From Pseudomonas phage vB_Paer_PsCh: 64,000 nucleotides of DNA. The number at the start of each line of letters is the position of its first letter. Positions within the stretch are counted from its first letter, which is position 1. The translations under genes and the position numbers were made by a program. The stretch lies in sequence record OM870969.1. One strand, given 5' to 3'. The notes beneath the pieces are model-generated. The model saw nothing but the letters and a program-made list of their open reading frames with translations, was not told the origin of the DNA and made no database searches. Shown here piece after piece: positions 1 to 64,000 of this stretch.

Positions 1-51
1 CGGATACTTCGATGACGATGGCCGGGAGCTAGAGGTCGAAGCTCTTGCAGA

Positions 52-564
52 TTGCTTCCCAACCGTAGGTGCGTGACCGTGGAGGAGTCGAAAGCTACCT
101 TCAAAGACCCTTACCCTAGGTTCTTCGACGCTTCTCGTAGGTATGGCGAAACCAACGACTGCATGGTGGTGAGCTTTGCAGTCGTATGGAACACCACCTA
201 TGAAAAGGCACACCAGCACCTGAAAGTGAAGTGCAAGCGCGGTTACCGGCAAGGGGCTACTCAGAAGCGCTTCAGCTACGCAGACACTTGGTGCCCTAAG
301 ACCCGGATGCTCTACCGGGAGGATGCTAAGGATAAGACTCTTAGGCAGTTTGCTGAGGAAAACCCTGAAGGTCGGTTCTGGATCGCGGTAAAGGGGCATG
401 CTGTTGCAATCGTCGACGGAGTGTTGTACGATCACACTAATGACAAGAGACGTACCATCTGGCACTGCTGGCAAGTGTGGCCGGGGGAGGCACCTGAGAA
501 AATCGAGAGGAAGCCTGATCCAATCTCACCTCCTGTGAGAAAGGCCCCGGACTGGTATGTCTAA
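52..564 (+). CDS. hypothetical protein (170 aa)
   Basis: Long ORF at the window edge. The upstream frame is stopped at nt 13-15, so the start is 52 or an internal Met. Confidence 0.45.
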   Translation: MLPNRRCVTVEESKATFKDPYPRFFDASRRYGETNDCMVVSFAVVWNTTYEKAHQHLKVKCKRGYRQGATQKRFSYADTWCPKTRMLYREDAKDKTLRQFAEENPEGRFWIAVKGHAVAIVDGVLYDHTNDKRRTIWHCWQVWPGEAPEKIERKPDPISPPVRKAPDWYV

Positions 565-597
565 ACACAAACATCTGAAGTACAAAGAGGAGGATTT

Positions 598-852
598 ATG
601 GAAATTATTTCGAGAGGGACGCTCCCTCAAGAGGCTTTGTTTACTGCTAAGTGTCACCATTGCCTAAGCATTCTCCGAGCTAAGAGATCGGAACTTGAGT
701 ATGTTTCGTTCTCATTCTGTCGGCCCGGGGAGACTGGGTATTATTTCGCAGAGTGCCCTGTCTGTCACGAAGAGGTGTCTGCTTGGGTTGCGGCTCCTGT
801 CATTCCTGTGGCACCGGCCACCACGGAGTATATCACAAAGGAGCGTAAATAA
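598..852 (+). CDS. small zinc-ribbon protein (CxxC...CxxC)
   Basis: RBS AGGAGGA 7 nt upstream. Cys pairs CHHC and CPVCHEE. Confidence 0.5.
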   Translation: MEIISRGTLPQEALFTAKCHHCLSILRAKRSELEYVSFSFCRPGETGYYFAECPVCHEEVSAWVAAPVIPVAPATTEYITKERK

Positions 853-853
853 T

Positions 854-1243
854 ATGGACCAGTTAGCAGGATTCATGGGCGAACCTTTCGTAATTGCGTT
901 CGACTACGACGAGACGATCAGTCTATACCCTTTGGCCTTCCAAGTCGTCATGGATACCTTCAGGGGCTTTGGAGGCGCTTTCAATGTGATCGTAGTCACT
1001 GCACGCCACCCTGACAACAGCGGAGAGTTAGAGTGGCTACGGGACTACGGGTTCCCGATCTATTTCACGGCACAGAAGGCAAAGCGACCATTCATGGAAA
1101 ATCTTGGAATAAAAGTCTCTGTATGGGTTGACGACAACCCGTTCAGCGTGGATAATGACCTTCCTCCGTGGACAGTAGAGCAATACGATGCCTACATGGA
1201 GGCAAAGAAGCAACGAGCTATCAACAGAGGGAGTAAAGCATGA
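854..1243 (+). CDS. HAD-superfamily phosphatase / 5'-nucleotidase-like
   Basis: Start moved to ATG 854 (in frame with track ORF 695..1243), which directly follows the upstream stop. HAD motif I FDYDETI (DxDxT) and late VWVDDNP (DD) motif. Confidence 0.5.
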   Translation: MDQLAGFMGEPFVIAFDYDETISLYPLAFQVVMDTFRGFGGAFNVIVVTARHPDNSGELEWLRDYGFPIYFTAQKAKRPFMENLGIKVSVWVDDNPFSVDNDLPPWTVEQYDAYMEAKKQRAINRGSKA

Positions 1244-1905
1244 GCGAGATTATGAAGGTTGAAGTGGGAGATCGGGTGGTCCTTAAGGCCTATTGCGATA
1301 CATACACTGGATGTGCAAAGCGATGGGCGAAGGCGCATGGTCGTTTGGATGAACTGCTAGCTACGGGGTTTGTAGAAGACAGTTGGGTCCACACCGACGA
1401 ACTGGCCGGAGGCTTGAAAGGCACCGTTGTGATGACTGAACTGGGACTGAAGGAAGAGTGCTGTGCAGTACGTCTAGACGCCTACACTGACCACAGGGCT
1501 GTTGTAGTTGTTGACGCTTCTGATCTTTACATCGCATGTAAGGCAGAAAAAGCTCCCGTAAGCACCCTAGACGAGGCCTTCGGTTGTGACCACGACTACC
1601 TTATGGACTCTCCGGCTAACGCTCAGCGACTGAATGAGTCTGTCGAGCAGCTACGGACTGGTCAAGTCGTAGAAGTGGACGTGCCTATGAGTGTAAAGCA
1701 AGACGAAACTCCACCTGTCGTAGTGCATGTAGTAGAGAAGATTTACGATAGGAAAGGTAACGTACACCTCATTCTACAGTATGAGGTAGCAGGGGCGCTA
1801 ATCAGGACGGTGGTTGAACAGGGAGAACTCATTTACTTCTTGGATGAAATGCAAGGTATGTACTTGACCAAGATTCAATTGGAGGTGAACAATGGAGTTG
1901 TATGA
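1240..1905 (+). CDS. hypothetical protein (221 aa)
   Basis: ATGA overlap with the upstream gene; uninterrupted ORF. Confidence 0.5.
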   Translation: MSEIMKVEVGDRVVLKAYCDTYTGCAKRWAKAHGRLDELLATGFVEDSWVHTDELAGGLKGTVVMTELGLKEECCAVRLDAYTDHRAVVVVDASDLYIACKAEKAPVSTLDEAFGCDHDYLMDSPANAQRLNESVEQLRTGQVVEVDVPMSVKQDETPPVVVHVVEKIYDRKGNVHLILQYEVAGALIRTVVEQGELIYFLDEMQGMYLTKIQLEVNNGVV

Positions 1906-2058
1906 CCAGTGGCGTAAGTATATGAGCGTCGTAATCTTAGAAGAAGAAGATAATGAGCGTCAGTGCATGCGGCTTATTGAGGCAGTTGGCGAACTCGATC
2001 CCTATATCCAAGATTTCCTAGATTCTTTCTCTATTAAAACTGAAGGAGGTGTGTAAGC

Positions 2059-2361
2059 ATGAGTCAGAGTAAGCGCGATGAGATTGTAGTTGAAGCACGT
2101 GGGCTAGAGAGCTACTTCATTTCCCACTGGAACGGCTGGGATGTGCTGGACACTGCTTGTCTCGGATTTTATATCAAACCTGAGTATGTTCTTGACCCGG
2201 ATATTCGAGAGCTTGAGCCTAGCTTCTTGGAGCTTGATTTCGAGCGTTGCCGTTTCCGATTCTGGGGAAATGAAGACGAAGGCGTGGACGGCAAACTCAT
2301 GGAGGGCAAGTTGCAGATTATGACCAACTCCTTCGAGTACGTCTTCTTCAAGGAGGTTTGA
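2059..2361 (+). CDS. hypothetical protein (100 aa)
   Basis: RBS GAAGGAGG upstream. Confidence 0.5.
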   Translation: MSQSKRDEIVVEARGLESYFISHWNGWDVLDTACLGFYIKPEYVLDPDIRELEPSFLELDFERCRFRFWGNEDEGVDGKLMEGKLQIMTNSFEYVFFKEV

Positions 2362-2784
2362 GTGGCTAGACAGACTTACGAGTCTGCATCAGATAGGGCG
2401 GTCGAGGAAGCCGTCCGTTCTGAGCTTGAAGGGCGGTGGAAGTGTTCTCTTCATAAGCTACCTAGAGCCCACTATATGGATTGGGCAGCCTGCCGGAATG
2501 GAAAGGTTGTTAGCTTTGTGGAGCTTAAGGCTCGGAATAATGAAATGCAGAAATATCCCGACTTCTTTGTGTCCCAGATGAAGTGGCTCCATGGGATCGA
2601 AATGCAAAGGGTGTTTGACATTCCCGCATTCCTTGTGGTAAAGTGGACGGACTATACAGGATATGTCAAAATGACAGCCAATGGCGTCAACTACATGAGC
2701 ATGGGTGGCAGGATTGACCGTGGAGACTGGCAAGACCAAGAAGTTATGGTCCATATCCCGCTGAAAGACTTCACACGTTTATAG
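2362..2784 (+). CDS. hypothetical protein, possible PD-(D/E)xK-type nuclease
   Basis: Abuts the previous stop. The VELK segment is compatible with an ExK nuclease motif (weak). Confidence 0.4.
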   Translation: MARQTYESASDRAVEEAVRSELEGRWKCSLHKLPRAHYMDWAACRNGKVVSFVELKARNNEMQKYPDFFVSQMKWLHGIEMQRVFDIPAFLVVKWTDYTGYVKMTANGVNYMSMGGRIDRGDWQDQEVMVHIPLKDFTRL

Positions 2785-3016
2785 GAGGACAAATGAAACG
2801 ACTCTGCTACCGTTGTCTGCATCTTGGAGAGCCTGTCATGCTCCGTCATAAGACGGGCATCTGGTATAAGGGTTGTAGTAAATGCGGATCAGGAGTATTC
2901 TATGGCTAAGAAGAATCCTGTGTTCAAGTTTCTGAATACAGTAAACAAGCCCTCAGTAGAGAGGGATAAAACCAAATACAGGCGGAAGCCTAAGCACAAG
3001 AAGAAGGAGCGATTAA

Positions 3017-3208
3017 ATGAAGAAGGGTGATAAAGTGAGGATCAATGACGACGCTGATACCATCTTCCGGGGCCGTGTTGCCACTATCATCGCAGTAGAC
3101 GAAGAGGGTTGCGTTATTGATGTGGGCAGCTACGAAGACGAAAGCGGAGAGCTTATCGAGTACCTTCACCTGTTCTTCGAGCGCTCTGAGTTGTCCAAGC
3201 AGGCGTAG
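3017..3208 (+). CDS. hypothetical protein (63 aa)
   Basis: ORF with an AGGAGCG-like RBS. Confidence 0.4.
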   Translation: MKKGDKVRINDDADTIFRGRVATIIAVDEEGCVIDVGSYEDESGELIEYLHLFFERSELSKQA

Positions 3209-3217
3209 GAGGGTATA

Positions 3218-3463
3218 ATGAACGGACCCGAGTGCAGATGGTGCGGAGAGAAAACTGAAGCTGAGTTTGTAGACGTTGGGCTTGGATGGATGCAGCAAGT
3301 CACTGGAGGCATGTGTCACCAGTGTGGAGGGTATGAGAACGGTCACTACCAGAACGACGGAAGGCTCTCCGAGGTCGAGTTTGCCACCTACTGGAGTGGT
3401 CCGTTCGAAGATTATGCGGATTTCTCGCCATTCAATCATATGAGAGAAGGCGACTCGCCATGA
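3218..3463 (+). CDS. zinc-binding small protein
   Basis: RBS GGAGGGT. Motifs CRWCGEK...CHQCGG. Confidence 0.45.
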   Translation: MNGPECRWCGEKTEAEFVDVGLGWMQQVTGGMCHQCGGYENGHYQNDGRLSEVEFATYWSGPFEDYADFSPFNHMREGDSP

Positions 3464-3645
3464 AGGCTACACTGAGAAACCACAATCTGCTATACATCTA
3501 CTTCCACACGTTCTCGGAAATGAATGAGTGGTTGACAGAGAACGCTGTAGATCAATGGACAGTCACGACTCTGGGCTCCGGCTATCAGGTGGCTGTTCCT
3601 ATGGACCGTGCAATGCGGGACCAATACGTCTCGGAGAGGGGTTGA
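3460..3645 (+). CDS. hypothetical protein (61 aa)
   Basis: ATGA overlap with the upstream gene. Confidence 0.35.
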   Translation: MKATLRNHNLLYIYFHTFSEMNEWLTENAVDQWTVTTLGSGYQVAVPMDRAMRDQYVSERG

Positions 3646-3670
3646 CACGAACACAAGGTGATGCTAAACT
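3642..3670 (+). promoter_or_regulatory. sigma70-type promoter (TTGACA-17-TAAACT) for primase/helicase
   Basis: TTGACA at 3642-3647, 17-nt spacer, TAAACT at 3665-3670. Confidence 0.5.
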
Positions 3671-3698
3671 CCGTGGTTGTCTGAAGTAAGGAGGTTTT

Positions 3699-5561
3699 AT
3701 GTCCAAAATGACCGTGGCCCAAATTGCGGCTATGCACGGTATCGATTTGTATTCTGACCACAAGACCGCTTGTCCCCAATGCCGGAAGAAAGGCGCGGAC
3801 AACAGCGGAGACAACCTGAAGGTTTATGGGACGGATCGTAATACCGGGGAACACAAAGGTGCCTATTGTTGGGCGTGTGGGTACACCTTGCTCTCTGAAG
3901 AGCAGGAAAGAGACGCCCGGGGAGAAGACGAAGAGGAGTGGAATTTCGTGGGAACTGAATTTAACGCAGAGATCAACGCTCAAATTAAAGAGCAGTGCTC
4001 GTATGATCCGCGTGGTTATCGTGGCCTGTCCAAGGAAACTTGCCAGTATTTCGGAGTGCTACATGGTTTCGACCCGGAGACTGGCGAGATTGCAACTCAG
4101 CTATATCCTACTACTACTAATTACGAACTCACTGGTTACAAACAGCGGATCATGCCGAAGAACTTCTCTGAGCCTATCGGAGAGACAGGTAAGGATTGCG
4201 AGCTTTTTGGTCAGTTCCGGTTCAAGAATAGCAACAGCAAGAAGGTGCTTATTGTAGGCGGTGAGGTTGACCAGCTATCAGCATTCCAGATGCTCAAGGA
4301 GTATGACGACCGGCGAGCAGGCGGTAAGAGTGATTATGAACCGACTCCAGTGGTCAGCCCTACTATCGGTGAGAGTGGGGCATGGAAGCAGCTACAGGCT
4401 CAGTATGAGTGGCTAGACCGGTTCGAGCAAATCATTCTCTGTTTCGACAGCGATGACGCAGGACGAGAGGCAGCAGACAAGGCCGCCGATAAGCTTCCGA
4501 AGGGCAAGGTGTTCATGATGGAAATGAACCGTAAAGACCCTAACGAGTATTTGAAAGCTGGGCGTCAATCGGAGTTTGTCAGTGCATTCTATCGAGCCCG
4601 TACATGGACCCCTAGCGGTATTGTAGGGTCTGATGCACTCGACGCTCGAATGTATGAAGCTGTTCAGGTTGAGAAGATTCCTCTGCCACCGTTCGCTAAG
4701 AAGCTCCAGAAGGCTATGGCGGGAGGCATCCCTTTGGGCCGGATTGTGAATATCGGCGCTGCATCGGGAATGGGTAAATCTACTGTAGTGGACGAGTTCA
4801 CTCTGTTCTGGATTTATAACTCGCCTCATATGCCGGGTACTGTGACTCTGGAATCGGACTGCGGGGAATACGCAATCAAGCTGCTGAGCCGGAAGGTAGG
4901 TGAGAAGGCAGATTTGTACGAGACTGTTGAAGAGAAAGTGGCGTTCCTTGATCGGCATCGTGATGCTCGCTACGACTTGTGGCACAAAGAAGATGGGAGT
5001 CCTCGCTTCTATCTGATCGATGACCGAGACGGAAGCCTAGCAGCCCTCAAGGCTCAAATCGAGCAACTGATTATTCAGTTTGAGTGCCGTGTTATTATTC
5101 TGGACCCGCTTCAGGATATTCTGGACGGATTGAGCAACGAAGAGCAGTCGGTATTCATGCGCTGGCAAAAGGGTATGACCAAGAGCCACCGAGTGACGTT
5201 CATCAACATCAACCACGTCCGTAAGAGTGGTGGTGGTCAGAAGGCTAACTCGGCAGGTGCTGAACTGTACGAAGAAGATTTCCAAGGGTCTTCGTCCATC
5301 TTCAAATCTGGTGCAGCTAACATCCTGATGTGGCGGAACAAGGACGCGGAGAACGAGTTCGAAAAGAACCTGATTAACGTGAAGCTCTCTAAGTGCCGAT
5401 GGACTGGCCGCACTGGAATGATGGGCAATTGGTACTACGACGTTGAGACTCATACGATCTGGGACTTGGACGACTATCTGGACCGATATCCTGACAAGCG
5501 CCGTGAGTATGAGGCTTGGATGGCTCAGAAGGAAGAGGAAGGCCGAGACACGGAATACTAA
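3699..5561 (+). CDS. DNA primase/helicase (zinc-finger-TOPRIM-DnaB-like)
   Basis: N-terminal CPQCRKKG...CWACG zinc finger, central TOPRIM-like acidic region, C-terminal Walker A GAASGMGKST and DnaB-like helicase motifs. Confidence 0.85.
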   Translation: MSKMTVAQIAAMHGIDLYSDHKTACPQCRKKGADNSGDNLKVYGTDRNTGEHKGAYCWACGYTLLSEEQERDARGEDEEEWNFVGTEFNAEINAQIKEQCSYDPRGYRGLSKETCQYFGVLHGFDPETGEIATQLYPTTTNYELTGYKQRIMPKNFSEPIGETGKDCELFGQFRFKNSNSKKVLIVGGEVDQLSAFQMLKEYDDRRAGGKSDYEPTPVVSPTIGESGAWKQLQAQYEWLDRFEQIILCFDSDDAGREAADKAADKLPKGKVFMMEMNRKDPNEYLKAGRQSEFVSAFYRARTWTPSGIVGSDALDARMYEAVQVEKIPLPPFAKKLQKAMAGGIPLGRIVNIGAASGMGKSTVVDEFTLFWIYNSPHMPGTVTLESDCGEYAIKLLSRKVGEKADLYETVEEKVAFLDRHRDARYDLWHKEDGSPRFYLIDDRDGSLAALKAQIEQLIIQFECRVIILDPLQDILDGLSNEEQSVFMRWQKGMTKSHRVTFININHVRKSGGGQKANSAGAELYEEDFQGSSSIFKSGAANILMWRNKDAENEFEKNLINVKLSKCRWTGRTGMMGNWYYDVETHTIWDLDDYLDRYPDKRREYEAWMAQKEEEGRDTEY

Positions 5562-5563
5562 GG

Positions 5564-5592
5564 TTGACAGAGGGGTGATGCTTATGTATCAT
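5564..5592 (+). promoter_or_regulatory. sigma70-type promoter (TTGACA-17-TATCAT) for DNA polymerase
   Basis: TTGACA at 5564-5569, TATCAT at 5587-5592. Confidence 0.5.
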
Positions 5593-5621
5593 CCCTTTCG
5601 TCGTTTACAGGAGGAAAGGAA

Positions 5622-8336
5622 ATGCAACAACGGTTTGAAACAATCGAGCAATACCTCGAATGGATGGGAAATAACAATTTCACTAATATGACTTGGGATA
5701 TCGAGTCTACGGGCCTGCTGGACGAATCGTCCATCGATTACACTGCAAGCCCCTACAAGATCAAGCCCAGCTACAGTCATCACTGTATCGTAGTAGAAGA
5801 GCACGGCGGTAACATTCTGGCGTTCTACGATGGCCCCACTTACATCTTCGACGGTCGAGAGTACACTGAGAAGCTGCCGAAAGCATCTTCCATGCTACAC
5901 ACTGAAGAAGTTGTGACTCTCAAGGACTACACTCCGGTAGAGTATATTCACCTGCCGCTGAAAGAGTTCAAGAACTATGTGCTCAAGCGCAAGATCAAGC
6001 GCGTAGTGGCTCACAACATGATTAACTTCGACCTTATGTCGATGAAGCTTGTGGAAGATATGGACTTTACTATCGGCGTCGAGCACAGGGATGGCGGTCT
6101 GACTACGTGGTCTGCTGACACTTGGATGGGCAAGCAAGTGGTATTCGACGATACCCTCGTTATCTCCAAGACTTGTAACCCTGACCTGTTCGGCGGTCAC
6201 AGTCTGGATAAGCTGTCTCGTCGTGCAGGTGGTGACACCAAGATTGACTTCCGTAAGCATTTGGCACCGGATGTTCGATTCCTCGACTTCGCAGCCGATA
6301 TGCTCTACTACTGTATCTATGACGTAAAGGCGAACACCGCTGTATGGCATTGGTTGCAGGACCACGAAGATTACCAACTGTCCGACCGTGACAACTACAT
6401 CAAGAATTGGCTGTCCCCGATTCAGTTGGAGAAGAAGGTTGCAGAGATCATCACCTATCAGGAGCACCGAGGGTTTGTTCTGAATGTTGATCTCTGTGAA
6501 AAAGCTGTGAAAGACTTGGACGCCAAGATGGAAGAGCGTCGGGCCCGGGTGGAACCTGTGCTTCCTCCTCGACCGGCAACCAAGAAATTCATGGCAGACT
6601 ACACTCCACCTGTTCGACAGTTCAAGAAGAACGGGGAGATCACCACTTACCTACAGAAGTTCATTGAAAAGATCGGCGCTCAATTGAAAGAGGGCGACGA
6701 CAGAACCATGATCTTTGAGGGTAAGGAGTACAAGCTGCCTCTCCCGGCAGACGTACCGCTGAAGACGGAAATGCCTGCTAAGATCGGGGACACAACTCAC
6801 ATCAAGCAATGGCTTATGGGTGAGTTTGGTTGGATTCCATCAGAGTGGAAAGAGACTGATCTGACTGTGGATCAGAAGAAGATCAAGCTTCCGATGGAAA
6901 ACATCGTTGCTAAGATCGATCGCTGGCTGGATGTAACGTATAGCACAGCGTACAAGGAAGAGCGGCTGGACGGGTTCGGGGATTACATGAAGATCACCCC
7001 TCGTAGCACCCGCGCGTATGTACGTCAGAGGTTGATTGATCGTGCAAGCAAGGGGGGCTGTAAGGTTCTCACTAACCCTAGCTTCACAAAGGGCCAAGAG
7101 AAAGAAATGTGTCCAGACCTCGAACGCATTGCAGAACAGTTTCCGTTCGCGAAGGATGTGATTGAGTACCTGACCTTTAAGCACCGGCGAAGCGCAATCC
7201 TCGGTGGCGGCATGGACTGGGACGAAATGGAGGATGGAGAGGAGCCGGAAAAAGGTTACCTTGCAAGCATTCGTCAGGACGGCAGGATTCCCACGCCTGC
7301 TGACACTTGCGGGGCTGCTACTAGCCGGATGAAGCACCGGAAGGTTGCTAACGTTCCTCGGATCACCTCGTTGTACGGGGCTGAGCTTCGAGAGTTGTTT
7401 GGGGTTGGAGATGGGTTCTTCCAAATTGGATACGACTTCGATTCCTTGGAAGCACGTAAAGAGTCGGCCTACTGCGATCAGTACGATCCGACAAAGGAAT
7501 ACTGTAAGTCACTCATGATGGAGAAGCCATTCGACGTTCACACGATGATGGCTAAGCGTATTTCCGAGATTATCGGTCGTCAATTTAACCGGTCTCCTGC
7601 GAAAAACGTAAAATACGGGTGTACGTACGGTGCTCAAGCTGGTAAAGTGGCAAAAACCATTGGTGCCGATTTGCAAACGGGTCAACTGGTATTCGATGCG
7701 TTCTGGGATGCAGCATTCCCATTGAAAGCACTGAAGGATGACCTAACCAAGCAGTGGGAGGCCAACGGTAAGAAGTATATTGTTGGAGTGGACGGTCGCC
7801 GAGTTCCTACTCGTTCGGCTCACGCTATCCTGAACAGCTTGTTCCAGAGTGGCGGTGTTATCTGTGCTAAACGTGCTATGGTGATTCATGACCAACTGCT
7901 GGAGAAAGAAGGTCTGAAGGTTGACTTTTTCAAAGAAGACTGGAAGAACAAGCCGGAATTCTGCCAACAAATGATCGCGTACCACGACGAAGCGCAGTTG
8001 GAAGTAACCGCCAAGTCGGTGAGCTTCAAGATGTTCCCTTGGTCCCTAGTAGGCGGCAAGCCGGAAGGGGAGAAGGAGCGAGAGGCAGCCGAGAAGGAGT
8101 TGAAAGCTCTAGCTCAGGCTTACAAGGACGAACAATTGGCTAGCACTGGCAAGGTGTGGAGTGATATCGCACACTACAGCAAAGGTGAAGGCGGGGTGTT
8201 TGTAGCTTACTGCCGCGCTGGAGAACTTGCCACGAAGGCCGTGAGAGCTGCGGGAGAGTTCTACTCTACTCCTCTGGTGCCTATCGAGCTGACCGCTGGC
8301 TACATCGTTGGTCGATCTTGGAAGGATTGCCACTAA
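5622..8336 (+). CDS. DNA polymerase, family A (Pol I/T7-like) with 3'-5' exonuclease domain
   Basis: 904 aa. Exo motif WDIESTGL; motif B RSPAKNVKYGCTYGAQ; motif C YHDEAQLEV. Confidence 0.9.
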   Translation: MQQRFETIEQYLEWMGNNNFTNMTWDIESTGLLDESSIDYTASPYKIKPSYSHHCIVVEEHGGNILAFYDGPTYIFDGREYTEKLPKASSMLHTEEVVTLKDYTPVEYIHLPLKEFKNYVLKRKIKRVVAHNMINFDLMSMKLVEDMDFTIGVEHRDGGLTTWSADTWMGKQVVFDDTLVISKTCNPDLFGGHSLDKLSRRAGGDTKIDFRKHLAPDVRFLDFAADMLYYCIYDVKANTAVWHWLQDHEDYQLSDRDNYIKNWLSPIQLEKKVAEIITYQEHRGFVLNVDLCEKAVKDLDAKMEERRARVEPVLPPRPATKKFMADYTPPVRQFKKNGEITTYLQKFIEKIGAQLKEGDDRTMIFEGKEYKLPLPADVPLKTEMPAKIGDTTHIKQWLMGEFGWIPSEWKETDLTVDQKKIKLPMENIVAKIDRWLDVTYSTAYKEERLDGFGDYMKITPRSTRAYVRQRLIDRASKGGCKVLTNPSFTKGQEKEMCPDLERIAEQFPFAKDVIEYLTFKHRRSAILGGGMDWDEMEDGEEPEKGYLASIRQDGRIPTPADTCGAATSRMKHRKVANVPRITSLYGAELRELFGVGDGFFQIGYDFDSLEARKESAYCDQYDPTKEYCKSLMMEKPFDVHTMMAKRISEIIGRQFNRSPAKNVKYGCTYGAQAGKVAKTIGADLQTGQLVFDAFWDAAFPLKALKDDLTKQWEANGKKYIVGVDGRRVPTRSAHAILNSLFQSGGVICAKRAMVIHDQLLEKEGLKVDFFKEDWKNKPEFCQQMIAYHDEAQLEVTAKSVSFKMFPWSLVGGKPEGEKEREAAEKELKALAQAYKDEQLASTGKVWSDIAHYSKGEGGVFVAYCRAGELATKAVRAAGEFYSTPLVPIELTAGYIVGRSWKDCH

Positions 8337-8363
8337 AACTGGCATTAAGCGAGGAAAGGGGCT

Positions 8364-8391
8364 TGACAGGCCCCTCCGCCTCCTATACAAT
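8364..8391 (+). promoter_or_regulatory. sigma70-type promoter (TTGACA-16-TACAAT)
   Basis: Located inside the 3' end of the pol gene, ahead of the membrane-protein gene. Confidence 0.5.
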
Positions 8392-8425
8392 GGCCACATA
8401 TTCACAACATACAAGGAGAAACACA

Positions 8426-8821
8426 ATGACTCTGGCTTTCATTATCTATCTGGTAATGACCGTATTCCCAGCCTTGTCATCGGCTGGTAGCTTTGCCCTG
8501 ATCGTCACCATCATCGCATGGGTTGCAGGAGGGTTCGTTTACTTGGCATCCATTGGTGGCCGAGAGAATTCGGCAGTTAAAGCCACACTCAAAAATCACC
8601 TACGGCCCTTGACGTTCAAGCTGTTTCTGCCTATCATTGTAATCGGCCATCTGGTCCCCTCGTCTGAAACGGCATGGTGGATGGTTGGCGGGTATGCTGC
8701 ACAGAGCCTTTATCAGGCAGACGCTACTCAGCAGGTTCTCAGCGAATCTACTGAACTGCTCGAAGCTCTGGTTAAGCGTGCTAAGAAAGAAACTCTAAAG
8801 GCTGTCGAAGGCAGCGAGTAA
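8426..8821 (+). CDS. membrane protein (3-4 TM helices)
   Basis: Start moved to ATG 8426 with RBS AAGGAGAA. Hydrophobic segments throughout. Confidence 0.5.
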   Translation: MTLAFIIYLVMTVFPALSSAGSFALIVTIIAWVAGGFVYLASIGGRENSAVKATLKNHLRPLTFKLFLPIIVIGHLVPSSETAWWMVGGYAAQSLYQADATQQVLSESTELLEALVKRAKKETLKAVEGSE

Positions 8822-9010
8822 TCTAGAATAGGAGGTATGGTATGAACACGGCTCGACTCTACGTCTACGGCAAATCGTCCATGGTAGGAATCACTGTTGA
8901 CAACAAGGCTAACCGAGAGTACTATACCTCTAAAGGCTTCGAGGTATCGGAGACACCGTTAGCACACAAGAGTGTTGCTAACAAATACAAACAGAAAGGA
9001 GGTAAATAAT

Positions 9011-9721
9011 ATGTCTGGTATTATCCCCGGGACTATCGTCAAACTCACTCAAGTGGGATGTGACGTCACCTATGGCTGGCCAAATGAAGCCCGCTATGTA
9101 GGCGCATACGCAGTAGCAGTAGATGGACGTGATATCGGTCTCCCGGAAGGGGAAATCCGGTTCTGCTCCCTTCATTGGTCCATTGAGCGAGATGTTAATG
9201 ATGGACTCGGAGACTACCAAATGCTGTTAGCGGATGCAGGCCGCTACGAGATTGTAGCAATCCCGGGTAAGAAGTACTACGTTAAGAACGTTGCCAAGCA
9301 CAGCGCACAGATCGGCCATTACTTGGTTCCTTCGGAGCCAGCCTTGTACGTAGGTTTCGAGCCGTGCTGGCTGAAGAGCATGCACGAAGGAGAGAGCCCA
9401 TTCTGCATGCTCTTTAAAGGACGAGTTAACATCGGCGGTGATATTTCTGACGATCCGAAGCTCCAGACTCTCTACCCTGAATTGGTACTTGAGGAGTTCA
9501 AAGAAGAGGCAGAGGAGGCTATTGAAGCTCCGGTCAACGAAGAGAAGAAAGAAAAGGTTGCAAAGCACGCTGTAATGGGTTATGCTGTTCTCGATGAAGA
9601 CGGAAGCTCTTTTAAATTCTGCCTCACTCGCGAAGAGGCACGATCCACCAAGCGCTGGTGGGGCGGCAAGGCCGAGGGAATCTCGATTGTGAAACTGATT
9701 AAAGGAGAGGAGGTGCGCTAA
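9011..9721 (+). CDS. hypothetical protein (236 aa)
   Basis: Start moved to ATG 9011 with RBS AAAGGAGGT. Acidic, Glu-rich C-terminus. Confidence 0.5.
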   Translation: MSGIIPGTIVKLTQVGCDVTYGWPNEARYVGAYAVAVDGRDIGLPEGEIRFCSLHWSIERDVNDGLGDYQMLLADAGRYEIVAIPGKKYYVKNVAKHSAQIGHYLVPSEPALYVGFEPCWLKSMHEGESPFCMLFKGRVNIGGDISDDPKLQTLYPELVLEEFKEEAEEAIEAPVNEEKKEKVAKHAVMGYAVLDEDGSSFKFCLTREEARSTKRWWGGKAEGISIVKLIKGEEVR

Positions 9722-9823
9722 TTGCGCTAATCCTCTTGCAGAATCCGGGAATGTCCGGTATGATCGTCGGTCAAGTGGCTGACACACTCGCCCAGTCTAG
9801 GGTACTTAAATAGGAGAAATAAA

Positions 9824-10828
9824 ATGGCTTTTAAACTGAACGTAACTACCAACACTCAATCCGGCAACGGCGGCATCCGCAAGGAAGTCGATTGGGATGC
9901 TCTGAACAACCACGTCGTGGAAGCTGCTGGCACTGCCGCTAAAGCACGTTCGATCCCGGGTTATATCTCCGGCATCATCGACCTCGGCGAGCAAGAGCAG
10001 AACGATGCAGAGGTTGTGTTCACTGGCACTGCCGAAGATGAAATCCAAATCATCAAGGAATATCCGAACACTTACTTCAAGGATGGACTGGACAAGCAGA
10101 CTCGCAAGCCTGTACGTCTGAAGTGCTGGCCGCAGCGCGATATGCAACAAATCGCGATCACTGTGGACTTCCCTCAGATCGAGGTAGACAAGAGCCTGTA
10201 CCTGACCGGTAACAGCAACAAGTCTCCGCTTCGTGTCCTGTACAACGGCGACTTTACTCTGCCGGGTCAGAAGACTAAGATTGTTGGCCGTCCGTTCACC
10301 ATCAAGGAAGTGAAGCACCCGAACGGCAAATGGGCATTCGCTAAGAACTCCATGCTGCACAAACTGGCTGTAGCTACTGGCGTCATCAACGAAGACGAAC
10401 TCTTCACCAAGGACCGCGTAGGCGAGCTTCTGGGTAAAGTGGCTCAGTTCCAAGTTCGAGTGTGGATGAAGCCGGGCAAAAACGACATGAAATTCCTCAC
10501 CGAGGATATCAGTCTGGTCGGTATGGTGCCTGAAGGTGTTCCGGTTCCTGAACTGGATGAGAAGTACATCTACGGCGTGAACCTGTATGGTGAGAACGAC
10601 GAAGAGGCAGTTAAGCAACTGCGTGCCAACGTCATTAACACCATCAAGCGAGCCAAGAACTACGAAGGTTCGGATATCAAGGCGATGATCGAAGCTGTTG
10701 AAGCTGCACGCGGCGGTAACCGCTCCAGCGGTGACAGCGAGGAACAAGCTGAAGCTAAAGAGCAGACTAAAGCTGCTCCTAAAGTTGAGCCGGTTCAGAC
10801 CAACGTCGATGACGACATTCCGTTCTAA
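9824..10828 (+). CDS. single-stranded DNA-binding protein (acidic C-terminal tail DDDIPF)
   Basis: RBS TAGGAGAAATAAA. The C-terminal ...VDDDIPF matches the bacterial SSB tail and is preceded by a Glu/Ala-rich linker. Sits in the replication module. Confidence 0.6.
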   Translation: MAFKLNVTTNTQSGNGGIRKEVDWDALNNHVVEAAGTAAKARSIPGYISGIIDLGEQEQNDAEVVFTGTAEDEIQIIKEYPNTYFKDGLDKQTRKPVRLKCWPQRDMQQIAITVDFPQIEVDKSLYLTGNSNKSPLRVLYNGDFTLPGQKTKIVGRPFTIKEVKHPNGKWAFAKNSMLHKLAVATGVINEDELFTKDRVGELLGKVAQFQVRVWMKPGKNDMKFLTEDISLVGMVPEGVPVPELDEKYIYGVNLYGENDEEAVKQLRANVINTIKRAKNYEGSDIKAMIEAVEAARGGNRSSGDSEEQAEAKEQTKAAPKVEPVQTNVDDDIPF

Positions 10829-10852
10829 GGTTACGCGGAAGTAGAGGCAATA

Positions 10853-10875
10853 GAGGGGCTTCGGCCCCCCCTTTC
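10853..10875 (+). terminator. rho-independent terminator
   Basis: GAGGGGCTTCGGCCCCCCC hairpin followed by TTT. Confidence 0.6.
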
Positions 10876-10896
10876 AAATTTCAAAGGAGGTAACAC

Positions 10897-11130
10897 ATGC
10901 AAATCAATCTCGGTCCTATTTTTCTTCTGGCTGCCATCATTCTGTGCGTACTGAAGTCTGCCGGCGTACTCGCTATCTCTTGGACTCTGGCGCTCATGCC
11001 CATCTGGATTCCTTTCGTAATCATGCTGGTTGTTCTTGTAGGTTTTGGCGTGGTAGCTGGTGTGCTTTATGCCATTGGGAGCCGCAGTAAGGTTAAGTAC
11101 AGTTTTAAAAACAACCTCCGAAAGAAGTGA
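10897..11130 (+). CDS. small membrane protein (2 TM)
   Basis: RBS AAAGGAGGT. Two long hydrophobic helices and a basic C-terminus. Confidence 0.5.
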   Translation: MQINLGPIFLLAAIILCVLKSAGVLAISWTLALMPIWIPFVIMLVVLVGFGVVAGVLYAIGSRSKVKYSFKNNLRKK

Positions 11131-11139
11131 GAACCGATT

Positions 11140-11361
11140 ATGAGCACCCTAGTTATTGTTCGAGTACCTGCGTACATTCTAAAAGGCCCTACAGTAAACA
11201 ACTCCTTCTGCGGGGAGGTCTGGGAACGAGAGCTTTTCAGAGACTTGAAGAGTGCTGCGGGGAGTATCCTCAAAGGAGAGCCGGCTTATGTTACTCTTCC
11301 TAACAATGTAAACCCTGACACTCGACAGACAGAGTGGGACATTCAGGTTGTACAGTTCTAA
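11140..11361 (+). CDS. hypothetical protein (73 aa)
   Basis: ORF following an upstream RBS-like GAGAACCGATT. Confidence 0.4.
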   Translation: MSTLVIVRVPAYILKGPTVNNSFCGEVWERELFRDLKSAAGSILKGEPAYVTLPNNVNPDTRQTEWDIQVVQF

Positions 11362-11366
11362 CCCAA

Positions 11367-11389
11367 GGGGAGCTTCGGCTCCCTTTTTC
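11367..11389 (+). terminator. rho-independent terminator
   Basis: GGGGAGCTTCGGCTCCC hairpin followed by TTTTT. Confidence 0.6.
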
Positions 11390-11402
11390 ATTGGAGATAA
11401 AA

Positions 11403-12455
11403 ATGAGTGAAAAGGAAGAGGATATTGTCCTCATTGACGGCGACCTGATCGCCTTTAAGTGTGCAAGTGTCAACGAGACTCGCTCAATCATCGTTAAAAA
11501 CAAATTGACCGGAGAAGAAGAGACTTGGAAGAATCGGACGACTTGGCGAGAGAATAACAAGGACAGCGAAGGGTTCAACGAAGACAACTTCGAAATAGAA
11601 GACCATCAAGACCCCAAGCACGTATCCTATGGTATCTCTGTTGTTAAGACCATGATCGACCGAATTTGCCGACAAGCCGGGTGCAAGCAGTTCAAGATTC
11701 TCCTATCTGGTCCCGACAACTTCAGGGACTCTATCCCTCTGCCACAAGAGTACGAGTTGACCAAAGGGAAGAAGACATTCACACGCGGTGGTCGATACAA
11801 AGGTAAGAGAACTGGACAAATCAAACCTCTACAGCTAGGTCAGCTACGGCAGTACATGATCGAAGCCTATGACACCATCATTCACCCCGGTGAAGCGGAT
11901 GATCTCATGGCGGAAATGATGTACAAAAATGGAGTGAGTTATTCCCGGGGAGAAACCAAGCAGCGTGTTATCGGAGCTACCATCGATAAAGACGCAGACG
12001 GCACTCTAGGATGGCTTTGCAACTATGAGAGGGAGCCTGTTCAGGTCAAGTTCATTTCGGGCCTAGGATCGCTCTATAGGGACTCTAAGGGCAAGGTGAG
12101 AGGCGAGGGACGTAAGTTCTTCTACTTCCAGTTGCTATTCGGAGACCCTGTTGACTGCTACCGACCAGCGGACCTGTGCATCGGAAAGGACTTCGGAGAA
12201 GTGGCTGCTTACAACATTATCAACCCTTGTGCGTCTGACAAAGAGTGCTGGCAAGCCATCTACGACACCTACAAATCTTGGTATCCTGAACCTGTCACCT
12301 ATACAGCTTGGGATGGCACCGAGCACACGAAAGACGCCGTAGAGATCATGCAAATGTACTGCGACTGCGCCCACATGCAACGCTGGGCGGGAGACAGAGT
12401 TGACTGTAGAGCCGTTCTGGCTAAAATGGGCGTAGAGCTAGGAGGTGTTGAATGA
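11403..12455 (+). CDS. 5'-3' exonuclease / flap endonuclease (FEN family)
   Basis: Start moved to ATG 11403 with RBS GGAGATAAAA. Motifs IDGDLIAFK and HPGEADDLMA are typical of 5'-3' exonucleases. Confidence 0.6.
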   Translation: MSEKEEDIVLIDGDLIAFKCASVNETRSIIVKNKLTGEEETWKNRTTWRENNKDSEGFNEDNFEIEDHQDPKHVSYGISVVKTMIDRICRQAGCKQFKILLSGPDNFRDSIPLPQEYELTKGKKTFTRGGRYKGKRTGQIKPLQLGQLRQYMIEAYDTIIHPGEADDLMAEMMYKNGVSYSRGETKQRVIGATIDKDADGTLGWLCNYEREPVQVKFISGLGSLYRDSKGKVRGEGRKFFYFQLLFGDPVDCYRPADLCIGKDFGEVAAYNIINPCASDKECWQAIYDTYKSWYPEPVTYTAWDGTEHTKDAVEIMQMYCDCAHMQRWAGDRVDCRAVLAKMGVELGGVE

Positions 12456-13015
12456 GTGTAAGGCCGCGTCCTTGGGAGGACTTCCCGGGCATCTGGAAAA
12501 CTGAGGCGGCGTTCTTGAGTTGGGTCAGAGGCGGCATTCGCCGCTATCTCTGGTCCAAGAACCCCGTCAAACTGGAGTTCGCAAAGTCTAGAAGGGTCAA
12601 AATAGTCAACACCAATGAAAAGAGCAAGCTCCGCAATCCCACTGTATGGGGCTATGTATGCGAGCAGTGTGGCAAGGAGACCCCTCAAGCTGACGTCGAG
12701 ATTGACCACAAGACTGGAGAATTCTCACTGAAACGTGTGGAGGACATCCAAACCTTCGTAGAGGGCGTGGTGTTCGTGAGAATGGAGGACTTAGCTGTAC
12801 TGTGCAAACCGTGCCATGAGATCAAGACCTATGCAGAGCGTTATGGGCTGACCCTAGAGGAAGCAGATATCGTAAAGCAGGCTATTGTAATCCAGAAGCA
12901 AAAGGGATATGATAAGGTCTTCTTGCAGGAAGTGGGAATCAAACCCGCATCCAACGCAGAGCTTAGAAAAGAGCAGATCATTGGATACCTTAGGTCTAAG
13001 AAGGAGGGTGGATGA
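12452..13015 (+). CDS. HNH endonuclease
   Basis: Motifs CEQCGKE...EIDHKTGE...CKPCHEIKT (zinc-knuckle HNH). Confidence 0.55.
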   Translation: MSVRPRPWEDFPGIWKTEAAFLSWVRGGIRRYLWSKNPVKLEFAKSRRVKIVNTNEKSKLRNPTVWGYVCEQCGKETPQADVEIDHKTGEFSLKRVEDIQTFVEGVVFVRMEDLAVLCKPCHEIKTYAERYGLTLEEADIVKQAIVIQKQKGYDKVFLQEVGIKPASNAELRKEQIIGYLRSKKEGG

Positions 13016-13410
13016 ACGAGGATCGGGTTTACATTGTAGTAAGAGACGAGGCACCAGAATACATGGTGCCTACTCTGGTTGCACATAGCATCCTAGGGGC
13101 AGACATGGCAATGGTTCTCCTCGGACAGGACCGGGCCGTTCCATCGACGGACCTTCCGTCCCGTCCGTATATGCATGCAGCGGCAAAAACCGCCATTAAG
13201 TGGGTGGAGTGGAAACAGTGGAGCTTCCGTAAGATCGTTGTACGAGTTTCTGACAAAGAGTACAATAAGATCAAGCAAATCCCTTTCGTATATGAGGGGT
13301 ATGAGAGAACCATCTGCAACGGAGAGGGCTCTTGTCTAGTGGTGCCTCCTCTTAGCAAGGAGGAAACCCCGAATGTTCTTAAATTTGCAAAACTGTGGAG
13401 GCCTATGTGA
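13012..13410 (+). CDS. hypothetical protein (132 aa)
   Basis: ATGA overlap. Confidence 0.45.
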   Translation: MNEDRVYIVVRDEAPEYMVPTLVAHSILGADMAMVLLGQDRAVPSTDLPSRPYMHAAAKTAIKWVEWKQWSFRKIVVRVSDKEYNKIKQIPFVYEGYERTICNGEGSCLVVPPLSKEETPNVLKFAKLWRPM

Positions 13411-13637
13411 GAGAGAAGCTTATTAAAATCATGCGAAAGCTGCCGATCAGAGTACGAGCATCTATTGTTCTGATTTGGATATCCGTGTTCTTCTGGCTCC
13501 CGGCTGTAGCGGCATTAATTGCCGGAGTTATAGACTTCTTCTATACCGCAAAGGATCAGTTGGAAGAGGGATACTCGGTACTCATTTCCGCTGCTAAAGG
13601 AGCCGTTAAATGTCTTCGTACAGGAGAGGAGCTATGA
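13395..13637 (+). CDS. small membrane protein
   Basis: Hydrophobic segment IVLIWISVFFWLPAVAALIAGVI. Confidence 0.4.
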   Translation: MEAYVREKLIKIMRKLPIRVRASIVLIWISVFFWLPAVAALIAGVIDFFYTAKDQLEEGYSVLISAAKGAVKCLRTGEEL

Positions 13638-14071
13638 CGAGTCTTGCTACTTATGTTATCCGCCATAAGAAAACTAAGGAGATTTGGACTACTCCTAAAG
13701 GGAAGCGGCAATGGGCAACAAAAGGGGCTGCGGCTCTAGCTTGGAGAAACGCCTATGAGGGAACTACACTGGGCGTATGGGCTGCTAAAAGGGACATGGA
13801 GCGATGGTCCGACTTGAACATTCCTATGATAGTGGAGAATGGGTGCTACCGTTTGGCTAGCCGAGAGGCCGCAGCTTTCAAGAGTCAATCTGCTTTCGAG
13901 ATTATCGATATAGCTGAATCTCTGAAGAATGAGAATCAATTGGTACTCGACTTGCTGAAAGACGTTATCGGATTTGAAGTGCCAGACTCCGTTGGAGACG
14001 GATACGTTCGTCTAACTATTAAAACATCCACATATGATGATATCATCAAACTACTGAAGGAGACGAAATGA
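13634..14071 (+). CDS. hypothetical protein (145 aa)
   Basis: Start moved to ATG 13634 with RBS AGGAGAGGAG. Confidence 0.45.
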   Translation: MTSLATYVIRHKKTKEIWTTPKGKRQWATKGAAALAWRNAYEGTTLGVWAAKRDMERWSDLNIPMIVENGCYRLASREAAAFKSQSAFEIIDIAESLKNENQLVLDLLKDVIGFEVPDSVGDGYVRLTIKTSTYDDIIKLLKETK

Positions 14072-14418
14072 GCATGATGGACCCTAAAGCATACTTCATC
14101 AAACAAGACCTAGAGGAAGCCACAAAGCTCCTCGAAAGGGCCTACAATCTACTCGACAACGTTCATTGCTATGACACGGCTGTGTACGAGGACATTGCAG
14201 CGTTCCTTTACGGTCGAGACTGCGAGGAGGCAGAGTAAGGTGCAGAAAGACATTAGGAAAACTACATCGGAGCTTCGAGATTTGTGTGAAGCTGTCTCTA
14301 TGCTAGACGAGGCCTTGGTTATGATGCAGAAAAACGGGCTTTATGATACAGACTTGTACAAGCGCATAGACGCATTTTTGTACTACCAGCCGGGAGAAGG
14401 TGAATGGGAGGTTCTTGA

Positions 14419-15198
14419 ATGAGTAGCAAGAAACACTTTGTAATTTCTGACACTCAGTGCAAACCGGGTATCAGCTTGGACTACATGGAAGCCATCGGTA
14501 AATATATCGTAGCCAAACGTCCAGATGTTGTGATCCACATTGGAGATCACTTTGACCTAGCCAGCCTGTCGTCCTACGATAAGGGTAAACGCTCCTCTGA
14601 GGGCCGTAGGTACTCTGAAGACGTGCAAGTCGGACGTGAGGGTCTGGACCGACTGTTCAAGCCTCTGTGGGAGCTACAGGAACGTCAACGGGCTAATCGG
14701 AAGAAAGTGTACCAACCTCGGTTGATCTTTACACTGGGTAACCACGAAGAGCGAGCAGACCGGGCTGCTAATGACAACCCTGAGTTGTATGGCACCGTAG
14801 GCAGCGATGAGCTTGGTATTCAGGACTACGGTTTTGAGGTTGTCCCGTTCCTCAAGCCTATCGAGGTAGACGGAATCTACTACGTCCACTACCTTCAAAA
14901 CCACTTCACTGGTAAGCCTCTGGGTGGTACAGCGAACAACATGCTCAAGGCTGCTGGTCATTCGTTTGTCATGGGCCACCGTCAGCTTCTGGACTGGGCG
15001 ATCCATCCTACAATCGACGGAAAACAAAGACTTGGCATTGTGACTGGAGCGTGCTATCCTCACGATGAAGCCTACAAAGGCTATCAGGGCAACAACCACT
15101 TCCGTGGCTGTGTTATGATTCACGAAGTGAAGGATGGTTTTGGTCTACCTATGCCAGTAAGTCTGGACTTCATGATGGAGAAAGGAGGTTTCAAATGA
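14419..15198 (+). CDS. calcineurin-like metallophosphoesterase
   Basis: Motifs VVIHIGDHFD and LGNHEER. Confidence 0.65.
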   Translation: MSSKKHFVISDTQCKPGISLDYMEAIGKYIVAKRPDVVIHIGDHFDLASLSSYDKGKRSSEGRRYSEDVQVGREGLDRLFKPLWELQERQRANRKKVYQPRLIFTLGNHEERADRAANDNPELYGTVGSDELGIQDYGFEVVPFLKPIEVDGIYYVHYLQNHFTGKPLGGTANNMLKAAGHSFVMGHRQLLDWAIHPTIDGKQRLGIVTGACYPHDEAYKGYQGNNHFRGCVMIHEVKDGFGLPMPVSLDFMMEKGGFK

Positions 15199-15377
15199 CG
15201 GTTTATAAATTCTGGTGCGAATGGGATATCGGTATTAATGAATGCCTGTGGCGAGACTACTACCAGATGGAAGAGGATGTAGCTAAAGCCTTGTCAGACT
15301 GCGGGATTGAGGATACTATTGAGGAACTAGAGGGTGCAGGCCTGCTTGGCTTCGACTCTGTTAAAGTGATTGGTTAA
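15195..15377 (+). CDS. hypothetical protein (60 aa)
   Basis: ATGA overlap; RBS AAAGGAGG. Confidence 0.35.
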   Translation: MTVYKFWCEWDIGINECLWRDYYQMEEDVAKALSDCGIEDTIEELEGAGLLGFDSVKVIG

Positions 15378-15388
15378 TAGGAGGGCAT

Positions 15389-15598
15389 ATGGCTGAGTTT
15401 TTCCTTGGGGCGGCCCTTGCAGGCTTGTTCTTTATGTTTAGTATCACTGCGAGCTTTACCGCCGAAGATATTGAGAAAGTGACTTCAACATGCGAGAATA
15501 ACGAAGGCGTCAAGTATTTCGGAGTTGACTTCTTCGGAGACGGTGCTGTACACTGCAACAGCGGCGCTATTTTCAAAATCGACCGCAAATCTAAATAA
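15389..15598 (+). CDS. small membrane protein
   Basis: RBS TAGGAGGG. TM segment FFLGAALAGLFFMFSI. Confidence 0.4.
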   Translation: MAEFFLGAALAGLFFMFSITASFTAEDIEKVTSTCENNEGVKYFGVDFFGDGAVHCNSGAIFKIDRKSK

Positions 15599-15616
15599 TC
15601 GAAAAGGAGATATAAA

Positions 15617-15952
15617 ATGACTGATTTCAACATCACCCCTGAGCAAATGGAAGAAGCAATGGCAGGTATGAACCCGGAGCAGCGGGCTCTGGTAGAGAAA
15701 GCTCTGACCGACCGTAAATCTCTGGAAGACTCCATCGTAACCGAAGATGGCGAACTGGACTACGGCATGCTTGCACAGCATATCCGCACCAGCTTGGGTG
15801 ATCTCCCGATTGTAATGGGTGGTCCTGATTTCCTGAAGCTGATGATTCTGGTTGCGGCTATGCCTCAGACCAAGGACGATCTCCTGACTCTGCACATGAA
15901 CCTGTCCTTCATTCTGGACTGCATTCGTGAATCGATTAGCGACGAGGAGTAA
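15617..15952 (+). CDS. hypothetical acidic protein (111 aa)
   Basis: RBS AAAGGAGAT. Confidence 0.45.
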   Translation: MTDFNITPEQMEEAMAGMNPEQRALVEKALTDRKSLEDSIVTEDGELDYGMLAQHIRTSLGDLPIVMGGPDFLKLMILVAAMPQTKDDLLTLHMNLSFILDCIRESISDEE

Positions 15953-15955
15953 CAA

Positions 15956-16171
15956 GTGGAAGAGATTGTAAAAGACGAGGCTGCCCTCTCTGGAGACGAT
16001 CTCATGGTTGACTCGGCAGGGCTTGATGCCCTGCTGGCGTTCCTAGAGAGTCAGTTTAAAGGTCCGAAGGGTGTACTGAAGGGATATGTCACTATGAGAG
16101 TGATGTGCGCTAAGATCGAGAGTCTTGACGGGTTTCAAGAGTTGAAAGATATGGAGGTGAACTTTGAGTAA
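15956..16171 (+). CDS. hypothetical protein (GTG start)
   Basis: GTG start 4 nt after the upstream stop. Confidence 0.35.
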   Translation: MEEIVKDEAALSGDDLMVDSAGLDALLAFLESQFKGPKGVLKGYVTMRVMCAKIESLDGFQELKDMEVNFE

Positions 16172-17114
16172 CGATATCATCGACGTTCATGCTGGGCAAC
16201 CGATTTCTCTGGTGCAACGGTCAAAGAATCCTATCAATATTCAATATTGGGACGCCGATACCATCCCTTACGGCACAGTCTTGGTTGTTACCGAGGAAAG
16301 GGGTGATATACGAAAGGGAGAATTGGTCGTAAGGCTGGCTAGTAGTGCAGATGATGAGCACTCTGTTAGGGTATGTAGATTCTCTGATTTCTTCCTCCTA
16401 ATTGAGAGGGGTTATGACGCAGCCAGTCTCGGCGACGTTAAACAAGCGTATGATGTTCTGTTCGAAGATAACCCAGTGACTACCTTTGTTAACTGGGATC
16501 GGGCTCAGCCTTTGACAAACAGTGAGCGCTACTACGGAGACTTTCTGATTGGCGGCGACCCTAAAGGGATGCCACTATTCAACATGGCTGTTCTTAAAAA
16601 TGTTCTGTCGCCTTACACTGCCGACGATGAGGAACTTTCAGCTATGACCGGGAATCCCGAGACAGTAGAGCACAAAGAAGTTGACGAACTAAGTGAGAGG
16701 GACGAGGCTTTAGCCGAGGTCGACAGACTCAATGAAGAGCTTGTTGCACTGGGTAAGAAGGTTGTGTTCGCCAACCTAGAGGACTACCTAGGCAAAGAAA
16801 ACTATGCCACATTGGAAGCTATGGCTAACCACAAGGACGCTGTAGGCAGCGGAGGCTCCTCCAGTTACTACACTGTCAAGGTGAATAACCCCACTACGAA
16901 GGCTAACATGCCGTATTTTGCAGAGTGCAACGATATCATCGAAGCGCTGGATATGCGATTCGGTCAAGGCAACATGTTCAAAGCGTTGTGGCGGGCTGCG
17001 GCAGCACAGAACCTAGGCAAGCTGAAGGCCGGTAACGATGTTATCCGGGACTACGAGAAAGTCATCTTCTTCGCTCAGTTGGAGATCGATAAGATTCTCA
17101 GAGAAAGGGGTTGA
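16164..17114 (+). CDS. hypothetical acidic protein (316 aa)
   Basis: Long ORF with overlapping start. Asp/Glu-rich. Confidence 0.5.
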   Translation: MSNDIIDVHAGQPISLVQRSKNPINIQYWDADTIPYGTVLVVTEERGDIRKGELVVRLASSADDEHSVRVCRFSDFFLLIERGYDAASLGDVKQAYDVLFEDNPVTTFVNWDRAQPLTNSERYYGDFLIGGDPKGMPLFNMAVLKNVLSPYTADDEELSAMTGNPETVEHKEVDELSERDEALAEVDRLNEELVALGKKVVFANLEDYLGKENYATLEAMANHKDAVGSGGSSSYYTVKVNNPTTKANMPYFAECNDIIEALDMRFGQGNMFKALWRAAAAQNLGKLKAGNDVIRDYEKVIFFAQLEIDKILRERG

Positions 17115-17139
17115 CATTCTCCCCGAGGCTTGCGATAAT
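17111..17139 (+). promoter_or_regulatory. sigma70-type promoter (TTGACA-17-GATAAT)
   Basis: TTGACA at 17111-17116, GATAAT at 17134-17139. Confidence 0.5.
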
Positions 17140-17271
17140 AGGCTCCAAGTTGAAACGAAGGAGGTATGTAGATATGATCCAGAAAGTAAAACAGAAGCTT
17201 ATGATGGTGCATCCTATCCTCGCTAGCGAGATCGTCTGGTGCCTCACCTTCGCAATGCTTCAATAAGATAA

Positions 17272-17294
17272 GGGAGCTTCGGCTCCCTTTATTG
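17272..17294 (+). terminator. rho-independent terminator
   Basis: AGGGAGCTTCGGCTCCCTTT hairpin followed by ATTG. Confidence 0.5.
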
Positions 17295-17320
17295 TATCAA
17301 AGATTTAATAAGGAGAGTTT

Positions 17321-18268
17321 ATGCAAATTTCTGCAAAAGTGATTCAACACAGTTCCCGGATCGGCCTAGGTACGAAGAATCACAGATTCATCACTACATT
17401 CGAACTGGAGTATCCTCGGTTTATTCACAGTGAACTTATGACTCACCGACTTTTTAGTCGAAATGCTGCAAGTAGTCGTGCCATTCCCGTTGCCCATATG
17501 ATCCGACAGGTGGAAGAGAATCCTGCGATGCCTGTTCACTGGGGAATGAATCAACCGGGTATGCAAGCTGAGTTCGAACTGAGTGAGTGTTTGCAGCGTA
17601 GCTCTCAGTACCTGTGGAAGAAGGCTGCAAAGAGTGCGGCTCGGATCGCTAGCGCACTAAATAAAATGGGACTCCACAAGCAGGTGGTTAACCGTCTCCT
17701 TGAGCCATTCCAGATGATGAAGACCGTTGTTACAGCCACGGAACTAGATAACTTCTTCTACCTGCGTTGCCATAAAGACGCACAACCGGAGATCAAGGTT
17801 CTCGCTGAGAAAATGTATGAGGCTCTTATTAAAGCGGGCCCGGCAGAGGCTCTATATGACGGAGAGTGGCATGTTCCTTATGTGACTCGGTTCCGCATAG
17901 GGGATGGTAAGCTGCGTTACGCAGATTGTAACGGGCAAGAACTGAGCGTAGAGGATGCTATTAAGGTATCTGCTAGCTGCTGTGCTCAGGTTAGCTATAG
18001 GAAGAACGACGAGACTCTGGAGAAAGCTCTTGTAATCTACAACCGATTGGTAGATACTAAGCCCGTTCACGCTAGCCCGTTCGAACACCAAGCAACACCG
18101 ATGCTCCGCATCTCGGACAATCAAACTGGATGGGAAGACGGTGTGACGCACTTGGACCAATATGGTGACCTCTGGTCTGGTAACTTCCGAGGTTTCATCC
18201 AACATCGTCAACTAATTAAAGGGCACGTATGTAATGAGTACTACGGCCAAGAAGAGGAAGGAGTTTAA
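17321..18268 (+). CDS. thyX: flavin-dependent thymidylate synthase ThyX
   Basis: ThyX signature RHRLFSRNAASSR (RHR-X7-S). Confidence 0.8.
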   Translation: MQISAKVIQHSSRIGLGTKNHRFITTFELEYPRFIHSELMTHRLFSRNAASSRAIPVAHMIRQVEENPAMPVHWGMNQPGMQAEFELSECLQRSSQYLWKKAAKSAARIASALNKMGLHKQVVNRLLEPFQMMKTVVTATELDNFFYLRCHKDAQPEIKVLAEKMYEALIKAGPAEALYDGEWHVPYVTRFRIGDGKLRYADCNGQELSVEDAIKVSASCCAQVSYRKNDETLEKALVIYNRLVDTKPVHASPFEHQATPMLRISDNQTGWEDGVTHLDQYGDLWSGNFRGFIQHRQLIKGHVCNEYYGQEEEGV

Positions 18269-18270
18269 AA

Positions 18271-18615
18271 ATGGCAGAATATAACCTGAGTCTGGAAGAC
18301 CTCATGCTGGTCGATGGCTTCAAAGAGGCGTTCCAGAGTAATAATGAAAAAGTAGTGCGGGAGCATCTGTGGACTAACGGCATGGATGTTAAAAACTACT
18401 CGTATGAAATGGTTTTCTGTCAGCATCGCACCCTGATTGGCCGAGTCGTAGAGGGTCTACGGTTCTCTGGCTTTGAGCGTACCGACAAGGAGTGGTTGAG
18501 CCTCGGCTGTGCCTCGCTGGAAGCTCATATCGCAGCGTGTGATGATAGCAATCTACGGTTCACTCTTCGTAAGATGCGACCAGAGGGATCGACAGAGGCA
18601 ACGTTCCACAATTAA
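18271..18615 (+). CDS. hypothetical protein (114 aa)
   Basis: ORF abutting thyX. Confidence 0.45.
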   Translation: MAEYNLSLEDLMLVDGFKEAFQSNNEKVVREHLWTNGMDVKNYSYEMVFCQHRTLIGRVVEGLRFSGFERTDKEWLSLGCASLEAHIAACDDSNLRFTLRKMRPEGSTEATFHN

Positions 18616-18631
18616 TGCAGTAGGAGTATAT

Positions 18632-19678
18632 ATGGAAGTTACAAAGGCTCTCGTAGATGAGGCCGATATTTTCAATAAGATCACACAAATCAGGACTCCA
18701 ACGGAGTCCTATGCCCGGAAATATCCGGTCATTGTCGAACTAGCAAACCAGCAACTAGAAGAGAAGTTGTGGTTCTCTAGCGAAATGAAGGTAGAGCTGG
18801 ATAAGTTGAACCTGAAGTTTAAGTTGGAACCTCATCAGCTTCACGCTGTAAAGACTGTCCTTCAACTGTTCCTCAAATACGAACTGATCGTAGGTGAGGA
18901 GTTTTGGATGGGTAAAGTAGTCCGAACGTTCCCTCGCCCAGAGGTTAAACTAGCGGCTTCGATCCTGTGCATGATGGAATTGGCAGTCCACGCTGAATTC
19001 TACAACCAGATCAACGTAGTGCTGGGGATGGATACAGATGCGGACTATGTAGCTTACAAGGACGACCCCGAGCTTATGGGTCGGATGGACTGGCTTGAGT
19101 CTGTTCTAGGCGATGAAGACGATGTTCTTTCGGTAATTATCTTCAGCCTAACAGAGACTGCCCTTCTGTTCAGTTCCTTCGCTATCCTGAAGAGCTTCCA
19201 GTGCAATGGGTACAACGATATCCCTGTAATCGCACGCGGAGCTAACCAGAGCGCTGTGGACGAGGACTTGCACGGTGTAGTTTCGGCTGAGATCATCAAC
19301 CAATACTACGCTGAGATTGGGCGGCCACTATCTGAAGACACCCGTCGTGTCGAGAAGATTCGACAGGCAATTGACCATGTGTATGCCCACGAATGCCGTA
19401 TCGTAGACATGGCCATCCCGGGCGGAGAGCTTAATGGAGAGTCTGCGGAGAACTACAAAGCGTTTGTTCGTTATCGTCTGAACGTCTGGTGCCGTCGTCT
19501 TGGTCTAGAAGATCACTTCGAGAACGATGACACTCCGATCAAAGATTGGTTCGAAATGAACACGTACGCTTACAAAATGATTGACTTCTTTACTCCGGGA
19601 ATGGGCATGGAGTACGAACTGGGGTGGGATGAAGAGGAACTAGCAAAGGCTTGGGAAGAGGAGCTGAAATATGAGTAA
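18632..19678 (+). CDS. nrdB: ribonucleotide reductase class I small subunit (R2)
   Basis: Start moved to ATG 18632 with RBS TAGGAGTATAT. Di-iron/tyrosyl-radical region ELIVGEEF...FSLTETALLFSSFAILKSFQ. Confidence 0.8.
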   Translation: MEVTKALVDEADIFNKITQIRTPTESYARKYPVIVELANQQLEEKLWFSSEMKVELDKLNLKFKLEPHQLHAVKTVLQLFLKYELIVGEEFWMGKVVRTFPRPEVKLAASILCMMELAVHAEFYNQINVVLGMDTDADYVAYKDDPELMGRMDWLESVLGDEDDVLSVIIFSLTETALLFSSFAILKSFQCNGYNDIPVIARGANQSAVDEDLHGVVSAEIINQYYAEIGRPLSEDTRRVEKIRQAIDHVYAHECRIVDMAIPGGELNGESAENYKAFVRYRLNVWCRRLGLEDHFENDDTPIKDWFEMNTYAYKMIDFFTPGMGMEYELGWDEEELAKAWEEELKYE

Positions 19679-21416
19679 GAGAGACACATTCAACTATTCC
19701 GAAGCTAGGAAAAACAGTCAAGCAGCAGGAGAGACTCCTCTGTGGTATACGACGGCTGGCTACCAGTTGTTCATGAAGAAATATTCAAATGAGGGAGAGT
19801 CTGTTCGCTCTCGTTTTGAGACTGTAGCCAGAGCTATGGCTCAGCACGCCCCTATGGTGTATCCTGAGTGGTGGGAGGAGGACGAATACACTAGAGGCAA
19901 GGACTGGGAACAGGTATTCTTCGACGTTATGTGGGACGGTTTTGTAAGCCCATCCACTCCGCTTCTGTCGAACGGTGGGCTCCGCAAGAAGGGCACTACG
20001 GTATCCTGTGCAGGCGGGTTGATGGACAACAACCTCTATGACCGTTACAATGTAATGACGGAGATTGCAGTGCTAACGAAGCATAGTCACGGCACAAGCT
20101 TCAGCCTGACCAACTGGCCATCCGAAGGCGATGCCATTCGTGGCGGAGAGTCACAGGGTGTTATGCCTGTCATTCGTGACGTTATCAACGTCATGGAAGA
20201 GGTCGCACAGGGTTCTCGTCGTGGTAGCTGTGCCTACAGCATTAACCCCCGCCACGGGGACTTCTGGAACGTTATCGATCACCTGTACAAGCGTACAGAA
20301 TCGAACAACGTCGGATGGTTGCTGGACGACAATTGGTGCAAGGCTATGGCCGAGAAAGACCCTGAAACGCTGAAACGATGGAAGCGGATGATGTTCGTTA
20401 AGCTGGCAAGAGGCAAGGGCTACTTCACGTTCATTGACAAGATGAACCGGCACCTCGCAGAGCCGTTCAAGCGAGCAGGTCTGAAGGTAGAGGCATCTAA
20501 TCTTTGCCAAGAAACTGTGCTTCCAGCTAATGACTTCTACACATTCAGTTGCGTTATCCTGAACTACAACCTCGAACTTTACCGTTCTTGGCCTAAGCAC
20601 CTTGTGTTCATTGGGCAGGTTATGTCTGATTGCAACATCAGTGAATACCTAGCAACCATGGATGAGGTCAGCGTTCAGGACCGCCGAGCACTGGAGAAGA
20701 TTTACCGATTCACCAAGGACTTCAGGGCGCTTGGTAGCGGTGTTCTAGGGTTCCACACCCTGCTACAGCGGGAGCGATTCCCGGTCGGCAGTATGGATGC
20801 TATGTTCCTGAACAACGCCATCTTCAAGGGTATGAAGGAGCAAGCGGAGGCTTGCAATAGTTGGCTAGCCGAGGTTCTAGGAGAGCCAACCGGGTGCCGT
20901 GGACTAGGGAAGCGTAACGCCACTACGATGATGATGCCGCCAACTAAATCGACGGCTGAACTCATGGCGGGGGCCTCTGAGGGTATCGGGCTGGACGTGG
21001 CTATGTGCTTCACAAAGCAGAGCGCTGGAGGTGAATTCTTCCGTGTCAACAAGGTGCTTCTGGAGATCATCCAAGAGCGCGGACTGGATTGGGAAGAGTG
21101 CGCTAGACAGATCAACGAACGTAAGGGGAGTGTTCAGCACGTAGACTGGTTGACTGACCACGAAAAGGCTGTGTTCCGTACTGCCTTTGAGGTGAGAATG
21201 GAAGACTACCTGCGTCTGTGCTCTCAGCGGCAGAAGTACATCGACCAAGGTCAGAGCATCAACCTGTACTTCACGTCGAACGACTCGCCGGCTTACATTT
21301 CGTACATCCATCGTCTCGCCATGGAAGACCCGAACATCCTATCTCTGTACTACATCTACAGTATGAGAGGAGCGGGAGATATCTCCAGAACAGAAGAATG
21401 TGAAATGTGCATGTAA
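19671..21416 (+). CDS. nrdA: ribonucleotide reductase large (catalytic) subunit
   Basis: Active-site loop SNLCQET; directly downstream of nrdB with overlap. At 581 aa it probably lacks the ATP-cone. Confidence 0.7.
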   Translation: MSKRDTFNYSEARKNSQAAGETPLWYTTAGYQLFMKKYSNEGESVRSRFETVARAMAQHAPMVYPEWWEEDEYTRGKDWEQVFFDVMWDGFVSPSTPLLSNGGLRKKGTTVSCAGGLMDNNLYDRYNVMTEIAVLTKHSHGTSFSLTNWPSEGDAIRGGESQGVMPVIRDVINVMEEVAQGSRRGSCAYSINPRHGDFWNVIDHLYKRTESNNVGWLLDDNWCKAMAEKDPETLKRWKRMMFVKLARGKGYFTFIDKMNRHLAEPFKRAGLKVEASNLCQETVLPANDFYTFSCVILNYNLELYRSWPKHLVFIGQVMSDCNISEYLATMDEVSVQDRRALEKIYRFTKDFRALGSGVLGFHTLLQRERFPVGSMDAMFLNNAIFKGMKEQAEACNSWLAEVLGEPTGCRGLGKRNATTMMMPPTKSTAELMAGASEGIGLDVAMCFTKQSAGGEFFRVNKVLLEIIQERGLDWEECARQINERKGSVQHVDWLTDHEKAVFRTAFEVRMEDYLRLCSQRQKYIDQGQSINLYFTSNDSPAYISYIHRLAMEDPNILSLYYIYSMRGAGDISRTEECEMCM

Positions 21417-21433
21417 AATCATTGGCCCGGGGC

Positions 21434-21462
21434 TTGACAGCTTCCGGGCCTTTGTGTATTCT
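21434..21462 (+). promoter_or_regulatory. sigma70-type promoter (TTGACA-17-TATTCT) nested in a GC hairpin
   Basis: GGCCCGGGG...CCGGGCC hairpin around the -35; possible terminator/promoter overlap. Confidence 0.45.
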
Positions 21463-21633
21463 GAGCACATCAAAACAAGGAGGGACTAAAATGAACAAAT
21501 TCTCTGAAGTGTACTACACTTGGAGCGCAGCGTGCTCTCGTACAAATATCTTGATAGATATGGGATGGACTGCTACAATCCGTCGAGACTTCACTGGCGG
21601 GATCAACCCTGTATGGGTTGTGGAGTTCACGCG

Positions 21634-21861
21634 ATGAACAGCAAACTCCGCAAAGAGTTCGATAAATGGTGGGGACAGGACGAGCAAGAAGAACTTCGTA
21701 AATCCTGTGCCAAAGGATGGGCGGAATATATCTGGATGGCTAGTCGAAGAAAAGTGAGTGTTGAGCTTCCCGCGCCAGAAGGCGGATTTATCGACATCCA
21801 AAAGTACACAATCAATCGCTGCAAAGAAGCTATCCGCGAAACAGGACTGGAGGTGTTTTAA
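21634..21861 (+). CDS. hypothetical protein (75 aa)
   Basis: Start moved to ATG 21634, overlapping ATGA. Track ORF 21520..21861. Confidence 0.4.
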   Translation: MNSKLRKEFDKWWGQDEQEELRKSCAKGWAEYIWMASRRKVSVELPAPEGGFIDIQKYTINRCKEAIRETGLEVF

Positions 21862-22094
21862 TGAAAGAATATTTTAAAAAGCGACTAATGCAGACCAGTG
21901 AACCGTTCGATTCAGCGACGCAAGCTATGGACGTAGCGATTGCGTGGGGAGGGGCTAAGTACTGCGAATTCACTTGCGTAACTGCGGATAATCGCGTCAT
22001 CAGCATCTGGGAGTACAATGACGTAGAGCCTGATAAACCGGTATTCAATGGACAGCAACGAATCTTAGTTCCAACTTTTGAGGAGGTAGTATAA
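21861..22094 (+). CDS. hypothetical protein (77 aa)
   Basis: ATGA overlap; RBS GGAGGTG. Confidence 0.45.
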   Translation: MKEYFKKRLMQTSEPFDSATQAMDVAIAWGGAKYCEFTCVTADNRVISIWEYNDVEPDKPVFNGQQRILVPTFEEVV

Positions 22095-22330
22095 TGGAAC
22101 AAACTATTGATAAATCTCGGTATATTGTGCTTGATAACGAAGGCCGGCACGTTCTGACCTTGTGCGAGGTGGCCGTCTATAACCTACTTAAAGGCATTCA
22201 GTGGACAAAGGACAAGGATGGTCAAATCCATGTAAATGGTGTCACAGGCGTTGAACTCGGAGTTCGTCAAGGGATTATCGCTGAAGTATTCCTGTATCCG
22301 GGCTACATCATCCTAGAAGAGGTAGACTAA
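22094..22330 (+). CDS. hypothetical protein (78 aa)
   Basis: ATGG overlap; RBS GAGGAGG. Confidence 0.45.
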   Translation: MEQTIDKSRYIVLDNEGRHVLTLCEVAVYNLLKGIQWTKDKDGQIHVNGVTGVELGVRQGIIAEVFLYPGYIILEEVD

Positions 22331-22644
22331 TGGATATGTTCGATAAATACATGCAAGTTATGTATGACCGGGACGCTTTCTCAAGGCGAGTCGGTGAGTT
22401 AGAAAAAGAGGTAGCCGAACTCAAGGCTAAGGTGGCTATCGCCAAGTGTGATATGCGTGTCGTGAAAACCCTACTGGAAGATATCCAATGGGTGTATCAA
22501 GACGAAGCTGTCTATACTCTACCGGGCTACGTTTGCCCTTGTTGCGGGGAATCTGCAAACTATGGGCATTTCCAAGGCAGCTTCGATAAGAGCCCCTGCC
22601 TACTAGCTTGTGTACTGAGCCGGAGTGAAGCATATGAAGCCTAA
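22330..22644 (+). CDS. hypothetical protein with C-terminal CxxC
   Basis: N-terminal coiled-coil plus CPCCGES motif. Confidence 0.45.
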   Translation: MDMFDKYMQVMYDRDAFSRRVGELEKEVAELKAKVAIAKCDMRVVKTLLEDIQWVYQDEAVYTLPGYVCPCCGESANYGHFQGSFDKSPCLLACVLSRSEAYEA

Positions 22645-22819
22645 TGTTGTAGACTCGCTAGGCATTAACATGTGCTACGCCTGCGGAGGTAAACTGTACG
22701 TCCGAGGAGTATGCACTATCTACTGCCCTGATTGCGAGAAGGCAACGAAAGATAAACCGTTCGTCAGGATGCAGCTTCTACAGGATATCGAAGACAGCAA
22801 GAGGGTTGACAACGAATAG
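22625..22819 (+). CDS. zinc-ribbon protein
   Basis: CYACGG...CPDCEK. Confidence 0.4.
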   Translation: MKHMKPNVVDSLGINMCYACGGKLYVRGVCTIYCPDCEKATKDKPFVRMQLLQDIEDSKRVDNE

Positions 22820-22834
22820 AAGTGCTAGTAAGAT
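22806..22834 (+). promoter_or_regulatory. sigma70-type promoter (TTGACA-17-TAAGAT)
   Basis: TTGACA at 22806-22811, TAAGAT at 22829-22834. Confidence 0.4.
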
Positions 22835-22859
22835 GGCCACATCAGACAGAGGAGGAGCC

Positions 22860-23108
22860 ATGGCTACAACAGAGAAGATCATCGAGTATGTCTCGGCCTG
22901 TATCGAACGCTTGCAAGAGGACGTAACTGGGTACTCGGAGAACTTCCGTGACAGGGCGTTATCTAATCGCACAGGGTATATTCACGGGCTTATCACTATG
23001 GCTGAAATGAATGAGCAGGTGAGTATCGAGGACTGTGACAAGCTCCGTGCAAAGCTTCGTGAAGCTGCTGAGGCTGTGTTGAACGTACTGGATTCCAAAA
23101 TTAAATAG
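22860..23108 (+). CDS. hypothetical protein (82 aa)
   Basis: Start moved to ATG 22860 with RBS GAGGAGG. Confidence 0.45.
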   Translation: MATTEKIIEYVSACIERLQEDVTGYSENFRDRALSNRTGYIHGLITMAEMNEQVSIEDCDKLRAKLREAAEAVLNVLDSKIK

Positions 23109-23119
23109 GAGGTGTTCTG

Positions 23120-23605
23120 ATGAATATGAAAGAGATTGTGCAGGCTTTGATTGTCGTTGTCACTCTGACTCTCGCAGCAGTAGGTTTTGTAGTCGGGATT
23201 ACTAAATTGGCCAACAAGAGCGTGCCTGCCGAGGATATCGTCGTATCTACTGAAGACGGCACTATCAATCTCGGTCGCTCCGTGAAGAGCGAGAAGTTGC
23301 TGTATAGCATGTGTATCAAGGTAGAAGACCGCAAACCTGCTTGCGAGTTCACCACCAAGGATCGTGTCCTCAGCGAAGTGAAACAGGTTATGCGACCGGG
23401 CGAGGCTACTGCCCGAGATATTAAGATTGCAGTAAACGCGGCTGTGACGTATACTGGTGAGAACGGGCAGGAAGCAACTTCTCTGATTACCCCGAAAGGT
23501 AAGTATCTCCCGGCTGGCACCCCGTCTGAAGTACATATTCAGGCTATTGCGAATCTGTTCGACAGCGTGTACAATGACTACAAACAAAACTTCAGCAAGA
23601 TGTGA
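23120..23605 (+). CDS. membrane-anchored protein (N-terminal TM)
   Basis: RBS TAGGAGGTG. TM segment ALIVVVTLTLAAVGFVVGI. Confidence 0.5.
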   Translation: MNMKEIVQALIVVVTLTLAAVGFVVGITKLANKSVPAEDIVVSTEDGTINLGRSVKSEKLLYSMCIKVEDRKPACEFTTKDRVLSEVKQVMRPGEATARDIKIAVNAAVTYTGENGQEATSLITPKGKYLPAGTPSEVHIQAIANLFDSVYNDYKQNFSKM

Positions 23606-23614
23606 GGAGGACTC

Positions 23615-23809
23615 ATGAAAGCACAGCCTAAAGAAGTAGAAACCCTGTCCCTCGACAAGCGCCCCAAGGCAGGTGATGTTGTTCGACTGCGGTCTGACGG
23701 TAAAACCTACGAGGTAAATGCTGTATATCCCACGGCAGTAGGCTGGGAAGCGATTCTCCGCAACATGTACGACAAGACTAAGACCGTCACTGTCGGCATG
23801 GAGTGGTGA
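23615..23809 (+). CDS. hypothetical protein (64 aa)
   Basis: RBS GAGGAGGA. Confidence 0.4.
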   Translation: MKAQPKEVETLSLDKRPKAGDVVRLRSDGKTYEVNAVYPTAVGWEAILRNMYDKTKTVTVGMEW

Positions 23810-23810
23810 A

Positions 23811-24050
23811 ATGGCAAGAACCGGCAAGTGCGTAAACTTCCTACCTGTCACGCCGGACGGGCGAGTAATCGTCCGATTCGGCAAGAAAAGGCTAGGCTGG
23901 CTTGGTAAACAGGGTAAGAAGTGGCACTACTACCCTTATGGATGCGAAGGCAAGATTAAATCAGAGGGGTTTAAAACACTCGCTGAAATCAAGGCTTGGA
24001 TTCGAGACCCCGATGCTGTCTGGCCCGGTCCAAAGCCTGAGATTGACTAA
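23811..24050 (+). CDS. hypothetical protein (79 aa)
   Basis: ORF abutting the previous stop. Confidence 0.4.
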   Translation: MARTGKCVNFLPVTPDGRVIVRFGKKRLGWLGKQGKKWHYYPYGCEGKIKSEGFKTLAEIKAWIRDPDAVWPGPKPEID

Positions 24051-24071
24051 TTAGCCGACGAATGCTACAAT
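24044..24071 (+). promoter_or_regulatory. sigma70-type promoter (TTGACT-16-TACAAT)
   Basis: TTGACT at 24044-24049, TACAAT at 24066-24071. Confidence 0.45.
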
Positions 24072-24112
24072 GGTATGTAGGAAATTCCCTACTCAATATA
24101 AGGAAACTAGCA

Positions 24113-24313
24113 ATGACTAGCCGCTGGAAAGAGGCCGTGTATCGTAAGTACTCGGTGCGTCGTCTGCGGCAGGAACTCGAAGAGTTCAAAGAAGCTAGAC
24201 GCTTTGCACCAAACCAACGCATCCGTGCATGGTTTGATGCTCATATCGAATTTCTAGAACGCCACTTGGCTATTCGAGAGTCCGGCCAAGCCTACCCAGA
24301 CGACCTTTGGTAA
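24113..24313 (+). CDS. hypothetical protein (66 aa)
   Basis: Start moved to ATG 24113 with RBS AAGGAAA, downstream of the promoter. Track ORF 24062..24313. Confidence 0.35.
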   Translation: MTSRWKEAVYRKYSVRRLRQELEEFKEARRFAPNQRIRAWFDAHIEFLERHLAIRESGQAYPDDLW

Positions 24314-24380
24314 TTAGGTAATTAGGTGTGTTGTAGGTAGAGATTCAAATCATGGTTAGTGGCAAGGACGCCACACTTCA

Positions 24381-24407
24381 GCCCGCCCACAAGGCGGGCT
24401 TCTTTTT
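24381..24407 (+). terminator. rho-independent terminator
   Basis: GCCCGCCCACAAGGCGGGC hairpin followed by TTCTTTTT. Confidence 0.6.
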
Positions 24408-24422
24408 GCCTGAAATTTGCGG

Positions 24423-24451
24423 TTGACAAGGTTGGCCGGAATATGTAAACT
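24423..24451 (+). promoter_or_regulatory. sigma70-type promoter (TTGACA-17-TAAACT)
   Basis: Lies ahead of gene 24481. Confidence 0.45.
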
Positions 24452-24480
24452 TACGGCATCCAACAGAGGAGGGAAGAAAA

Positions 24481-25467
24481 ATGCAATTCAATATATCGAA
24501 GCAACTATGGGTAGCTAAAAGCGAGCGGAAGGGCGACTATAAAGGGACGCTTTTGGCATACATGTCTCAAGTGGACTTCAATAAAGATGGTAGCTTGGCT
24601 GCCAGCTTCAAGAAAAAGCAGCAGACTGGTATGAGCTGGGCAGGTAAGAATGCCGAGACTTGCTTCATAGACAACATCCCTGTCTCGGGGCATTTCATCG
24701 GGGACAGTGTTGAACGCTGGGTCACTGAGAACAAATATTTCCGTGTGACGGACCCTAGGGGCTTTGTTCTAGAGGTTCCTACCGGGAATATCTCGACCTT
24801 GCTCTACAACTGCACAGTAATCAAGGGAGTTATTCAAGAGCCTTGCGTGTGGGTTCGGATGGGCTCTCAGCACGTTCTACTGCCGGAAGGCTCCTCTCTC
24901 TACAAAGAAGCTGTAAGCTTCGTGGAGCGAAAAGAGTCGGCCAAAACTGTTAAAGATATGGTTGCAGGGGATCGATGCACTCTTCTTAGCTACGGGACAG
25001 AGGAGAAACTAGAGGCTATCTACCTCGGACAGGTGAAGATCACTTGGCACCTCCTAGCTAAAAAGGGCCGGTACTCTAGCCGAGGGTGGGGTGGAGGTCG
25101 GTGGGGTTACCACCATCTAGAGAGGGAACTAGATAGAAAAGAATTCACTGAGAAAGATTCGAAGTGGGTTAGTGTGTTCGCTAAGCCGGTAGGAAAGCGG
25201 TGGAGTATCCATTTTATCCTGTCTCCAAAGGCAACCGACATTCAATCTGGAAATGTACCGGATGAACTTCAAAACCTCGACCTAGTGAATGGTGTAAAAT
25301 GGGAGTACAACGAGAAAGACGACCGCCCATCTTCCTATTACTCTGTACCGGATAGGGTAGTCAAGTGCATCAGTGTAGACGACCCTTCATGGGACGATCT
25401 GCACAGCTACAAGGAGGTGAGGTGGACCCGGGAATGGACCGTGGTTGGTGCGGAGTGGAGAAAATAA
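24481..25467 (+). CDS. hypothetical protein (328 aa)
   Basis: RBS GAGGAGGGAAG. Confidence 0.5.
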   Translation: MQFNISKQLWVAKSERKGDYKGTLLAYMSQVDFNKDGSLAASFKKKQQTGMSWAGKNAETCFIDNIPVSGHFIGDSVERWVTENKYFRVTDPRGFVLEVPTGNISTLLYNCTVIKGVIQEPCVWVRMGSQHVLLPEGSSLYKEAVSFVERKESAKTVKDMVAGDRCTLLSYGTEEKLEAIYLGQVKITWHLLAKKGRYSSRGWGGGRWGYHHLERELDRKEFTEKDSKWVSVFAKPVGKRWSIHFILSPKATDIQSGNVPDELQNLDLVNGVKWEYNEKDDRPSSYYSVPDRVVKCISVDDPSWDDLHSYKEVRWTREWTVVGAEWRK

Positions 25468-25489
25468 AACCCCTATTATTTTTAGAATT

Positions 25490-25512
25490 GCCCGGCTCTT
25501 GCCGGGCTTTTT
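25490..25512 (+). terminator. rho-independent terminator
   Basis: GCCCGGCTCTTGCCGGGC hairpin followed by TTTTT. Confidence 0.6.
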
Positions 25513-25691
25513 ATGCCCGGGGCTTATTTTCAAATTATTTTTAGATTTCTGGGAGTTTCGGCCAATATGGGCAATATGAAATTTCTCAGGAAAAGGCTCA
25601 GAATGCTCGTATAAGAGCCGTTCGAGTGTAGGTATGGTGAGCTACTACTTAGCCGTAGAAGGACAGTGTAACGCTTAATAGGAGGGTTAGA

Positions 25692-25865
25692 ATGAAGATT
25701 GACAACGGTGGCGAATATGCGTATTGGCTGGCGGATATCAAAGAGTTTGTTTCTCAGATGGATGCCACAGAGATCGAGAAGAGGGCTTGTATAGCATACT
25801 TAATTAGCTGGTATCAGCGAAGAGTACTGCACAGAATTAAACGGGAGGAATACGAGGCGATCTAA
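25692..25865 (+). CDS. small hypothetical protein (57 aa)
   Basis: Strong RBS TAGGAGGGT 6 nt before the ATG. Absent from the ORF track because it is under 60 aa. Sits inside the iteron region. Confidence 0.35.
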   Translation: MKIDNGGEYAYWLADIKEFVSQMDATEIEKRACIAYLISWYQRRVLHRIKREEYEAI

Positions 25866-26000
25866 GCTAGGGACCGGATGGATTTTTAGGGACTGGATAG
25901 ATTTTCACAGACTGCAAAATTGAGAACTGGGCAGATTTTTAGGAACTGGACAGTTTTTCACAGAAGGGGATTTTTCTACAGAGGAATTTCCCCTGAAATT
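25866..26000. repeat. iteron-like direct repeats, (A)ACTGGNCAGATTTTT(A/C)(G/A)G-type, at least 6 copies
   Basis: Copies: GACCGGATGGATTTTTAGG, GACTGGATAGATTTTCACAG, AACTGGGCAGATTTTTAGG, AACTGGACAGTTTTTCACAG, AAGGGGATTTTTCTACAG, GGATTTCTCAGAAGG. Spacing is about 18-22 bp. Confidence 0.6.
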
Positions 26001-26021
26001 TAGCCGGATTTCTCAGAAGGG

Positions 26022-26080
26022 CGGATCGTTAGCAGGCTATCTAATTGGTTAGCAAGCTACCTTTAATCGTTAGCACACTA
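26022..26080. repeat. three direct repeats of GTTAGCAnnCTA, about 20 bp apart
   Basis: CGTTAGCAGGCTA, GGTTAGCAAGCTA and CGTTAGCACACTA. Confidence 0.55.
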
Positions 26081-26429
26081 ACTAAAAATTCCTAGGACGG
26101 ACCTCAGTTGGCACGAACGTTGCAAGCCCGCACCAGTTTCCCGGGCAGGCGTAGGCCTCGACTATCCGTCGTGAAGGCGATATGTAGTTGGGGACTCGCA
26201 CCCCGCGTTTAAGATGCGCCCATTCTACTATGACAGTTCACTTTGTCAACATTCTTTTTATGGCACAGGTTTTGCAATTGCAATTAGAGTGCCAACATAA
26301 ATTTCAGGCTCCTCCGGTGTTTATCTCCGGTGCTCGGCTTCCAGCCTGCGTTGCCCGCATGCCTATGATTATACACAAGCCAGAAAAGAAGACAAGCAAA
26401 AATATAGAGAAAAATCTACATAAAGCCGG

Positions 26430-26458
26430 TTGACACGTTCTTTTTATATAGGCACAAT
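26430..26458 (+). promoter_or_regulatory. candidate sigma70 promoter (TTGACA-17-CACAAT)
   Basis: Perfect -35 but weak -10; lies ahead of the SprT-like gene. Confidence 0.35.
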
Positions 26459-26493
26459 GAGCCCACATTCAACGGAACGGCAGGTAAACAGCC

Positions 26494-26967
26494 ATGCTAC
26501 ATAGTGAAGCCCGGGAGATCGCACTACAGGAAATGGACAAGTGGAGCCTCCTTGAGCAAGGTTGGAAATTCTCGTTCAACCTGCGGTTGAAGAGGGCTCT
26601 AGGGCGGTGCAATTACGCTAAGAGGCTCATAGAACTCAGCTACGATTACGTAGCTAATAACGGGCTTCCCGCAGTACTGGACACCATCCGCCACGAAATA
26701 GCACATGCTAAGGCAGGTCCGCACCATGGGCATGATTCTGTATGGAAAGAGTGGTGCGGATTGATTGGCGCTAAACCTAATCAGTACGCCAGTACAAAGG
26801 ACAAAGTAGTCGACTTTCCTTGGCGGCTGGCGATCCGGCACGAAGATGGCACATTAGAGCCGCTGAATCATTTCGGTTTCAGGCGGACCAACATGGCGAG
26901 AAAACAGGTACGCGGGCGTCCTGAGACGCTGGGCCGTCTAGTTTGGGTGAAGAACGAAAATAATTGA
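26494..26967 (+). CDS. SprT-like zinc metalloprotease
   Basis: SprT N-terminal region FNLRLKRALGRCNY...IELS and zinc-binding HEIAHA. Confidence 0.6.
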   Translation: MLHSEAREIALQEMDKWSLLEQGWKFSFNLRLKRALGRCNYAKRLIELSYDYVANNGLPAVLDTIRHEIAHAKAGPHHGHDSVWKEWCGLIGAKPNQYASTKDKVVDFPWRLAIRHEDGTLEPLNHFGFRRTNMARKQVRGRPETLGRLVWVKNENN

Positions 26968-26977
26968 GAAAAAGATG

Positions 26978-27009
26978 TTGACAGCTTAGGCCATTCCTGT
27001 AGAATGGCC
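26978..27009 (+). promoter_or_regulatory. early promoter cassette copy A (TTGACA-16-TAGAAT) with 21-bp palindrome GGCCATTCCTGTAGAATGGCC
   Basis: TTGACAGCTTAGGCCATTCCTGTAGAATGGCCCTCAAGCA. The palindrome (26989-27009) overlaps the -10. Confidence 0.7.
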
Positions 27010-27056
27010 CTCAAGCAAAGGGAAACACCCTGAGCAGTCACAAAGGATACATAGAT

Positions 27057-27323
27057 ATGAAAGCGCTTTGTAATCATCGGGCACTCTATGCGGCTTACAA
27101 CCGCAGCGAGATTGATCGAGTTGCATTAGACCTGAACCGTTATTTTCCTATCGAGAAAGATGACGAATGGGAAGACGGACCATACATGTATCGTCGCCGC
27201 ACCTATCTGGTGAAGCATTCGAAGGGCACAGCCCGGTGGCACAGTCTTTACTGTAATGGGACTGTCCAAGGCGTAGGCGTCGTCTTCGACGTAAAGTCGG
27301 GCGAACCTTTCCGCACAGCATAA
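27057..27323 (+). CDS. hypothetical protein (88 aa)
   Basis: First gene behind promoter copy A. Confidence 0.45.
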   Translation: MKALCNHRALYAAYNRSEIDRVALDLNRYFPIEKDDEWEDGPYMYRRRTYLVKHSKGTARWHSLYCNGTVQGVGVVFDVKSGEPFRTA

Positions 27324-27337
27324 AGGAGATTCAGAAA

Positions 27338-27481
27338 ATGCAAGCTTGGGATGTGTATCAGAACGGCCAATTGATCGATACTGTTTTCTTCGATATCATG
27401 TGTGATGCCGAAGAGGTGCGGAAATCGCTGGTCAACCATGACGGGTATCCGTCTGATATCACTGTGGAGGAGGCCGAGTAA
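27338..27481 (+). CDS. small hypothetical protein (47 aa)
   Basis: RBS AAAGGAGAT 7 nt upstream; stop overlaps the next start (TAATG). Confidence 0.3.
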   Translation: MQAWDVYQNGQLIDTVFFDIMCDAEEVRKSLVNHDGYPSDITVEEAE

Positions 27482-27768
27482 TGGATAACCTGTCCGTTAA
27501 AATCGTTCTGTCGGAACTCAGCTACAAAGCCTTGATTCAAGCCTTCGCCTTGCTTGGCCGAACGCTCGACCTAGACGAGGGGTTGGACGATATACTTAAT
27601 CTTATTGCGGATGAGATCGCTTTCCGCGACGGCCTGCCGCCTTTCGCAGACGACTGCGATAAAACAGAATGGATGCTCCGTCGATGGGAATCGCTCCCGG
27701 TGGTATCGTACAATATCGGGCAGGACGGACCGATTGTCGCTCGGTCTATCGAAGTAAAAACGGCATGA
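27481..27768 (+). CDS. hypothetical protein (95 aa)
   Basis: Translationally coupled to the previous gene. Confidence 0.45.
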   Translation: MDNLSVKIVLSELSYKALIQAFALLGRTLDLDEGLDDILNLIADEIAFRDGLPPFADDCDKTEWMLRRWESLPVVSYNIGQDGPIVARSIEVKTA

Positions 27769-27779
27769 GGGGAGAACTG

Positions 27780-28013
27780 ATGACCGTCAGAGTAGGAGAT
27801 ATCGTGGCTATCCGGGGCGACATTCGGAAAAAGCTCGACGGAACGTGCCAATACACGCCCGAACAATTGGTAGGTGGTAAGTTCCTCAAGCATGCCGGCA
27901 CGGGAGAAATATGGACTGGCCGAGTGAGTAAGATACAAGGTGATATGGCCAAGGTGGGAGGGGCTTGGCGCGGGATCGAATTCTATGTGCTGGTTGACGA
28001 AATAAACGCTTGA
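27780..28013 (+). CDS. hypothetical protein (77 aa)
   Basis: Start moved to ATG 27780 with RBS GAGGGGAGAA. Track ORF 27669..28013 overlaps the upstream gene in another frame. Confidence 0.4.
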   Translation: MTVRVGDIVAIRGDIRKKLDGTCQYTPEQLVGGKFLKHAGTGEIWTGRVSKIQGDMAKVGGAWRGIEFYVLVDEINA

Positions 28014-28038
28014 CAACCTGACCCACTAGCTGCAAAAT
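28010..28038 (+). promoter_or_regulatory. candidate sigma70 promoter (TTGACA-17-CAAAAT), tandem -35
   Basis: TTGACGAAATAAACGCTTGACAACC; weak -10. Confidence 0.3.
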
Positions 28039-28083
28039 AGCACTCACAGACAACGAAGACGCCGATAGGCGAGGAGAAAGCAG

Positions 28084-28212
28084 ATGCAAATGTTTTTCAA
28101 AACCCGCACCCAAGCCCGTGCAATGGCCACCAACGGTCGCAAAGTGGTAGACAACGGGGCTCAAGCTGAAAAGCGCTGGGCTGTCAAGCTGAACAAAAAG
28201 GAGGCGAAATAA
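28084..28212 (+). CDS. small basic protein (42 aa)
   Basis: RBS GAGGAGAAAG; TAATG coupling to the next gene. Confidence 0.3.
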   Translation: MQMFFKTRTQARAMATNGRKVVDNGAQAEKRWAVKLNKKEAK

Positions 28213-28520
28213 TGGCTAAGTCTGTCAGTGTAGATCGCAAGCGTTCCATCCTCGACGAGGCGAAAGACGGTAGCTTTTTCAGTGTGGAATTCGTCAAGGC
28301 AGACGGCACCGTTCGAAAGATGACGTGCAAGCGCCAGATTAAATCGGCGTATGCTAACGGACAGTATGCCACTCGCAAACCGACCAGCGCTGGCAAGCCG
28401 CACCTGTATACCGCTGCTGAGGTGCTGAACATGGAAGAGGGTAAATCCGCTTTCCGTACGATCAATCTCGAAACCCTTATCCGTGCGAAGGTGAACGGAA
28501 TCGAGTATAAATTCGATTAA
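28212..28520 (+). CDS. hypothetical protein (102 aa)
   Basis: RBS AAAAGGAGG. Confidence 0.45.
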   Translation: MAKSVSVDRKRSILDEAKDGSFFSVEFVKADGTVRKMTCKRQIKSAYANGQYATRKPTSAGKPHLYTAAEVLNMEEGKSAFRTINLETLIRAKVNGIEYKFD

Positions 28521-28524
28521 AAGC

Positions 28525-28556
28525 TTGACAGCCTAGGCCATTCCTGTAGAATGGCC
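28525..28556 (+). promoter_or_regulatory. early promoter cassette copy B (TTGACA-16-TAGAAT) with palindrome
   Basis: AAGCTTGACAGCCTAGGCCATTCCTGTAGAATGGCCCTCAAGCG. Palindrome at 28536-28556. Confidence 0.7.
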
Positions 28557-28589
28557 CTCAAGCGAGACAACAACCTAAGAGGCTATACA

Positions 28590-28802
28590 GTGAAACAAGG
28601 TACTGATTTGATCGCTAAAGCAAATTTCACCGCCCGACTCCCGGGAGCTAAGCGGGGGATTTCGGTCAAGCCGGGAGATAAATTCTGGGTAACTACTCCG
28701 TCCTACAGTAACACCGATTTCGTAGGCGTAGCGAGGAAAGGCAAAACAACCTCCTACCTTTTCACTGCTAAGGATGTACAAACTCTTTTCGAAGCAGTAT
28801 AA
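28590..28802 (+). CDS. hypothetical protein (70 aa, GTG start)
   Basis: Track ORF 28551..28802 would begin inside the promoter -10. GTG 28590 behind RBS AAGAGG is the realistic start. Confidence 0.4.
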   Translation: MKQGTDLIAKANFTARLPGAKRGISVKPGDKFWVTTPSYSNTDFVGVARKGKTTSYLFTAKDVQTLFEAV

Positions 28803-28848
28803 CCTTCAGACCCACTCAACCAACGCTTGACAATACAGGAGATTTAAA

Positions 28849-28995
28849 ATGGCACGTTCTATCAAGGCTTCCGACTTCGATTCCGCTTACCAGTTCGAGG
28901 CCGCCAAACGTTCCGAACGTAAAGAGTCCCGCAAATCGCGTGACAATCGCAAAGCGAGCCGAGGCCGAGCTTTCGACTTCAGTAGCGATATGTAA
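28849..28995 (+). CDS. small basic protein (48 aa)
   Basis: RBS CAGGAG. Confidence 0.3.
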   Translation: MARSIKASDFDSAYQFEAAKRSERKESRKSRDNRKASRGRAFDFSSDM

Positions 28996-29231
28996 GGTTT
29001 GTGCCCTGCCGGCAGGCTTAAATGCCGGCAATCCTAAGCCCATTCGTCGAGTGGTTTTAGGATTCTCAACCCCAGCGGAGATACCAAAAATGGTTCGTCA
29101 ATGCGTACCGTGTCCCGATGCTCGCCATGCTTTTTGCCTTGCATGGTTGTTCGCCATGCCGGAGTTCGCCGGTCTGCCTGCTCAAAAGGACATAAAACTC
29201 TTTAAGACTTCGGGACAGTGGGCGGTATGTT

Positions 29232-29615
29232 ATGGCTAGACGGCAGCGGCTCCCGTCGTGGGTTCAAGACCAGACCGAGGATGAAACGCCGCTGAGGGAT
29301 AGGATAGACCCCTACCTTAGCAAGCTTGGCGAAGTCGATAAGCTAGAGGGACAATTGCGACGGGTCAGGGATGCAACGGACCCGGACGAATACAACGAAA
29401 TGGCTAAGGTACTAAAAGCCCGACGCCGGAAGATAATGAAGCAACGTGCCCGGGCCTACGGTCTGCCAGAGGATGAGCCTACCAATGTCCAAGGGTACAG
29501 CGTACCGGAAGAGGTTCACCGTAGAGCCATCCTGTTAAGCAGTGTAAAACCTTGGATGTTCTGGACCATCCTGTCTTTCTCGATTTTTGTGTGGTTTGTT
29601 TTGAAAAACAGTTGA
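29232..29615 (+). CDS. hypothetical protein with C-terminal TM helix
   Basis: TM segment WMFWTILSFSIFVWFVL at the C-terminus. Confidence 0.45.
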   Translation: MARRQRLPSWVQDQTEDETPLRDRIDPYLSKLGEVDKLEGQLRRVRDATDPDEYNEMAKVLKARRRKIMKQRARAYGLPEDEPTNVQGYSVPEEVHRRAILLSSVKPWMFWTILSFSIFVWFVLKNS

Positions 29616-29639
29616 CAAGGTTCCCGCCTCCTGTAGAAT
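29612..29639 (+). promoter_or_regulatory. early promoter cassette copy C (TTGACA-16-TAGAAT), degenerate spacer without palindrome
   Basis: GTTGACAAGGTTCCCGCCTCCTGTAGAATGGTCAGCAAGAAAGG. Confidence 0.55.
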
Positions 29640-29690
29640 GGTCAGCAAGAAAGGCGGACAGGCCGCCTAGCTAGACAAAGGACAACCGTC

Positions 29691-30362
29691 ATGAACTTCA
29701 CTCTCAATCTCGTTTCCAAAAACAGCAAAACTGGTCCCATGCCTGTCAGCACGTCTCATAACGGCACCTGCCCGGATGCCTGCCCTCTCAAGGCTAAAGG
29801 CTGCTATGCCGCTTATGGGCCTACTGCTATTCACTGGAAAAAGCTAAGCAAGGGTGAACGTGGCGTAGAGTGGAAAGAGTTCCTTAAGCAAGTGCGGTCT
29901 ATCTCCCGTGGGGATTTGTGGCGTCATAATCAAGCTGGCGATCTCGTGGGTCAGGATGACGTTATCGATGGGATCGCCCTGATGGAACTGGTGAAAGCTA
30001 ACAAAGGGCGTCGAGGCTTCACCTATACGCACTACCCGATGAACAATTTCATGAACCGCCAGCACGTATTGTCGGCCAATCGTAGCGGCTTCACTATCAA
30101 CCTGTCGGGCAACAATGTAGCGCACGCCGATGAACTGGCCGACCTGAACATCGCCCCTGTAGTGACTATTCTCCCGATGGACGCGGAGAATGTAAGCTTT
30201 ACGCCGAAAGGACGTAAAGTGGTAGCTTGTCCGGCTGAGAAAAGCGACAAGGTGAATTGTAAGTCGTGCGGCTTGTGCCAAGTGGCCGACCGGGAGTATA
30301 TTATCGGCTTCCGTGCCCACGGCACAGCAAAGAAAACTGTCGATCTCATTGCTAAGGGTTAA
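29691..30362 (+). CDS. hypothetical protein (223 aa), Cys-rich N-terminus
   Basis: CPDACPLKAKGCYA motif. Largest ORF in the early array. Confidence 0.5.
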   Translation: MNFTLNLVSKNSKTGPMPVSTSHNGTCPDACPLKAKGCYAAYGPTAIHWKKLSKGERGVEWKEFLKQVRSISRGDLWRHNQAGDLVGQDDVIDGIALMELVKANKGRRGFTYTHYPMNNFMNRQHVLSANRSGFTINLSGNNVAHADELADLNIAPVVTILPMDAENVSFTPKGRKVVACPAEKSDKVNCKSCGLCQVADREYIIGFRAHGTAKKTVDLIAKG

Positions 30363-30366
30363 CACA

Positions 30367-30705
30367 ATGGACGAATCTGTTTACGCACCATTCAATCAGT
30401 GTAAGATGATGGGCCTAGAACGAACCGTGCGGAGCCTAGCGGCTCCAAACGGATGCAAGGTAGTCTTGTATCAGGATCACAAGAACAAGCACAGAATTGT
30501 CGTATATGACGCTCTAGGGCAGGGTATGTCCGGGGTCATGGTGCAAGCAGATGGGGAGATTCATTACAAGGAAACTCGCAAGGCTAGCCAAGGGCAAAAC
30601 CTGACAAGGCAACTACAAGCCCAACTGACCGCATGGGGAGTGAAGTGGTTTCCCTCTCAGTATCAGACAACGGCAGGTGCGGCTTGCTACAAAGGAGACC
30701 GGTAA
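30367..30705 (+). CDS. hypothetical protein (112 aa)
   Basis: Start moved to ATG 30367, in frame with track ORF 30313. Confidence 0.4.
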   Translation: MDESVYAPFNQCKMMGLERTVRSLAAPNGCKVVLYQDHKNKHRIVVYDALGQGMSGVMVQADGEIHYKETRKASQGQNLTRQLQAQLTAWGVKWFPSQYQTTAGAACYKGDR

Positions 30706-31073
30706 TGCGACAGCTTAATAAATCCCAGCTAAAGGCCTTGGGGCCTAAGATCGATCTAGCTCTAGAGTTAGCCGCGACTGGTCGAGGTGAACTAATGAAT
30801 GGCTACGGCTCTACCTGCTACATTTCAAACAAGGCTGGCCATAATATCCTTCGAGTGAGCTACCATAACTCCCGATTCGTTGTGTACGGTAACGAGAGCG
30901 TCCGGGTTACCGGGACCGCCTTGCAGGCTTGGATGGAGTGGAAAGGCATTAATCTGGCAGCCATCGCGTCTGTTAGTGAGTATGGGTATCATCCTAACCT
31001 GAGCATCGGTCACAATGACGCTCTTAAGACTCTCAAGGCTATTGAGAGCTACCAACGGGAGCCCGTCCAGTGA
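30705..31073 (+). CDS. hypothetical protein (122 aa)
   Basis: Start moved to ATG 30705 with RBS AGGAGACCGG. Confidence 0.45.
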   Translation: MRQLNKSQLKALGPKIDLALELAATGRGELMNGYGSTCYISNKAGHNILRVSYHNSRFVVYGNESVRVTGTALQAWMEWKGINLAAIASVSEYGYHPNLSIGHNDALKTLKAIESYQREPVQ

Positions 31074-31342
31074 CGGCCTCCTACTCCGTAGACAAGCGGG
31101 GACAGCGCTGGGCTGTTATCCGAACGGAACTCAGCTTTCGAGGTGAAAGAGTCACCGTGATGGGGTTTTGTGTAGACCGGGCCCATGCTCTGAAAACGGT
31201 AGCCAAATTCAAAGCTTGGCAAGCGCAAGGCTGGCCCTACACTCTGAAAGACGACAGAAAAATAAAGCTTGACAGCTTAGGCCATTCCTGTAGAATGGCC
31301 CTCAAGCAAGACAAACCAGCCATCAGGAGGCTAGAAAAATGA
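31070..31342 (+). CDS. hypothetical protein (90 aa) whose 3' end reads through promoter copy D
   Basis: GTGA overlap at the start. The last ~25 codons are encoded by the promoter/leader sequence. Confidence 0.4.
   Translation: MTASYSVDKRGQRWAVIRTELSFRGERVTVMGFCVDRAHALKTVAKFKAWQAQGWPYTLKDDRKIKLDSLGHSCRMALKQDKPAIRRLEK
31269..31300 (+). promoter_or_regulatory. early promoter cassette copy D with palindrome
   Basis: AAGCTTGACAGCTTAGGCCATTCCTGTAGAATGGCCCTCAAGCAAGACAAACC. Palindrome at 31280-31300. Confidence 0.7.
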
Positions 31343-31533
31343 AAGCTGTAGCTCAGTTCAAAAGTGAAGATTACGCAAGCGGTGATAGCCGCACTGCCAC
31401 CGTTTACGAAGACGTTTATGGCTGCTACATCGTGAGCGTTTTCGGAACTAGCTTGAGCGAACCCATTGCCTTCCATTGGGGCCCGTTCGAGGATAAAGAA
31501 TCCGCAATCGATGGCGCTAAGTCTGCTATCTAA
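31339..31533 (+). CDS. hypothetical protein (64 aa)
   Basis: RBS AGGAGG. Confidence 0.4.
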   Translation: MKAVAQFKSEDYASGDSRTATVYEDVYGCYIVSVFGTSLSEPIAFHWGPFEDKESAIDGAKSAI

Positions 31534-31550
31534 TCAAAAGGGACTACAGA

Positions 31551-31865
31551 ATGAAAATCTCCGCTATCCTGAAAAACAACCTGAAGTTTTACAAGAACAA
31601 TTCGTTCATGTGCGGTCTGGTGACCGACTACGGCGGTATTTCGTGCTGCGAGTCAATGAAAGCCAAGGAGTTTATTCAGGGTTTGTTAGGGCGCTATGCC
31701 ACCTTGCACGCTAAGCTTATGAAAGAGGTGCCGGGTTACGAAAGAGCCGTATATGATGATGAGCTAGAGAGTGAATACTCCTTCTTTGTATCGGATAGGG
31801 CCTATCAGATGCGTTGCTTGTGGTGGGAAACCGTCATTGCACAGCTAGAGGAACAAGGGAAATGA
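31551..31865 (+). CDS. hypothetical protein (104 aa)
   Basis: RBS AAAGGGAC. Confidence 0.45.
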
Positions 31866-32086
31866 CTCAAGCTAACTGGAGCAAAGGCGTCCGGGTTGTC
31901 GGCGGAAAGCGGGACGGTGAGATTACCCTGTTCACAAGCGCTCACTTCAGCGAGGCGCTGGGAATGTCAGGCGGCGACCCTGAACTGGTGGAAGCTCTGC
32001 CCATGCCTGCGGCGCTTCGTTTGCTGGTCAAATGGAACAAACTATGCCGACAAATGAAGCTTGACTACCGCTACGAACTGCTGTAG
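31862..32086 (+). CDS. hypothetical protein (74 aa)
   Basis: Start moved to ATG 31862 (ATGA overlap). Confidence 0.4.
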
Positions 32087-32118
32087 GCTACAGTCTCAAT
32101 CAGAACAGGAATGAACCA

Positions 32119-32385
32119 ATGTCGATTCTAGCTCTAACCCTAACCCTTTGCTCTGCTGTCCAGTGTGACGACTACATTATCGATCACGCGCTCCCGGGAC
32201 AAGCCGCAGAGTGCAATGCTCGGCTAGTGGAAGAGGCCGATGAGTTCGGTGATGCTTGGGTGGCGACTAATGCCGATACCCGCCTGACCCGATACCTTAG
32301 CCGATTCAATATTCAGGTTGACCCGCGCTTTGTTTTCGATTACGATTTCACCTGTCAACTGATCGCAGAGGATGAACTGCCATGA
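32119..32385 (+). CDS. hypothetical protein (88 aa)
   Basis: RBS ACAGGAATG. Confidence 0.4.
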   Translation: MSILALTLTLCSAVQCDDYIIDHALPGQAAECNARLVEEADEFGDAWVATNADTRLTRYLSRFNIQVDPRFVFDYDFTCQLIAEDELP

Positions 32386-32774
32386 TCGCTCCACATATCA
32401 CCAATAAACAATCGCAGCAACGCGCCGCCATCATCATTCGCCGAGTGAAATACTACGAAAGCCGCTGGCTGCGCACGGTGACTTTCTTCGTAGGAGAGTG
32501 CAGCGAGAATATAACCGAACGTTTCGCCTATCTGCGGCACGCCGAGGAGCAAATGACCAAGCTGAAGGCTGAGTTTGCAGCCTTCCCGGTAGAGCATCGG
32601 TTGAAGGCTCTCGGTTGGATCAACTGGAATACCTACAATGATGGCCTACTAGAGGAGTGGATTCACCCGGACAGTGACCGAGCCATCATGCTAGAGTATG
32701 ACAGCACAACTTGGCGGCCAGAGGCTTGCTGGGAAACCAAGGTTGACTCACTCTCGAAACTAGCAATGCTGTAA
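32382..32774 (+). CDS. hypothetical protein (130 aa)
   Basis: ATGA overlap. Confidence 0.45.
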   Translation: MIAPHITNKQSQQRAAIIIRRVKYYESRWLRTVTFFVGECSENITERFAYLRHAEEQMTKLKAEFAAFPVEHRLKALGWINWNTYNDGLLEEWIHPDSDRAIMLEYDSTTWRPEACWETKVDSLSKLAML

Positions 32775-32780
32775 AATAAT

Positions 32781-32830
32781 GCCCGTCAGGCTGAAATAAT
32801 GCTTGACGGGCGTTTTTGTACCTGTAGAAT
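32781..32830 (+). promoter_or_regulatory. terminator-promoter fusion (copy E): hairpin GCCCGTCAGG...CTTGACGGGC + TTTTT, with TTGACG-16-TAGAAT embedded
   Basis: The -35 TTGACG (32803-32808) forms the 3' arm of the terminator stem. TAGAAT at 32825-32830. Confidence 0.55.
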
Positions 32831-32888
32831 AGGCCTCAAGAAAGGAAAACAGCCGAAAGGCTCAATCTGAAACCCGGAGATCGATAAA

Positions 32889-33473
32889 ATGCTGCTAGTT
32901 CATGGGACCACTGCAAAAGGCCTGAAAGCTATCATGAACCGTCAAGGCAAGGAAGGATTGGCCGCACCTTGGGACGTTTCGGATCATGATGGAATGTCAT
33001 ACTTTTACAACGTGAACAAGGCTATGGAATGGCACGATGAAGAAGAGTATGCTAAAGCGGAATGCATTATCCGTTGCCTAGAACAGGCTCAATTACAGCA
33101 AGCTATGATGGCCGAAGGCGGTAAAATCTACGCTCTGGTTGTCGATATCCCCGAAGAGTTTCAGGACCGCGTAGAAGATGATTATTCGTGCCCTAACGCC
33201 AGTAATGAAGCTAGCTGTTTTCCAGAGGATAACTTTGATCCATCATGGATTGTAGAAGTGTATGAGGCAGAGGTGAGTGTATGGGCCATCCCTTTCATCG
33301 TAGCTGGAATCTCAGGTAATTCTATGTTCCAATCCCACCAACTACCTGACAAACTGGTGGCGATAGCGGAGTCGGTGGCACGGTCCAGTGACATAGACAC
33401 ATACGAAGCTTTCGAGATAGACCATTCACAGGTGGAGCTGTCAATTCTCGAACATTTCAAAGATAACGCTTGA
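32889..33473 (+). CDS. strongly acidic protein (194 aa), candidate DNA-mimic/anti-restriction type
   Basis: Asp/Glu-rich throughout (DIPEEFQDRVEDDY...EDNFDPS...); early-region position. Confidence 0.45.
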   Translation: MLLVHGTTAKGLKAIMNRQGKEGLAAPWDVSDHDGMSYFYNVNKAMEWHDEEEYAKAECIIRCLEQAQLQQAMMAEGGKIYALVVDIPEEFQDRVEDDYSCPNASNEASCFPEDNFDPSWIVEVYEAEVSVWAIPFIVAGISGNSMFQSHQLPDKLVAIAESVARSSDIDTYEAFEIDHSQVELSILEHFKDNA

Positions 33474-33497
33474 CAGTCTAGCCACCTAGCGTAGAAT
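33470..33497 (+). promoter_or_regulatory. early promoter copy F (TTGACA-16-TAGAAT), divergent spacer
   Basis: CGCTTGACAGTCTAGCCACCTAGCGTAGAATGCCTAGCC. Confidence 0.55.
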
Positions 33498-33544
33498 GCC
33501 TAGCCAAGGGGTGCATAAGCGCCCCACTCAAAAGGATACAGAAA

Positions 33545-33790
33545 ATGGCCATCGTTGATCGAACCGCAGGTAATGAAAGCCCGAATCACTGCTACATCGT
33601 CACTGGTAGCATTGGACCAGAGTTTGAGCCGACTCTGTTCACTACCCATGCGCTGGCAAAGAAGTATGCTGAGCAGATAGTGAAATACGGCAAGGCAAAT
33701 GATGTTTTCCCGCCTTTTACGCCTGTTATCGAGACTCGCCACAAGGCGGATATGCATCGGTTCACCATTCACAACAAAATCCCCGAATAG
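33545..33790 (+). CDS. hypothetical protein (81 aa)
   Basis: RBS AAAGGATACAG. Confidence 0.45.
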   Translation: MAIVDRTAGNESPNHCYIVTGSIGPEFEPTLFTTHALAKKYAEQIVKYGKANDVFPPFTPVIETRHKADMHRFTIHNKIPE

Positions 33791-33801
33791 GAGACGTATC
33801 T

Positions 33802-34131
33802 ATGAAACTTTCTGAAATTTTCCAAAAAGGCCTGAACTATGCAATTGAGTACGGAATGCCGTGGTATATGTGCATCCGTCTCCGGGAGATTCATTTGTTC
33901 CCCTCGCCCGTTGAAATGGCAGTTAACTCGGTCATGATGTCTGCCGGTATCTCATCAACCCCAGAGGGATGCGAATTCGCCGGCGTTGATGACTATTTCG
34001 AGGAAAGCGGCCTAGCAGCCGCATACAAAATGAACAATCAGGAAATGTCCGAATACGGGCGCTCATCCTACGCAATGTGGGTGCAATTTTGGTTCTTCGT
34101 AATCTTTGACTTAGCCCGAAAAGGGCAGTAG
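33802..34131 (+). CDS. hypothetical protein (109 aa)
   Basis: RBS AGGAGACG. Confidence 0.45.
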   Translation: MKLSEIFQKGLNYAIEYGMPWYMCIRLREIHLFPSPVEMAVNSVMMSAGISSTPEGCEFAGVDDYFEESGLAAAYKMNNQEMSEYGRSSYAMWVQFWFFVIFDLARKGQ

Positions 34132-34166
34132 AATAGCCGGCAGATAATGTGATCTAAGGGACGATC

Positions 34167-34628
34167 ATGAAAGACAAGACTGTAGTTTATCGAATCGAGT
34201 GCAAGAACGGCGAGGGCCCTTATGTTAACGGGTGCATGACGAATTCGTCTTCCACTCCAGAGCGGCCTGTCCCTGAGCATGACGGGATACCAGATGTTCG
34301 CTATTTTGAGTTCTTCGCCTTCACGTCCCCTAGGCAGCTAGACGATTGGTTTGGCGATGAATACGATGTGCTGTCCTTCTATTCTACCGCACGGATCAGA
34401 GTCTATGAGGTAGACAAGCAACATGTAAGAGTCGGCATCCGGCAATGTGTATTCCGCAAGGCGGAAGCTGATTGCGTCCAAGAGGTGAGCATAGACCAAT
34501 GGGTTAGCATGGTACGCGCCGGACTATTGTCCGCCTCGGTCACACAAACTGTAGCTCCACGTCCTACCGAGCAATTGTCCCTAGACCTAGGGATGACTCG
34601 GCCTGCGAAGCTTCGAAAGAAATTTTGA
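34167..34628 (+). CDS. hypothetical protein (153 aa)
   Basis: RBS AAGGGACG. Confidence 0.45.
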   Translation: MKDKTVVYRIECKNGEGPYVNGCMTNSSSTPERPVPEHDGIPDVRYFEFFAFTSPRQLDDWFGDEYDVLSFYSTARIRVYEVDKQHVRVGIRQCVFRKAEADCVQEVSIDQWVSMVRAGLLSASVTQTVAPRPTEQLSLDLGMTRPAKLRKKF

Positions 34629-34647
34629 AAATGTTCGGTCTGTAGGG

Positions 34648-34679
34648 TTGACAGCTTGGGCCATTCGCGTAGAATGGCC
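34648..34679 (+). promoter_or_regulatory. early promoter cassette copy G with palindrome variant GGCCATTCGCGTAGAATGGCC
   Basis: GGGTTGACAGCTTGGGCCATTCGCGTAGAATGGCCCTCAAGCAAGACAAACC. Confidence 0.7.
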
Positions 34680-34731
34680 CTCAAGCAAGACAAACCGCCG
34701 GCAGGCAAAACCACAAACCCGGAGACTCACC

Positions 34732-35259
34732 ATGAACAAGCCAATGAACACTTTCGCATACGCCCACTACGTCGCCCGCATGGACAAGGCCTCTGGCACT
34801 AGCCTGCCCTACGCCACCCTGTTCCGCATCGCCCTGCGTAACGCCTACCGCAAGCCGGGTGTCCGCCAGTACGATTGTGCAGCACTCGTCGAGGATATCA
34901 AAGCGCGTGAACTGGTCCAAAAGCGCATTCGGGCTGAAAAAGCAGTAGTGATGGCGGCAGTAATGCGTGCAATCCGTACCGGCTTCACCGTGAGCGTGAA
35001 GGATGGCAGCGACGGTGAATGGGTAGTGAAGAAGTCTACCGATATCAAGGAAATCTCTGACAGCCTACAATCGACCGATGAGGATATCATCCGCTTCCGC
35101 AAGGGTGACGGCCCGGACAACATCGTCGGCTCTATGTGGGCAATCTACGGTAACAGCGCTGGCGAAGTGATCGCCGACTGGACCGAAAACGCCACCATGG
35201 CCATGATTATGGCTCCCGCAGAACGCAAGATGGAAAAATACGCTGAATTAGGTATCTAA
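34732..35259 (+). CDS. hypothetical protein (175 aa)
   Basis: Start moved to ATG 34732. Track ORF 34648 begins inside the promoter. Confidence 0.45.
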   Translation: MNKPMNTFAYAHYVARMDKASGTSLPYATLFRIALRNAYRKPGVRQYDCAALVEDIKARELVQKRIRAEKAVVMAAVMRAIRTGFTVSVKDGSDGEWVVKKSTDIKEISDSLQSTDEDIIRFRKGDGPDNIVGSMWAIYGNSAGEVIADWTENATMAMIMAPAERKMEKYAELGI

Positions 35260-35262
35260 TGC

Positions 35263-35291
35263 TTGACGGGGCCCGAAAAGGGCCCCATAAT
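35263..35291 (+). promoter_or_regulatory. promoter copy H (TTGACG-17-CATAAT) with perfect hairpin GGGGCCCGAAAAGGGCCCC in spacer
   Basis: The hairpin may double as a terminator for the upstream gene. Confidence 0.45.
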
Positions 35292-35327
35292 GCACCCACA
35301 TCAGCAAACAACATCAGGACTGACCCG

Positions 35328-35540
35328 ATGAGCCAGATCAAAATCCAAGAGTATATCGTAGCCGAGATCAAGGTTAACCATTGCGCTCATCTGCGCAAGG
35401 GCCAGACCATCCAAGCCCGCGATGCTCGTAGCAGTGAAAAGTGGATTGCATTCATGGTGGAACGCGGGTATAGTGCCTCTGAAGCCGCTATCCTGTTCAA
35501 AGATGCACATGATGTGGCAATTCTCGAACTGGCAGCCTAA
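35328..35540 (+). CDS. hypothetical protein (70 aa)
   Basis: Start moved to ATG 35328, downstream of promoter H. Confidence 0.35.
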   Translation: MSQIKIQEYIVAEIKVNHCAHLRKGQTIQARDARSSEKWIAFMVERGYSASEAAILFKDAHDVAILELAA

Positions 35541-35565
35541 CACTCAACCTTAATAGGAGTTACCA

Positions 35566-35871
35566 ATGTCTAATGCACCTGTCTGGACTACCGAACTTGA
35601 AAAAGCCTCTGCGGCTGAAGGCTGGTCAGTTTTCGATACAGAAGGGAGTGATAACGGTCCGTATCAAATTCAGCGGATAGATGACCCGGAAGCTTATGAA
35701 GAAGCTACGGGGGAATTGCCGCCCCGGCTAGAAAGCGATGTGGCGGCATGGCTACTCGTCTTCAACGGAAAGGGTCTGCACCATGCGGCGGCCAAGGAAT
35801 TCATCGCCCATCACAATCCGAAAGAGTGGGCCGCAATTGTCGAGTATTGCCAGCAAGGCGACGTTCTCTGA
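35566..35871 (+). CDS. hypothetical protein (101 aa)
   Basis: RBS TAGGAGTT. Confidence 0.45.
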   Translation: MSNAPVWTTELEKASAAEGWSVFDTEGSDNGPYQIQRIDDPEAYEEATGELPPRLESDVAAWLLVFNGKGLHHAAAKEFIAHHNPKEWAAIVEYCQQGDVL

Positions 35872-35993
35872 AAGCCTCTCGAAAGAAGCTACTTCACAAG
35901 ATGATAAAATACATCGCCCGGTCAGGATGGAAACCGTAACCAATTGATTATCACAGCCCCGGCAAGCCGGGGCTCACAATAGGAGATAAAAGC

Positions 35994-36446
35994 ATGAATA
36001 CCCTGATTATCCGTTTGGATTCCGCCTACAGCGTTCAAACTGTCCGTAGTTTCCTTACGGAAGCTGTAGAGAGTATTCGAAAGCATATCCGGGACTACGC
36101 GGTGCATGACGAATACGATTCGGGATTGAGCCCGGTAGCACCCAATCATCGACTTGCAATCGTCACCTTGGACGAAGATTGCCGAGTGTTTCACATTCAA
36201 TGCGAGTCACCTGATCTTTATCTGGCGAACCCTCGGATCGTGTTTACTGATGTTGAAAGCCCGGCATATACCACTCCCGTGAACGAGATCGAAGAGTATA
36301 GTTACATGACCGCATGGCAGCATATACGCCAAAAAGATATGACAGCAAAAGACTACCTGACGGATTGGTCTATCCTTTTCGCCTCAAAGGAGAATGCCAT
36401 TGATATCGACCCGCGCCCCAATCTGAAAACGCAAATCTTGCATTAA
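35994..36446 (+). CDS. hypothetical protein (150 aa)
   Basis: RBS TAGGAGATAAAA. Upstream hairpin GCCCCGGCAAGCCGGGGC. Confidence 0.45.
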   Translation: MNTLIIRLDSAYSVQTVRSFLTEAVESIRKHIRDYAVHDEYDSGLSPVAPNHRLAIVTLDEDCRVFHIQCESPDLYLANPRIVFTDVESPAYTTPVNEIEEYSYMTAWQHIRQKDMTAKDYLTDWSILFASKENAIDIDPRPNLKTQILH

Positions 36447-36460
36447 CTGAGAGAGCTAGG

Positions 36461-36691
36461 ATGAAGCTGCGAACCATATTCGAAACCTACGATTGCCGAG
36501 TTAGGTTTGTCACCATAACCGGCGTGTTTGTGGAATCTCAAATTGTGCGGAGTTTAGGTCAAGCTCAGGAGATTATATCATTCCTCTGCGATCCCGCAGA
36601 TACTGGTATCCGTCTATCCTTCTTCGACGAAGAGGAGGGCTGCGAGTCGATCCTCTGCCGATTCAACTACAAAGGAGAAATCATCAAATGA
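36461..36691 (+). CDS. hypothetical protein (76 aa)
   Basis: RBS GAGAGCTAGG. Confidence 0.4.
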   Translation: MKLRTIFETYDCRVRFVTITGVFVESQIVRSLGQAQEIISFLCDPADTGIRLSFFDEEEGCESILCRFNYKGEIIK

Positions 36692-36978
36692 ATAACAAGT
36701 ATAAGGATAACATCATTGCGGAATACTGCCATTTCGACGGCAGACGGCCAGTCCTTTCCTTGGCGGCACGATGGGTCCACTACGATAGTCGCGTTGTGAA
36801 GCTGGCAGCGCTCTTTGCCTGTGCTGGCTATGGCCGTCCGTACAAAGATTGTATTAAGGCCTACAAGGACGCCAAGCAGCGGGAAAAGGATATGCGAAAC
36901 CCTGCCAAATGGAAGCTGAGCCGAGCGACTAAGCGGGCTCTACGGGCTCGACTAGTGGCTATAGAAAAACTAGAATAA
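36688..36978 (+). CDS. hypothetical protein (96 aa)
   Basis: ATGA overlap. Confidence 0.4.
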   Translation: MNNKYKDNIIAEYCHFDGRRPVLSLAARWVHYDSRVVKLAALFACAGYGRPYKDCIKAYKDAKQREKDMRNPAKWKLSRATKRALRARLVAIEKLE

Positions 36979-36993
36979 TCCGGAAAATACCTG

Positions 36994-37023
36994 TTGACGT
37001 GAGGCTAGAGGGTTCCCTATACT
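36994..37023 (+). promoter_or_regulatory. sigma70-type promoter (TTGACG-18-TATACT)
   Basis: Lies ahead of gene 37074. Confidence 0.45.
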
Positions 37024-37073
37024 GTGCCTATCGAGACGCACAAGGCGTCTCCTAAGCTAGAAGGACTAGCAAA

Positions 37074-37340
37074 ATGGCAAAGGCAAATCTGAAGTTCTCC
37101 CGCATTGGCAATGACGGCTACGACTACGCCCGCAGGGAAGACGGGGTTTGGTTTGTCAGAGAAGGGTACTACGGGCGGTACGGCTGGGCTAAAACCAAAT
37201 GGACTCAAGTTCAACCCGGAGATGGCATGACTATAGTTAACGCCTGCCTGAAGGCTCACGAAGCTGGAAGCTCCAGCACATACATCGGATTCGGGAATCT
37301 GGTGGTATTCTCCGACGGGAAGGGGCTCCGTTTACCCTGA
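37074..37340 (+). CDS. hypothetical protein (88 aa)
   Basis: RBS AAGGACTAGCAAA. Confidence 0.45.
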   Translation: MAKANLKFSRIGNDGYDYARREDGVWFVREGYYGRYGWAKTKWTQVQPGDGMTIVNACLKAHEAGSSSTYIGFGNLVVFSDGKGLRLP

Positions 37341-37361
37341 ACAGGAACTCAAATAAAGTTG

Positions 37362-37393
37362 TTGACAGCTTAGGCCATTCCTGTAGAATGGCC
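37362..37393 (+). promoter_or_regulatory. early promoter cassette copy I with palindrome
   Basis: GTTGACAGCTTAGGCCATTCCTGTAGAATGGCCATCAAGCAAAGGGAATCGCCCTGAGCA. Palindrome at 37373-37393. Confidence 0.7.
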
Positions 37394-37439
37394 ATCAAGC
37401 AAAGGGAATCGCCCTGAGCAACTGAATAGGTAAAAGACG

Positions 37440-37634
37440 ATGCAAGCAACCTACCAAGCCCTGAAAACTCTGCGCGATGCTTGTGAAGCTGTCAAGGATG
37501 AAAAAGGCACCATCAACGGAAACAAGCTGAACTCGCTTCGCAATAAGGCTGTCAAGGAAATGCAAGCTGGCGGCGAAACCTACTCTGATGCTATCGCCAT
37601 GGCCCACGACTTGATTAAGAAATACCGCAAGTAA
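37440..37634 (+). CDS. hypothetical protein (64 aa)
   Basis: RBS AGGTAAAAGACG. Confidence 0.4.
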   Translation: MQATYQALKTLRDACEAVKDEKGTINGNKLNSLRNKAVKEMQAGGETYSDAIAMAHDLIKKYRK

Positions 37635-38035
37635 TCAATCCGTAACAAGCCCCGGGTGACCGGGGCCTCTCATAGGAAAGACCATGAAAAACGTTCAAAT
37701 CTGTTGTTCGAAGTGTGGAGCCATCAACGGCGGTAACAGCAAACACAATTGGGTTATCGCATTAGGCAAGAAGTGGTGCGGTCATTGTGGGTCCAATCTC
37801 ACAACCCTTCGTCGCTAACCATTCACTGAGACCTAATCGAGGAGAGATCATGAACGCCACTCTGGCACGTCTACAGAACGAACGCTGTGCAACCCTCCGC
37901 CTGATGCTTCTGCCGGAACATCGTGGGTATCAGTTCTCTGGCCATCCTTGGGCCGAGCGCATCCGCAATCTCCACGATGAAGCTAAGTGCATCCGCAGCC
38001 ATCACTAAACCGCACTAATCCATTAAAGCTCTAAC

Positions 38036-38059
38036 AGCCCGCCTTGTGCGGGCTTTGTT
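38036..38059 (+). terminator. rho-independent terminator ending the early array
   Basis: AGCCCGCCTTGTGCGGGCT hairpin followed by TTGTT. Confidence 0.55.
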
Positions 38060-38108
38060 CTATCTGCGAAAGCGACAGCTTTCAAGTGTAATTAACATGT
38101 AATGTTGT

Positions 38109-38221
38109 AACATTCTGTAGAGGTAACACCAGCATGACAAGATAGACCACTTGTAACGTTAACGTTACATGTATAACAGCATGACAGCGGAAGCTGTATG
38201 TTCACATTCTGTATAGATAAC
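38109..38221. repeat. direct repeats ACATTCTGTA(G/T)AG(G/A)TAAC x2 and CAGCATGACA x2 flanking the 16-bp perfect palindrome GTAACGTTAACGTTAC (38153-38168)
   Basis: Read directly from the AT-rich non-coding strand-switch region. Confidence 0.55.
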
Positions 38222-38295
38222 CCTATCAAATAACCCCACAATAACCTACCTAAAACCTACCGGTTTAAAGCGGCCTGATAGGCCGTAGATGAAGC

Positions 38296-38309
38296 GATAG
38301 CTTCGCTAT
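38296..38309. promoter_or_regulatory. GATAGC-N3-GCTAT palindromic site 1
   Basis: CGATAGCTTCGCTATG. Confidence 0.45.
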
Positions 38310-38569
38310 GTTAGTCTGCACCGTCAAGGCGAAAGCCTTACAGCATGAGGCTTGTAGGAGGTTTTAGAGGCATATGCGATTAGCATAGGATGTTGGTTGT
38401 TTTAGGTAGATTTTGGGTATAACCCCTTTCCGCGCTACCATTGTCGGTTGTGATGTTAAGCGACAGCTTACATCCGCTCTCATTTTGCAATGAGAATTGC
38501 GTACAGTTCATCATGCGCCTCAGAAGTGACTTCACTTTGCATGCGGAAGCATGCTATAGTATACCCTGT

Positions 38570-38584
38570 GATAGCTCCGCTATC
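38570..38584. promoter_or_regulatory. GATAGC-N3-GCTATC palindromic site 2
   Basis: TGATAGCTCCGCTATCC. Confidence 0.5.
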
Positions 38585-38743
38585 CCGTTTTGCATGGCAC
38601 ACGAATTGCATAAGCATGACAAGGGTAACCCTCGAAAGCGGAGCTTTCAAAGTGTGGGCTTTCCCTTTATTATAATTGCGACTCAATTTCGCGACACCAG
38701 AAAACTTGACTCAAGCCCAGTAAATACGTTAGACTAAAAGATG

Positions 38744-38759
38744 GATAGCTGCCGCTATC
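38744..38759. promoter_or_regulatory. GATAGC-N4-GCTATC palindromic site 3, 30 nt upstream of the homing-endonuclease start
   Basis: GGATAGCTGCCGCTATCA. Confidence 0.5.
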
Positions 38760-38789
38760 AATAGATCAAAATTCACACAAGGAGACCCA

Positions 38790-39443
38790 ATGACAAGCAA
38801 CATTCATGCCAATAATGCCCGCTCGCCTATCGGCGAAGAAATGCACATCCATTACGCCAAAGGCGTATTCCATGCCATGCGACAGCGATGCAATCCCAAA
38901 GACCGAATCTATACCGGGGCTTCGCTCTGCGAAGAGTGGTCTAAGCCTAGAGCCGCCGGATTCGAATCGTTCTATGAATGGGCGGTCTATGAGGCTGGTT
39001 ACTCAGACGGCTACCAACTGGACAAGGACATTCTATTCCCGGGAAACAATTTGTATGCTCCGCATACGTGTGCGTTCATTCCGCAGTACATGAACAAACT
39101 CTTCACAAACTGCGGTAGCACTAAGCGAGTCAATGCAAAACCCAAGCCAGCTAGGACACTCCCGCTAGGCGTGCAGATAAACTACTACAGAAAGAACGGT
39201 AACCCATCCTACACTTCACAATGCCGATCACTAGGTAAACAGGCAACACTAGGTTCGTTCCGAACCGCAATGGAGGCACACGTTGCTTGGCAACATGCCA
39301 AGATAGCAGCCATCCATGAATGTATCGATCTCTATCAGATGGAAGACGTTCACAGTGTGGATATCATCCAAGCCTTGCTTGGAAGGGTAGACCAATTGTG
39401 GAAGGATATTGATGCGGGCAGGGAGACCATTTTGTTGCAGTAG
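38790..39443 (+). CDS. HNH (HNH_3-type) homing endonuclease with C-terminal AP2 DNA-binding domain
   Basis: N-terminal FHAMRQRCNPKDRIYTG...CEEW...FESF...GYQLDKDILFPGNNLYAPHTCAFIPQYMN (HNH_3 pattern). C-terminal GVQINYYRKNGNPSYTSQCRSLGKQATLGSFRTAMEAHVAW (AP2-like). RBS AAGGAGACCCA. Only plus-strand gene in the 2-kb switch region. Confidence 0.6.
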   Translation: MTSNIHANNARSPIGEEMHIHYAKGVFHAMRQRCNPKDRIYTGASLCEEWSKPRAAGFESFYEWAVYEAGYSDGYQLDKDILFPGNNLYAPHTCAFIPQYMNKLFTNCGSTKRVNAKPKPARTLPLGVQINYYRKNGNPSYTSQCRSLGKQATLGSFRTAMEAHVAWQHAKIAAIHECIDLYQMEDVHSVDIIQALLGRVDQLWKDIDAGRETILLQ

Positions 39444-39516
39444 CATCTCGCCTAGCGTCTCGACGCAGTAGTCTCCCATGGGCCAGCGGCTACCCCTCTT
39501 AGAGTGCGAGTAATCC

Positions 39517-39531
39517 GATAGCGAAGCTATC
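39517..39531. promoter_or_regulatory. GATAGC-N3-GCTATC palindromic site 4, downstream of the homing endonuclease
   Basis: CGATAGCGAAGCTATCA. Confidence 0.5.
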
Positions 39532-39645
39532 AAATGTATATGCATATTCCATGCCAACATGTGGAAAGATTTTACCCGGCAGGGCGGGAGTCCGTTGGCA
39601 TTAGTTTTGCATAGCTTAGCTGTCGCTAAGAAGGAAAGACCACGG

Positions 39646-39775
39646 CCACCCATTATTTTGGGATTACGTGAGGTTAGGTATGCCTAGTGGGTTCGTGGTT
39701 AAGTAGCTCGGAAATAAATCCATAACTGGCAGAAGGCGAACCAGCAGAGGGCAGGCCCGCTCCCTCCATTATTTT
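39646..39775. repeat. direct repeat CC(A/T)CCCATTATTTT x2 (39646-39659 and 39761-39775)
   Basis: GGCCACCCATTATTTTGGG and CCGCTCCCTCCATTATTTTCCC. Confidence 0.4.
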
Positions 39776-40143
39776 CCCAGCAGTAGAGGAGACACACTCT
39801 ACAAACGTATCACTCTCTTCGGCGGGGGGTTTAGGATTCTAATATACCTTTAGCGGCTAAATGCCATCATTGCTTATTTCCTATTTTCGTTCTATAATCC
39901 TTATAGGATGTGCTTATTCTTCATTATAGCTGGATAAGCGATGGTTGTATAGATTCACCACAAATAGAAGGAATATAGAATGGAAGATAATATTCAAGCT
40001 CCGCTTGCAGCTAGTGCAGATGGCAAATTCGCAACTGTATACGAAGCTATTGTCGCACTCGGAGTAGAAGGGGCTGCCGCTGTGTACAGGGTAGGTGTAG
40101 GGAATAGATTGACAACAGCTAGACCATAAGCGTGGTAAAGAGA

Positions 40144-40179
40144 AGCCCCGGGCAGCGAAAGCTGATCCCGGGGCTTTTT
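40144..40179. terminator. bidirectional rho-independent terminator at the convergence point
   Basis: GCCCCGGGCAGCGAAAGCTGATCCCGGGGC hairpin with TTTTTT on the plus strand and TTCTCTTT on the minus strand. Confidence 0.6.
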
Positions 40180-40192
40180 TATTGCCTTGAGT

Positions 40193-40459
40193 TTATGTAT
40201 GAAGAGATTCCAGTTGTCTCTGCTCTTCCATATACTCCCTAGTAGCGTAGTTCATCATGAGGTTGCAATACTCTTCGTTTATCTGGTCCATGTATTGCAA
40301 CACTTTCTCCATGCTCTGGCACGGACTGAATCCGTTATGACGGAGAATCTTGTTTAGATTTTCACTTCCCCAGAAGTCTCTGGCCCAAGCCTCCAAAGCT
40401 ACTGCGTAGAGGCTTTTGATGCACCCGATAGGGGCTGGATACCAATATTGCTCAGACAT
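40193..40459 (-). CDS. hypothetical protein (88 aa)
   Basis: ORF; ATGA-type coupling with the upstream gene. Confidence 0.45.
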   Translation of the reverse strand: MSEQYWYPAPIGCIKSLYAVALEAWARDFWGSENLNKILRHNGFSPCQSMEKVLQYMDQINEEYCNLMMNYATREYMEEQRQLESLHT

Positions 40460-40884
40460 TAGACCCTCCCGAACGTTACGATCACGCCTTGCTTGGCTAG
40501 GGTTGCTTGTAGCTCATCCAGTGAGAGGGGCTTACCGCCCACGATGACATACTTATCTGCCTCTCCTAGAGTCATCACACACTTAGTCTGGAAGGTAGGC
40601 CTATACAAGGCGTACACATCGGGTTGCCACTTGCTTCGCAGGCCTGTTCCGTAGCTAATGAACCGGTCTTCGGAATGATCTCGGATGTACAGGCACCGGG
40701 GACTATCGTCTGGCCCATCTACGGAGATAGGGTGTTCCATCCACTCCCTGATCTTATCAACGACGCCCTCTCCTACCTTCAATTGAGCGTACTGACAGTA
40801 CTCAAGGAACGCATCAAACTGTTCGGCAGTGAAATTGCTGACATCGATCTCTTTAGTTTTCATTCTCTTCCTCCATGTCTGCAA
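40459..40884 (-). CDS. hypothetical protein (141 aa)
   Basis: ORF in an operon-like array. Confidence 0.45.
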   Translation of the reverse strand: MQTWRKRMKTKEIDVSNFTAEQFDAFLEYCQYAQLKVGEGVVDKIREWMEHPISVDGPDDSPRCLYIRDHSEDRFISYGTGLRSKWQPDVYALYRPTFQTKCVMTLGEADKYVIVGGKPLSLDELQATLAKQGVIVTFGRV

Positions 40885-41275
40885 TGATTTCCTTCAACGC
40901 TTGAAGCGTGTAGGTGCCATTTAGCTCTGTAGTAGGACCAGTGTCACACTCATGAAGTGTGTACGCGGTCACTTTCTTCTCAGTGACGAAATGGAAGTCT
41001 ACCCTTCGGAAGTCGTAGGTCGATTTCGAGTATCCAATGGCCTCTTTGAGTTCTTCCTCGTACCACAGGAATGTCATTGGACTTCCGTCGCTTTTACGAG
41101 TGTAGTCCAGCAGATTATCTCCAACCCACAGTAGCACTTGAGCCTTGTCGTACATGAAGCTGTTTCCGCTCCCAAACTCTATACCATAAGCCTTAAGGTG
41201 CTGTTGTACTGCGATGTTCTCTTCAGGGGTCTTCACGATAGTGTAAAATTTAACCAAACGCTCTTTCAATTTCAT
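40853..41275 (-). CDS. hypothetical protein (140 aa)
   Basis: RBS GGAGGAATG on the minus strand. Confidence 0.45.
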   Translation of the reverse strand: MKLKERLVKFYTIVKTPEENIAVQQHLKAYGIEFGSGNSFMYDKAQVLLWVGDNLLDYTRKSDGSPMTFLWYEEELKEAIGYSKSTYDFRRVDFHFVTEKKVTAYTLHECDTGPTTELNGTYTLQALKEIIADMEEENEN

Positions 41276-41291
41276 TCCTCCTGTCTGTGTT

Positions 41292-41978
41292 TTATGGGAG
41301 TGTAAAACGTTCCCAGTCCATTGTCAAGCCTTCTGTGGTGATAGGCTGTTCCAGACACTCTCTAGCTCCTTTTAGAATGATATCCCACTCGTCTCCCTCT
41401 TGGATTCCTACATACTTCTCCATCATCAGCGCACGATCAACAAGCCCCGCTCTGTAGTTCTGTCGCTCTTTTCTACGGTCCAGCACTCTTGAGATATGGT
41501 CCTTCTTCTTTGCCAACGTGCTGATAGCTTTCCTTGCCATAAGAGTTGCATACTCGCGCTCCTCGGCGGTCATCCATTCCTGATACAGCAGTCCCAGACG
41601 AGTATCATGTTGTATGAGTGGAAGGTCTTTCCATATGATCCCTGCTCGTCCAGTATCAGAGACGGCTTTCCATTCCAACGTAGTGCCGGTCTTACAGTCG
41701 GTGATCTTTACATTCTCCGATTCAGATTGAGACTGGAAAGCGTGCCTCCAGTCTCGGTATACAGTCCACCGCTTCCAGTCGAAGAATGTCTCACAGATGG
41801 CTTTAACAGGTTCTCCGATTTTACCCTCTAGTTCTTTCAGGCGGTTCTCCTGCTCAGCACTCATGTATTTGATAGGGCGGGAGGCTGGATCATAGCACTC
41901 CTCGACCCGGGCCTCCAGTAGTTTAGGCTCCTCGTCCGGATGTTCCTCTCGGAACCATGCGAACAGCTTCTTAAACAT
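41292..41978 (-). CDS. hypothetical protein (228 aa)
   Basis: RBS GGAGGACTGAAT on the minus strand. Confidence 0.5.
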   Translation of the reverse strand: MFKKLFAWFREEHPDEEPKLLEARVEECYDPASRPIKYMSAEQENRLKELEGKIGEPVKAICETFFDWKRWTVYRDWRHAFQSQSESENVKITDCKTGTTLEWKAVSDTGRAGIIWKDLPLIQHDTRLGLLYQEWMTAEEREYATLMARKAISTLAKKKDHISRVLDRRKERQNYRAGLVDRALMMEKYVGIQEGDEWDIILKGARECLEQPITTEGLTMDWERFTLP

Positions 41979-41980
41979 AT

Positions 41981-42259
41981 TCAGTCCTCCTCTCCTGTGA
42001 TAGCTACCCTAGTCAGTCTCCACACTTTTCTAGGGAGACTAACGAGGAATAGCATAGCCATAAACGGTACGGCGATAGGCCAGAATATTCCAGCTAACAC
42101 CGCTCGGGCCTCTTTCTTACGCCTCTCCGTACTTTCTCCCCTCCACCCAAGAAGGGGTCGTAGAGATTCCCATACGAACATCCCTATCACAGAGTAGAAC
42201 AATAGGCAGACCACTCCGACGACTATGCATACTAGAATGAGAAGCCCTACTTGTTCCAT
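41981..42259 (-). CDS. small membrane protein (2 TM)
   Basis: Hydrophobic helices LLILVCIVVGVVCLLFYSVIGMFVW and IFWPIAVPFMAMLFLV. Confidence 0.45.
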   Translation of the reverse strand: MEQVGLLILVCIVVGVVCLLFYSVIGMFVWESLRPLLGWRGESTERRKKEARAVLAGIFWPIAVPFMAMLFLVSLPRKVWRLTRVAITGEED

Positions 42260-42558
42260 GGTGCGATCCTCTTAAGTAGTTTACGGCTGTTCCAGATAGA
42301 CAGAGCCCACTTAGGTAACAACACCACTTTCAAAACGCTGTATGTTGCGTAGAGTAGCAGAAAGCTAGCATACACTGTGAATGTAATAGGCCATAGCAGT
42401 CCCAGTACAATGGCAAAAGCCTCGATACCCTCTCTGTGATCTTTAGTCGCACTAGCTTGGAAGTTATCTTCGAAATACTCCGTGATACCCATGTAGGTCC
42501 ACATGAACACAATTCCCCACGCGAGCGCGAGGACGAATAGCATTGGGATTATCTCCAT
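42247..42558 (-). CDS. membrane protein (104 aa)
   Basis: Start moved to ATG 42558 (TAATG overlap with the upstream stop; RBS AAGGAGGGG). Multiple TM segments. Confidence 0.45.
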   Translation of the reverse strand: MEIIPMLFVLALAWGIVFMWTYMGITEYFEDNFQASATKDHREGIEAFAIVLGLLWPITFTVYASFLLLYATYSVLKVVLLPKWALSIWNSRKLLKRIAPWNK

Positions 42559-42920
42559 TACTCCCCTCCTTTTCGAATCAAGTCGAAGTAGGCCCACACG
42601 TAGAAGTTGCACCACGCTCTGCCTATGGCCCAGCCTTCCCAATAGTCTTCCCAGTCCTTGTTCGGAGGGTTATTCTCGAACATGGATAACACGCATGAAT
42701 CAGCTACTTCGTCCAAGAGGTGCATTACCGAATTAAGCGGCCCGATTCCAAAGGTCTTATCTAGCCACCCCTTAAATCGTCCCACGTCTGAGACGGTGAC
42801 GCTGGAGTCACTGCACAGTGCCAATCTCTCCAGAATGTAGCACATGTAAGGCTCTTCTTCGTTCTCTAAGAATGCCCGCATGCCCTCCTTGATTAGCGGT
42901 GCAATAGAATTAGAGTTCAT
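42558..42920 (-). CDS. hypothetical protein, paralog 1 of a duplicated pair
   Basis: Shares YMCYIL and NFYVW(A/S)YFDLIRK segments with the adjacent gene. Confidence 0.5.
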   Translation of the reverse strand: MNSNSIAPLIKEGMRAFLENEEEPYMCYILERLALCSDSSVTVSDVGRFKGWLDKTFGIGPLNSVMHLLDEVADSCVLSMFENNPPNKDWEDYWEGWAIGRAWCNFYVWAYFDLIRKGGE

Positions 42921-43227
42921 TGTTTTCCTCCTTTCGAATCAGGTCGAAATAAGACCAGACATAAAAGTTCACCCAGTTTAGATCAGTATCTAGCAGGTAA
43001 TTACGATGAAGAAGAGAGATAACTGAATCCCACGACGGAATCCCATGCTCCTCTAGTAGCCACTCTCTGAATGACCGATACTCTCCGTGGGAGATTTGCC
43101 CTTCTTCTGCTAGGTCGCTTAGAATATAACACATATACGTGTCCCGGTCGTTTACCAAGTAATCTTCCAGTCCCATCTTTATCAACTCTGCAACTGATCT
43201 CATTGTTTCCTCCTCTGAGAGCCCCAC
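42910..43227 (-). CDS. hypothetical protein, paralog 2 of the duplicated pair
   Basis: Same conserved segments as 42558..42920. Confidence 0.5.
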   Translation of the reverse strand: MGLSEEETMRSVAELIKMGLEDYLVNDRDTYMCYILSDLAEEGQISHGEYRSFREWLLEEHGIPSWDSVISLLHRNYLLDTDLNWVNFYVWSYFDLIRKEENNEL

Positions 43228-43258
43228 TAGGGCTCGAAATTTTTGCTTCGACCTCCGG

Positions 43259-43474
43259 TCAACACATTACAACCCAGTTGTACAGGTCGGCCTCCTCATA
43301 AGCTGATGGGTAGCGATTGTACTCCAAGAAGAACGCGTGGTCAATAGCTGAGTATTTGGTTGCGAAACTCGTAATGTAAGTCAGAAACCCGTTGTCCTCT
43401 TTCCTGAACAGGACGTATTCTTCAGTACCGTCCTTAAACGTATCTAGCGAGATAGTATACTTATCGAAGATCAC
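43259..43474 (-). CDS. hypothetical protein (71 aa)
   Basis: ORF. Confidence 0.4.
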   Translation of the reverse strand: MIFDKYTISLDTFKDGTEEYVLFRKEDNGFLTYITSFATKYSAIDHAFFLEYNRYPSAYEEADLYNWVVMC

Positions 43475-43845
43475 AGCATTTCCTCCCGGCTAATGTAGTA
43501 GTTGTAGTCGTCCTCTTGGACGAGGAACGCACGGTAGAAGCCTTTCTCAAAGTCTCCTTTCACTAGCACCAGATTGCCCTCCACCTTGCATGTATAGATA
43601 TACATGGTGTTTGCTACTCGGATAACAGGATCATCCCCGGGACGAACATCCAGAGCAGAGAGCATAGCCTCCATTGGCATGCTTGTCAAGTGTGCAACTA
43701 CAGCCGAACAGTATTCTGCATCGCGGCCAGAAGTGTCCTCTGCATAAGCAGGAGCGACCCCGCACGAATGCAGGGCGAGTGTAAACGCAATAGCTACGAG
43801 TTTCTTGAACATACTAACCCTCCTCTTGGTCTGTCTGGGGAACAT
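43471..43845 (-). CDS. putative lipoprotein (signal peptide plus lipobox LHSC)
   Basis: N-terminus MFKKLVAIAFTLALHSCGVAPAYA. Confidence 0.5.
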   Translation of the reverse strand: MFPRQTKRRVSMFKKLVAIAFTLALHSCGVAPAYAEDTSGRDAEYCSAVVAHLTSMPMEAMLSALDVRPGDDPVIRVANTMYIYTCKVEGNLVLVKGDFEKGFYRAFLVQEDDYNYYISREEML

Positions 43846-44317
43846 CCGGCTTGGGGTAGACGAATGTCTCTGGATACTTCATGCATCTTAGCTCATCTTT
43901 GCAGAACCCGTCAATCAATTTCTCATGTGCGAATTCCGCAGCCTTGTAGTAGCGATTAGCCTGTCTTGCCTCCACTCGAAGGAGGTGGCTTATCGTGTGA
44001 GCGTTGATATTACTAAGACTTGCAAAAATTGTCAAGAGCTTCTTTGCAGAAAGAGGGATCGACCTTTCGTCGGGTCTGTACCAATCCAGCCGGGCAACTC
44101 CTTGGAGAACGTCGTCCACCCACAGAGGGTAGTCTCCATCAAGCTCGACCATGACTTCGTACATTTCAGGCTGAACAGCGTTGAAAAAGAAAGAGGGCTT
44201 TCGCCCTCTGCTGGTATCAAGAGGAGGAACAAGCCCCCTCTCTACCTTGTGAATCAACCGGTCAGCGTTAGACCCTATACGGGCTTTTAGCTCTTCGATT
44301 TCTTCACATGTCAACAT
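43814..44317 (-). CDS. hypothetical protein (167 aa)
   Basis: ORF. Confidence 0.45.
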   Translation of the reverse strand: MLTCEEIEELKARIGSNADRLIHKVERGLVPPLDTSRGRKPSFFFNAVQPEMYEVMVELDGDYPLWVDDVLQGVARLDWYRPDERSIPLSAKKLLTIFASLSNINAHTISHLLRVEARQANRYYKAAEFAHEKLIDGFCKDELRCMKYPETFVYPKPDVPQTDQEEG

Positions 44318-44735
44318 ACGGAGGACACACCTTAGATTTCTCGATAGTGAATACCTCAGCGCATGTCAGGTTTGCAGGTCCGTACCATTTGAACATGTTG
44401 TTGATATCATACCGAATCAGTTGCCTGAACTTCTGACCATCACACATGTCTGCGTCGAACCAAGCAATAGCCCATCTAACGTGCTCTTCGGGGTCGTTCT
44501 CTTCTCGCCATCTGCACTCCAGATCAACGTGGCTGGGCTCTAGAACGTAAATGTCTTCGAACCCAGTGCTCTGGTTGTTCTTAAGTCGGATGATTCGAGC
44601 GCGAATCCATTGCATGCACCTGCGGTTTGGGTCTGTGATATCGCAGACTACCGGAACCTCTGGAACCTCAACTGTATACATGATTGTACCTCTATTTGTT
44701 TTACAAGAACGCCATGATTCTGTCTCTGTCTGCAT
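44304..44735 (-). CDS. hypothetical protein (143 aa)
   Basis: ORF. Confidence 0.45.
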   Translation of the reverse strand: MQTETESWRSCKTNRGTIMYTVEVPEVPVVCDITDPNRRCMQWIRARIIRLKNNQSTGFEDIYVLEPSHVDLECRWREENDPEEHVRWAIAWFDADMCDGQKFRQLIRYDINNMFKWYGPANLTCAEVFTIEKSKVCPPYVDM

Positions 44736-45282
44736 GGCGGTACAGATTGAAGCAAGGCACGCCTCTAGAGGACGCCAGTTGCCAAGCGGTCCTAGTCCCG
44801 CCTTCTGGAATCCCGTTGTGGTCTGTCTTGCTCCAGCACACCAAGAACTTGCTAGGCGTGTTGAGATCGATTCCCAGCACTTGGAAAACGTTCCGAGTGT
44901 GGGCTCGTCTTGCGAACGGGCTTAGAACGGACCTCCCGTCATTTCTGACAGAGTTCCAAGCCGGATGAATTTGACTGGCAATGCCTTTAGCTTCTTCCCA
45001 TTCAGCCGGCAACTCTTCCTCTGGCAGGATGGTAGCTCCGAGCGTCTCCGTTATCTGGTACTGGTTGAAGCCGGGAGACGGAAGATAGATTTCTGCCGTA
45101 GTCCCTCCTTTGTTATTGGATATATAATCCAGCCAGCCTGCCTCGAACGCTGAATCCGCTCCCTTCGCTCCTCCTGACCGAAGAATAAAACCTTGTTCTG
45201 CCAGTTTACGGCCTACCTCTCGAAGGATGCCCCATTCTCTGTTCGGAGTGTCCCTGCTTCCGACTCCTGTATAATATCTCAT
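44701..45282 (-). CDS. DprA/Smf-like Rossmann-fold (SLOG superfamily) protein
   Basis: Start moved to ATG 45282 (ATGA overlap with the upstream stop). Motif YTGVGSRDTP...ILRSGGAKGADSAFEAG resembles the DprA nucleotide-binding core. Confidence 0.5.
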   Translation of the reverse strand: MRYYTGVGSRDTPNREWGILREVGRKLAEQGFILRSGGAKGADSAFEAGWLDYISNNKGGTTAEIYLPSPGFNQYQITETLGATILPEEELPAEWEEAKGIASQIHPAWNSVRNDGRSVLSPFARRAHTRNVFQVLGIDLNTPSKFLVCWSKTDHNGIPEGGTRTAWQLASSRGVPCFNLYRHADRDRIMAFL

Positions 45283-45590
45283 CGTCTCACCATTTGTCCC
45301 AGTTCTCCGTATGTAATCCAGTGGTGACGATAATCCCCTTCTTGGTTGGTGTACTCCACTAACACCGGATAGAAGTTGTCTGCGTGGTCTATGTTTACCA
45401 CCTTGCATTCACATCCTCTGGGAATAGTGTATCCATCGCTGCTCATGGTTAAGAGCATTCCCCGGTACACGTCTTTTATCTCTAGCTCACCTTCTCCAGA
45501 CTCTTCAAACTTGAGTCTCAATTTCTCGATTATTTGAGCTTGCAAATAGAGAAGTTCGTACGCTGTTAAGTTGTCCAGATCAATAGACAT
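45279..45590 (-). CDS. hypothetical protein (103 aa)
   Basis: ORF. Confidence 0.45.
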   Translation of the reverse strand: MSIDLDNLTAYELLYLQAQIIEKLRLKFEESGEGELEIKDVYRGMLLTMSSDGYTIPRGCECKVVNIDHADNFYPVLVEYTNQEGDYRHHWITYGELGQMVRR

Positions 45591-45752
45591 GTCACTCTCT
45601 CCCTTCTAGTTTCTTGAATGCCTTGTCCAGTTTGGCTAGATGCTTATCCAACTTGTCTAGCTTTTTATCCTGATAAAGCTGGAACGCCTCCGAGCCCGGG
45701 GCCAACCAAGTCCCCTTATACTTAATTGCACCCCGGATCATATCTCCTCCTA

Positions 45753-46232
45753 TTACAGTTCGTAAACGTATACCTGAAACTGGCCGAGCGTCTCCTCGAT
45801 AAGAGGCTCGACATTGCTCCAGTCCTCTCCGGCTAAACCGCAGCCAATCTTCGGCAGACCTACACACAACTCCGAGGTAGGAATCGCCCGAGCGTCAGCC
45901 TCTGCCTCAAGGAACAGAGACATAGTGTACAGGGCTTGGCCCAGTGCGTCAAGCTGAGTGTAGACTCGTCCCTCTTCTCGGCCATAGTTGTACTGCCCGT
46001 ACAGATTGTAAATCGATCCATACTCGTTAATTGTGAAGGTGAGGGAGCCGAGTTTGCCTCGATCCCCTTTCACCGTTGCTTGGTCTGCCTCGTAGGCCTC
46101 CGGGAATTGCTCCCGGATTTGCTTAGCAATGCCGCTGCCCATGGTGTTGAAGCAATTAGCCTGATGTGCAATAGCGTGCAACTCTTTGTTTTTGAACGCG
46201 GCGAGCAGGTCGCCCTTTCGGTATTTAATCAT
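45753..46232 (-). CDS. macro-domain protein (ADP-ribose binding/processing)
   Basis: Motifs AIAHQANCFNTMGSGIAKQIREQFP and LPKIGCGLAGEDW match macro-domain signatures. Confidence 0.6.
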   Translation of the reverse strand: MIKYRKGDLLAAFKNKELHAIAHQANCFNTMGSGIAKQIREQFPEAYEADQATVKGDRGKLGSLTFTINEYGSIYNLYGQYNYGREEGRVYTQLDALGQALYTMSLFLEAEADARAIPTSELCVGLPKIGCGLAGEDWSNVEPLIEETLGQFQVYVYEL

Positions 46233-46426
46233 TTGAACCTCTCTACACTTGTGAATCTGACTTCAGAGCCTCTCGCTCCGTGAGCAATGTCCGCGTACAT
46301 TGAGTTAATGGCAGCAAACGGGGACCAATACTCCTTCTCCCAGATTTTGAACTTGAACATTTTGTGCCCTTTATTTTCTGGGCGACCTTGTTCGCAGAAG
46401 GTTGTAAAGTAATATTTAGCTAACAC
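46229..46426 (-). CDS. hypothetical protein (65 aa)
   Basis: ORF between the NAMPT-like and macro genes. Confidence 0.4.
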   Translation of the reverse strand: MLAKYYFTTFCEQGRPENKGHKMFKFKIWEKEYWSPFAAINSMYADIAHGARGSEVRFTSVERFK

Positions 46427-46437
46427 CTTTATCCTCC

Positions 46438-48126
46438 TTATACTCCGTTCTTAATCCGATAACGGATAGATGCCAAGTCATTGTTCTTCAGGTCTTCGGT
46501 GTCCCACTTCCCGTCTTTGAAGAACGTCCGCAAGGAACCAGTAGCCTCCTCCTCTTCAGATACATTATCTTTCAACTGGAGGAATCGCCCATTTTGCAGG
46601 TCTCGGTACACTTTCAGGAGGCCTTTAGCCGACTTCTTCTTGCTGTCAGTTTTCGGGTCTTTGAAGATTGCAATGCCTTCACCGTTCACTTCCGTGTAGG
46701 TAGCTTTCACTGCGAATCCGAAAGTATCCCGGGTGTTGCACTGGTAAGTGTAACTGCCAACTCCAAACACTACGTTCAGGGAAGCGAAACCTTTCTCCTT
46801 CAAGCGCTCCAAGATTTTAGCTGCTCGGCGAGTCGTAATGGAATCCCCATAGATCAAACCGATATGAGAATCGAGCATCTTATAACCTGCTTCATTCACA
46901 GTACCGCCGAAGGTTTCCCACAGAACTTGGATAGCTCCCTTCACCTGTGCCTCGCTCACTTCTTCGAGTTTATAGCCAACTACATACTCGTATTGGTCCC
47001 ATTCGGTGGGAATAACCTTGAAGTACTTATCTTCAAAGTTCAGAACAAAGGCGTCGTTTCCATTAACTGCATCCATGATATCCCAGTGTTCGAGAGATTC
47101 AACAACTTCAATATCGCCTAGTCCACAGATAACCTCTACAGGGTCACCAGAATCAGGGCGAACAACCAGCTTGCCATCCCGCTCCATGATCTGATCCTTG
47201 ATGGACGGCAGAATGTCAGTAAGCACGCCCCAGAAGTCGAAGCTGTCTGCCACGTACGACAGAATACCACTCGGGAACTTACCCATCAGTTCGACAAGGA
47301 ACCGACGTTCTGCTTCCTCACGGCCACCTTCACCTTCCCCATCATTCATTTCTTTCTCAATACGAAGGATGTTGCTAGTAGCTACAGCGTGTTCAGTCGC
47401 AGGTACGGAGCAAGCTACCAGACCAGTCGCGCTATAGTAGTCCTCGGCGTAGATAGCCGCTGCCAAGGTGTCCGAGCCTACGAACGAGGTCAAGTGACCA
47501 ACACCACTTCGGGCCGCGTCTTCAATCCCACTCATACCCCGGGCACTGAAGTCGTGAAACTGAACGGACAGCAGGAAGTCGTCGTAGCACCCAGTGTGGT
47601 TCGCGTAGTACCGGCCCATAGCTGCGTATTCTGCGGCAATGGTTGCGTTGGTTGCGGTCTTCCAAGTCATAGCCGAAATCAGGGTCTCATGGTAGTTCAC
47701 CAGCCAGTAGAACTCAGGCAGGGTATTCTTGATAGTGAGCACAGGCACGCCCATAGGAACGCTAACGCCCTCGGTCAAAGACTTAACCTCCAGAGGCAGA
47801 TAGCCGAGCTTGTGAAGGGCGCGAAGCTGCTCCACGGCTTCCATTTCCCGGCCAAAATAGCCAGTCAGGAACCGGGAATACCGGCCAACGGCGTTCTCTT
47901 CTTCAGCCGCGAAGAAGCCTTCCCAAGACTCTACGATCTCCATCCAAGCGGCCCGTCCGCCGACCCACTTTAGAGTGCCGTCGTAGAAGTCGGTGGCATG
48001 CGTCTTTCGATAAATCTTATCGGAGCGAGGGGTCAGGTTGCTATAGACAAGCTGAGTTCCTTCCGAGTACATGGAGCCGTGTCCAATCTTGTACCCATCA
48101 GTGGAAAGATGCGGCAGAATTTTCAT
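46438..48126 (-). CDS. nicotinamide phosphoribosyltransferase-like (NadV/NAMPT family; possibly Namat of an NARP1-type NAD reconstitution pathway)
   Basis: 562 aa. NAMPT-family character throughout (YSNLTPRS..., GYKLEEV, DSHIGLIYGDSIT). Immediately next to a PRPP-synthetase-like gene. Confidence 0.6.
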   Translation of the reverse strand: MKILPHLSTDGYKIGHGSMYSEGTQLVYSNLTPRSDKIYRKTHATDFYDGTLKWVGGRAAWMEIVESWEGFFAAEEENAVGRYSRFLTGYFGREMEAVEQLRALHKLGYLPLEVKSLTEGVSVPMGVPVLTIKNTLPEFYWLVNYHETLISAMTWKTATNATIAAEYAAMGRYYANHTGCYDDFLLSVQFHDFSARGMSGIEDAARSGVGHLTSFVGSDTLAAAIYAEDYYSATGLVACSVPATEHAVATSNILRIEKEMNDGEGEGGREEAERRFLVELMGKFPSGILSYVADSFDFWGVLTDILPSIKDQIMERDGKLVVRPDSGDPVEVICGLGDIEVVESLEHWDIMDAVNGNDAFVLNFEDKYFKVIPTEWDQYEYVVGYKLEEVSEAQVKGAIQVLWETFGGTVNEAGYKMLDSHIGLIYGDSITTRRAAKILERLKEKGFASLNVVFGVGSYTYQCNTRDTFGFAVKATYTEVNGEGIAIFKDPKTDSKKKSAKGLLKVYRDLQNGRFLQLKDNVSEEEEATGSLRTFFKDGKWDTEDLKNNDLASIRYRIKNGV

Positions 48127-48182
48127 GTTATTTCCTCCTGTTGTGTTGAATAGGCCCAGACTACATCAATCTGGGCCTCCTG

Positions 48183-48401
48183 TCAATATTCGACTTCTTC
48201 TACTGGCAGCGTCAGCACAGGGTAGATGCATGGAAGGCGCAGCAATGGTTGCTTCTTGCTGTGGAAGTCTTCCCAAAACTTATCGTGCATCGTCTTGTAC
48301 CGAGCGTCCAGTTCCTCCTTGGTGTCGAACTCCTCCACCTTGACAACCCTCTTCTCTGGAGCCGAACGCTTATACTCTACAATCCAGATACTCAAGCTCA
48401 C
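48183..48401 (-). CDS. hypothetical protein (72 aa)
   Basis: ORF between the Prs-like and NAMPT-like genes. Confidence 0.4.
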   Translation of the reverse strand: MSLSIWIVEYKRSAPEKRVVKVEEFDTKEELDARYKTMHDKFWEDFHSKKQPLLRLPCIYPVLTLPVEEVEY

Positions 48402-49264
48402 AGGCGTTCCGCCTTGGAGTATTCAACCGGAATGACAGTCAGCGCTTCGTGCTCTTTTTGAGGGAGCGTATCCGAGGTGTAGATGCATCCGAAGGAATCC
48501 AGCAAGCAGTCGATACCCTTACTGAAGATTCCATGAGTGACGAACAGGTCAGGGAGCACTTTACTGTACTCTCTTAGGGCCTTAGACACGCTTCGGAATG
48601 TAGCACCTCCGTCACAGATATCGTCGATCACCAGAAGCGGAAGTTCAGGATCGATATCCGAAGGATTCAGAATTTCAAAGCCTTCGATTTTACCGGTCTG
48701 GAGATCGCGCTTCTTATTGCAACGAATTACAGCGGCTGCTCCGGCCTTCTTTGCAAAATCCTCGGTCCGCTTTGTTGCTCCGATATCAGGGGCTACGAGT
48801 TGATATTGCTCCCACTCTGAACGGCTCAGTAGGCCACCGAAGACCGAAGATTGACGGACAACTTCGACGTTGTTAATCAGGTGCAGAGTTGCGTCGCTGT
48901 GAGGGTCCACAACGATAACTCGGTCATATCCGGCAGAGTTCAGCATGTTTGCAAACACTTTCAAACTGAAGGCGTCGCCCGGATTGCACCGACGGTCTTG
49001 GCGAGCATACGGGACATAACCCAGCAGAAGAGTCATGTGCGGATTAATCATTTCTGCTCGGATCGCCTCGGTGACGTTGAGAAGAGCCATGATATCATCA
49101 CTATTCTGAATCTGAGCTTTAACGTTTACGAACGCATGGCTTTCGATGCCGCCCACATTAACGCCCACTTCGCCGCCCGGGAACGTCCACACTTTTGCCT
49201 CTTGCCACGGACGGCTCATAACACCTTCCATTTCCTGAAGGCAACCTACAGCATAACTAATCAT
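48398..49264 (-). CDS. ribose-phosphate pyrophosphokinase-like (Prs family; possibly Adps of an NARP1-type pathway)
   Basis: Motifs LVAPDIGATKRT and DDICDGGATF (PRPP-binding). Confidence 0.65.
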   Translation of the reverse strand: MISYAVGCLQEMEGVMSRPWQEAKVWTFPGGEVGVNVGGIESHAFVNVKAQIQNSDDIMALLNVTEAIRAEMINPHMTLLLGYVPYARQDRRCNPGDAFSLKVFANMLNSAGYDRVIVVDPHSDATLHLINNVEVVRQSSVFGGLLSRSEWEQYQLVAPDIGATKRTEDFAKKAGAAAVIRCNKKRDLQTGKIEGFEILNPSDIDPELPLLVIDDICDGGATFRSVSKALREYSKVLPDLFVTHGIFSKGIDCLLDSFGCIYTSDTLPQKEHEALTVIPVEYSKAERL

Positions 49265-49273
49265 ACATCCTCC

Positions 49274-49690
49274 TCACAGTTTCACAGAGAAGCGATTCCG
49301 CATTGCTTCCATCGTGCTCTCGGGAACATCGTGTACAGACTTATTCCCATGACGATTCTCTACAATCAGAGAGATAACAGTGTAGCCAAACTCTTCAGCC
49401 ATGTCAATGTATGGTGCTACCTCTCGCTCCCGGGTACTAGTATTGGATACGATAACCGCATCTAGTCCTATCTCCATAGACCGTCGCGCTTTGTCCATGC
49501 ACTTTTTGTGAGATTCAACTACCCTCTCAGCTTTCCACACATACTTGCCGAACTCCATTTGGTAATCGTCCGCTTCGCAGATAGACGCCTGCCGGCCTGA
49601 CTCCCAAGTTTTGTTATACAGAATCTCGGCAAGAGAGGACTTCCCGGAGCCCGGGAGTCCTCGAATGATATACATGATCTTTTCTTGCAT
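49274..49690 (-). CDS. P-loop kinase (polynucleotide-kinase/AAA_33-like)
   Basis: Walker A GLPGSGKSSLA. 138 aa. Confidence 0.5.
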   Translation of the reverse strand: MQEKIMYIIRGLPGSGKSSLAEILYNKTWESGRQASICEADDYQMEFGKYVWKAERVVESHKKCMDKARRSMEIGLDAVIVSNTSTREREVAPYIDMAEEFGYTVISLIVENRHGNKSVHDVPESTMEAMRNRFSVKL

Positions 49691-49700
49691 ACTTCCTCCT

Positions 49701-50618
49701 TTAAATTCGAGCCATATCGAAGTAGGTTTCGATCAGAAGTCGTCGCTGTGCATCGGTCATTTCTGAGAACCGAGCCTCATCCACTTCATTTACCAAGAAG
49801 TCTACCAGAGGATAGAACTCTTCGTCAAGCGTCTGCTTGAATCCAGCCGGGTCTTGGTACATCGCATTGACCTTCTTACTACCCATCCTCATGATAAACT
49901 TCTTGCCGAGGTAGTGAGTCGACTTGCACTTCACTGTCCCTAGCCCTGTTTGTACCATGTAACCTTCTTTCTCACAAGAACTCAGAAGACCCTTTGCATG
50001 TTCCCAGCTACACTCTATGTGCTCTGGACGAAGAATCTTTACAGAACTGTGGTCCGTTACACCTAGGGCGTGAGAGTCAAGAATATATTCTGAAAGCTGG
50101 CCCCCAGTGAAGATATCGCGGATACCGATCAAATATGCCCCTTCTTCTTCCTCGACAATGTGAGGGTCGTCTGGAGAGCATATCTCGAAGTTATATGTGA
50201 AGCCTGCGATGTAATCATCTGGGTTATTCGACACATACTTCTGACCAAGGGCAACGTAATCGCTGGTCAATGACCCCGTAGTACTGAAGATAAGGGAGCC
50301 ATTGTGCTTAGTCACGGAGAACATGAATCCATTCACTTTCTCAATCAGCCGCACACGGAATTTAGGATGGAGGAAACTCCCAGCACCATTCTCTCCCAGA
50401 TTAAACACCTTCTCGAAGGGGCGTACAATACAATCACCGGAGTGCTGGTCAAATACATGACCCCGTGCCTCCAGAAGGAGCGGATGCTCATTCCACAGGT
50501 TCTCGTAGAACACCTTCCGGGCATACTTTATAATCGACATACCGTTGAAGTGCTTAACAGTCACCAGCTTATTAGCGATCAGGTCTTTGTACATTGCAAT
50601 GTTGAGATTACCTTCCAT
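49701..50618 (-). CDS. RNA ligase-like nucleotidyltransferase (Rnl2-like)
   Basis: Motif I EKVNGFMFS (KxNG), motif IV EGYMVQ, motif V VKCK. Confidence 0.5.
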   Translation of the reverse strand: MEGNLNIAMYKDLIANKLVTVKHFNGMSIIKYARKVFYENLWNEHPLLLEARGHVFDQHSGDCIVRPFEKVFNLGENGAGSFLHPKFRVRLIEKVNGFMFSVTKHNGSLIFSTTGSLTSDYVALGQKYVSNNPDDYIAGFTYNFEICSPDDPHIVEEEEGAYLIGIRDIFTGGQLSEYILDSHALGVTDHSSVKILRPEHIECSWEHAKGLLSSCEKEGYMVQTGLGTVKCKSTHYLGKKFIMRMGSKKVNAMYQDPAGFKQTLDEEFYPLVDFLVNEVDEARFSEMTDAQRRLLIETYFDMARI

Positions 50619-50629
50619 CCTACTTCTCC

Positions 50630-51037
50630 TTATTTCAATTCGACAATTGGGCAGAATTTAGCCTTCTTTGCCTTTAGATACGATACCAGAATCCCATCCT
50701 TGCTGGACGATTTACTCGACATAAAGCGAGAGAATCGGTAGAAAACCCACACGCCATAAAAGACGGCGATGATTCCAATCCATACAAACCCCATGACAGC
50801 CAGAGTCCCACCTAGAACATATCCGGTAAGTGGACCGAGAGCCAGAGAATACAATACAGAGCCTACAACAGCAGCGAGCGCTACAACCGTTAACGCCAGC
50901 CACACGACGAGGAATACTGTCTGCCAGAAATAAGAGCAGAGGGTTACAATTTGCCAACCGCTTGAGATAGCCGAATAGACCGGGGTCTCGAACGTACGAT
51001 GGAGCCGCATATGCCACGAATTCTTATCAATCTTCAT
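50630..51037 (-). CDS. membrane protein (3 TM)
   Basis: Hydrophobic helices throughout. Confidence 0.5.
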   Translation of the reverse strand: MKIDKNSWHMRLHRTFETPVYSAISSGWQIVTLCSYFWQTVFLVVWLALTVVALAAVVGSVLYSLALGPLTGYVLGGTLAVMGFVWIGIIAVFYGVWVFYRFSRFMSSKSSSKDGILVSYLKAKKAKFCPIVELK

Positions 51038-51309
51038 GCTTGTTCCTCCGGGAAGATGTTGAAGTTAAGTACGTTATGCTCTTCAAGTTCCATGGAGGCT
51101 ACCATCTTATAACCTCCGAGCTTGTGAACGATCTCCAGTATACTCTCAATAGAGAATTTGTCAACATGCTGCTTCATCAGATTGGAGATTCGGCTCTGAT
51201 GGGTTCCACACCGCTCTGCCACTTCCCGTTGAGTCAGCCCAGACTGAGTGATGTAGTGTGCAGCAACAACCATTACAGTTTTCTTGAAATCCTTGACCGG
51301 ATCATTCAT
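51034..51309 (-). CDS. helix-turn-helix (XRE-like) transcriptional regulator
   Basis: LTQREVAERCGTHQSRISNLMKQ matches an HTH pattern. Confidence 0.5.
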   Translation of the reverse strand: MNDPVKDFKKTVMVVAAHYITQSGLTQREVAERCGTHQSRISNLMKQHVDKFSIESILEIVHKLGGYKMVASMELEEHNVLNFNIFPEEQA

Positions 51310-51310
51310 G

Positions 51311-51547
51311 TTAGTCCTCCTTATTGCTCAGCGTTACTTTGCCATCGAATACTCGGAATTGAGCGATCTCAAACTGATCCGTCCAGCGGGCGTCCTCGAA
51401 AGCCACTCCTTCAAAAGTCCCGTCTTGTTTAACATCAGAAGTCATGAGGACGATAAAAGGAACTCCGTCGTCATGGATCAGTTCCACCAGAGTGTTAGCT
51501 TTAGGTTTAACATCCTCCTTGTCACGCGAAATCAACACATTGACCAT
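51311..51547 (-). CDS. hypothetical protein (78 aa)
   Basis: ORF. Confidence 0.4.
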   Translation of the reverse strand: MVNVLISRDKEDVKPKANTLVELIHDDGVPFIVLMTSDVKQDGTFEGVAFEDARWTDQFEIAQFRVFDGKVTLSNKED

Positions 51548-51559
51548 TCTTTCCTCCTT

Positions 51560-52114
51560 TTATTTATGGTGGTCTACAACCACAAACTCTTGCTCTCGCA
51601 TATATTCCCTCACTTCGTCGTAAGAGAATACCTGATGGTCCGGGTGATTGTCAATACCTACATCAAGCCGCTTACCCTTGGAAGGCAGGCTACCGTGAGT
51701 GTGACCATGCAGGTGCCAAGCGCCATGATGAGCGGTATTCCACGTCTCGAAAGGATAGTGGCACATGACGATCTTAACTCCGTCGATCCTCACTTCCTTG
51801 TAGTCTCGGATATCTTCGACGTGCGATAGGTTGCTGTCTTCAATCAGCTTCCACAGTCGGCTATCACAGTGATTACCCTTGAGGAAGGTGATCCGACCGT
51901 TCAACTGTCTAATGATATCCAGTACAGCTTGTAGCTTGTTCTTACCTGCAAAAGCGAAGTCGCCCAAGTGATACACTTCGTCAAAAAGACCGACCCGGGA
52001 GTTCCACCGAGAGATAAGCTCCTCGGTTTGCTCCTCGAAAGTCCACGGCCTGTTGCAGTATTCGATCACATTCTTATGGAAGAAGTGAAGATCGGAAGAG
52101 AAAAATACAGACAT
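51560..52114 (-). CDS. Ser/Thr protein phosphatase-like metallophosphoesterase
   Basis: Motifs GDFAFAG, GNHC, HGHTHG. Confidence 0.6.
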   Translation of the reverse strand: MSVFFSSDLHFFHKNVIEYCNRPWTFEEQTEELISRWNSRVGLFDEVYHLGDFAFAGKNKLQAVLDIIRQLNGRITFLKGNHCDSRLWKLIEDSNLSHVEDIRDYKEVRIDGVKIVMCHYPFETWNTAHHGAWHLHGHTHGSLPSKGKRLDVGIDNHPDHQVFSYDEVREYMREQEFVVVDHHK

Positions 52115-52545
52115 TATGCCTCCATTTCAAATTCGTAAATTTTGTTAATCCTGCGGATGAGTCGCATAGCGGCCCCTCCCAGCAGATGTTCACGCTCCGG
52201 TTCCATACTAGCCATGGCCTTGAACTCTGCTAACATATCTCGTCGCTCGTAGTGGAAGTCTACCACCCAATAATGGTCCGCATTGATCTTACCCTCTCGG
52301 TGCAGATGCCCTTCTACGCCTAGCCAGTGGTCTACCGCATCCTTATTCAAAAGCTCCTTCGGAGCCCACTTGTCTACACCTCGCAGCTTCTCGAAGAAAG
52401 AGTAAGGACGAGAATAGCTCATGATGGCTTCCTCTACGGCCGATTCAGCCTGCAATTTGATGAACTCCCATCTTGCAATAACTTCTTTAATCTCCCCAGT
52501 GGTGACTGGAGTGTAGCTATACTGCTCTTTATATTCATTCCACAT
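52114..52545 (-). CDS. hypothetical protein (143 aa)
   Basis: ORF. Confidence 0.45.
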   Translation of the reverse strand: MWNEYKEQYSYTPVTTGEIKEVIARWEFIKLQAESAVEEAIMSYSRPYSFFEKLRGVDKWAPKELLNKDAVDHWLGVEGHLHREGKINADHYWVVDFHYERRDMLAEFKAMASMEPEREHLLGGAAMRLIRRINKIYEFEMEA

Positions 52546-53095
52546 TATACTGTTCTCCTACATAGCCTTTGAATTTGTCGGAACGAGTTGTCTTCTTCCG
52601 TGCCTTGTTTTCCAGAACTGATGCTTCCCTTTCGAGCATGCTCAGTTGGTTGCTATACTTCTTGATCCGCTTCGAGTTACCACTCATCACAGAATTTGTA
52701 AGATTTGCGATAGTATCGCAGATTTTCACTTCTCTTGCAACCGGATGATTACGGCAAGCTTCGATATACTTACGGTAGCTCTCAGCACGGTTCTTATCGA
52801 GAATGACCAGAGCCTCTACGATGTGAGGCATCACGCCCATGGACTCCAAGTCTTCCTCTGTCAACTCTGTATCCTCCAGAACGTCGTGCAGGAAGCACAC
52901 AGCGAGAAGAGTGTCCATGTACGGAAGGTCGGAGAAAGCCTGACCCGGGTCCATATCTTTAGGAGCGTTGCGAGCCACGCAGACTGTATGCACCTGATTC
53001 AGATGGTAAGCATACGGGAAGTTGGTCTCTCCGTACCGCTGACCTTCGTGAGCCGAGAGTGCGATCTCAATAGCGATACCAAGCTGAGTGTTCAT
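52535..53095 (-). CDS. HD-domain (p)ppGpp hydrolase-like protein (SpoT/Mesh1-type)
   Basis: IALSAHEGQRYGETNFPYAYHL and CFLHDVLEDT match the RelA/SpoT hydrolase domain. Confidence 0.6.
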   Translation of the reverse strand: MNTQLGIAIEIALSAHEGQRYGETNFPYAYHLNQVHTVCVARNAPKDMDPGQAFSDLPYMDTLLAVCFLHDVLEDTELTEEDLESMGVMPHIVEALVILDKNRAESYRKYIEACRNHPVAREVKICDTIANLTNSVMSGNSKRIKKYSNQLSMLEREASVLENKARKKTTRSDKFKGYVGEQYNVE

Positions 53096-53096
53096 A

Positions 53097-53657
53097 TTAG
53101 TCTCCTTTGTAGAATGTGTGGTTGCCTATCTTGATTGTGCGCTTGTATTTCCTAGCCCACCGAGGAAGCTTGCCATTATTAGCCCGTCTCACCTTCCTCT
53201 CGTTGAGGTAGTGATCGGCTCCTCTCGTTGGATCGACAGTATACCCATATAGGGCGTTGTATGCAACATGTTTCGCTGCCTCCCACTTGTCAAGCTCCTT
53301 GACACCTTGCCGCATACTCCCATCGCAGGTGTAGGAATACTGGCACTTGAAGTAGAGCACTCCGGCTACTGTGCTCGGCCACCTGTCGTGCTTCATTCTG
53401 TTCACTACGGTGTGTGCTACAGCAATCTGACCGATCTCCGGTTCTCCCCGGGCCTCGAAGTATACAGCTTCAGCTAACAACCTGCAAGGCTTTCTGTACT
53501 CACACAAGGTGCGCTTGCTTTCTATGATTTGACCGGGGCTGGCTTGGAACTCTACTACAGGTTCTGTGCCGTATTTGAGACGAGAGTATTCCATATCTAG
53601 GAACATCCCAATAAAAGCTAGAAGGATCGACAAAACGAGAGCTTCTAAGGTTTCCAT
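53097..53657 (-). CDS. cell-wall hydrolase (SleB/Hydrolase_2-like) with N-terminal membrane anchor
   Basis: N-terminal TM followed by AHTVVNRMKHDRWPSTVAGVLYFKCQYSYTCDG. Confidence 0.5.
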   Translation of the reverse strand: METLEALVLSILLAFIGMFLDMEYSRLKYGTEPVVEFQASPGQIIESKRTLCEYRKPCRLLAEAVYFEARGEPEIGQIAVAHTVVNRMKHDRWPSTVAGVLYFKCQYSYTCDGSMRQGVKELDKWEAAKHVAYNALYGYTVDPTRGADHYLNERKVRRANNGKLPRWARKYKRTIKIGNHTFYKGD

Positions 53658-53669
53658 AACACCTCCTTA

Positions 53670-53698
53670 GACAAAGAAGCCCGCCTTGTGGGCGGGCT
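53670..53698 (-). terminator. rho-independent terminator (minus strand)
   Basis: GCCCGCCCACAAGGCGGGC hairpin followed by TTCTTTGT on the minus strand. Confidence 0.55.
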
Positions 53699-53714
53699 TT
53701 ATATCACTTGGTTA

Positions 53715-54179
53715 TTATAAGCCCAAGTTGTAACGGCGTGCGTAATCCGCGTTGGGGAACTCAACCATCATGGACTGGACATGAACGTTACCCTTACGAT
53801 CCTTTTGAATCTTAGCAGTTTTCACGATCTTGCTCGCCTGCGCCTTAGCCATGAGTTCTGGGCTTACAACCAGATCAATGAACTCTGCACTCCGATACCC
53901 GCATCCAGCAGGAGCCCAGAATCCGTGCTGAGTCATTGTGGAACCGGGAACGAGGTACAGGTTATGCAGACGCACAGCGGTGTTGAAACTCAGCTTACTG
54001 ATGTGCTTTACTTCCCGAGTTTGGGTTTCAAAACACCCAGTCGTGTAGTTGAATTTGTAAGTGAGAGCATCCATGAACTGAATGACACTTCGAATCTGGA
54101 TAGCAGAAGTATCCAAGAGCTGGAACTCTTCAGCAGCGTCTATTGCAGTGGTCACATTGACAGACTTAGCGTTGAACAT
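53715..54179 (-). CDS. dUTPase/dCTP-deaminase-fold protein (tentative)
   Basis: Size and a GCGYRSAEFIDLVV segment loosely resemble the dUTPase family. Weak. Confidence 0.35.
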   Translation of the reverse strand: MFNAKSVNVTTAIDAAEEFQLLDTSAIQIRSVIQFMDALTYKFNYTTGCFETQTREVKHISKLSFNTAVRLHNLYLVPGSTMTQHGFWAPAGCGYRSAEFIDLVVSPELMAKAQASKIVKTAKIQKDRKGNVHVQSMMVEFPNADYARRYNLGL

Positions 54180-54191
54180 TTTATATCCTCC

Positions 54192-55400
54192 TTATTCTTC
54201 AGGGACAAATACACCGCCGATTACCCGGCCAGCGCGAATTAGTTTACCAGTTGGGAACTGAGCACGCAAGGTCTTTTTGAAACGACTTTGAATTTGCACA
54301 GTCAGCCATTTACCTCGGTAGTTCTCGAAGTTTGCAATCTGGTCTTTCCGAGCATCAAAGTCGCCATATGTCACCTCAAGGCGCTCTTCTGGCACAGGAT
54401 CAAATACTACCAATACCGCATTTCCGTTCTTGTCTTCAACGTAGCCGACGATTTGCATTTCCATGTCGAAGAACTCTTTGTACTTCTGAAGACCACTGGA
54501 ACGTTTACCTGATTCGTACAGTCCTTCAGGACTCCGCCACATGATGCCTTCGTAGCCTTTCTGCCGATACACATCATGAAGACGTTTCAGTTCTTCAAAG
54601 GTGGAGCAGAATACGTACTCAACAAAACGAATACTCCCCAGATCACTGTGTAGTGCAGACTGGAACTGGAAGTCTACCAGACGCTCCTTAAATGTCAAGT
54701 CATCTTTTACGATATCGAAGACATGGAACTCCATCCGCTTACGAAGACCGTAAATAAAGGACGTGCTGTCCACTTCCTTCAGGAGACGATCATACTCCTC
54801 CTCTCCGTTCTCTAGAGCGTAGGCGTCAAGAGCCTTCTCAGCCTTCATCCACTTATCGTAGGCATCCTCTCGCTTGACCGCCGAGTTGATATCCTCCAGC
54901 ACCTCACCGTGGACGTACAGTTCGCCGTCCCACACATCACCCTCTTGCATGATCTCTTCGAGTTCTTTGATGATGTGCGGTACATTGTAAGGTTTGCCCA
55001 TGCGAGACGCTAGCGTAACTACGCCATTGGCTTTCTTAGCCATGCAACGCAGGCCGTCTAGTTTAGGAGAGCCATACCCCTCTTTGTATTTAGCGGGATC
55101 AAGCGGTTTTGCGAGCATAGCCATAACAGGGAGATCGTTGAGTTCTTCCTTGGTTGCACGATAACCCTTGTCCAACTGCTTGCTCACCTTGGACTGAGCC
55201 TCAGACACGGCCTGCTCCTCTACAGAGCGTTTCTGCTTACCAACTCGGATGTTGGTAACCTGAGAGGTCATGGCTCCATGTTCTTTGCCGTATTTCACGA
55301 CGATATTGAAGCTACCGTCTTCCTCTCCGACCACCTCTACAGTCCACTCCTTGAACCCGCCTTTCTTGTCGAGTCCATACAGTCGTTGAAAATAACTCAT
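54192..55400 (-). CDS. ATP-dependent DNA ligase
   Basis: Motif I KLDGLR plus downstream adenylation/OB motifs. 402 aa. Confidence 0.75.
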   Translation of the reverse strand: MSYFQRLYGLDKKGGFKEWTVEVVGEEDGSFNIVVKYGKEHGAMTSQVTNIRVGKQKRSVEEQAVSEAQSKVSKQLDKGYRATKEELNDLPVMAMLAKPLDPAKYKEGYGSPKLDGLRCMAKKANGVVTLASRMGKPYNVPHIIKELEEIMQEGDVWDGELYVHGEVLEDINSAVKREDAYDKWMKAEKALDAYALENGEEEYDRLLKEVDSTSFIYGLRKRMEFHVFDIVKDDLTFKERLVDFQFQSALHSDLGSIRFVEYVFCSTFEELKRLHDVYRQKGYEGIMWRSPEGLYESGKRSSGLQKYKEFFDMEMQIVGYVEDKNGNAVLVVFDPVPEERLEVTYGDFDARKDQIANFENYRGKWLTVQIQSRFKKTLRAQFPTGKLIRAGRVIGGVFVPEE

Positions 55401-55813
55401 TGATCCTCCTCGTATTTGATGACAAGAACATCATTCTCCCGTAGGTGCCTAAGACCTTCGTCGAGCCGATATTCGTGCTTATAGTACACTACTTTGATCC
55501 CAGCTTCAACCACCGAGATAGCACAATTTTTACAGCAAGAGTGAGTGACGAACAGGGTAGCCCCTTGGGCACTCTCAGGGCTGCGTATAAGAGCCCTCAG
55601 TGCGTTTTCTTCGGCATGCCTCACCTCTGCCTTGGTTACTCCCGTTTCGTCCTCCAGCGGCCCGTTTAGGTGCTCTGGAAGGGCATTATACCCGCAACTG
55701 ATGATACGGTTACGTTTTACTAGAACTGCACCAACCTTGGAACGAGTCGAGTCGCTGCACTTAGCGAAGGCCTCAGCGGCCTCCATGTAAGCTTTAATAT
55801 GCTTGACCTTCAC
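55397..55813 (-). CDS. dCMP deaminase
   Basis: Zinc motifs HAEENAL and SCCKNCA. Confidence 0.75.
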   Translation of the reverse strand: MKVKHIKAYMEAAEAFAKCSDSTRSKVGAVLVKRNRIISCGYNALPEHLNGPLEDETGVTKAEVRHAEENALRALIRSPESAQGATLFVTHSCCKNCAISVVEAGIKVVYYKHEYRLDEGLRHLRENDVLVIKYEEDQ

Positions 55814-55815
55814 GA

Positions 55816-56052
55816 CTAGCCTCCAATTAGAACCGCGATCTCCTCGTAGTACCCCTCTTCAGGGCACGCGAATTCCATGTAGTACTCGTCAGTGTCTGTC
55901 AAATAGACAACGCTAGGCGGGTAATAGCTCCAAGTCGGGTCTCCGTGTTCAATCTCCGCTACCTTCAAGTTGCCATACACAGTGCGAAGAGTCTGTAGAG
56001 CCTCGATCACATCGTCGATGCGCATTACAGTGGGTTCAGTCGGTTCAGTCAT
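55816..56052 (-). CDS. hypothetical protein (78 aa)
   Basis: ORF. Confidence 0.4.
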   Translation of the reverse strand: MTEPTEPTVMRIDDVIEALQTLRTVYGNLKVAEIEHGDPTWSYYPPSVVYLTDTDEYYMEFACPEEGYYEEIAVLIGG

Positions 56053-56061
56053 ATCTCCTCC

Positions 56062-56274
56062 TTAGTTTTCTACTTTACAAACGGCATCGCCCCGGCGAAG
56101 GAACACTTGCACTGATGGCTTTCCGCTCCACTTGTCCCACGCTTCAGCTTTAACACTGACAGTCTTAGGATTGATTGCAACCACCTCGCCTACCAGCATA
56201 ACCATTCCAGTTCCGCCTAGGCAGAATGCTACTGCGTCGCCGATCTCGATATCCCTTCCTGCTACGTCCTTCAT
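56062..56274 (-). CDS. hypothetical protein (70 aa)
   Basis: ORF. Confidence 0.4.
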   Translation of the reverse strand: MKDVAGRDIEIGDAVAFCLGGTGMVMLVGEVVAINPKTVSVKAEAWDKWSGKPSVQVFLRRGDAVCKVEN

Positions 56275-56540
56275 TTGTACTCTCCATCTGCACCCTTGAT
56301 TAAAATAACGAAGTCCGAGGGATCATCACTGCCGTAGGCCTTTGCCCGAAACTCCTGCTCGTATTTATTCACCGCCTCCGGATCACTTTTAACCTCAAGC
56401 TCTTGGTAGAGGTCTTCCATAAACCAACCCAAGTCCGTGGTCGCAGCCGAAGCCGAGAGGTGACCAAGAAGTCCTACCAGCATATTGATCTCGTCGCTCT
56501 CCAACTCCAACTTGTGACCGTTACGTTTTACTACTTTCAT
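56271..56540 (-). CDS. hypothetical protein (89 aa)
   Basis: ORF. Confidence 0.4.
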   Translation of the reverse strand: MKVVKRNGHKLELESDEINMLVGLLGHLSASAATTDLGWFMEDLYQELEVKSDPEAVNKYEQEFRAKAYGSDDPSDFVILIKGADGEYK

Positions 56541-56548
56541 ATTTCCTC

Positions 56549-57209
56549 CTATCGCTTCTGTCCGCTTACGTCAAAGTACGATTTCCATTCTTCTCCGAAT
56601 AGTTCTCTACCCTTATCATCGTAGACTTTATGAGCCTCTTCTGCTGTTTTATAGCAACCGAGGTAAATTCTCTTACCTTCATACCTGATCCGGGCAACGT
56701 ACCTGTTGTTTCTAAAAAAAGATACCGGGATACCCGTTTGTATTACGGGTAGACGCGGGTTTATTCTGCTGCTGCTCCGAGTCCGTCGCCCACCGGCAAT
56801 TAGACTTGCAATACCCTTTTGTCGAGTCCTTTCTATCGAGAGTCTTTTTCTCGGGTCGTTCTCCCATGTCCTCATAGAACCCCTCGAATGTCTTCCACTT
56901 AGGATCGATGGTAACATCCTTATAATATTTGTAACTCTTGTGCTTTGGGTTCGTACATCTGTCGATCATTGTCCTCCAAGAATTGTATGTCGGAGTTCCG
57001 TACATTCCATGGGAGGATAGTAGTTTAGACTGCATGCACCCGCAACTCTTATTATCTCCTACCTTGAGTGCTCCAGTTCTAATTTTCAAAATTGCCCCGC
57101 AGATGCATTCGCATAGCCAAAGAACCTCTCTTGAATTACTCCTCGCTCCAGAGTCTCCGACTACCCTGAGATATGTGAATGTCTGCCCTGTCAGGTCTTT
57201 AACTGCCAT
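56549..57209 (-). pseudogene. frameshifted HNH-AP2 homing endonuclease (HNH part 56712..57209, AP2 part 56549..56917; shift at A7/T7 run 56718-56724)
   Basis: The HNH_3 pattern WRTMIDRCTNPKHKSYKYY...GYCKSNCRWAT and the AP2 pattern YVARIRYEGKRIYLGCYKTAEEAHKVY lie in different frames overlapping by about 200 nt. A homopolymer sits at the junction. The intact paralog is at 38790..39443. Confidence 0.55.
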
Positions 57210-57210
57210 C

Positions 57211-57558
57211 CTACCTCCTTACTTGACGAGTGGCTATGCCGTAAGCTGGCTTGCTCCCCTCGCCCGTGTTGTGTTTCTTCTGCACTCGGCTGGCATTGAC
57301 GGGGTAACGCCCTTTGCCATACTCTTCATCTATCCACGCTTGAGCCTTAGCTCGCTGAGATGTGTGGACAAAGATGTAGTAGCCTGATGCATCTTTGATG
57401 AACCAAGTGGCCGGAGGCTGGAAGTCCAGCCGTGAAAACTCTTCGTAGTCAATCACGGTCACCTTCTGCTTAGCCACTGTATACTGCCCCACTACCGACT
57501 CTTTTGCAATGATTTTATCAATCATCTGAGTTGAAAGATCAGAGTTCTTCGAGGTCAA
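57211..57558 (-). CDS. hypothetical protein (115 aa)
   Basis: ORF. Confidence 0.45.
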   Translation of the reverse strand: MTSKNSDLSTQMIDKIIAKESVVGQYTVAKQKVTVIDYEEFSRLDFQPPATWFIKDASGYYIFVHTSQRAKAQAWIDEEYGKGRYPVNASRVQKKHNTGEGSKPAYGIATRQVRR

Positions 57559-57817
57559 TTTCTACCTCCTTTCCTAGTCCAGTATCTGCAAAGAAGCTAT
57601 CGAGACTCAGAGCGTGGTATTGAGACACTTTGTAACCACCACTCTTCAGAAGGCTGTGAGCGGCCTCCTCTACTTTGTCCTCTGTCAGTCTCCAGTCCGC
57701 ACCTAGGAGTACTTCAGCTAACTGCTCTACACTTGGAGGGTTCCCAATCCACAGACCCATTCTACTGTCAGGCTCGTAATCTTCTTCCCATACAAGTTCC
57801 CACACTAGGTTACTCAT
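57539..57817 (-). CDS. hypothetical protein (92 aa)
   Basis: ORF. Confidence 0.4.
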   Translation of the reverse strand: MSNLVWELVWEEDYEPDSRMGLWIGNPPSVEQLAEVLLGADWRLTEDKVEEAAHSLLKSGGYKVSQYHALSLDSFFADTGLGKEVEIDLEEL

Positions 57818-58092
57818 TGGTACACCTCCTTCTTACGAATAGAATACATAACCCACTCGTCTTTTCCTGTCTTCCCGCACGGAATGTCTACTTCACACTC
57901 TGCGTTTACAATCAGGCCCGCTACGATGCAATCAAGAAGCTCCTCGTCTGGTTCTGGCAAGCCCGGGTAGGACGATACAACCCTGCGGATAGTCTCCGCT
58001 TTGGTATTGCCCAGTACCCCAAGCATGTGGAGATCGAACTCTCCACTGTAGTCGTCCCAGAGTTGTCCAAATATCACCCATACACTATTCAT
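57814..58092 (-). CDS. hypothetical protein (92 aa)
   Basis: Start moved to ATG 58092 with RBS GAAGGAGGA. The longer track ORF would overlap the next gene. Confidence 0.4.
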   Translation of the reverse strand: MNSVWVIFGQLWDDYSGEFDLHMLGVLGNTKAETIRRVVSSYPGLPEPDEELLDCIVAGLIVNAECEVDIPCGKTGKDEWVMYSIRKKEVYQ

Positions 58093-58126
58093 ACCTAGTA
58101 ATCCTCCTTCAGCTTGTTGGTGTCCA

Positions 58127-58312
58127 TTAGGCAGCCTCCTTCTTCTTGTCCAGCAACTTAAGGCATCGTTTGCAGGTGATATGATTGCGGTAGCGGGAGA
58201 AGTTCTTCTCCTCGAAGTCGCCATCGGTGCCACAGAAGACGTCATACGGTTCTTCACTGTCCGCTTCTGTGCCGCCGTCCCACTCGTCGTAGTGAACTGT
58301 TCGCGTCGCCAT
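58127..58312 (-). CDS. small zinc-binding protein
   Basis: CGTDGD...CKRC. RBS GAGGTGAAGTGA. Confidence 0.35.
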   Translation of the reverse strand: MATRTVHYDEWDGGTEADSEEPYDVFCGTDGDFEEKNFSRYRNHITCKRCLKLLDKKKEAA

Positions 58313-58615
58313 TCACTTCACCTCGATTCCGGCTTGCTGGAGGGCTTCTTTCACGGCATCAAGCACTGCGTTGTAGCTGCCGATTATCAGGTTGCCGTAG
58401 ATGTTTCTTGTGGGCTCCATTTTCTCCGGCAACTCCACCCTCAGAGCCGCGCGGCTGGCTTGCCATATCCGCCAGTCATGATGTGGTGTGTCGTGGATGT
58501 ATTGATGCGGCGGATGCTCATATCGATCAAGGGTGAAGCCATGGTGCCCATCCTTAATTTGGGCCGCGTAGTTACGCACGAACCACGCTTCAAACTCGTC
58601 TCTCATACTCCGCAA
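58313..58615 (-). CDS. hypothetical protein (100 aa)
   Basis: ORF. Confidence 0.45.
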   Translation of the reverse strand: MRSMRDEFEAWFVRNYAAQIKDGHHGFTLDRYEHPPHQYIHDTPHHDWRIWQASRAALRVELPEKMEPTRNIYGNLIIGSYNAVLDAVKEALQQAGIEVK

Positions 58616-58788
58616 TCCTCCTGAATCTCTTTTAGCAGCTCGGAAGGCATAACCGACAGCGCCAGTTCCTCCAGAGCATGGATGTAATCCTCAACATATT
58701 TCCACTCATTTCTGATCTTCTGAAGGTACACGCCTTCTTTACTGTTGTCAATAGCCTGACCCTCCAACTCCTGCATAAGTTCGAACAT
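58603..58788 (-). CDS. hypothetical protein (61 aa)
   Basis: ORF. Confidence 0.35.
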   Translation of the reverse strand: MFELMQELEGQAIDNSKEGVYLQKIRNEWKYVEDYIHALEELALSVMPSELLKEIQEDCGV

Positions 58789-58805
58789 CTTGTATATCCT
58801 CCTTT

Positions 58806-58839
58806 GGCCGAAAAAATGGCCGGCGACTACTGCCCCGGC
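58806..58839 (-). terminator. rho-independent terminator (minus strand)
   Basis: GGCCGGGGCAGTAGTCGCCGGCC hairpin followed by ATTTTTT on the minus strand. Confidence 0.5.
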
Positions 58840-58848
58840 CTGATGATA

Positions 58849-59397
58849 CTACTCTGAAATTTCTTCCATTGCAAGGCGTTTCTTTTCAAAGAAGTCACTG
58901 AGCTTATCTTCTAGCTCTTCGCCACCAATGTAAAGCTCTTCCCCTGCCTTGACACGCTCTAGCTCCTTCTCAGTCAAGAAGTCACTGTAGACGTGATCTA
59001 CCCATTTATCGCACCACGCTGAGCTAAACGCTGCATTCCTCAGACTATTCCTGAAATCAGCAGATACAACGCCAAAAGAAGGCGCGTGGATCATGAAATA
59101 TGTGAACTGGTCGATCTCAACGGAGTCGCAGGCTAGTGCGATGGCAGTCATGGCAGACGCACACTCACCTTCGAGACGAGCATGCACTGGAGCTTGACAC
59201 TCCTTGATCGCTCGGATTATAGCGTTGGCGGTCTCTACCTGTCCACCGCATCCGTTAATGGTGATGTACACTTCATCATTCTGACCTGCATTTTCAAGGG
59301 TCCAAAGCTCCTCTGTGAGTTCTTCGAGGCTCTTGATTACGTATGGCAGAAGGATGGAGTAACGATTGCTAACACTTTGTGTACATGAAACAGGCAT
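58849..59397 (-). CDS. ClpP-like serine protease (S14 family-like)
   Basis: YITINGCGGQVETANAIIRAI...GECASAMTAIALAC...MIHAP parallels the ClpP Ser/His regions. Confidence 0.5.
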   Translation of the reverse strand: MPVSCTQSVSNRYSILLPYVIKSLEELTEELWTLENAGQNDEVYITINGCGGQVETANAIIRAIKECQAPVHARLEGECASAMTAIALACDSVEIDQFTYFMIHAPSFGVVSADFRNSLRNAAFSSAWCDKWVDHVYSDFLTEKELERVKAGEELYIGGEELEDKLSDFFEKKRLAMEEISE

Positions 59398-59410
59398 AAT
59401 ACCTCCTTTA

Positions 59411-59434
59411 CAAAAATGGGCCCGAAAGGGCCCT
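59411..59434 (-). terminator. rho-independent terminator (minus strand)
   Basis: GGGCCCTTTCGGGCCC hairpin followed by ATTTTTG on the minus strand. Confidence 0.55.
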
Positions 59435-59444
59435 TATTACTGAA

Positions 59445-59801
59445 TCACTCCTCGCTTTCTTTCTGGCCAGAGCCCAGCATTGCAAAGAATGGAAGGAGGA
59501 TTGTGCTCAGCTCTCCGCTGACAGCTTCACCAACTTCTGCACCAGCCTGAGCTACACTCAGGAACTCTTCAGTGCGTACAAACTTGTCAACCTTGACGAG
59601 GGTTTTAAAGTCTACTCGTTCCAAGAACGCAGTCCCGGCTGCTTCCGCCAGAGGTTCGAGGTTTACGACTTCCATAGCGCGATCCAGAGCTTCCTGATTG
59701 ATCTCTAGGCCGTTCTGGGCTGCAACCTGCATCAGGGTAGACTTCACAGTCTGGATTGCGTAGTCTTTGAAAAACTCACGTTGTGCTTTGTTAAACTTCA
59801 T
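59445..59801 (-). CDS. hypothetical protein (118 aa)
   Basis: ORF. Confidence 0.45.
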   Translation of the reverse strand: MKFNKAQREFFKDYAIQTVKSTLMQVAAQNGLEINQEALDRAMEVVNLEPLAEAAGTAFLERVDFKTLVKVDKFVRTEEFLSVAQAGAEVGEAVSGELSTILLPFFAMLGSGQKESEE

Positions 59802-60295
59802 TCACTTTTCTCCTTTGTAGTACGACGACGGCGGGTTTTTGGTTTATCTTCCGATTCAGTCTCTTGGACTTCCTCTACAGGAGCTTCCTCTACAGGAGCT
59901 TCCTCTACAGGAGCTTCCTTAGCTACTTCTGTAGACTTTTCCTCAGTCTGCTTCTCTGCGCCTTCTCGGACCATCTTTACAGACTTGAGAGCGAAATTCA
60001 TATTGGCGAAATGAGGGTCTTCGAGATCAATGCGGAAACCTTGATCGAAAGCATTTTGCATGCCCATCAGAAGGCTGAAAACGTCCCATTCTTGCACAAT
60101 GACCTCATTGCCGTCAAGCTCTTTTTCAATCTCAGGGCTGACGCCTTCCTGCCGGAACATCTGCACTTGACAGAGGGTACCGTACACAGGATAGCCTTCA
60201 ATCGACCGAACGACACGGAAACCTTCCTTCATGTGGGCGTGAATCGAGCGAAGCCAGACGATAGGGTTGTATTCTACGATATTGATAACTTGCAT
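59798..60295 (-). CDS. hypothetical protein with (EAPVE)x3 repeat and basic C-terminal tail
   Basis: First gene of the minus-strand operon. The 15-bp tandem DNA repeat encodes EAPVEEAPVEEAPVEE. C-terminus KTRRRRTTKEKSE. Confidence 0.5.
   Translation of the reverse strand: MQVINIVEYNPIVWLRSIHAHMKEGFRVVRSIEGYPVYGTLCQVQMFRQEGVSPEIEKELDGNEVIVQEWDVFSLLMGMQNAFDQGFRIDLEDPHFANMNFALKSVKMVREGAEKQTEEKSTEVAKEAPVEEAPVEEAPVEEVQETESEDKPKTRRRRTTKEKSE
59866..59930. repeat. 15-bp tandem repeat (GAGCTTCCTCTACAG) x about 4 inside the CDS
   Basis: Seen directly in the sequence. Confidence 0.7.
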
Positions 60296-60328
60296 ATTCT
60301 TTTACTCCTTGCGGGTTAGTGTTTTACA

Positions 60329-60356
60329 ATAATACCACGTTTCTCAGGAATGTCAA
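60329..60356 (-). promoter_or_regulatory. sigma70 promoter for the minus-strand operon (TTGACA-16-TATTAT, extended -10 TGGTATTAT)
   Basis: Minus-strand read: GGGTTGACATTCCTGAGAAACGTGGTATTATTG. Confidence 0.55.
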
Positions 60357-60378
60357 CCCATTTTGTTCTGGTAAAGGC

Positions 60379-60407
60379 TTGACATAGAGGAAATCTGTGG
60401 TATTATC
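60379..60407 (+). promoter_or_regulatory. divergent sigma70 promoter (TTGACA-17-TATTAT, extended -10 TGGTATTAT)
   Basis: GGCTTGACATAGAGGAAATCTGTGGTATTATCA. Confidence 0.55.
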
Positions 60408-60767
60408 AATATTCAGCGTGGGAGAGATATGTCTGAAAGCACTCACCGGCCCACGCCTAGCGCCTATGAAGAGGAATCCACAAGGGCAACCTGAACTCGA
60501 ATGCTGTTAAAGGGTGGAGACGACGCGAAAGCGGAATGACAGCAATCCGATGCAGCCTACATGCTGCCCCTCACCGAACTCATCTGCATGAGTAAGAGGA
60601 ATTGGATAGAGCCAAGGCACGTCTTAGGCAGATTAAATTCTGTATGGCGAGCCTTGGGACGACTCTATCCTTCCCTAGCCGAATCTATCTGCATGGGGTG
60701 TTCTCCTGATACACATACACAAATACCCACCACAGATAATCCATCAATCAACCCATAAGGAATTTCT

Positions 60768-60956
60768 ATGAGATGTAAGTGCTGTGATAGCGAACTCTCG
60801 TTTGAGACTCCAGTCATCAATAAACATACTGGTAAGGAGGACGATCTCTGCTCCTCTTGCCGTAGGTTTGCTCTCAATCCTACACTGGATCATGAGTATT
60901 TTGGTGGTTGGTATCCAAGCGAAGGGGTTACCGCTCCTCTGCCGACCGGGGACTGA
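60768..60956 (+). CDS. small zinc-binding protein (CxxC...CxxC)
   Basis: RBS AAGGAA. MRCKCCDS...CSSCRR. Confidence 0.4.
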   Translation: MRCKCCDSELSFETPVINKHTGKEDDLCSSCRRFALNPTLDHEYFGGWYPSEGVTAPLPTGD

Positions 60957-61031
60957 CATTGTATATAGAGTGCGCGTACTCTGACAATATGTATAAATAG
61001 TAGATTACGGTGCGAATAATTCTTTAAGGGC

Positions 61032-61059
61032 TTGACAACAGGAGATTTCGTGCTATAAT
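61032..61059 (+). promoter_or_regulatory. near-consensus sigma70 promoter (TTGACA-16-TATAAT)
   Basis: CTTGACAACAGGAGATTTCGTGCTATAATC. Confidence 0.6.
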
Positions 61060-61098
61060 CGGAGTATATGGGGCTTACAAAGCTTCAGAGGATTTAAT

Positions 61099-61422
61099 AT
61101 GACTCAAGAAAGAAACAAGGGCGGTCGCCCTACGAATGCCGAGCTAGAAGCCCGGGGTATCATTCAAACAGACCTAAAAGCAGGACTCAGACTTCTAAAG
61201 AAGAGCTTTGCAGAGAACATTAGGTTCCTACAAGAGCAATCTGACAATCCTGAGGTTTCTCTACAAATGAGAATCAAGCTCAAGAAAGAGCTTTCTGATA
61301 TGTTCGTCGCTTACTACAAAGCTGACATTGCACTCAAAAAAGAGCTTGCAAAAGGAACAGAATCAGGAGATAATGAGAACACTGAAGAGGACAAGACTCC
61401 CGGAGTAGTTCTCGCGTTTTGA
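61099..61422 (+). CDS. hypothetical protein (107 aa) with N-terminal KGGRPT motif
   Basis: RBS CAGAGGATTTAAT. Possibly a DNA-binding protein. Confidence 0.45.
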   Translation: MTQERNKGGRPTNAELEARGIIQTDLKAGLRLLKKSFAENIRFLQEQSDNPEVSLQMRIKLKKELSDMFVAYYKADIALKKELAKGTESGDNENTEEDKTPGVVLAF

Positions 61423-61427
61423 TTAAT

Positions 61428-61501
61428 TGCCGCTTCGTTTAATGGTAGGACGCCAGACTTTGAATCTGGAGATGATGGTTCGATCCCATCAGCGGCTGCC
61501 A
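61428..61501 (+). tRNA. tRNA-Gln (anticodon TTG)
   Basis: Cloverleaf: anticodon arm CCAGA-CTTTGAA-TCTGG; T-arm GATGG-TTCGATC-CCATC; encoded CCA; U1:U72 mismatch. Confidence 0.6.
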
Positions 61502-61582
61502 AATGTAGTAAAAGAACATTCACCCGACAAGGAATGTGTCTCGCTCAGAGGACAGCGAGTAATAAGTGTCCTCCAGAATTAA

Positions 61583-61659
61583 GGGTCGGTGAGCGTAATT
61601 GGCAACCTACTGGATTCCAAATCCTCGTATTCTCTGTTCGAATCGGAGTCGGCCCGCCA
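61583..61659 (+). tRNA. tRNA-like element, anticodon arm not resolvable (possible pseudo-tRNA)
   Basis: Good acceptor (GGGTCGG/TCGGCCC), T-arm CTCTG-TTCGAAT-CGGAG and encoded CCA, but no clean anticodon stem by eye. Confidence 0.35.
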
Positions 61660-61667
61660 AATTAGTG

Positions 61668-61696
61668 TTGACAGGAGAGAAGGTCTCCTGTATAGT
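61668..61696 (+). promoter_or_regulatory. sigma70 promoter (TTGACA-17-TATAGT) with inverted repeat in spacer
   Basis: GTTGACAGGAGAGAAGGTCTCCTGTATAGT. Confidence 0.5.
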
Positions 61697-61706
61697 GACG
61701 CCAATT

Positions 61707-61781
61707 GCTCGTATAGTGTAACGGATGCACAACGGTCTTCTAAGCCGTAAGGTCTAGGTTCGAATCCTAGTATGAGCGCCA
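61707..61781 (+). tRNA. tRNA-Arg (anticodon TCT)
   Basis: Acceptor GCTCGTA/TATGAGC; anticodon arm ACGGT-CTTCTAA-GCCGT; T-arm CTAGG-TTCGAAT-CCTAG; CCA. Confidence 0.65.
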
Positions 61782-61788
61782 AATTAGA

Positions 61789-61864
61789 TGGACGGAAGCT
61801 AAAGTGGATAGGCATCGGGCTTTTAACCCGACTATAGTGAGTTCGAGTCTCACCCGTTCAACCA
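61789..61864 (+). tRNA. tRNA-Lys (anticodon TTT)
   Basis: Anticodon arm TCGGG-CTTTTAA-CCCGA; T-arm GTGAG-TTCGAGT-CTCAC; CCA. Confidence 0.65.
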
Positions 61865-61869
61865 ATTTT

Positions 61870-61957
61870 AGTGAGTAAATCAGATAGGTTCTGAGGCTCC
61901 CTGCTAAGGAGTACGTCTGCTAACGCGGATGTGGATCGAGACCACTGCTCACTGCCA
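61870..61957 (+). tRNA. tRNA-Ser (anticodon GCT), type II long variable arm
   Basis: 88 nt. Anticodon arm GCTCC-CTGCTAA-GGAGT; acceptor AGTGAGT/GCTCACT; CCA. Confidence 0.55.
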
Positions 61958-61976
61958 AAATAAGTGATTTTAAGTG

Positions 61977-62005
61977 TTGACAAACTGAATTTTTCATGTT
62001 TTAAT
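61977..62005 (+). promoter_or_regulatory. sigma70 promoter (TTGACA-17-TTTAAT)
   Basis: GTGTTGACAAACTGAATTTTTCATGTTTTAAT. Confidence 0.45.
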
Positions 62006-62040
62006 ACACTTATCAGATCAAGAAATACTTAGCGAGTAGC

Positions 62041-62120
62041 CCTGAGTAGGTCGGGAACTAGTCTAGAAAACTAGGCCACTGTGATGAACGGTGAGGGTTC
62101 AACTCCTTTACTCGCTGCCA
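62041..62120 (+). tRNA. type II tRNA (Ser-like; anticodon loop CTAGAAA parses as AGA; uncertain)
   Basis: Acceptor AGCGAGT/ACTCGCT, 3-bp D stem CCC/GGG, anticodon stem CTAGT/ACTAG, T-loop TTCAACT, CCA. A34 would be unusual. Confidence 0.4.
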
Positions 62121-62126
62121 AATTTT

Positions 62127-62211
62127 GGCCCTGTGGTGGAATTGGTATACACATCAGTCTTAGAAACTGACGCCGAGAGGATTGAGGGTTCAAGTCCCTC
62201 CGGGGCCACCA
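62127..62211 (+). tRNA. tRNA-Leu (anticodon TAG), type II
   Basis: Acceptor GGCCCTG/CGGGGCC; anticodon arm TCAGT-CTTAGAA-ACTGA; T-arm AGGGTTCAAGTCCCT; CCA. Confidence 0.65.
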
Positions 62212-62220
62212 AATTAAGAA

Positions 62221-62297
62221 TCTCTTTTGCTATTTGGTAAGGGTTCGAGTCCCTTCCCGGCTGCTATGGTCGGTCTACGGTGGCCAAATAGTGAGAG
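62221..62297 (+). ncRNA. structured RNA candidate: ~15-bp outer stem (TCTCTTTTGCTATTTGG / CCAAATAGTGAGAGA) enclosing an orphan T-arm-like hairpin AAGGGTTCGAGTCCCTT
   Basis: Inverted repeat read directly from the sequence. No acceptor, D or anticodon arms, so not a tRNA. Confidence 0.4.
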
Positions 62298-62368
62298 AGC
62301 TAGGGGACATGACGAAGGTAGCGCTGCTTTCCGACCTCCCCGGCGCTATAAAAGTTATCATGAAGGGG

Positions 62369-62396
62369 TTGACAAACAAGAAATTCATGATAATAT
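62369..62396 (+). promoter_or_regulatory. sigma70 promoter (TTGACA-16-TAATAT)
   Basis: GGTTGACAAACAAGAAATTCATGATAATAT. Confidence 0.5.
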
Positions 62397-62421
62397 AGGT
62401 ACATAGAGTAACAAACAATAC

Positions 62422-62497
62422 GGCCAGATAGCTCAATTGGTAGAGCCCCCGACCGATAATCGGGTGGTTGAAGGTTCAAGTCCTTCTCTGGCCACCA
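62422..62497 (+). tRNA. tRNA-Ile (anticodon GAT)
   Basis: Acceptor GGCCAGA/TCTGGCC; D-arm GCTCAATTGGTAGAGC; anticodon arm CCCGA-CCGATAA-TCGGG; CCA. Confidence 0.75.
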
Positions 62498-62506
62498 AAA
62501 TTTATA

Positions 62507-62585
62507 GGCCCATTAGCTCAGTCTGGACTAGAGCAAGCCCCTGTCTAGGGCAAGGTCGCCGGTTCGAATCCGGCATGGGTCGCCA
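62507..62585 (+). tRNA. tRNA-Asp (anticodon GTC)
   Basis: Anticodon loop CTGTCTA; T-arm GCCGG-TTCGAAT-CCGGC; CCA; long D-loop. Confidence 0.55.
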
Positions 62586-62589
62586 ACAA

Positions 62590-62676
62590 GGTCGTTGTAG
62601 AGATAGATGGCTACTATCATCCGGCTGTAACCCGGACGCCATAGGCTAGAGGTTCAATTCCTTCCTTCGACCACCA
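62590..62676 (+). tRNA. tRNA-Tyr (anticodon GTA), type II; acceptor-stem base imperfect in my parse
   Basis: Anticodon arm TCCGG-CTGTAAC-CCGGA; long variable arm; TTCAATT T-loop; CCA. Confidence 0.45.
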
Positions 62677-62679
62677 AAT

Positions 62680-62760
62680 AGCGAGAGCGTTAAGACTGGC
62701 TGGCGCTGTCCCTCGGCTCATAACCGAATACAAGTGGTTCGATTCCACCTCTCGCTTCCA
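62680..62760 (+). tRNA. tRNA-Met/Ile2-like (anticodon CAT)
   Basis: Perfect acceptor AGCGAGA/TCTCGCT; anticodon loop CTCATAA; T-arm GTGG-TTCGATT-CCAC; CCA. 81 nt with atypical D-arm. Confidence 0.45.
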
Positions 62761-62994
62761 AATTGCACTCCGAGGAACCCTAAGTGGTGGGTTCAGTGTC
62801 GCTACCTATCTCGGTAAGGGGAAGCGCCTAAGCTGGCACGGGTAATTGAGTAGCTGTGATAAGCTACTGGCAGCCAGTATAAATCGTCCGGCTCGGGCCC
62901 GTTATAGCTCCTAGATTTGAATTAGATGCTGTAAGCCATAGGAGGTGATCCAGTATCTCCCGGAGGGGCCCGGGTTAACAACCTCATGAATTTA

Positions 62995-63071
62995 GCCCGC
63001 GTTGGCCGAGAGGTTTAGGCGGCGGATTGCAAATCCGTCTCACATCGGTTCAAATCCGATACGCGGCTCCA
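62995..63071 (+). tRNA. tRNA-like (anticodon loop TTGCAAA = GCA, Cys?), acceptor pairing imperfect
   Basis: T-arm ATCGG-TTCAAAT-CCGAT; CCA; anticodon arm GCGGA-TTGCAAA-TCCGT. Confidence 0.35.
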
Positions 63072-63081
63072 AGGTTTATAT

Positions 63082-63157
63082 TGGGATGTAGCTCAGTTGG
63101 CAGAGCAGGGAGCTGTTAACTCTCAGGTCGCAGGTTCGAGCCCTGCCGTCCCAGCCA
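63082..63157 (+). tRNA. tRNA-Asn (anticodon GTT)
   Basis: Acceptor TGGGATG/CGTCCCA; D-arm GCTCAGTTGGCAGAGC; anticodon arm GGGAG-CTGTTAA-CTCTC; T-arm GCAGG-TTCGAGC-CCTGC; CCA. Confidence 0.75.
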
Positions 63158-63220
63158 ATTTCCAAAAGAGACTCTTCGCTTCAGAAGCAGAGTCGAACGC
63201 CCGATACGGGCCTTATTCAT

Positions 63221-63298
63221 CTCCTCGTAGCTCAGTCTGGTTAGAGTGTCGGATTTGGAATCCGAAGGTCGAAGGTTCAAATCCTTCCGGGGTGACCA
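63221..63298 (+). tRNA. tRNA-Pro (anticodon TGG)
   Basis: Anticodon arm TCGGA-TTTGGAA-TCCGA; T-arm GAAGG-TTCAAAT-CCTTC; CCA. Confidence 0.6.
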
Positions 63299-63304
63299 AT
63301 CAAA

Positions 63305-63380
63305 GCGGGTATAGCTCAGTTGGTAGAGCGTCTGCCTTCCAAGCAGTTCGTCGTCGGTTCGAGTCCGTCTATCCGCTCCA
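63305..63380 (+). tRNA. tRNA-Gly (anticodon TCC)
   Basis: Acceptor GCGGGTA/TATCCGC; D-arm GCTCAGTTGGTAGAGC; anticodon loop CTTCCAA; CCA. Confidence 0.65.
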
Positions 63381-63386
63381 AACAAA

Positions 63387-63463
63387 GGGACTGTAGCTCA
63401 GAAGGTTAGAGCGGTGGATTGAAATCCCACAGGTCGGGCGTTCGATTCGCCCCGGTCCCACCA
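63387..63463 (+). tRNA. tRNA-Phe (anticodon GAA)
   Basis: Acceptor GGGACTG/CGGTCCC; anticodon loop TTGAAAT; T-arm GGGCG-TTCGATT-CGCCC; CCA. Confidence 0.65.
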
Positions 63464-63469
63464 AATAAA

Positions 63470-63545
63470 GCAGTTATAGATTAATTGGTTAAATCGCCAG
63501 ACTTTCAATCTGGTGTTCCGGGTTCGATCCCCGGTAACTGCTCCA
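63470..63545 (+). tRNA. tRNA-Glu (anticodon TTC)
   Basis: Perfect acceptor GCAGTTA/TAACTGC; anticodon arm CCAGA-CTTTCAA-TCTGG; T-arm CCGGG-TTCGATC-CCCGG; CCA. Confidence 0.65.
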
Positions 63546-63611
63546 ATCAAGTCCAAGCCGGAACATTCCTCCGTATGTGCTTTCAGCCGGCTTGGCATTA
63601 TTCGTGTGGAG

Positions 63612-63678
63612 ATTGTGTAGCCCGGATGCTGCCTTTCGGTTGTGACCCGATTGTTGGGGTTCGAGTCCCCGCCTCCAA
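63612..63678 (+). tRNA. tRNA-like element (T-arm GGGG-TTCGAGT-CCCC, CCA end), body not resolvable
   Basis: Acceptor TGGAGAT/GCCTCCA partly pairs. Possibly a degenerate tRNA. Confidence 0.25.
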
Positions 63679-64000
63679 CCAATGTCGTGCAATGGTATAT
63701 CGCGTTGACGCTTTTAGGCTCTCTGGATCGTAAGCCAGTAAAGCGAGAATAGCGGGCTCTCGCAGCAGAGCGATAGGTGGTTCGATTCCACAACATGACA
63801 CTCTTTCCTCCTCGCCTGTGCTGAACGGTTTCCTCCTCCTTTCCCGTCTCACAGGCTCTATTCCCTGCCCTTTAAGCATTTATGGTGATGCACCGGCTTT
63901 GTAACCCGGCGAATTCTGTTCAAGTCAGGAATGGGGCACCAATTCACTATCAAAGAACCCGCAAGCTCCCGATAGGGTTCACACTCTATAAGGTTGTAGC

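Follow-up and report, generated by a model that had tools for sequence, protein, structure and literature searches.

A Pakpunavirus operon slice encodes a small alarmone hydrolase and a metallophosphoesterase most likely associated with split RNA repair

We analysed a 64,000-nucleotide stretch of DNA from Pseudomonas phage vB_Paer_PsCh (sequence record OM870969.1), a P. aeruginosa phage in the genus Pakpunavirus; the stretch is referred to here as the window. With a probability of about 0.62, the interval 51034-53095 belongs to an operon slice with two separate predicted functions, one carried by a small alarmone hydrolase (SAH)-type HD enzyme and the other by a metallophosphoesterase (MPP) acting in split RNA repair, rather than to a single signalling cluster. 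The original prediction had joined the HD protein, a phosphatase, an XRE-HTH regulator and a membrane protein into a "host-signalling takeover cluster". These four genes do not make up a functional unit; they are neighbours within a long operon whose auxiliary genes are of mixed kinds. The interval appears to be a slice of a translationally packed minus-strand operon that would supply Pakpunavirus with auxiliary and counter-defence functions. Alarmone-hydrolase and RNA-repair-type genes are both already known from phages, and in phage Adele the HD gene already carries the annotation small alarmone hydrolase, given in a 2025 paper (PMC12846349).

All of the ORFs named in the original prediction are real. 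Each lies on the minus strand and has an ATG start with an AGGAG/GGAGG Shine-Dalgarno site 5-9 nt before it, and the overlaps or close spacing, together with these sites, place them in an operon of tightly packed genes (Table 1). The arrangement is not the one proposed, however. The phosphatase and HTH genes do not flank the HD gene but both lie downstream, on one side of it, and the three are not direct neighbours, as two previously unnamed ORFs intervene: one of 143 aa after the HD gene and one of 78 aa before the HTH gene. The 143-aa ORF shares 11 nt with the HD gene and 1 nt with the MPP gene. The ORF for the membrane protein also exists, but lies outside 51034-53095 except for a 4-nt overlap (ATGA) between the stop of the HTH gene and its own start. 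A terminator was found only upstream of the operon, where a terminator-like hairpin lies directly upstream of a SleB-like gene situated before the HD gene; this hairpin probably bounds the transcription unit. Nearby, at 48398-49264, lies the counterpart of a phage Adele gene annotated as "ADP-ribose pyrophosphate synthetase", which has been placed in NAD+ reconstitution pathway 1 (PMC12846349). The region is 99.8% identical in Pseudomonas phage 37F and is present in 121 phage records, all of them from Pseudomonas phages. A tRNA cluster lies at 61428-63941, and the phage has 14 tRNA genes of its own.

Table 1. Features of the operon slice and its upstream boundary region (window coordinates).
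Feature	Position	Strand	Size and basis
Intrinsic-terminator-like hairpin	53677..53699	-	9-bp stem, 7 GC pairs, T-rich tail
HD protein, SAH (RelA/SpoT-homologue superfamily, HxGQxYG clade)	52535..53095	-	186 aa; profile, fold, residues
143-aa protein, function unassigned	52114..52545	-	phrog_6781
Metallophosphoesterase (MPP), aq_1665/MJ0936-like small-MPP group	51560..52114	-	184 aa; Pfam Metallophos_2
78-aa protein, function unassigned	51311..51547	-	phrog_5447
XRE-HTH protein (HTH_37/HTH_3)	51034..51309	-	91 aa; Pfam
Small membrane protein	50630..51037	-	135 aa; phrog_944 "membrane protein"; Kyte-Doolittle
Rnl1-like RNA ligase	49701..50618	-	305 aa; Pfam RNA_lig_T4_1, phrog_562
Kinase-only polynucleotide 5'-kinase-like P-loop protein (Pnk)	49274..49690	-	138 aa; Pfam AAA_33, phrog_505

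By its catalytic residues, its matches to profiles and the fold predicted for it, the 186-aa HD protein is a small alarmone hydrolase of the RelA/SpoT superfamily, in agreement with the SpoT/Mesh1-like assignment made originally. The motifs quoted for it are present as A15-H16-E-G-Q19-R20...P27-Y28-A-Y-H31 and L69-H70-D71-V-L-E74-D75-T76. Up to 158 aligned relatives keep the metal ligands H31, H70-D71 and D127 with almost no exception (D127 in 157/158), and these residues align with their equivalents in Aph1 and PaSAH. The E74-D75 diad directly follows the HD motif (HDxxED), and K124, D127 and N131 of the K...D..N motif are kept in 157-158 of the 158 sequences. H16, Q19, Y21, Y28, K146 and Y147 are likewise invariant or near-invariant in the clade, whose HxGQxYG motif retains Y21 and G22 in 144/158 sequences each. 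This clade is large, and its members in our sample come mostly from phage-sized contigs. We expect the enzyme to be divalent-metal-dependent; the metal in characterised RSH hydrolases is Mn2+.

Searches of the PDB with the single sequence (phmmer) recovered Aph1 (7SMG, 2.8e-11) and PaSAH (6YVC, 9.5e-6), and the family profile matched Aph1 at 2e-24, PaSAH at 1e-20 and Rel/SpoT/Mesh1 at 1e-9 to 1e-13. An AF2 model (pLDDT 89.8) gave Foldseek ranks 1-38 occupied entirely by Aph1, PaSAH, Mesh1, RelH, Rel, SpoT or the uncharacterised Listeria protein lmo0812 (4YF1), and structure comparison against BFVD gave the same picture. Pfam HD_4 (PF13328) did not match the protein even at E <= 10; PF13328 is among the precomputed annotations of many clade members with 30-45% identity. 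The NCBIfam SpoT/RelA models matched only weakly (4e-4, far under their cutoffs). Residues ~156-186 form a low-confidence C-terminal tail that is missing from most relatives. A dNTPase- or nucleotidase-type HD protein was also considered and ruled against, with YpgQ, HDDC2 and YfbR all at E > 0.1 in Foldseek.

The best structural match is Aph1, a (p)ppApp hydrolase from a Bacteroides caccae prophage (PMC10083569; target-normalised TM 0.83, rmsd 2.5 Å). Both are short single-domain SAHs and share the HD metal ligands, the ED diad, N114 (N131 in the window protein) and a C-terminal K-Y pair, but the window protein has a C-terminal tail of ~30 residues and is encoded by a virulent phage, where no toxin gene lies beside it. 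They also differ in the residues that define (p)ppApp specificity in Aph1, namely D24, R96, D116, R119, K133 and Y134 (PMC10083569). Four of the six are absent: D24 is replaced by Y21, a near-invariant Tyr in the clade, R96 by A113 and D116 by T133, and R119 falls in an insertion peculiar to Aph1; the K133-Y134 pair is kept as K146-Y147. The guanine-contacting Arg-Arg/Lys-Ser residues that follow the GQ motif of Rel (R43, R44 and S45 in TtRel) are replaced as well, by Y21-G22-E23. At the base-contacting position, the phage clade has Tyr where Rel has Arg and Aph1 has Asp; R20, immediately before it, varies (K/M/L/R). An Aph1 D24R/R119A double mutant gains ppGpp hydrolysis (PMC10083569), and therefore the loss of these residues from the HD protein argues for a broader specificity.

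PaSAH, the host's own SAH, is the second-best match (TM ~0.70) and has the same GQ-to-PY motif spacing, but is only 22-24% identical in structural alignment, carries Leu at the near-invariant Tyr position and differs in the region past the N-L motif. The SAHs of Salmonella phages PVP-SE1 (PbcSpo) and SSU5 (PaSpo) resemble the HD protein in being stand-alone enzymes, with no partner toxin, of lytic or plasmid-like phages, and they provide an experimental precedent for its proposed counter-defence role (PMC7229694). They belong to other SAH subfamilies, and tblastn with the HD protein (E <= 1e-3) returned no Salmonella-phage record, leaving both phages unmatched. The sequence leaves (p)ppGpp, (p)ppApp and pyrophosphorylated tRNA all as candidate substrates.

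The neighbouring phosphatase is a genuine metallophosphoesterase, but its description as a lambda-like Ser/Thr phosphatase did not stand. Pfam Metallophos_2 matched above its cutoff (9.6e-8; 32.6 bits versus 27), and the five metal-binding motifs (D8-x-H10, G51-D52, G80-N81-H82, H119 and G137-H138-x-H140) vary little or not at all among 51 sequences. The top Foldseek matches of its AF2 model (pLDDT 97) are aq_1665 (1XM7, TM 0.69), MJ0936 phosphodiesterase, LpxH and Mre11. Lambda phosphatase (1G5B) belongs to the same superfamily and shares the D-x-H, G-D, G-N-H, H and G-H-x-H metal motifs, but ranks only 33rd (E = 0.017, TM 0.40). Moreover, the MPP has SDLHFFH, GDFAFAG and GNHC where PPP enzymes have GDxHG, GDxVDRG and GNHE, lacking both the Arg-Gly after the second motif and the acidic residue after GNH. 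A PPP/lambda-type phosphatase was rejected on these grounds.

The genes around the MPP point to RNA repair. The MPP, the Rnl1-like ligase and the Pnk gene all lie inside 2.9 kb, with Pnk and the ligase 1–2 kb downstream of the MPP. Pnk (138 aa) was assigned to phrog_505 "polynucleotide kinase" and lacks the DxDGT motif and phosphatase domain; its family profile best matched T4 Pnk (2e-8), a Rhizopus azygosporus kinase chain (9D8A), Pnkp1, mammalian PNKP and 4GP7/4JST in the PDB. The last two are 171-residue chains deposited as "Metallophosphoesterase", which we take to be the C. thermocellum Pnkp kinase domain. The ligase matched Pfam RNA_lig_T4_1 above cutoff (2.1e-9) and T4 Rnl1 (2C5U) at 2.4e-3. 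We then examined 80 viral loci selected solely by the kinase-only Pnk. Of these, 54/80 had an MPP homologue no more than 3 kb away on the same strand, in most cases directly next to Pnk. An Rnl1-like ligase was present in 25 of the 80 and in 17 of the 54 MPP-positive loci; 18 loci had neither partner. Because the loci share ancestry, all such counts overstate independent events. The MPP-Rnl-Pnk set recurs across unrelated contigs with varying gene order. Among loci anchored on the HD protein, those with a short Pnk all had the MPP (7/7), and those whose T4-type Pnkp has its own fused DVDGT (HAD) phosphatase never did (0/5), so that the MPP and the fused phosphatase are mutually exclusive among the sampled loci.

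Because the MPP tracks the kinase-only Pnk and is absent where the phosphatase is fused, it is most likely the 3'-end-healing partner of Pnk and the Rnl1-like ligase. Neither the top 50 Foldseek matches of the MPP nor its phmmer matches include any of the end-healing phosphoesterases (the CthPnkp MPP module, the T4 Pnkp HAD domain or 2H enzymes); since specific similarity to the CthPnkp phosphatase module is missing from the top 50 in Foldseek, it is the gene neighbourhood, and that alone, which suggests RNA-end healing. The proposed set parallels T4 Pnkp and Rnl1 in encoding together a predicted 5'-kinase, 3'-phosphoesterase and Rnl1-like ligase, but as three separate polypeptides and with a ligase of 305 rather than 374-375 aa that matches just the N-terminal nucleotidyltransferase part of T4 Rnl1. 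As in C. thermocellum Pnkp, the phosphoesterase is a binuclear metallophosphoesterase and not a HAD enzyme (PMC2190708, PMC3675462), but the window MPP falls in the aq_1665/MJ0936-like group, with no specific similarity to CthPnkp or to the lambda-phosphatase branch.

The remaining genes of the interval are probably lineage-specific passengers. The small HTH protein is a real XRE-family member, with Pfam matches above cutoff to HTH_37 (2.8e-12; 46.7 bits, cutoff 27) and HTH_3 (3.5e-6; 27.4 bits, cutoff 23) and a PDB match to 2A6C (2e-8). Its homologues, each at least 60% identical, occur in 121 records among Pseudomonas phages, and it is confined to Pakpunavirus. It had been put forward as a candidate binder of palindromic early operators. 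The palindrome, GGCCATTC-N5-GAATGGCC, occurs in five exact copies versus 0.02 expected by chance, all at 26989-37393, 14-24 kb distant, and each overlaps the -10 element (TAGAAT) of a TTGACA-N16-TAGAAT promoter. KPP10-like phages keep the promoter palindrome and have no detectable homologue of the window HTH protein, which weakens the case for the latter as a putative binder. The membrane protein is strongly hydrophobic in two segments, around residues 30-72 and 72-102. The 143-aa ORF gave no match in Pfam, NCBIfam, PDB or PADLOC, was detected only in fetched loci at least 91% identical to the window (Pakpunavirus-like), and is absent from the Otagovirus and KoPa-4 loci. The 78-aa ORF has counterparts downstream of the MPP gene in Otagovirus-like loci (36-42% identity, tblastn).

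Several other interpretations bear on the HD protein. It could be mainly a (p)ppApp hydrolase, protecting the infected cell and its ATP pool against Tas1-type T6SS effectors, FaRel-type toxSAS and MuF-fused prophage toxins. Aph1 is its top match in both sequence and structure, K146-Y147 is kept, its size and helix content are like those of short Aph1-type SAHs, and tas1 is found in P. aeruginosa strain PA14 (PMC10083569). We nevertheless regard this specialization as possible but doubtful, given the four missing signature residues and the broader specificity suggested by the Aph1 double mutant. The takeover module originally proposed, in which a specific (p)ppGpp hydrolase switches off the host stringent response alongside a lambda-like phosphatase and an HTH regulator, is unlikely. 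The RSH hydrolase fold and motifs agree with it, as do the ppGpp pyrophosphohydrolase labels of homologues in several GenBank records and the rank of PaSAH, an enzyme that hydrolyses both (p)ppGpp and (p)ppApp, as second-closest solved relative. However, the closest is the (p)ppApp-specific Aph1, the guanine-stacking R43/R44 of TtRel become Y21-G22, and the MPP is not PPP-like and tracks polynucleotide kinase. In addition, the Otagovirus and KoPa-4 loci retain HD and MPP with no detected homologues of the HTH, membrane or 143-aa proteins, and the Ser/Thr-kinase-based defence KKP is still strongly protective against Pakpunavirus PaoP5, which is assumed to carry the MPP (PMC11341870).

The two functions might also be linked more closely than we propose. 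The HD protein could belong to the tRNA-repair set itself, stripping 3'-pyrophosphate from CCA ends modified by CapRel- or FaRel2-type toxSAS and so complementing Pnk-MPP-Rnl and the phage's own tRNA genes. The SSU5 SAH takes off this tRNA modification (10.1101/2024.07.05.602228), and the presence of the tRNA cluster fits. Rnl, Pnk and MPP are all no more than 3.4 kb from HD in Pakpunavirus, Otagovirus and, in a different gene order, Vibrio phage 184E37.3a; HD adjoins Rnl in the T5-like Vibrio phage PG07 (Demerecviridae) and accompanies T4-type Pnkp and Rnl in loci L008-L011 and L037. Yet only 7/80 Pnk-anchored loci have an HD homologue and only 12/80 HD-anchored loci have Pnk or Pnkp, most HD homologues sit in unrelated contexts such as beside head and tail genes, and the linkage may merely mirror a common accessory-gene region, making this membership improbable. 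Similarly, the MPP could degrade a nucleotide signal or metabolite (cyclic oligonucleotides, ADPR derivatives or 2',3'-cNMPs) and form a two-step nucleotide-clearing pair with the HD enzyme. In Otagovirus and KoPa-4 the two genes lie side by side or overlap, so they may have a joint function, and KoPa-4 has no Rnl or Pnk nearby. The closest characterised structural relatives of the MPP are the small-molecule phosphodiesterases MJ0936, LpxH and GpdQ, and calcineurin-like phosphodiesterases have been proposed as phage anti-signal enzymes (PMC7824862). Against such a pair, which we judge to be a poor prospect, HD occurs in only 13/80 MPP-anchored loci, the main conserved neighbour of the MPP is the kinase-only Pnk, and the MPP and the fused Pnkp phosphatase exclude one another.

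In our preferred reading, with two separate functions, the substrates of the HD enzyme would be hyperphosphorylated purine nucleotides, either or both of (p)ppGpp and (p)ppApp, from which it would take the 3'-pyrophosphate; like the SSU5 enzyme, it may accept 3'-pyrophosphorylated tRNA CCA ends too. Phage SAHs of other subfamilies neutralise every toxSAS toxin tested (PMC7229694), and the activity predicted here could likewise blunt alarmone- or toxSAS-mediated growth arrest in the infected cell. The MPP would serve as the 2',3'-cyclic-phosphodiesterase/3'-phosphatase of a split end-healing system in which Pnk heals 5' ends and the Rnl1-like ligase seals. As a functional equivalent of T4 Pnkp and Rnl1, this set may allow the phage to reseal tRNAs cut by host anticodon nucleases.

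The region 50600-53700 matched 121 phage records by megablast, all of them Pseudomonas phages; the top match was phage 37F (99.8% identical), with vB_PA45_GUMS, Zigelbrucke and JG004 ranking next. The record of phage Adele, for which an annotation has been published, is classed as genus Pakpunavirus. GC skew and ORFs place genes on the minus strand in the window between ~40 and ~60 kb. A strong terminator-like hairpin at 53699-53677 lies upstream of an unbroken gene run, in which genes overlap or are separated by at most 12 nt, and every gene of the run has an ATG start codon and an AGGAG/GGAGG ribosome-binding site. The original prediction had singled out a four-gene "host-signaling takeover cluster" at 51034-53095. 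These genes are real, but the signaling unit is not, and the limits of the interval cut arbitrarily into a longer operon. The metallophosphoesterase (MPP) and HTH genes, which were said to flank the HD gene, are both downstream of it, each set off by one ORF that had gone unmentioned, and the membrane-protein gene falls outside the interval that was supposed to contain it. The four named genes do not form a signaling cluster.

Features of the minus-strand gene run and copies of the palindromic promoter
Feature	Position	Strand	Remark
SleB-like cell-wall hydrolase	53097-53657	-	
HD protein	52535-53095	-	
143-aa ORF	52114-52545	-	
Metallophosphoesterase (MPP)	51560-52114	-	
78-aa ORF	51311-51547	-	
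XRE-HTH protein	51034-51309	-	
Membrane protein	50630-51037	-	
Rnl1-like RNA ligase	49701-50618	-	
138-aa P-loop protein (Pnk-like)	49274-49690	-	
Orthologue of Adele "ADP-ribose pyrophosphate synthetase"	48398-49264	-	
Palindrome copy	26989-27009	+	sigma-70-like promoter
Palindrome copy	28536-28556	+	sigma-70-like promoter
Palindrome copy	31280-31300	+	sigma-70-like promoter
Palindrome copy	34659-34679	+	sigma-70-like promoter
Palindrome copy	37373-37393	+	sigma-70-like promoter

Several other features were apparent in the same part of the genome. The SleB-type hydrolase gene (Pfam Hydrolase_2, 5.7e-23) is directly upstream of the HD gene with a 2-nt gap; it has genes of nucleotide metabolism around it and is not part of a lysis cassette. 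Its product has an N-terminus that looks hydrophobic by eye and is labeled endolysin or lytic transglycosylase, depending on the record. The last gene of the run in the table is PRPP-synthetase-like and shares its operon with the RNA-repair and alarmone hydrolase genes. The Adele orthologue has been assigned to NAD+ reconstitution pathway 1 (PMC12846349), and in that phage it is followed by genes for a "nicotinamide ADP-ribosyltransferase" and a "macro domain-containing protein". Close to the junction of the minus- and plus-strand gene blocks at ~60 kb, there is a perfect GGGCCC-N4-GGGCCC hairpin (59418-59433) with a terminator-like score on both strands, and strong divergent promoter-like sites occur just past it at 60329-60356 (minus) and 60379-60406 (plus). 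Fourteen tRNA genes are clustered at 61428-63941 (plus), with specificities for Gln, Arg, Lys, Leu, Ile, Asp, Cys, Asn, Pro, Gly, Phe, Glu, His and Thr; Lys(ttt), Gly(tcc) and Thr(tgt) are among them.

The RelA/SpoT hydrolase motifs that had been quoted for the 186-aa HD protein are present in its sequence. The protein has no match to Pfam HD_4 even at E ≤ 10, and family membership was therefore established through profiles and structure instead. A phmmer search against PDB sequences returned the (p)ppApp hydrolase Aph1 first (7SMG, 2.8e-11) and PaSAH of P. aeruginosa second (6YVC, 6Z3N; ~1e-5), then SpoT, Rel and Mesh1. A word-indexed homologue search with the single sequence found only six proteins, and exhaustive and profile searches were needed to recover the family. 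Exhaustive search of 1.84 billion representative proteins yielded 5,525 relatives at E ≤ 1e-3, mostly of 135-170 aa; a profile re-search found precomputed PF13328 assignments on many relatives, and many are encoded on contigs of ~90-105 kb, the size of phage genomes. A profile built from 61 relatives matched Aph1 at 2e-24 and PaSAH at 1e-20, with Mesh1 and the hydrolase domains of long RelA/SpoT homologues (RSHs) at 1e-9 to 1e-13. The invariant or near-invariant residues of the family (H16, Q19, Y28, H31, H70-D71, E74-D75, K124, D127, N131 and Y147) correspond to the metal-binding residues, ED catalytic diad and K...D..N motif of RSH hydrolases. The AlphaFold2 model (pLDDT 89.8, with low values confined to the last ~30 residues) is closest to Aph1, with a target-normalized TM score of 0.83 and an rmsd of 2.5 Å, and next to PaSAH, Mesh1, RelH, Rel and SpoT.

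An alternative that would have undercut the original prediction is a dNTP triphosphohydrolase, and a 5'-nucleotidase was also considered; both are other kinds of HD enzyme. Models of YpgQ, YfbR, HDDC2 and phage dATPase gave E > 0.1-0.5 against the HD model, and both identities are unlikely in light of the combined profile, residue and fold evidence. As judged from sequence and predicted structure, the HD protein is by predicted function a phage small alarmone hydrolase (SAH). Phage SAHs are a known kind of gene, and this very gene has already been annotated as one: its Adele orthologue carries the label "small alarmone hydrolase", and the authors reached the same conclusion (PMC12846349). "HD-alarmone PDEases" have also been reported in jumbo phages (PMC7824862). 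The Pakpunavirus SAHs end in an extension rich in lysine (residues ~156-186, pLDDT 55-64; 52535-52630 in the window) that is missing from most 140-165-aa relatives and whose codons overlap the beginning of the 143-aa ORF. Vibrio phage 184E37.3a (MW824372) has two SAH-like HD genes; one adjoins a block of MPP, Rnl and Pnk genes close to the end of the genome, and the other is ~47 kb away at 48835-49203 of that record.

Work on (p)ppApp-specific Aph1 enzymes has shown that they are marked by six residues, D24, R96, D116, R119, K133 and Y134, and that an Aph1 D24R/R119A double mutant acquires ppGpp hydrolysis (Ahmad et al., PMC10083569). In HMMER alignments, D24, R96 and D116 are replaced by Y21, A113 and T133 in the HD protein, R119 falls in an Aph1-specific insertion with no counterpart, and only the K-Y pair is retained (K146-Y147). 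The guanine-stacking residues R43/R44 of TtRel are also absent at the aligned positions. The clade instead shares the motif HxGQxYG, with Y21 and G22 each found in 144 of 158 sequences. The aromatic Y21 could stack on either purine. The clade is distinct in its HxGQxYG signature, and its sequence does not allow a substrate preference to be called.

Evidence on the MPP points away from the lambda phosphatase-like enzyme that had been proposed. The protein has all five superfamily motifs and passes Pfam Metallophos_2, but GDxVDRG and GNHE, the motifs specific to PPP phosphatases, are absent from its sequence. Its model (pLDDT 97) is closest to Aquifex aq_1665 (TM 0.69), followed by the MJ0936 phosphodiesterase, LpxH, Mre11 and GpdQ, whereas lambda phosphatase ranks 33rd with a TM score of 0.40. 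Membership in the lambda phosphatase/CthPnkp branch is thus ruled out on motifs and fold, and we detected no specific similarity to the CthPnkp phosphatase module. The Ser/Thr-kinase defense KKP still blocks the Pakpunavirus PaoP5 (PMC11341870), which counts mildly against an anti-kinase role if PaoP5 is assumed to carry the MPP gene. PADLOC returned no match for the MPP, the HD protein or the small ORFs.

The putative polynucleotide kinase of Adele "lacks the 3'-phosphatase domain" (PMC12846349). A profile of the window Pnk family matched polynucleotide kinases first (T4 Pnk, 2e-8), then the Rhizopus azygosporus kinase chain (9D8A), Pnkp1 and mammalian PNKP. It also matched 171-residue chains deposited as "Metallophosphoesterase" (4GP7/4JST), which we take to be the kinase domain of C. 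thermocellum Pnkp. This relationship is seen at the profile level only: BLASTP of the window Pnk against T4-type Pnkp found no similarity, and a PDB search with the single Pnk sequence returned nothing. The Pnk-like protein also aligns with the first 113 positions of the PADLOC model "CARF4--CARF_PDDEXK_AAA" (3e-15), and a candidate defense protein thus seems to contain a related kinase-like domain.

Gene neighborhoods were compared in the best 80 of roughly 550 Pnk-family viral loci from IMG/VR, chosen solely for the kinase family (L182-L261), and in the best 80 of roughly 570 MPP-family viral loci. Among the 80 best Pnk loci, 54 have an MPP homologue no more than 3 kb away and in the same orientation, mostly directly adjacent, 25 have an Rnl1-like ligase and only seven have an HD homologue. 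No Rnl1-like ligase was detected near 37 of the 54 Pnk-MPP pairs, in a search that covered this ligase family alone. The Pnk family and the aq_1665-like MPP family form a widespread, usually adjacent two-gene pair in viral contigs, and MPP, ligase and kinase recur in varied orders in contigs without an HD gene. In loci anchored on HD homologues, the MPP accompanies the short (131-156 aa) kinase in seven of seven cases and a full T4-type Pnkp, which matches 1LTQ at 3e-47 and has its own DVDGT phosphatase motif, in none of five within 8 kb; the loci in all of these counts are not phylogenetically independent. This distribution of neighboring genes fits the pattern expected if a stand-alone MPP replaces the Pnkp phosphatase domain non-orthologously. 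There is a parallel in bacterial Pnkp, whose phosphatase module is likewise an MPP (PMC2190708, PMC3675462), and Iyer et al. remarked that calcineurin-like domains take the Pnkp-phosphatase role in some jumbo phages (PMC7824862). From its genomic context, the most probable role of the MPP is to heal RNA 3' ends in a split repair system made up of Pnk, MPP and Rnl.

We also considered whether the HD protein belongs with these genes. In Otagovirus and KoPa-4 the HD gene directly adjoins the MPP gene, and a joint function of the two is conceivable. The HD gene is also close to ligase and kinase genes in Pakpunavirus and Otagovirus, in Vibrio phage 184E37.3a, with a rearranged order, and in five further contigs (L008-L011 and L037), and it is next to a ligase gene in Vibrio phage PG07 (Demerecviridae). 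A broader proposal is that the HxGQxYG clade is specialized for 3'-pyrophosphorylated tRNA CCA ends and not free alarmones. In Pakpunavirus-like phages, it would be the fourth member of a tRNA-rescue island (SAH, MPP, kinase-only Pnk and Rnl1-like ligase, beside NAD+ reconstitution genes and phage tRNAs) that would jointly overcome anticodon nucleases and CapRel/FaRel2-like toxic small alarmone synthetases (toxSAS) that pyrophosphorylate tRNA. The idea is attractive because one phage SAH repairs pyrophosphorylated tRNA: the SSU5 enzyme strips the 3'-pyrophosphate added by FaRel2 (10.1101/2024.07.05.602228). A counter-defense role of phage SAHs in general has precedent in two Salmonella phages, PVP-SE1 and SSU5, whose stand-alone enzymes neutralize every tested toxSAS toxin (PMC7229694). 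The title of a preprint names tRNA-Gly and tRNA-Thr as FaRel2 targets, and tRNA-Lys is the target of the anticodon nuclease PrrC (PMC2610378). Most HD homologues, however, have unrelated neighbors, often head or tail genes, and we regard the tRNA-rescue island as improbable. With these neighbors and its scarcity beside Pnk, the HD protein is not supported as an obligatory member of RNA repair. Our search of the literature returned nothing usable on expression timing or knock-outs of these genes in Pakpunavirus.

The 91-aa protein clearly belongs to the XRE-type HTH proteins (HTH_37, 2.8e-12; PDB 2A6C, 2e-8), and the palindrome to which it had been tentatively matched is real, with five exact copies against 0.02 expected. 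All five are upstream of small plus-strand ORFs at 27-37 kb and share the consensus TTGACAGCyTrGGCCATTCnnGTAGAATGGCC-mTCAAGC, in which an 8-bp inverted repeat covers the spacer and the -10 element (TAGAAT). A role as a predicted operator is plausible. Further Pakpunavirus contigs carry the promoter too, as does KPP10 (Nankokuvirus). By tblastn, HTH homologues are confined to 121 Pseudomonas-phage records, all at ≥60% identity; none is apparently KPP10-like, and KPP10 itself has no detectable homologue. Because the promoter is found there without the HTH gene, the candidate pairing of this protein with the palindromic promoters as their dedicated binder is somewhat weakened. In the loci of Otagovirus and KoPa-4, which keep the HD-MPP(-Rnl-Pnk) order, no homologue was detected of the HTH protein, the membrane protein or the 143-aa ORF, and a PDB search with the 143-aa ORF returned nothing. 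These three genes look like lineage-specific insertions and not parts of a module.

Overall, the original observation is partly confirmed and its interpretation partly supported. The significance is modest and nothing is conceptually new, as phage SAHs and calcineurin-like RNA-repair phosphatases had been described or predicted earlier. The useful outputs are the HxGQxYG clade signature and the Pnk-MPP pairing rule, by which the module can be annotated, and the reassigned MPP would provide the "missing" 3'-phosphatase absent from Pnk according to the Adele paper. If (p)ppGpp, (p)ppApp or pyrophosphorylated tRNA is broken down by the SAH, this would explain resistance to toxSAS-type abortive-infection systems, and such activity could also alter the stringent-response-dependent antibiotic tolerance of infected cells. 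Pakpunaviruses are widely used as P. aeruginosa phage-therapy candidates, and knowledge of their counter-defense repertoire therefore helps to predict host range.

What the first reader, a model, noticed from the sequence alone, without database searches (positions are those of the whole stretch)
62221..62297. Orphan T-arm hairpin enclosed in a roughly 15-bp long-range stem inside the tRNA array: candidate novel structured RNA
TCTCTTTTGCTATTTGG (62221-62237) pairs with CCAAATAGTGAGAGA (62283-62297). The enclosed 45 nt contain a perfect T-stem-loop AAGGG-TTCGAGT-CCCTT but no acceptor, D or anticodon arms. The element is transcribed with tRNAs (promoter 61977, next promoter 62369) yet cannot be a tRNA. 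It may be a processing-guide element, an RNase P/RNase Z decoy, a tRNA-derived regulatory RNA, or a degraded tRNA remnant.
Basis: seen in the sequence. Interest (0 to 1): 0.55.

Follow-up and report, generated by a model that had tools for sequence, protein, structure and literature searches.

The report
Permuted tRNA-like RNA in phage tRNA array
A Pseudomonas phage keeps, among its tRNA genes, a roughly 78-base RNA built from tRNA parts in rearranged order; its folded shape has been preserved by evolution, so it probably mimics a tRNA rather than decoding, but its job is unknown.

Summary
Window 62222-62299 (+ strand) folds into a 17-bp closing stem that encloses a canonical T-arm. The fold is stronger than shuffled sequence (z -3.8) and is strand-specific, with four invariant G·U pairs. 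It is present in all 116 Pakpunavirus records that match this region. All three helices show compensatory base changes.

It is not a tRNA, not coding, not a terminator and not a host-tRNA fragment, and no Rfam family matches it. The order of its parts is that of a tRNA opened at the anticodon loop, with the acceptor stem closed by a loop and no D stem. This is the layout of the tRNA-like domain of bacterial Y RNAs (YrlA). It fails YrlA membership: no Ro-binding motif, no D arm, no Ro60 gene.

Related phages of the same family (Gorskivirinae) carry a similarly built orphan T-arm element at a tRNA/promoter boundary, with independent covariation support. Homology between the two is unproven.

Expression and function are untested. 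My best guess is a processed small RNA that acts as a tRNA mimic. A cis-acting processing site is the main rival.

The parts
62222..62238 (+). 5' strand of the 17-bp closing stem (CUCUUUUGCUAUUUGGU). It occupies the position of a tRNA anticodon-stem 3' strand, extended.
   Evidence: MFE folds and RNAalifold. 100% of cells are paired in 12 variants. There are two compensatory pairs, 62234/62287 (U-A to A-U) and 62237/62284 (G-C to A-U), and four invariant G·U pairs.
62239..62255 (+). T-arm: 5-bp stem AAGGG/CCCUU with the canonical 7-nt T-loop UUCGAGU.
   Evidence: Sequence. The loop and four inner pairs are invariant. The outer pair 62239/62255 is A-U in 4 variants, U-A in 5 and U·U in 3. Rfam's tRNA model aligns it as the T-arm.
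62256..62274 (+). Acceptor-like hairpin that directly follows the T-arm: CCGGCU (62257-62262), loop GCUAU (62263-62267), GGUCGG (62268-62273). The flanking C62256/U62274 become an A-U seventh pair in EPA1- and PS3-type phages.
   Evidence: Folds. Three pairs show double changes, e.g. CCAGU/ACUGG in EPA1. The G-U at 62260/62270 alternates with G-C. Loop length and sequence vary from 4 to 10 nt. My permuted-tRNA model aligns it to the 7-bp acceptor stem plus a 5-nt closing loop.
62275..62282 (+). Single-stranded joiner CUACGGUG (with U62274: UCUACGGUG). It contains invariant UCUA and GG..G and occupies the position of the D region, but has no D stem.
   Evidence: Unpaired in all folds. UCUA, GG and GG are invariant, and only 62278 (C/U/-) and 62281 (U/C) vary. 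The D-arm positions of the permuted-tRNA model are deleted here. That the GG contacts the T-loop is inference.
62283..62299 (+). 3' strand of the closing stem (GCCAAAUAGUGAGAGAG).
   Evidence: Same evidence as the 5' strand.
62127..62211 (+). Context: tRNA-Leu(UAG). Its encoded CCA ends 10 nt before the closing stem, on the same strand.
   Evidence: ARAGORN and Rfam at 60.4 bits.
62369..62396 (+). Context: sigma-70-type promoter (TTGACA, 16 nt, TAATAT, with TG) that starts the next tRNA unit (Ile, Asp, ...).
   Evidence: Promoter scan. Annotated as putative promoter_13 in PAK_P4.

Best explanation
Window 62222-62299 (+) encodes a tRNA-derived structured RNA of about 78 nt that selection maintains in Pakpunavirus.

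Anatomy. Read 5' to 3', the parts are:
- a closing stem,
- a T-arm,
- a closed acceptor-like hairpin,
- a GG-containing single strand,
- the return strand of the closing stem.
This is the order of a cloverleaf that has been circularly permuted at the anticodon loop. The D stem is lost, the 'anticodon stem' is lengthened to 17 bp, and the acceptor ends are joined by a loop. The RNA therefore cannot be charged or decode.

Shown: the fold, its strand specificity, its covariation, its universal retention in the genus, and that it is not a tRNA, a CDS, a terminator or an Rfam family.

Inferred:
- It is transcribed as the last structured element of a tRNA transcription unit and is released by the nucleases that cut out the neighbouring tRNAs.
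- The T-loop docks on the conserved GG of the joiner to give a tRNA-like elbow.
- The RNA acts in trans as a tRNA mimic that binds a factor recognising the acceptor/T-arm helix or the elbow. Candidates are a tRNA-targeting host defence nuclease (decoy role) or a tRNA processing or modification enzyme.

The confidence figure is for the whole statement. By part it is about 0.8 for a selected structured RNA, about 0.55 for the permuted-tRNA reading, and about 0.3 for the trans-acting mimic role.
For: Fold: -32.9 kcal/mol, z -3.8, on the + strand against z -1.4 on the - strand. The four invariant G·U pairs would be A·C mismatches on the other strand.

Covariation: RNAalifold finds the same three helices without guidance, and all six compensatory pairs of the 239-column alignment fall inside the element. 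On 12 distinct variants, 6 pairs show double changes against 1.8 +/- 0.8 in shuffles (0/500), and slid controls give 0-1. In the EPA1 lineage, 8 of about 11 differences form four compensatory pairs in two helices.

Tolerated variation: indels and most substitutions fall in the hairpin loop. The T-loop is invariant.

Retention: 116 of 116 Pakpunavirus records that match the region hold it.

Permuted-tRNA fit: a covariance model I built from 20 phage tRNAs permuted at the anticodon loop aligns the element end to end. The closing stem, T-arm and 7-bp acceptor with 5-nt loop all align and the D-arm is deleted. Scores are 22.8 bits (window), 25.3 (PAK_P1) and 21.6 (EPA1).

Part order in YrlA: the published description of YrlA gives the same order, T stem-loop then acceptor-like stem-loop then D (PMC4201824).

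Independent lineage: Gorskivirinae phages of the same family have an orphan T-arm element with the same three-way-junction layout at a tRNA/promoter boundary. It has 9 pairs with double changes against 3.9 +/- 1.4 in shuffles (1/500).

Processed tRNA-like RNAs do accumulate from these arrays: PAK_P3 ncRNA2 is an abundant processed species of about 120 nt on northern blots (PMC10914365). Its homologue lies in this window at 63684-63800.
Against: - No expression data exist for this element. The PAK_P4 RNA-seq annotation lists only sRNA1, which lies elsewhere.
- Divergence is shallow: one genus, at least 90% identity. Most covariation comes from three or four lineages.
- Some variants carry mismatches: G·G in Moonstruck, and U·U at the outer T-stem pair in three variants.
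- The permuted-tRNA model also scores plain tRNA-tRNA junctions at 10-32 bits, so the score alone does not discriminate.
- There is no D stem. In the MFE fold the closing stem abuts the T-arm with no joiner, so coaxial stacking could differ from that of a tRNA.
- The Gorskivirinae element has no significant sequence similarity outside the T-arm (z 0.2-1.9), and its second hairpin is separated from the T-arm by 6 nt.
- No binding partner is identified. The mimic or decoy role is inference only.
Confidence: 0.45

Rival explanations
1. It is a cis-acting processing or punctuation element at the end of the tRNA transcription unit. Either the 17-bp stem (22 bp if stacked on the T-stem) is an RNase III-type site, or the T-arm plus 6-7-bp hairpin is cut by RNase P within the closing loop. 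Either cut would separate read-through transcripts from the unit that starts at the next promoter. On this view the RNA has no role of its own.
For: The element sits 10 nt after tRNA-Leu and about 70 nt before the next promoter, with no terminator between them. The analogous elements in Gorskivirinae and in phage 254 also lie directly upstream of a TTGACA-type promoter. M. smegmatis YrlA, which has a 7-bp closed acceptor-like stem, is cleaved by RNase P (PMC4201824). A variable loop with conserved stems fits a purely structural signal.
Against: Other internal promoters of the same array (61668, and possibly 61977) follow a tRNA directly, with no such element. tRNAs already provide RNase P and RNase E sites, so an extra signal is not obviously needed. 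The invariant T-loop and GG joiner suggest a tertiary fold rather than a plain duplex. The acceptor-like stem is only 6 bp plus a C·U in most variants.
Confidence: 0.25
2. It is a non-functional relic: the junction left by tandem duplication or partial deletion of a tRNA gene. Its complementary segments pair by descent and have not yet decayed.
For: A tandem duplicate of one tRNA gives, at its junction, exactly this part order with self-complementary acceptor and anticodon strands. Ordinary tRNA-tRNA junctions score similarly with the permuted model. Phage vB_PF_Y1-MI has a complete permuted cloverleaf that occurs in no relative, so it looks recent. Several Pakpunavirus variants carry mismatches. 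The element is absent from the sister genus Nankokuvirus.
Against: A relic does not predict compensatory double substitutions in three helices, 100% pairing of a 17-bp stem across all variants, an invariant T-loop, or retention in 116 of 116 genomes. The 17-bp stem is far longer than any anticodon stem. There is no detectable paralogy to any tRNA of the array beyond the T-arm: local alignment score 26 against 20 +/- 2 for shuffles, with a shuffle maximum of 31.
Confidence: 0.12
3. It is a true bacterial-type Y RNA (YrlA family) that recruits a Ro60/Rsr protein.
For: The order of parts is the same as in YrlA (PMC4201824). The Rfam YrlA model gives a weak hit (21.2 bits, E 0.049) to the analogous element of phage Y1-MI.
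Against: The YrlA model gives no hit to the window element even at E <= 10 on 99 nt. The element has no GNCGAA motif and no D stem-loop. None of the 8 ORFs of at least 330 aa in the 64-kb window has a TROVE domain.
Confidence: 0.03
4. It is a DNA-level element (cruciform, operator or recombination site), or a small protein gene, as annotated in some records.
For: An inverted repeat is present. Several GenBank records annotate 'hypothetical protein' CDSs over it, on either strand.
Against: Four invariant G·U pairs and the 14 kcal/mol strand asymmetry argue for RNA. Indels of +4, -1, -2 and +1 nt, and loss of the start codon among close relatives, break every reading frame. The annotated CDSs disagree in strand and frame.
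Confidence: 0.03

Closest known systems
YrlA, the bacterial Y RNA-like family (Rfam RF02553; Chen et al. 2014, PMC4201824)
   Same: The 5' and 3' ends form a stem that replaces the anticodon arm. A canonical T stem-loop comes next, then an acceptor-like stem closed by a loop, then the D region. The RNA is tRNA-derived, cannot be charged, and also occurs in phages.
   Different: The window element is much shorter (about 78 nt against about 114 nt). It has no GNCGAAN0-1G Ro-binding motif, no D stem, no V arm and no neighbouring Ro60/Rsr gene. It gives no score with the Rfam model.
Circularly permuted tRNA genes (Cyanidioschyzon merolae type) and permuted tmRNA genes
   Same: The 3'-half elements (T-arm, acceptor 3' strand) are encoded upstream of the 5'-half elements. 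A plausible origin is tandem duplication followed by loss.
   Different: Permuted tRNA genes are processed back into complete, functional tRNAs (my own knowledge). Here there is no anticodon loop and no D arm, and the 'anticodon stem' is 17 bp. Rfam's permuted-tmRNA model does not hit the element.
T4 RNAC/RNAD (species 1 and 2 RNAs) and PAK_P3 ncRNA2
   Same: These are non-tRNA stable RNAs encoded within a phage tRNA cluster and processed rather than separately initiated. Their function is unknown (PMC9697503; PMC10914365).
   Different: They are longer (about 120-140 nt). PAK_P3 ncRNA2 keeps an open acceptor stem formed by its own ends. Sequence relatedness of the window element to the T4 RNAs was not tested.
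D-arm-less mitochondrial tRNAs and acceptor-T-arm minihelices
   Same: The T-arm is stacked on a roughly 7-bp helix, and a short connector replaces the D arm (my own knowledge).
   Different: Those molecules keep an anticodon arm and a free CCA end, and they are charged. This element has neither.

Membership tests
tRNA (RF00005) | Acceptor stem formed by the 5' and 3' ends, with a free 3' end | tested here: not met
   The 7 nt after the T-arm pair with a strand 5 nt downstream, not upstream. The best upstream 7-mer gives 5 of 7 pairs, at chance level.
tRNA (RF00005) | Anticodon arm and D arm | tested here: not met
   ARAGORN makes no call. The Rfam tRNA model matches only positions 36-71, truncated, at 14.6 bits against the 29-bit gathering score. 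None of the Pakpunavirus records listed annotates a tRNA here.
tRNA (RF00005) | T-arm: 5-bp stem, UUCRANY loop, G53-C61 | tested here: met
   AAGGG-UUCGAGU-CCCUU at 62239-62255. The loop is invariant in 12 variants.
YrlA / bacterial Y RNA (RF02553) | GNCGAAN0-1G motif near the 5' end (the presumed Ro60 contact) | tested here: not met
   The motif is absent from 62212-62305. The feature definition is from PMC4201824.
YrlA / bacterial Y RNA (RF02553) | T stem-loop, then acceptor-like stem-loop, then D stem-loop, all enclosed by the terminal stem | tested here: inconclusive
   The T stem-loop and the closed acceptor-like stem-loop are present in the right order. The D stem-loop is absent; only a 9-nt GG-containing strand stands in its place.
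YrlA / bacterial Y RNA (RF02553) | Reaches the Rfam gathering score (69 bits) | tested here: not met
   No YrlA match over the element at E <= 10.
YrlA / bacterial Y RNA (RF02553) | Encoded within about 4 kb of a Ro60/Rsr (TROVE) gene on the same strand | tested here: not met
   Pfam scan of all 8 ORFs of at least 330 aa in the window finds no TROVE domain. ORFs near the array are short. The roughly 29 kb of the phage genome outside the window was not scanned.
Permuted tRNA gene | 3' half encoded upstream of 5' half, with complementary acceptor strands | tested here: met
   The home-made permuted-tRNA covariance model aligns the T-arm, a 7-bp acceptor with 5-nt loop and the closing stem, at 21.6-25.3 bits in three variants.
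Permuted tRNA gene | All tRNA parts are present, so that processing yields a functional tRNA (anticodon loop, D arm) | tested here: not met
   The 19 D-arm positions of the model are deleted. No anticodon-loop halves are present; a 17-bp stem stands there instead.
Intrinsic terminator | GC-rich hairpin followed by a U tract | tested here: not met
   The scan calls no terminator-like site here. The stem is followed by CUAGGGGAC.
Phage att-type fragment of a host tRNA | Identity to the 3' end of a host tRNA gene | tested here: not met
   The T-arm plus acceptor-strand pattern gives 5 hits among 185,579 species genomes. All are in unrelated MAGs and none is in Pseudomonas.
Protein-coding gene | Reading frame conserved among relatives | tested here: not met
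   Indels that are not multiples of three, and ATG/GTG/AGG/deleted at the start position.

The most novel reading that the evidence does not exclude
Virulent Pseudomonas phages of the family Vandenendeviridae (Pakpunavirus and several Gorskivirinae genera) share a class of Ro-independent, permuted tRNA-like RNAs. Each is an orphan T-arm in a three-way junction, made from the tRNA operon. They work as molecular decoys or adaptors for host factors that recognise tRNA shape, for example tRNA-cleaving anti-phage nucleases. This would be a new kind of RNA-based counter-defence, complementing the phage's replacement tRNAs.
Probability: 0.12. Interest if true: 0.8.

Novelty: new variant of a known kind. 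Interest (0 to 1): 0.55.

Why it matters
Phage tRNA arrays are now understood partly as counter-measures to host nucleases that cut tRNAs. The non-tRNA RNAs encoded in these arrays, such as T4 RNAC/RNAD and PAK_P3 ncRNA1/2, have had no known function for decades.

This element is a compact example with covariation support, and it has a clear structural reading: T-arm, closed acceptor-like helix and a D-loop-like strand on a long stem. That reading makes the question testable by deletion or compensatory mutagenesis, pull-down, and RNase P/III assays.

If the similarly built elements in related phage genera turn out to be the same thing, this would define a new RNA family of tRNA mimics that works without Ro60. 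It also shows that routine annotation mislabels the locus as 'hypothetical protein' on either strand.

Tried and rejected
- **Rfam.** Scans of the array and of the element alone gave nothing beyond a truncated tRNA 3' half and T-arm look-alikes.
- **Erwinia/Salmonella Ounavirinae 'tRNA-OTHER' BLAST hits.** These are a complete odd tRNA that shares only the T-arm, so they are not homologues.
- **Paralogy to other tRNAs of the array.** Not significant: score 26 against 20 +/- 2 for shuffles.
- **Sequence-based model R1.** Searched against the window and the arrays of PAK_P3, REC, Y1-MI and phiEa21-4, it gave only weak hits at E >= 0.27.
- **Pattern scans.** IMG/VR returned 5 loci, all from contigs of Pakpunavirus genome size. 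The metagenome scan returned one chance tRNA-Arg/tRNA-Glu junction. The genome scan found no Pseudomonas tRNA with this 3' end.
- **Permuted-tRNA model R2.** It aligns the element sensibly but also scores ordinary tRNA junctions, so it serves as a description, not a proof.
- **Suppressor-tRNA idea.** The hairpin loop UGCUAUG could be read as anticodon CUA. I rejected this because positions 33 and 37 are non-canonical, the arm is on the wrong side of the T-arm, and the loop varies in length and sequence.
- **Alternative 5-bp pairing GCUAU/GUGGC.** Model R2 proposed it for the window, but it is not kept in PAK_P1-type sequences.
- **Sequence homology between the Pakpunavirus and Gorskivirinae elements.** Not significant outside the T-arm.
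- **Literature.** No paper describes this element.

Full report
**Source and context**

The window is a Pakpunavirus genome, a virulent Pseudomonas aeruginosa myovirus. It is 99.5% identical to PAK_P4 over 61900-62450 and 100% identical to phiMK over 62212-62368. Its right end carries a tRNA array on the + strand. ARAGORN tRNAs. Rfam and relatives' annotations add several more that ARAGORN misses.

The finding lies between tRNA-Leu(UAG), 62127-62211, and a sigma-70-type promoter at 62369-62396 that precedes tRNA-Ile.

**Observation**

RNAfold gives an uninterrupted 17-bp stem, 62222-62238 paired with 62283-62299, with four G·U pairs. Inside it are:
- the T-arm AAGGG-UUCGAGU-CCCUU (62239-62255);
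- a 9-nt single strand, UCUACGGUG.

The 79-nt RNA folds at -32.9 kcal/mol, z -3.80, with 0 of 200 shuffles as stable. The reverse strand folds at -18.4 kcal/mol, z -1.44. Adding the downstream 70 nt adds no significant structure.

**Conservation and covariation**

All 116 phage records that match the surrounding 551 nt also contain the element, at 90.8-100% identity. Every one is a Pseudomonas phage, and all those inspected are Pakpunavirus. I collected 12 distinct variants.

RNAalifold on a 239-column alignment of the whole intergenic region recovers the same three helices. All six pairs with compensatory changes lie inside the element, and the flanks show none. With the structure fixed, the counts on the 12 variants are:
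- 95.4% of cells paired, and 100% in the 17-bp stem;
- 6 pairs with changes on both sides, against 1.8 +/- 0.8 in shuffles (0 of 500);
- 0-1 such pairs when the 3' partners are slid by 1-3 columns.

Examples of compensatory change:
- 62234/62287: U-A to A-U.
- 62237/62284: G-C to A-U.
- 62239/62255: A-U to U-A.
- The hairpin is CCGGC/GUCGG in the window, CCGGC/GCCGG in PAK_P1 and CCAGU/ACUGG in EPA1.

In EPA1, 8 of about 11 differences from the consensus form four compensatory pairs. The T-loop is invariant. The hairpin loop varies freely in sequence and length, from 4 to 10 nt. The four G·U pairs of the long stem are invariant, which together with the strand asymmetry points to an RNA read from the + strand.

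There are caveats. Divergence is shallow. Three or four lineages supply most of the signal. A few variants carry a mismatch: G·G in Moonstruck, and U·U at the outer T-stem pair in three variants.

**What it is not**

- *Not a tRNA.* ARAGORN makes no call. Rfam aligns only a truncated 3' half (T-arm plus 7 nt plus one) at 14.6 bits against the 29-bit threshold. No deposited genome annotates a tRNA here.
- *Not coding.* Close relatives differ by indels of +4, -1, -2 and +1 nt. The only plausible start codon is ATG, GTG, AGG or deleted in different phages. The 'hypothetical protein' CDSs in some records disagree in strand and frame.
- *Not an intrinsic terminator*.
- *Not a recent copy of another tRNA in the array*.
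- *Not a fragment of a Pseudomonas tRNA*.
- *Not in any of the 4227 Rfam families*.

**Structural reading**

After the T-arm, a tRNA continues into the 3' strand of its acceptor stem. Here those 7 nt (C-CCGGCU) pair with a strand just 5 nt downstream (GGUCGG-U). The 'acceptor' is therefore closed by a loop. In EPA1- and PS3-type phages the flanking C·U becomes A-U, which gives 7 bp stacked directly on the 5-bp T-stem. Then comes UCUAYGGYG with invariant UCUA and GG, where U8 to G19 of a D region would be. Last is the return strand of the long stem, where the anticodon-stem 5' strand would be.

The order of parts is that of a cloverleaf circularly permuted at the anticodon loop, without a D stem.

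To test this reading I took 20 tRNAs from these phages and permuted them at the anticodon loop with random 4-nt linkers. I then built a covariance model from them. The model aligns the element from end to end: closing stem, T-arm, a 7-bp acceptor plus a 5-nt loop, and the D-arm deleted. Scores are 22.8 bits (window), 25.3 (PAK_P1) and 21.6 (EPA1). Ordinary tRNA-tRNA junctions also score 10-32 bits, because they supply real T and D arms. The score is therefore descriptive, not proof.

**Comparison with YrlA**

The same order of parts defines the tRNA-like domain of the bacterial Y RNA YrlA (PMC4201824). Rfam's YrlA model accordingly hits a tRNA-Pro/tRNA-Gly junction in this window.

Membership in YrlA fails. 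The element has no GNCGAA motif, no D stem-loop and no model hit. None of the ORFs of at least 330 aa in the window has a TROVE (Ro60) domain.

**Relatives with similar elements**

A scan of tRNA arrays from other Vandenendeviridae looked for T-arms that lack an upstream acceptor partner. Most were ordinary tRNAs that ARAGORN had missed. A few are orphan T-arms.

- *Phage vB_PF_Y1-MI.* It has a complete permuted cloverleaf: T-arm, closed hairpin, UA, then a canonical D-arm, enclosed by a short stem. It scores 27.4 bits with my model and 21.2 bits with Rfam YrlA. It is unique to that phage.
- *Phage 254.* It has a T-arm followed at once by a 7-bp hairpin, just before a promoter.
- *Gorskivirinae.* Thirty records at 80-100% identity (phiPsa315, Kremar, PPSC2, phiPsa300, PE09, Bitten, Amme-3 and others) carry an orphan T-arm element after tRNA-Val or tRNA-Leu. 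In most of the aligned phages a TTGACA promoter box follows directly.

For the Gorskivirinae element, RNAalifold on 7 distinct sequences gives an outer helix, a 7-bp closing helix, the T-arm abutting the 5' closing strand, and a long hairpin with a GNRA tip. In that structure 95.4% of cells are paired, and 9 pairs show double changes against 3.9 +/- 1.4 in shuffles (1 of 500). Slid controls give 0-2.

This is the same three-way-junction plan as in the window, and it also carries a single-stranded U..GGYGG motif. However, primary-sequence similarity to the window element outside the T-arm is not significant. I call the two analogous and possibly homologous. The sister genus Nankokuvirus (PAK_P3) has no counterpart.

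**Expression**

There is no direct evidence for this element. The PAK_P4 RNA-seq study annotated only one small RNA in the array, which lies elsewhere. Long-read transcriptomics of the related PAK_P3 notes that species under about 80 nt are overlooked (PMC10914365).

That study also shows that PAK_P3 ncRNA2 is an abundant, processed species of about 120 nt with no transcription start site of its own. I find that ncRNA2 is a tRNA-like RNA with an acceptor stem and a T-arm. Its homologue lies in this window at 63684-63800, and the acceptor stem covaries between the two. So these arrays do yield stable RNAs that are tRNA-like but not tRNAs.

**Mechanism**

Shown: a + strand RNA structure under selection, built from tRNA modules in permuted order, at the tail of a tRNA transcription unit.

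Inferred, as the best-supported explanation (overall confidence about 0.45): the RNA is released by tRNA-processing nucleases, folds into an elbow-like shape through a contact between the T-loop and the GG joiner, and acts as a tRNA mimic that binds a tRNA-recognising factor.

Rivals:
- A cis-acting processing site for RNase III or RNase P (0.25). This is favoured by the recurring position upstream of promoters.
- A neutral relic of tRNA duplication (0.12). This is disfavoured by the covariation and the universal retention.
- A true Y RNA, or a DNA-level or coding element (about 0.03 each).

**Verdict**

The element is a new variant of a known kind, the tRNA-like structured RNAs, and is closest in architecture to the tRNA-like domain of YrlA. 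Its function is open. Interest 0.55.

Noticed in passing
window 63684-63800 (+): A tRNA-like RNA of about 118 nt with acceptor stem GUCGUG/CAUGAC, a T-arm GGUGG-UUCGAUU-CCACA and a large internal insertion. It is 83% identical to the PAK_P3 ncRNA2 region, with compensatory changes in the acceptor stem (GCUGUG/CACAGC in PAK_P3). In PAK_P3 this RNA is an abundant processed species of about 120 nt on northern blots (PMC10914365). ARAGORN and Rfam do not call it, and the PAK_P4 features listed stop before this stretch.
   Followed up: partly
window about 62802-62904 (+): This is the counterpart of 'PAK_P4sRNA1', a small RNA annotated from RNA-seq in the PAK_P4 record, between tRNA-Met and tRNA-Cys. 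It has no T-arm. I did not analyse its structure.
   Followed up: no
window 61583-61656, 61870-61955, 62031-62118, 62594-62675, 62680-62757 (+): ARAGORN misses five likely tRNAs. They are a Trp(CCA)-like tRNA (Rfam 28 bits), two long-arm Ser-type tRNAs (one with an unusual T-loop, AUCGAGA), Tyr(GUA) and Met(CAU). Each has a 6-7-bp acceptor stem, and relatives annotate Ser, Tyr and Met at these positions.
   Followed up: partly
window 62355-62364 and 62384-62393: A perfect 10-bp inverted repeat, TTATCATGAA / TTCATGATAA. It brackets the -35 box (62369-62374) and overlaps the -10 box of the promoter in front of tRNA-Ile. It is invariant in 10 phages and could be an operator or a 5' leader hairpin.
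   Followed up: no
L024 (Pseudomonas phage vB_PF_Y1-MI, OR500437.1) 5970-6045: A complete circularly permuted cloverleaf between tRNA-Asn and an uncalled tRNA-Tyr: T-arm, closed acceptor-like hairpin, UA, canonical D-arm and a short closing stem. It gives a weak Rfam YrlA hit (21.2 bits) and is not found in any other phage record.
   Followed up: partly
L027 (phiPsa315) 3833-3925, and homologues L035-L041 and L023 1237-1310: An orphan T-arm element in Gorskivirinae phages, after tRNA-Val or tRNA-Leu; in most of the aligned phages a TTGACA promoter box follows directly. It forms a three-way junction with a GNRA-capped hairpin, and 9 pairs show compensatory changes. It is not annotated in the records inspected, and R1 and R2 gave it only weak hits; I did not scan it against Rfam.
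   Followed up: yes
L029 (Pseudomonas phage vB_PseuGesM_254) 6096-6130: An orphan T-arm, ACGAG-UUCGAUC-CUCGU, followed at once by a 7-bp hairpin, ACACACC-GUUU-GGUGUGU. It lies after tRNA-Tyr and about 40 nt upstream of a TTGACT/TATGAT promoter.
   Followed up: no
L001 (PAK_P4) 2017-2427, against window 61865-61900: PAK_P4 carries a 136-aa predicted HNH-type endonuclease gene inside its tRNA array, which this window lacks. This points to homing-endonuclease traffic that could drive duplications and rearrangements in the array.
   Followed up: no
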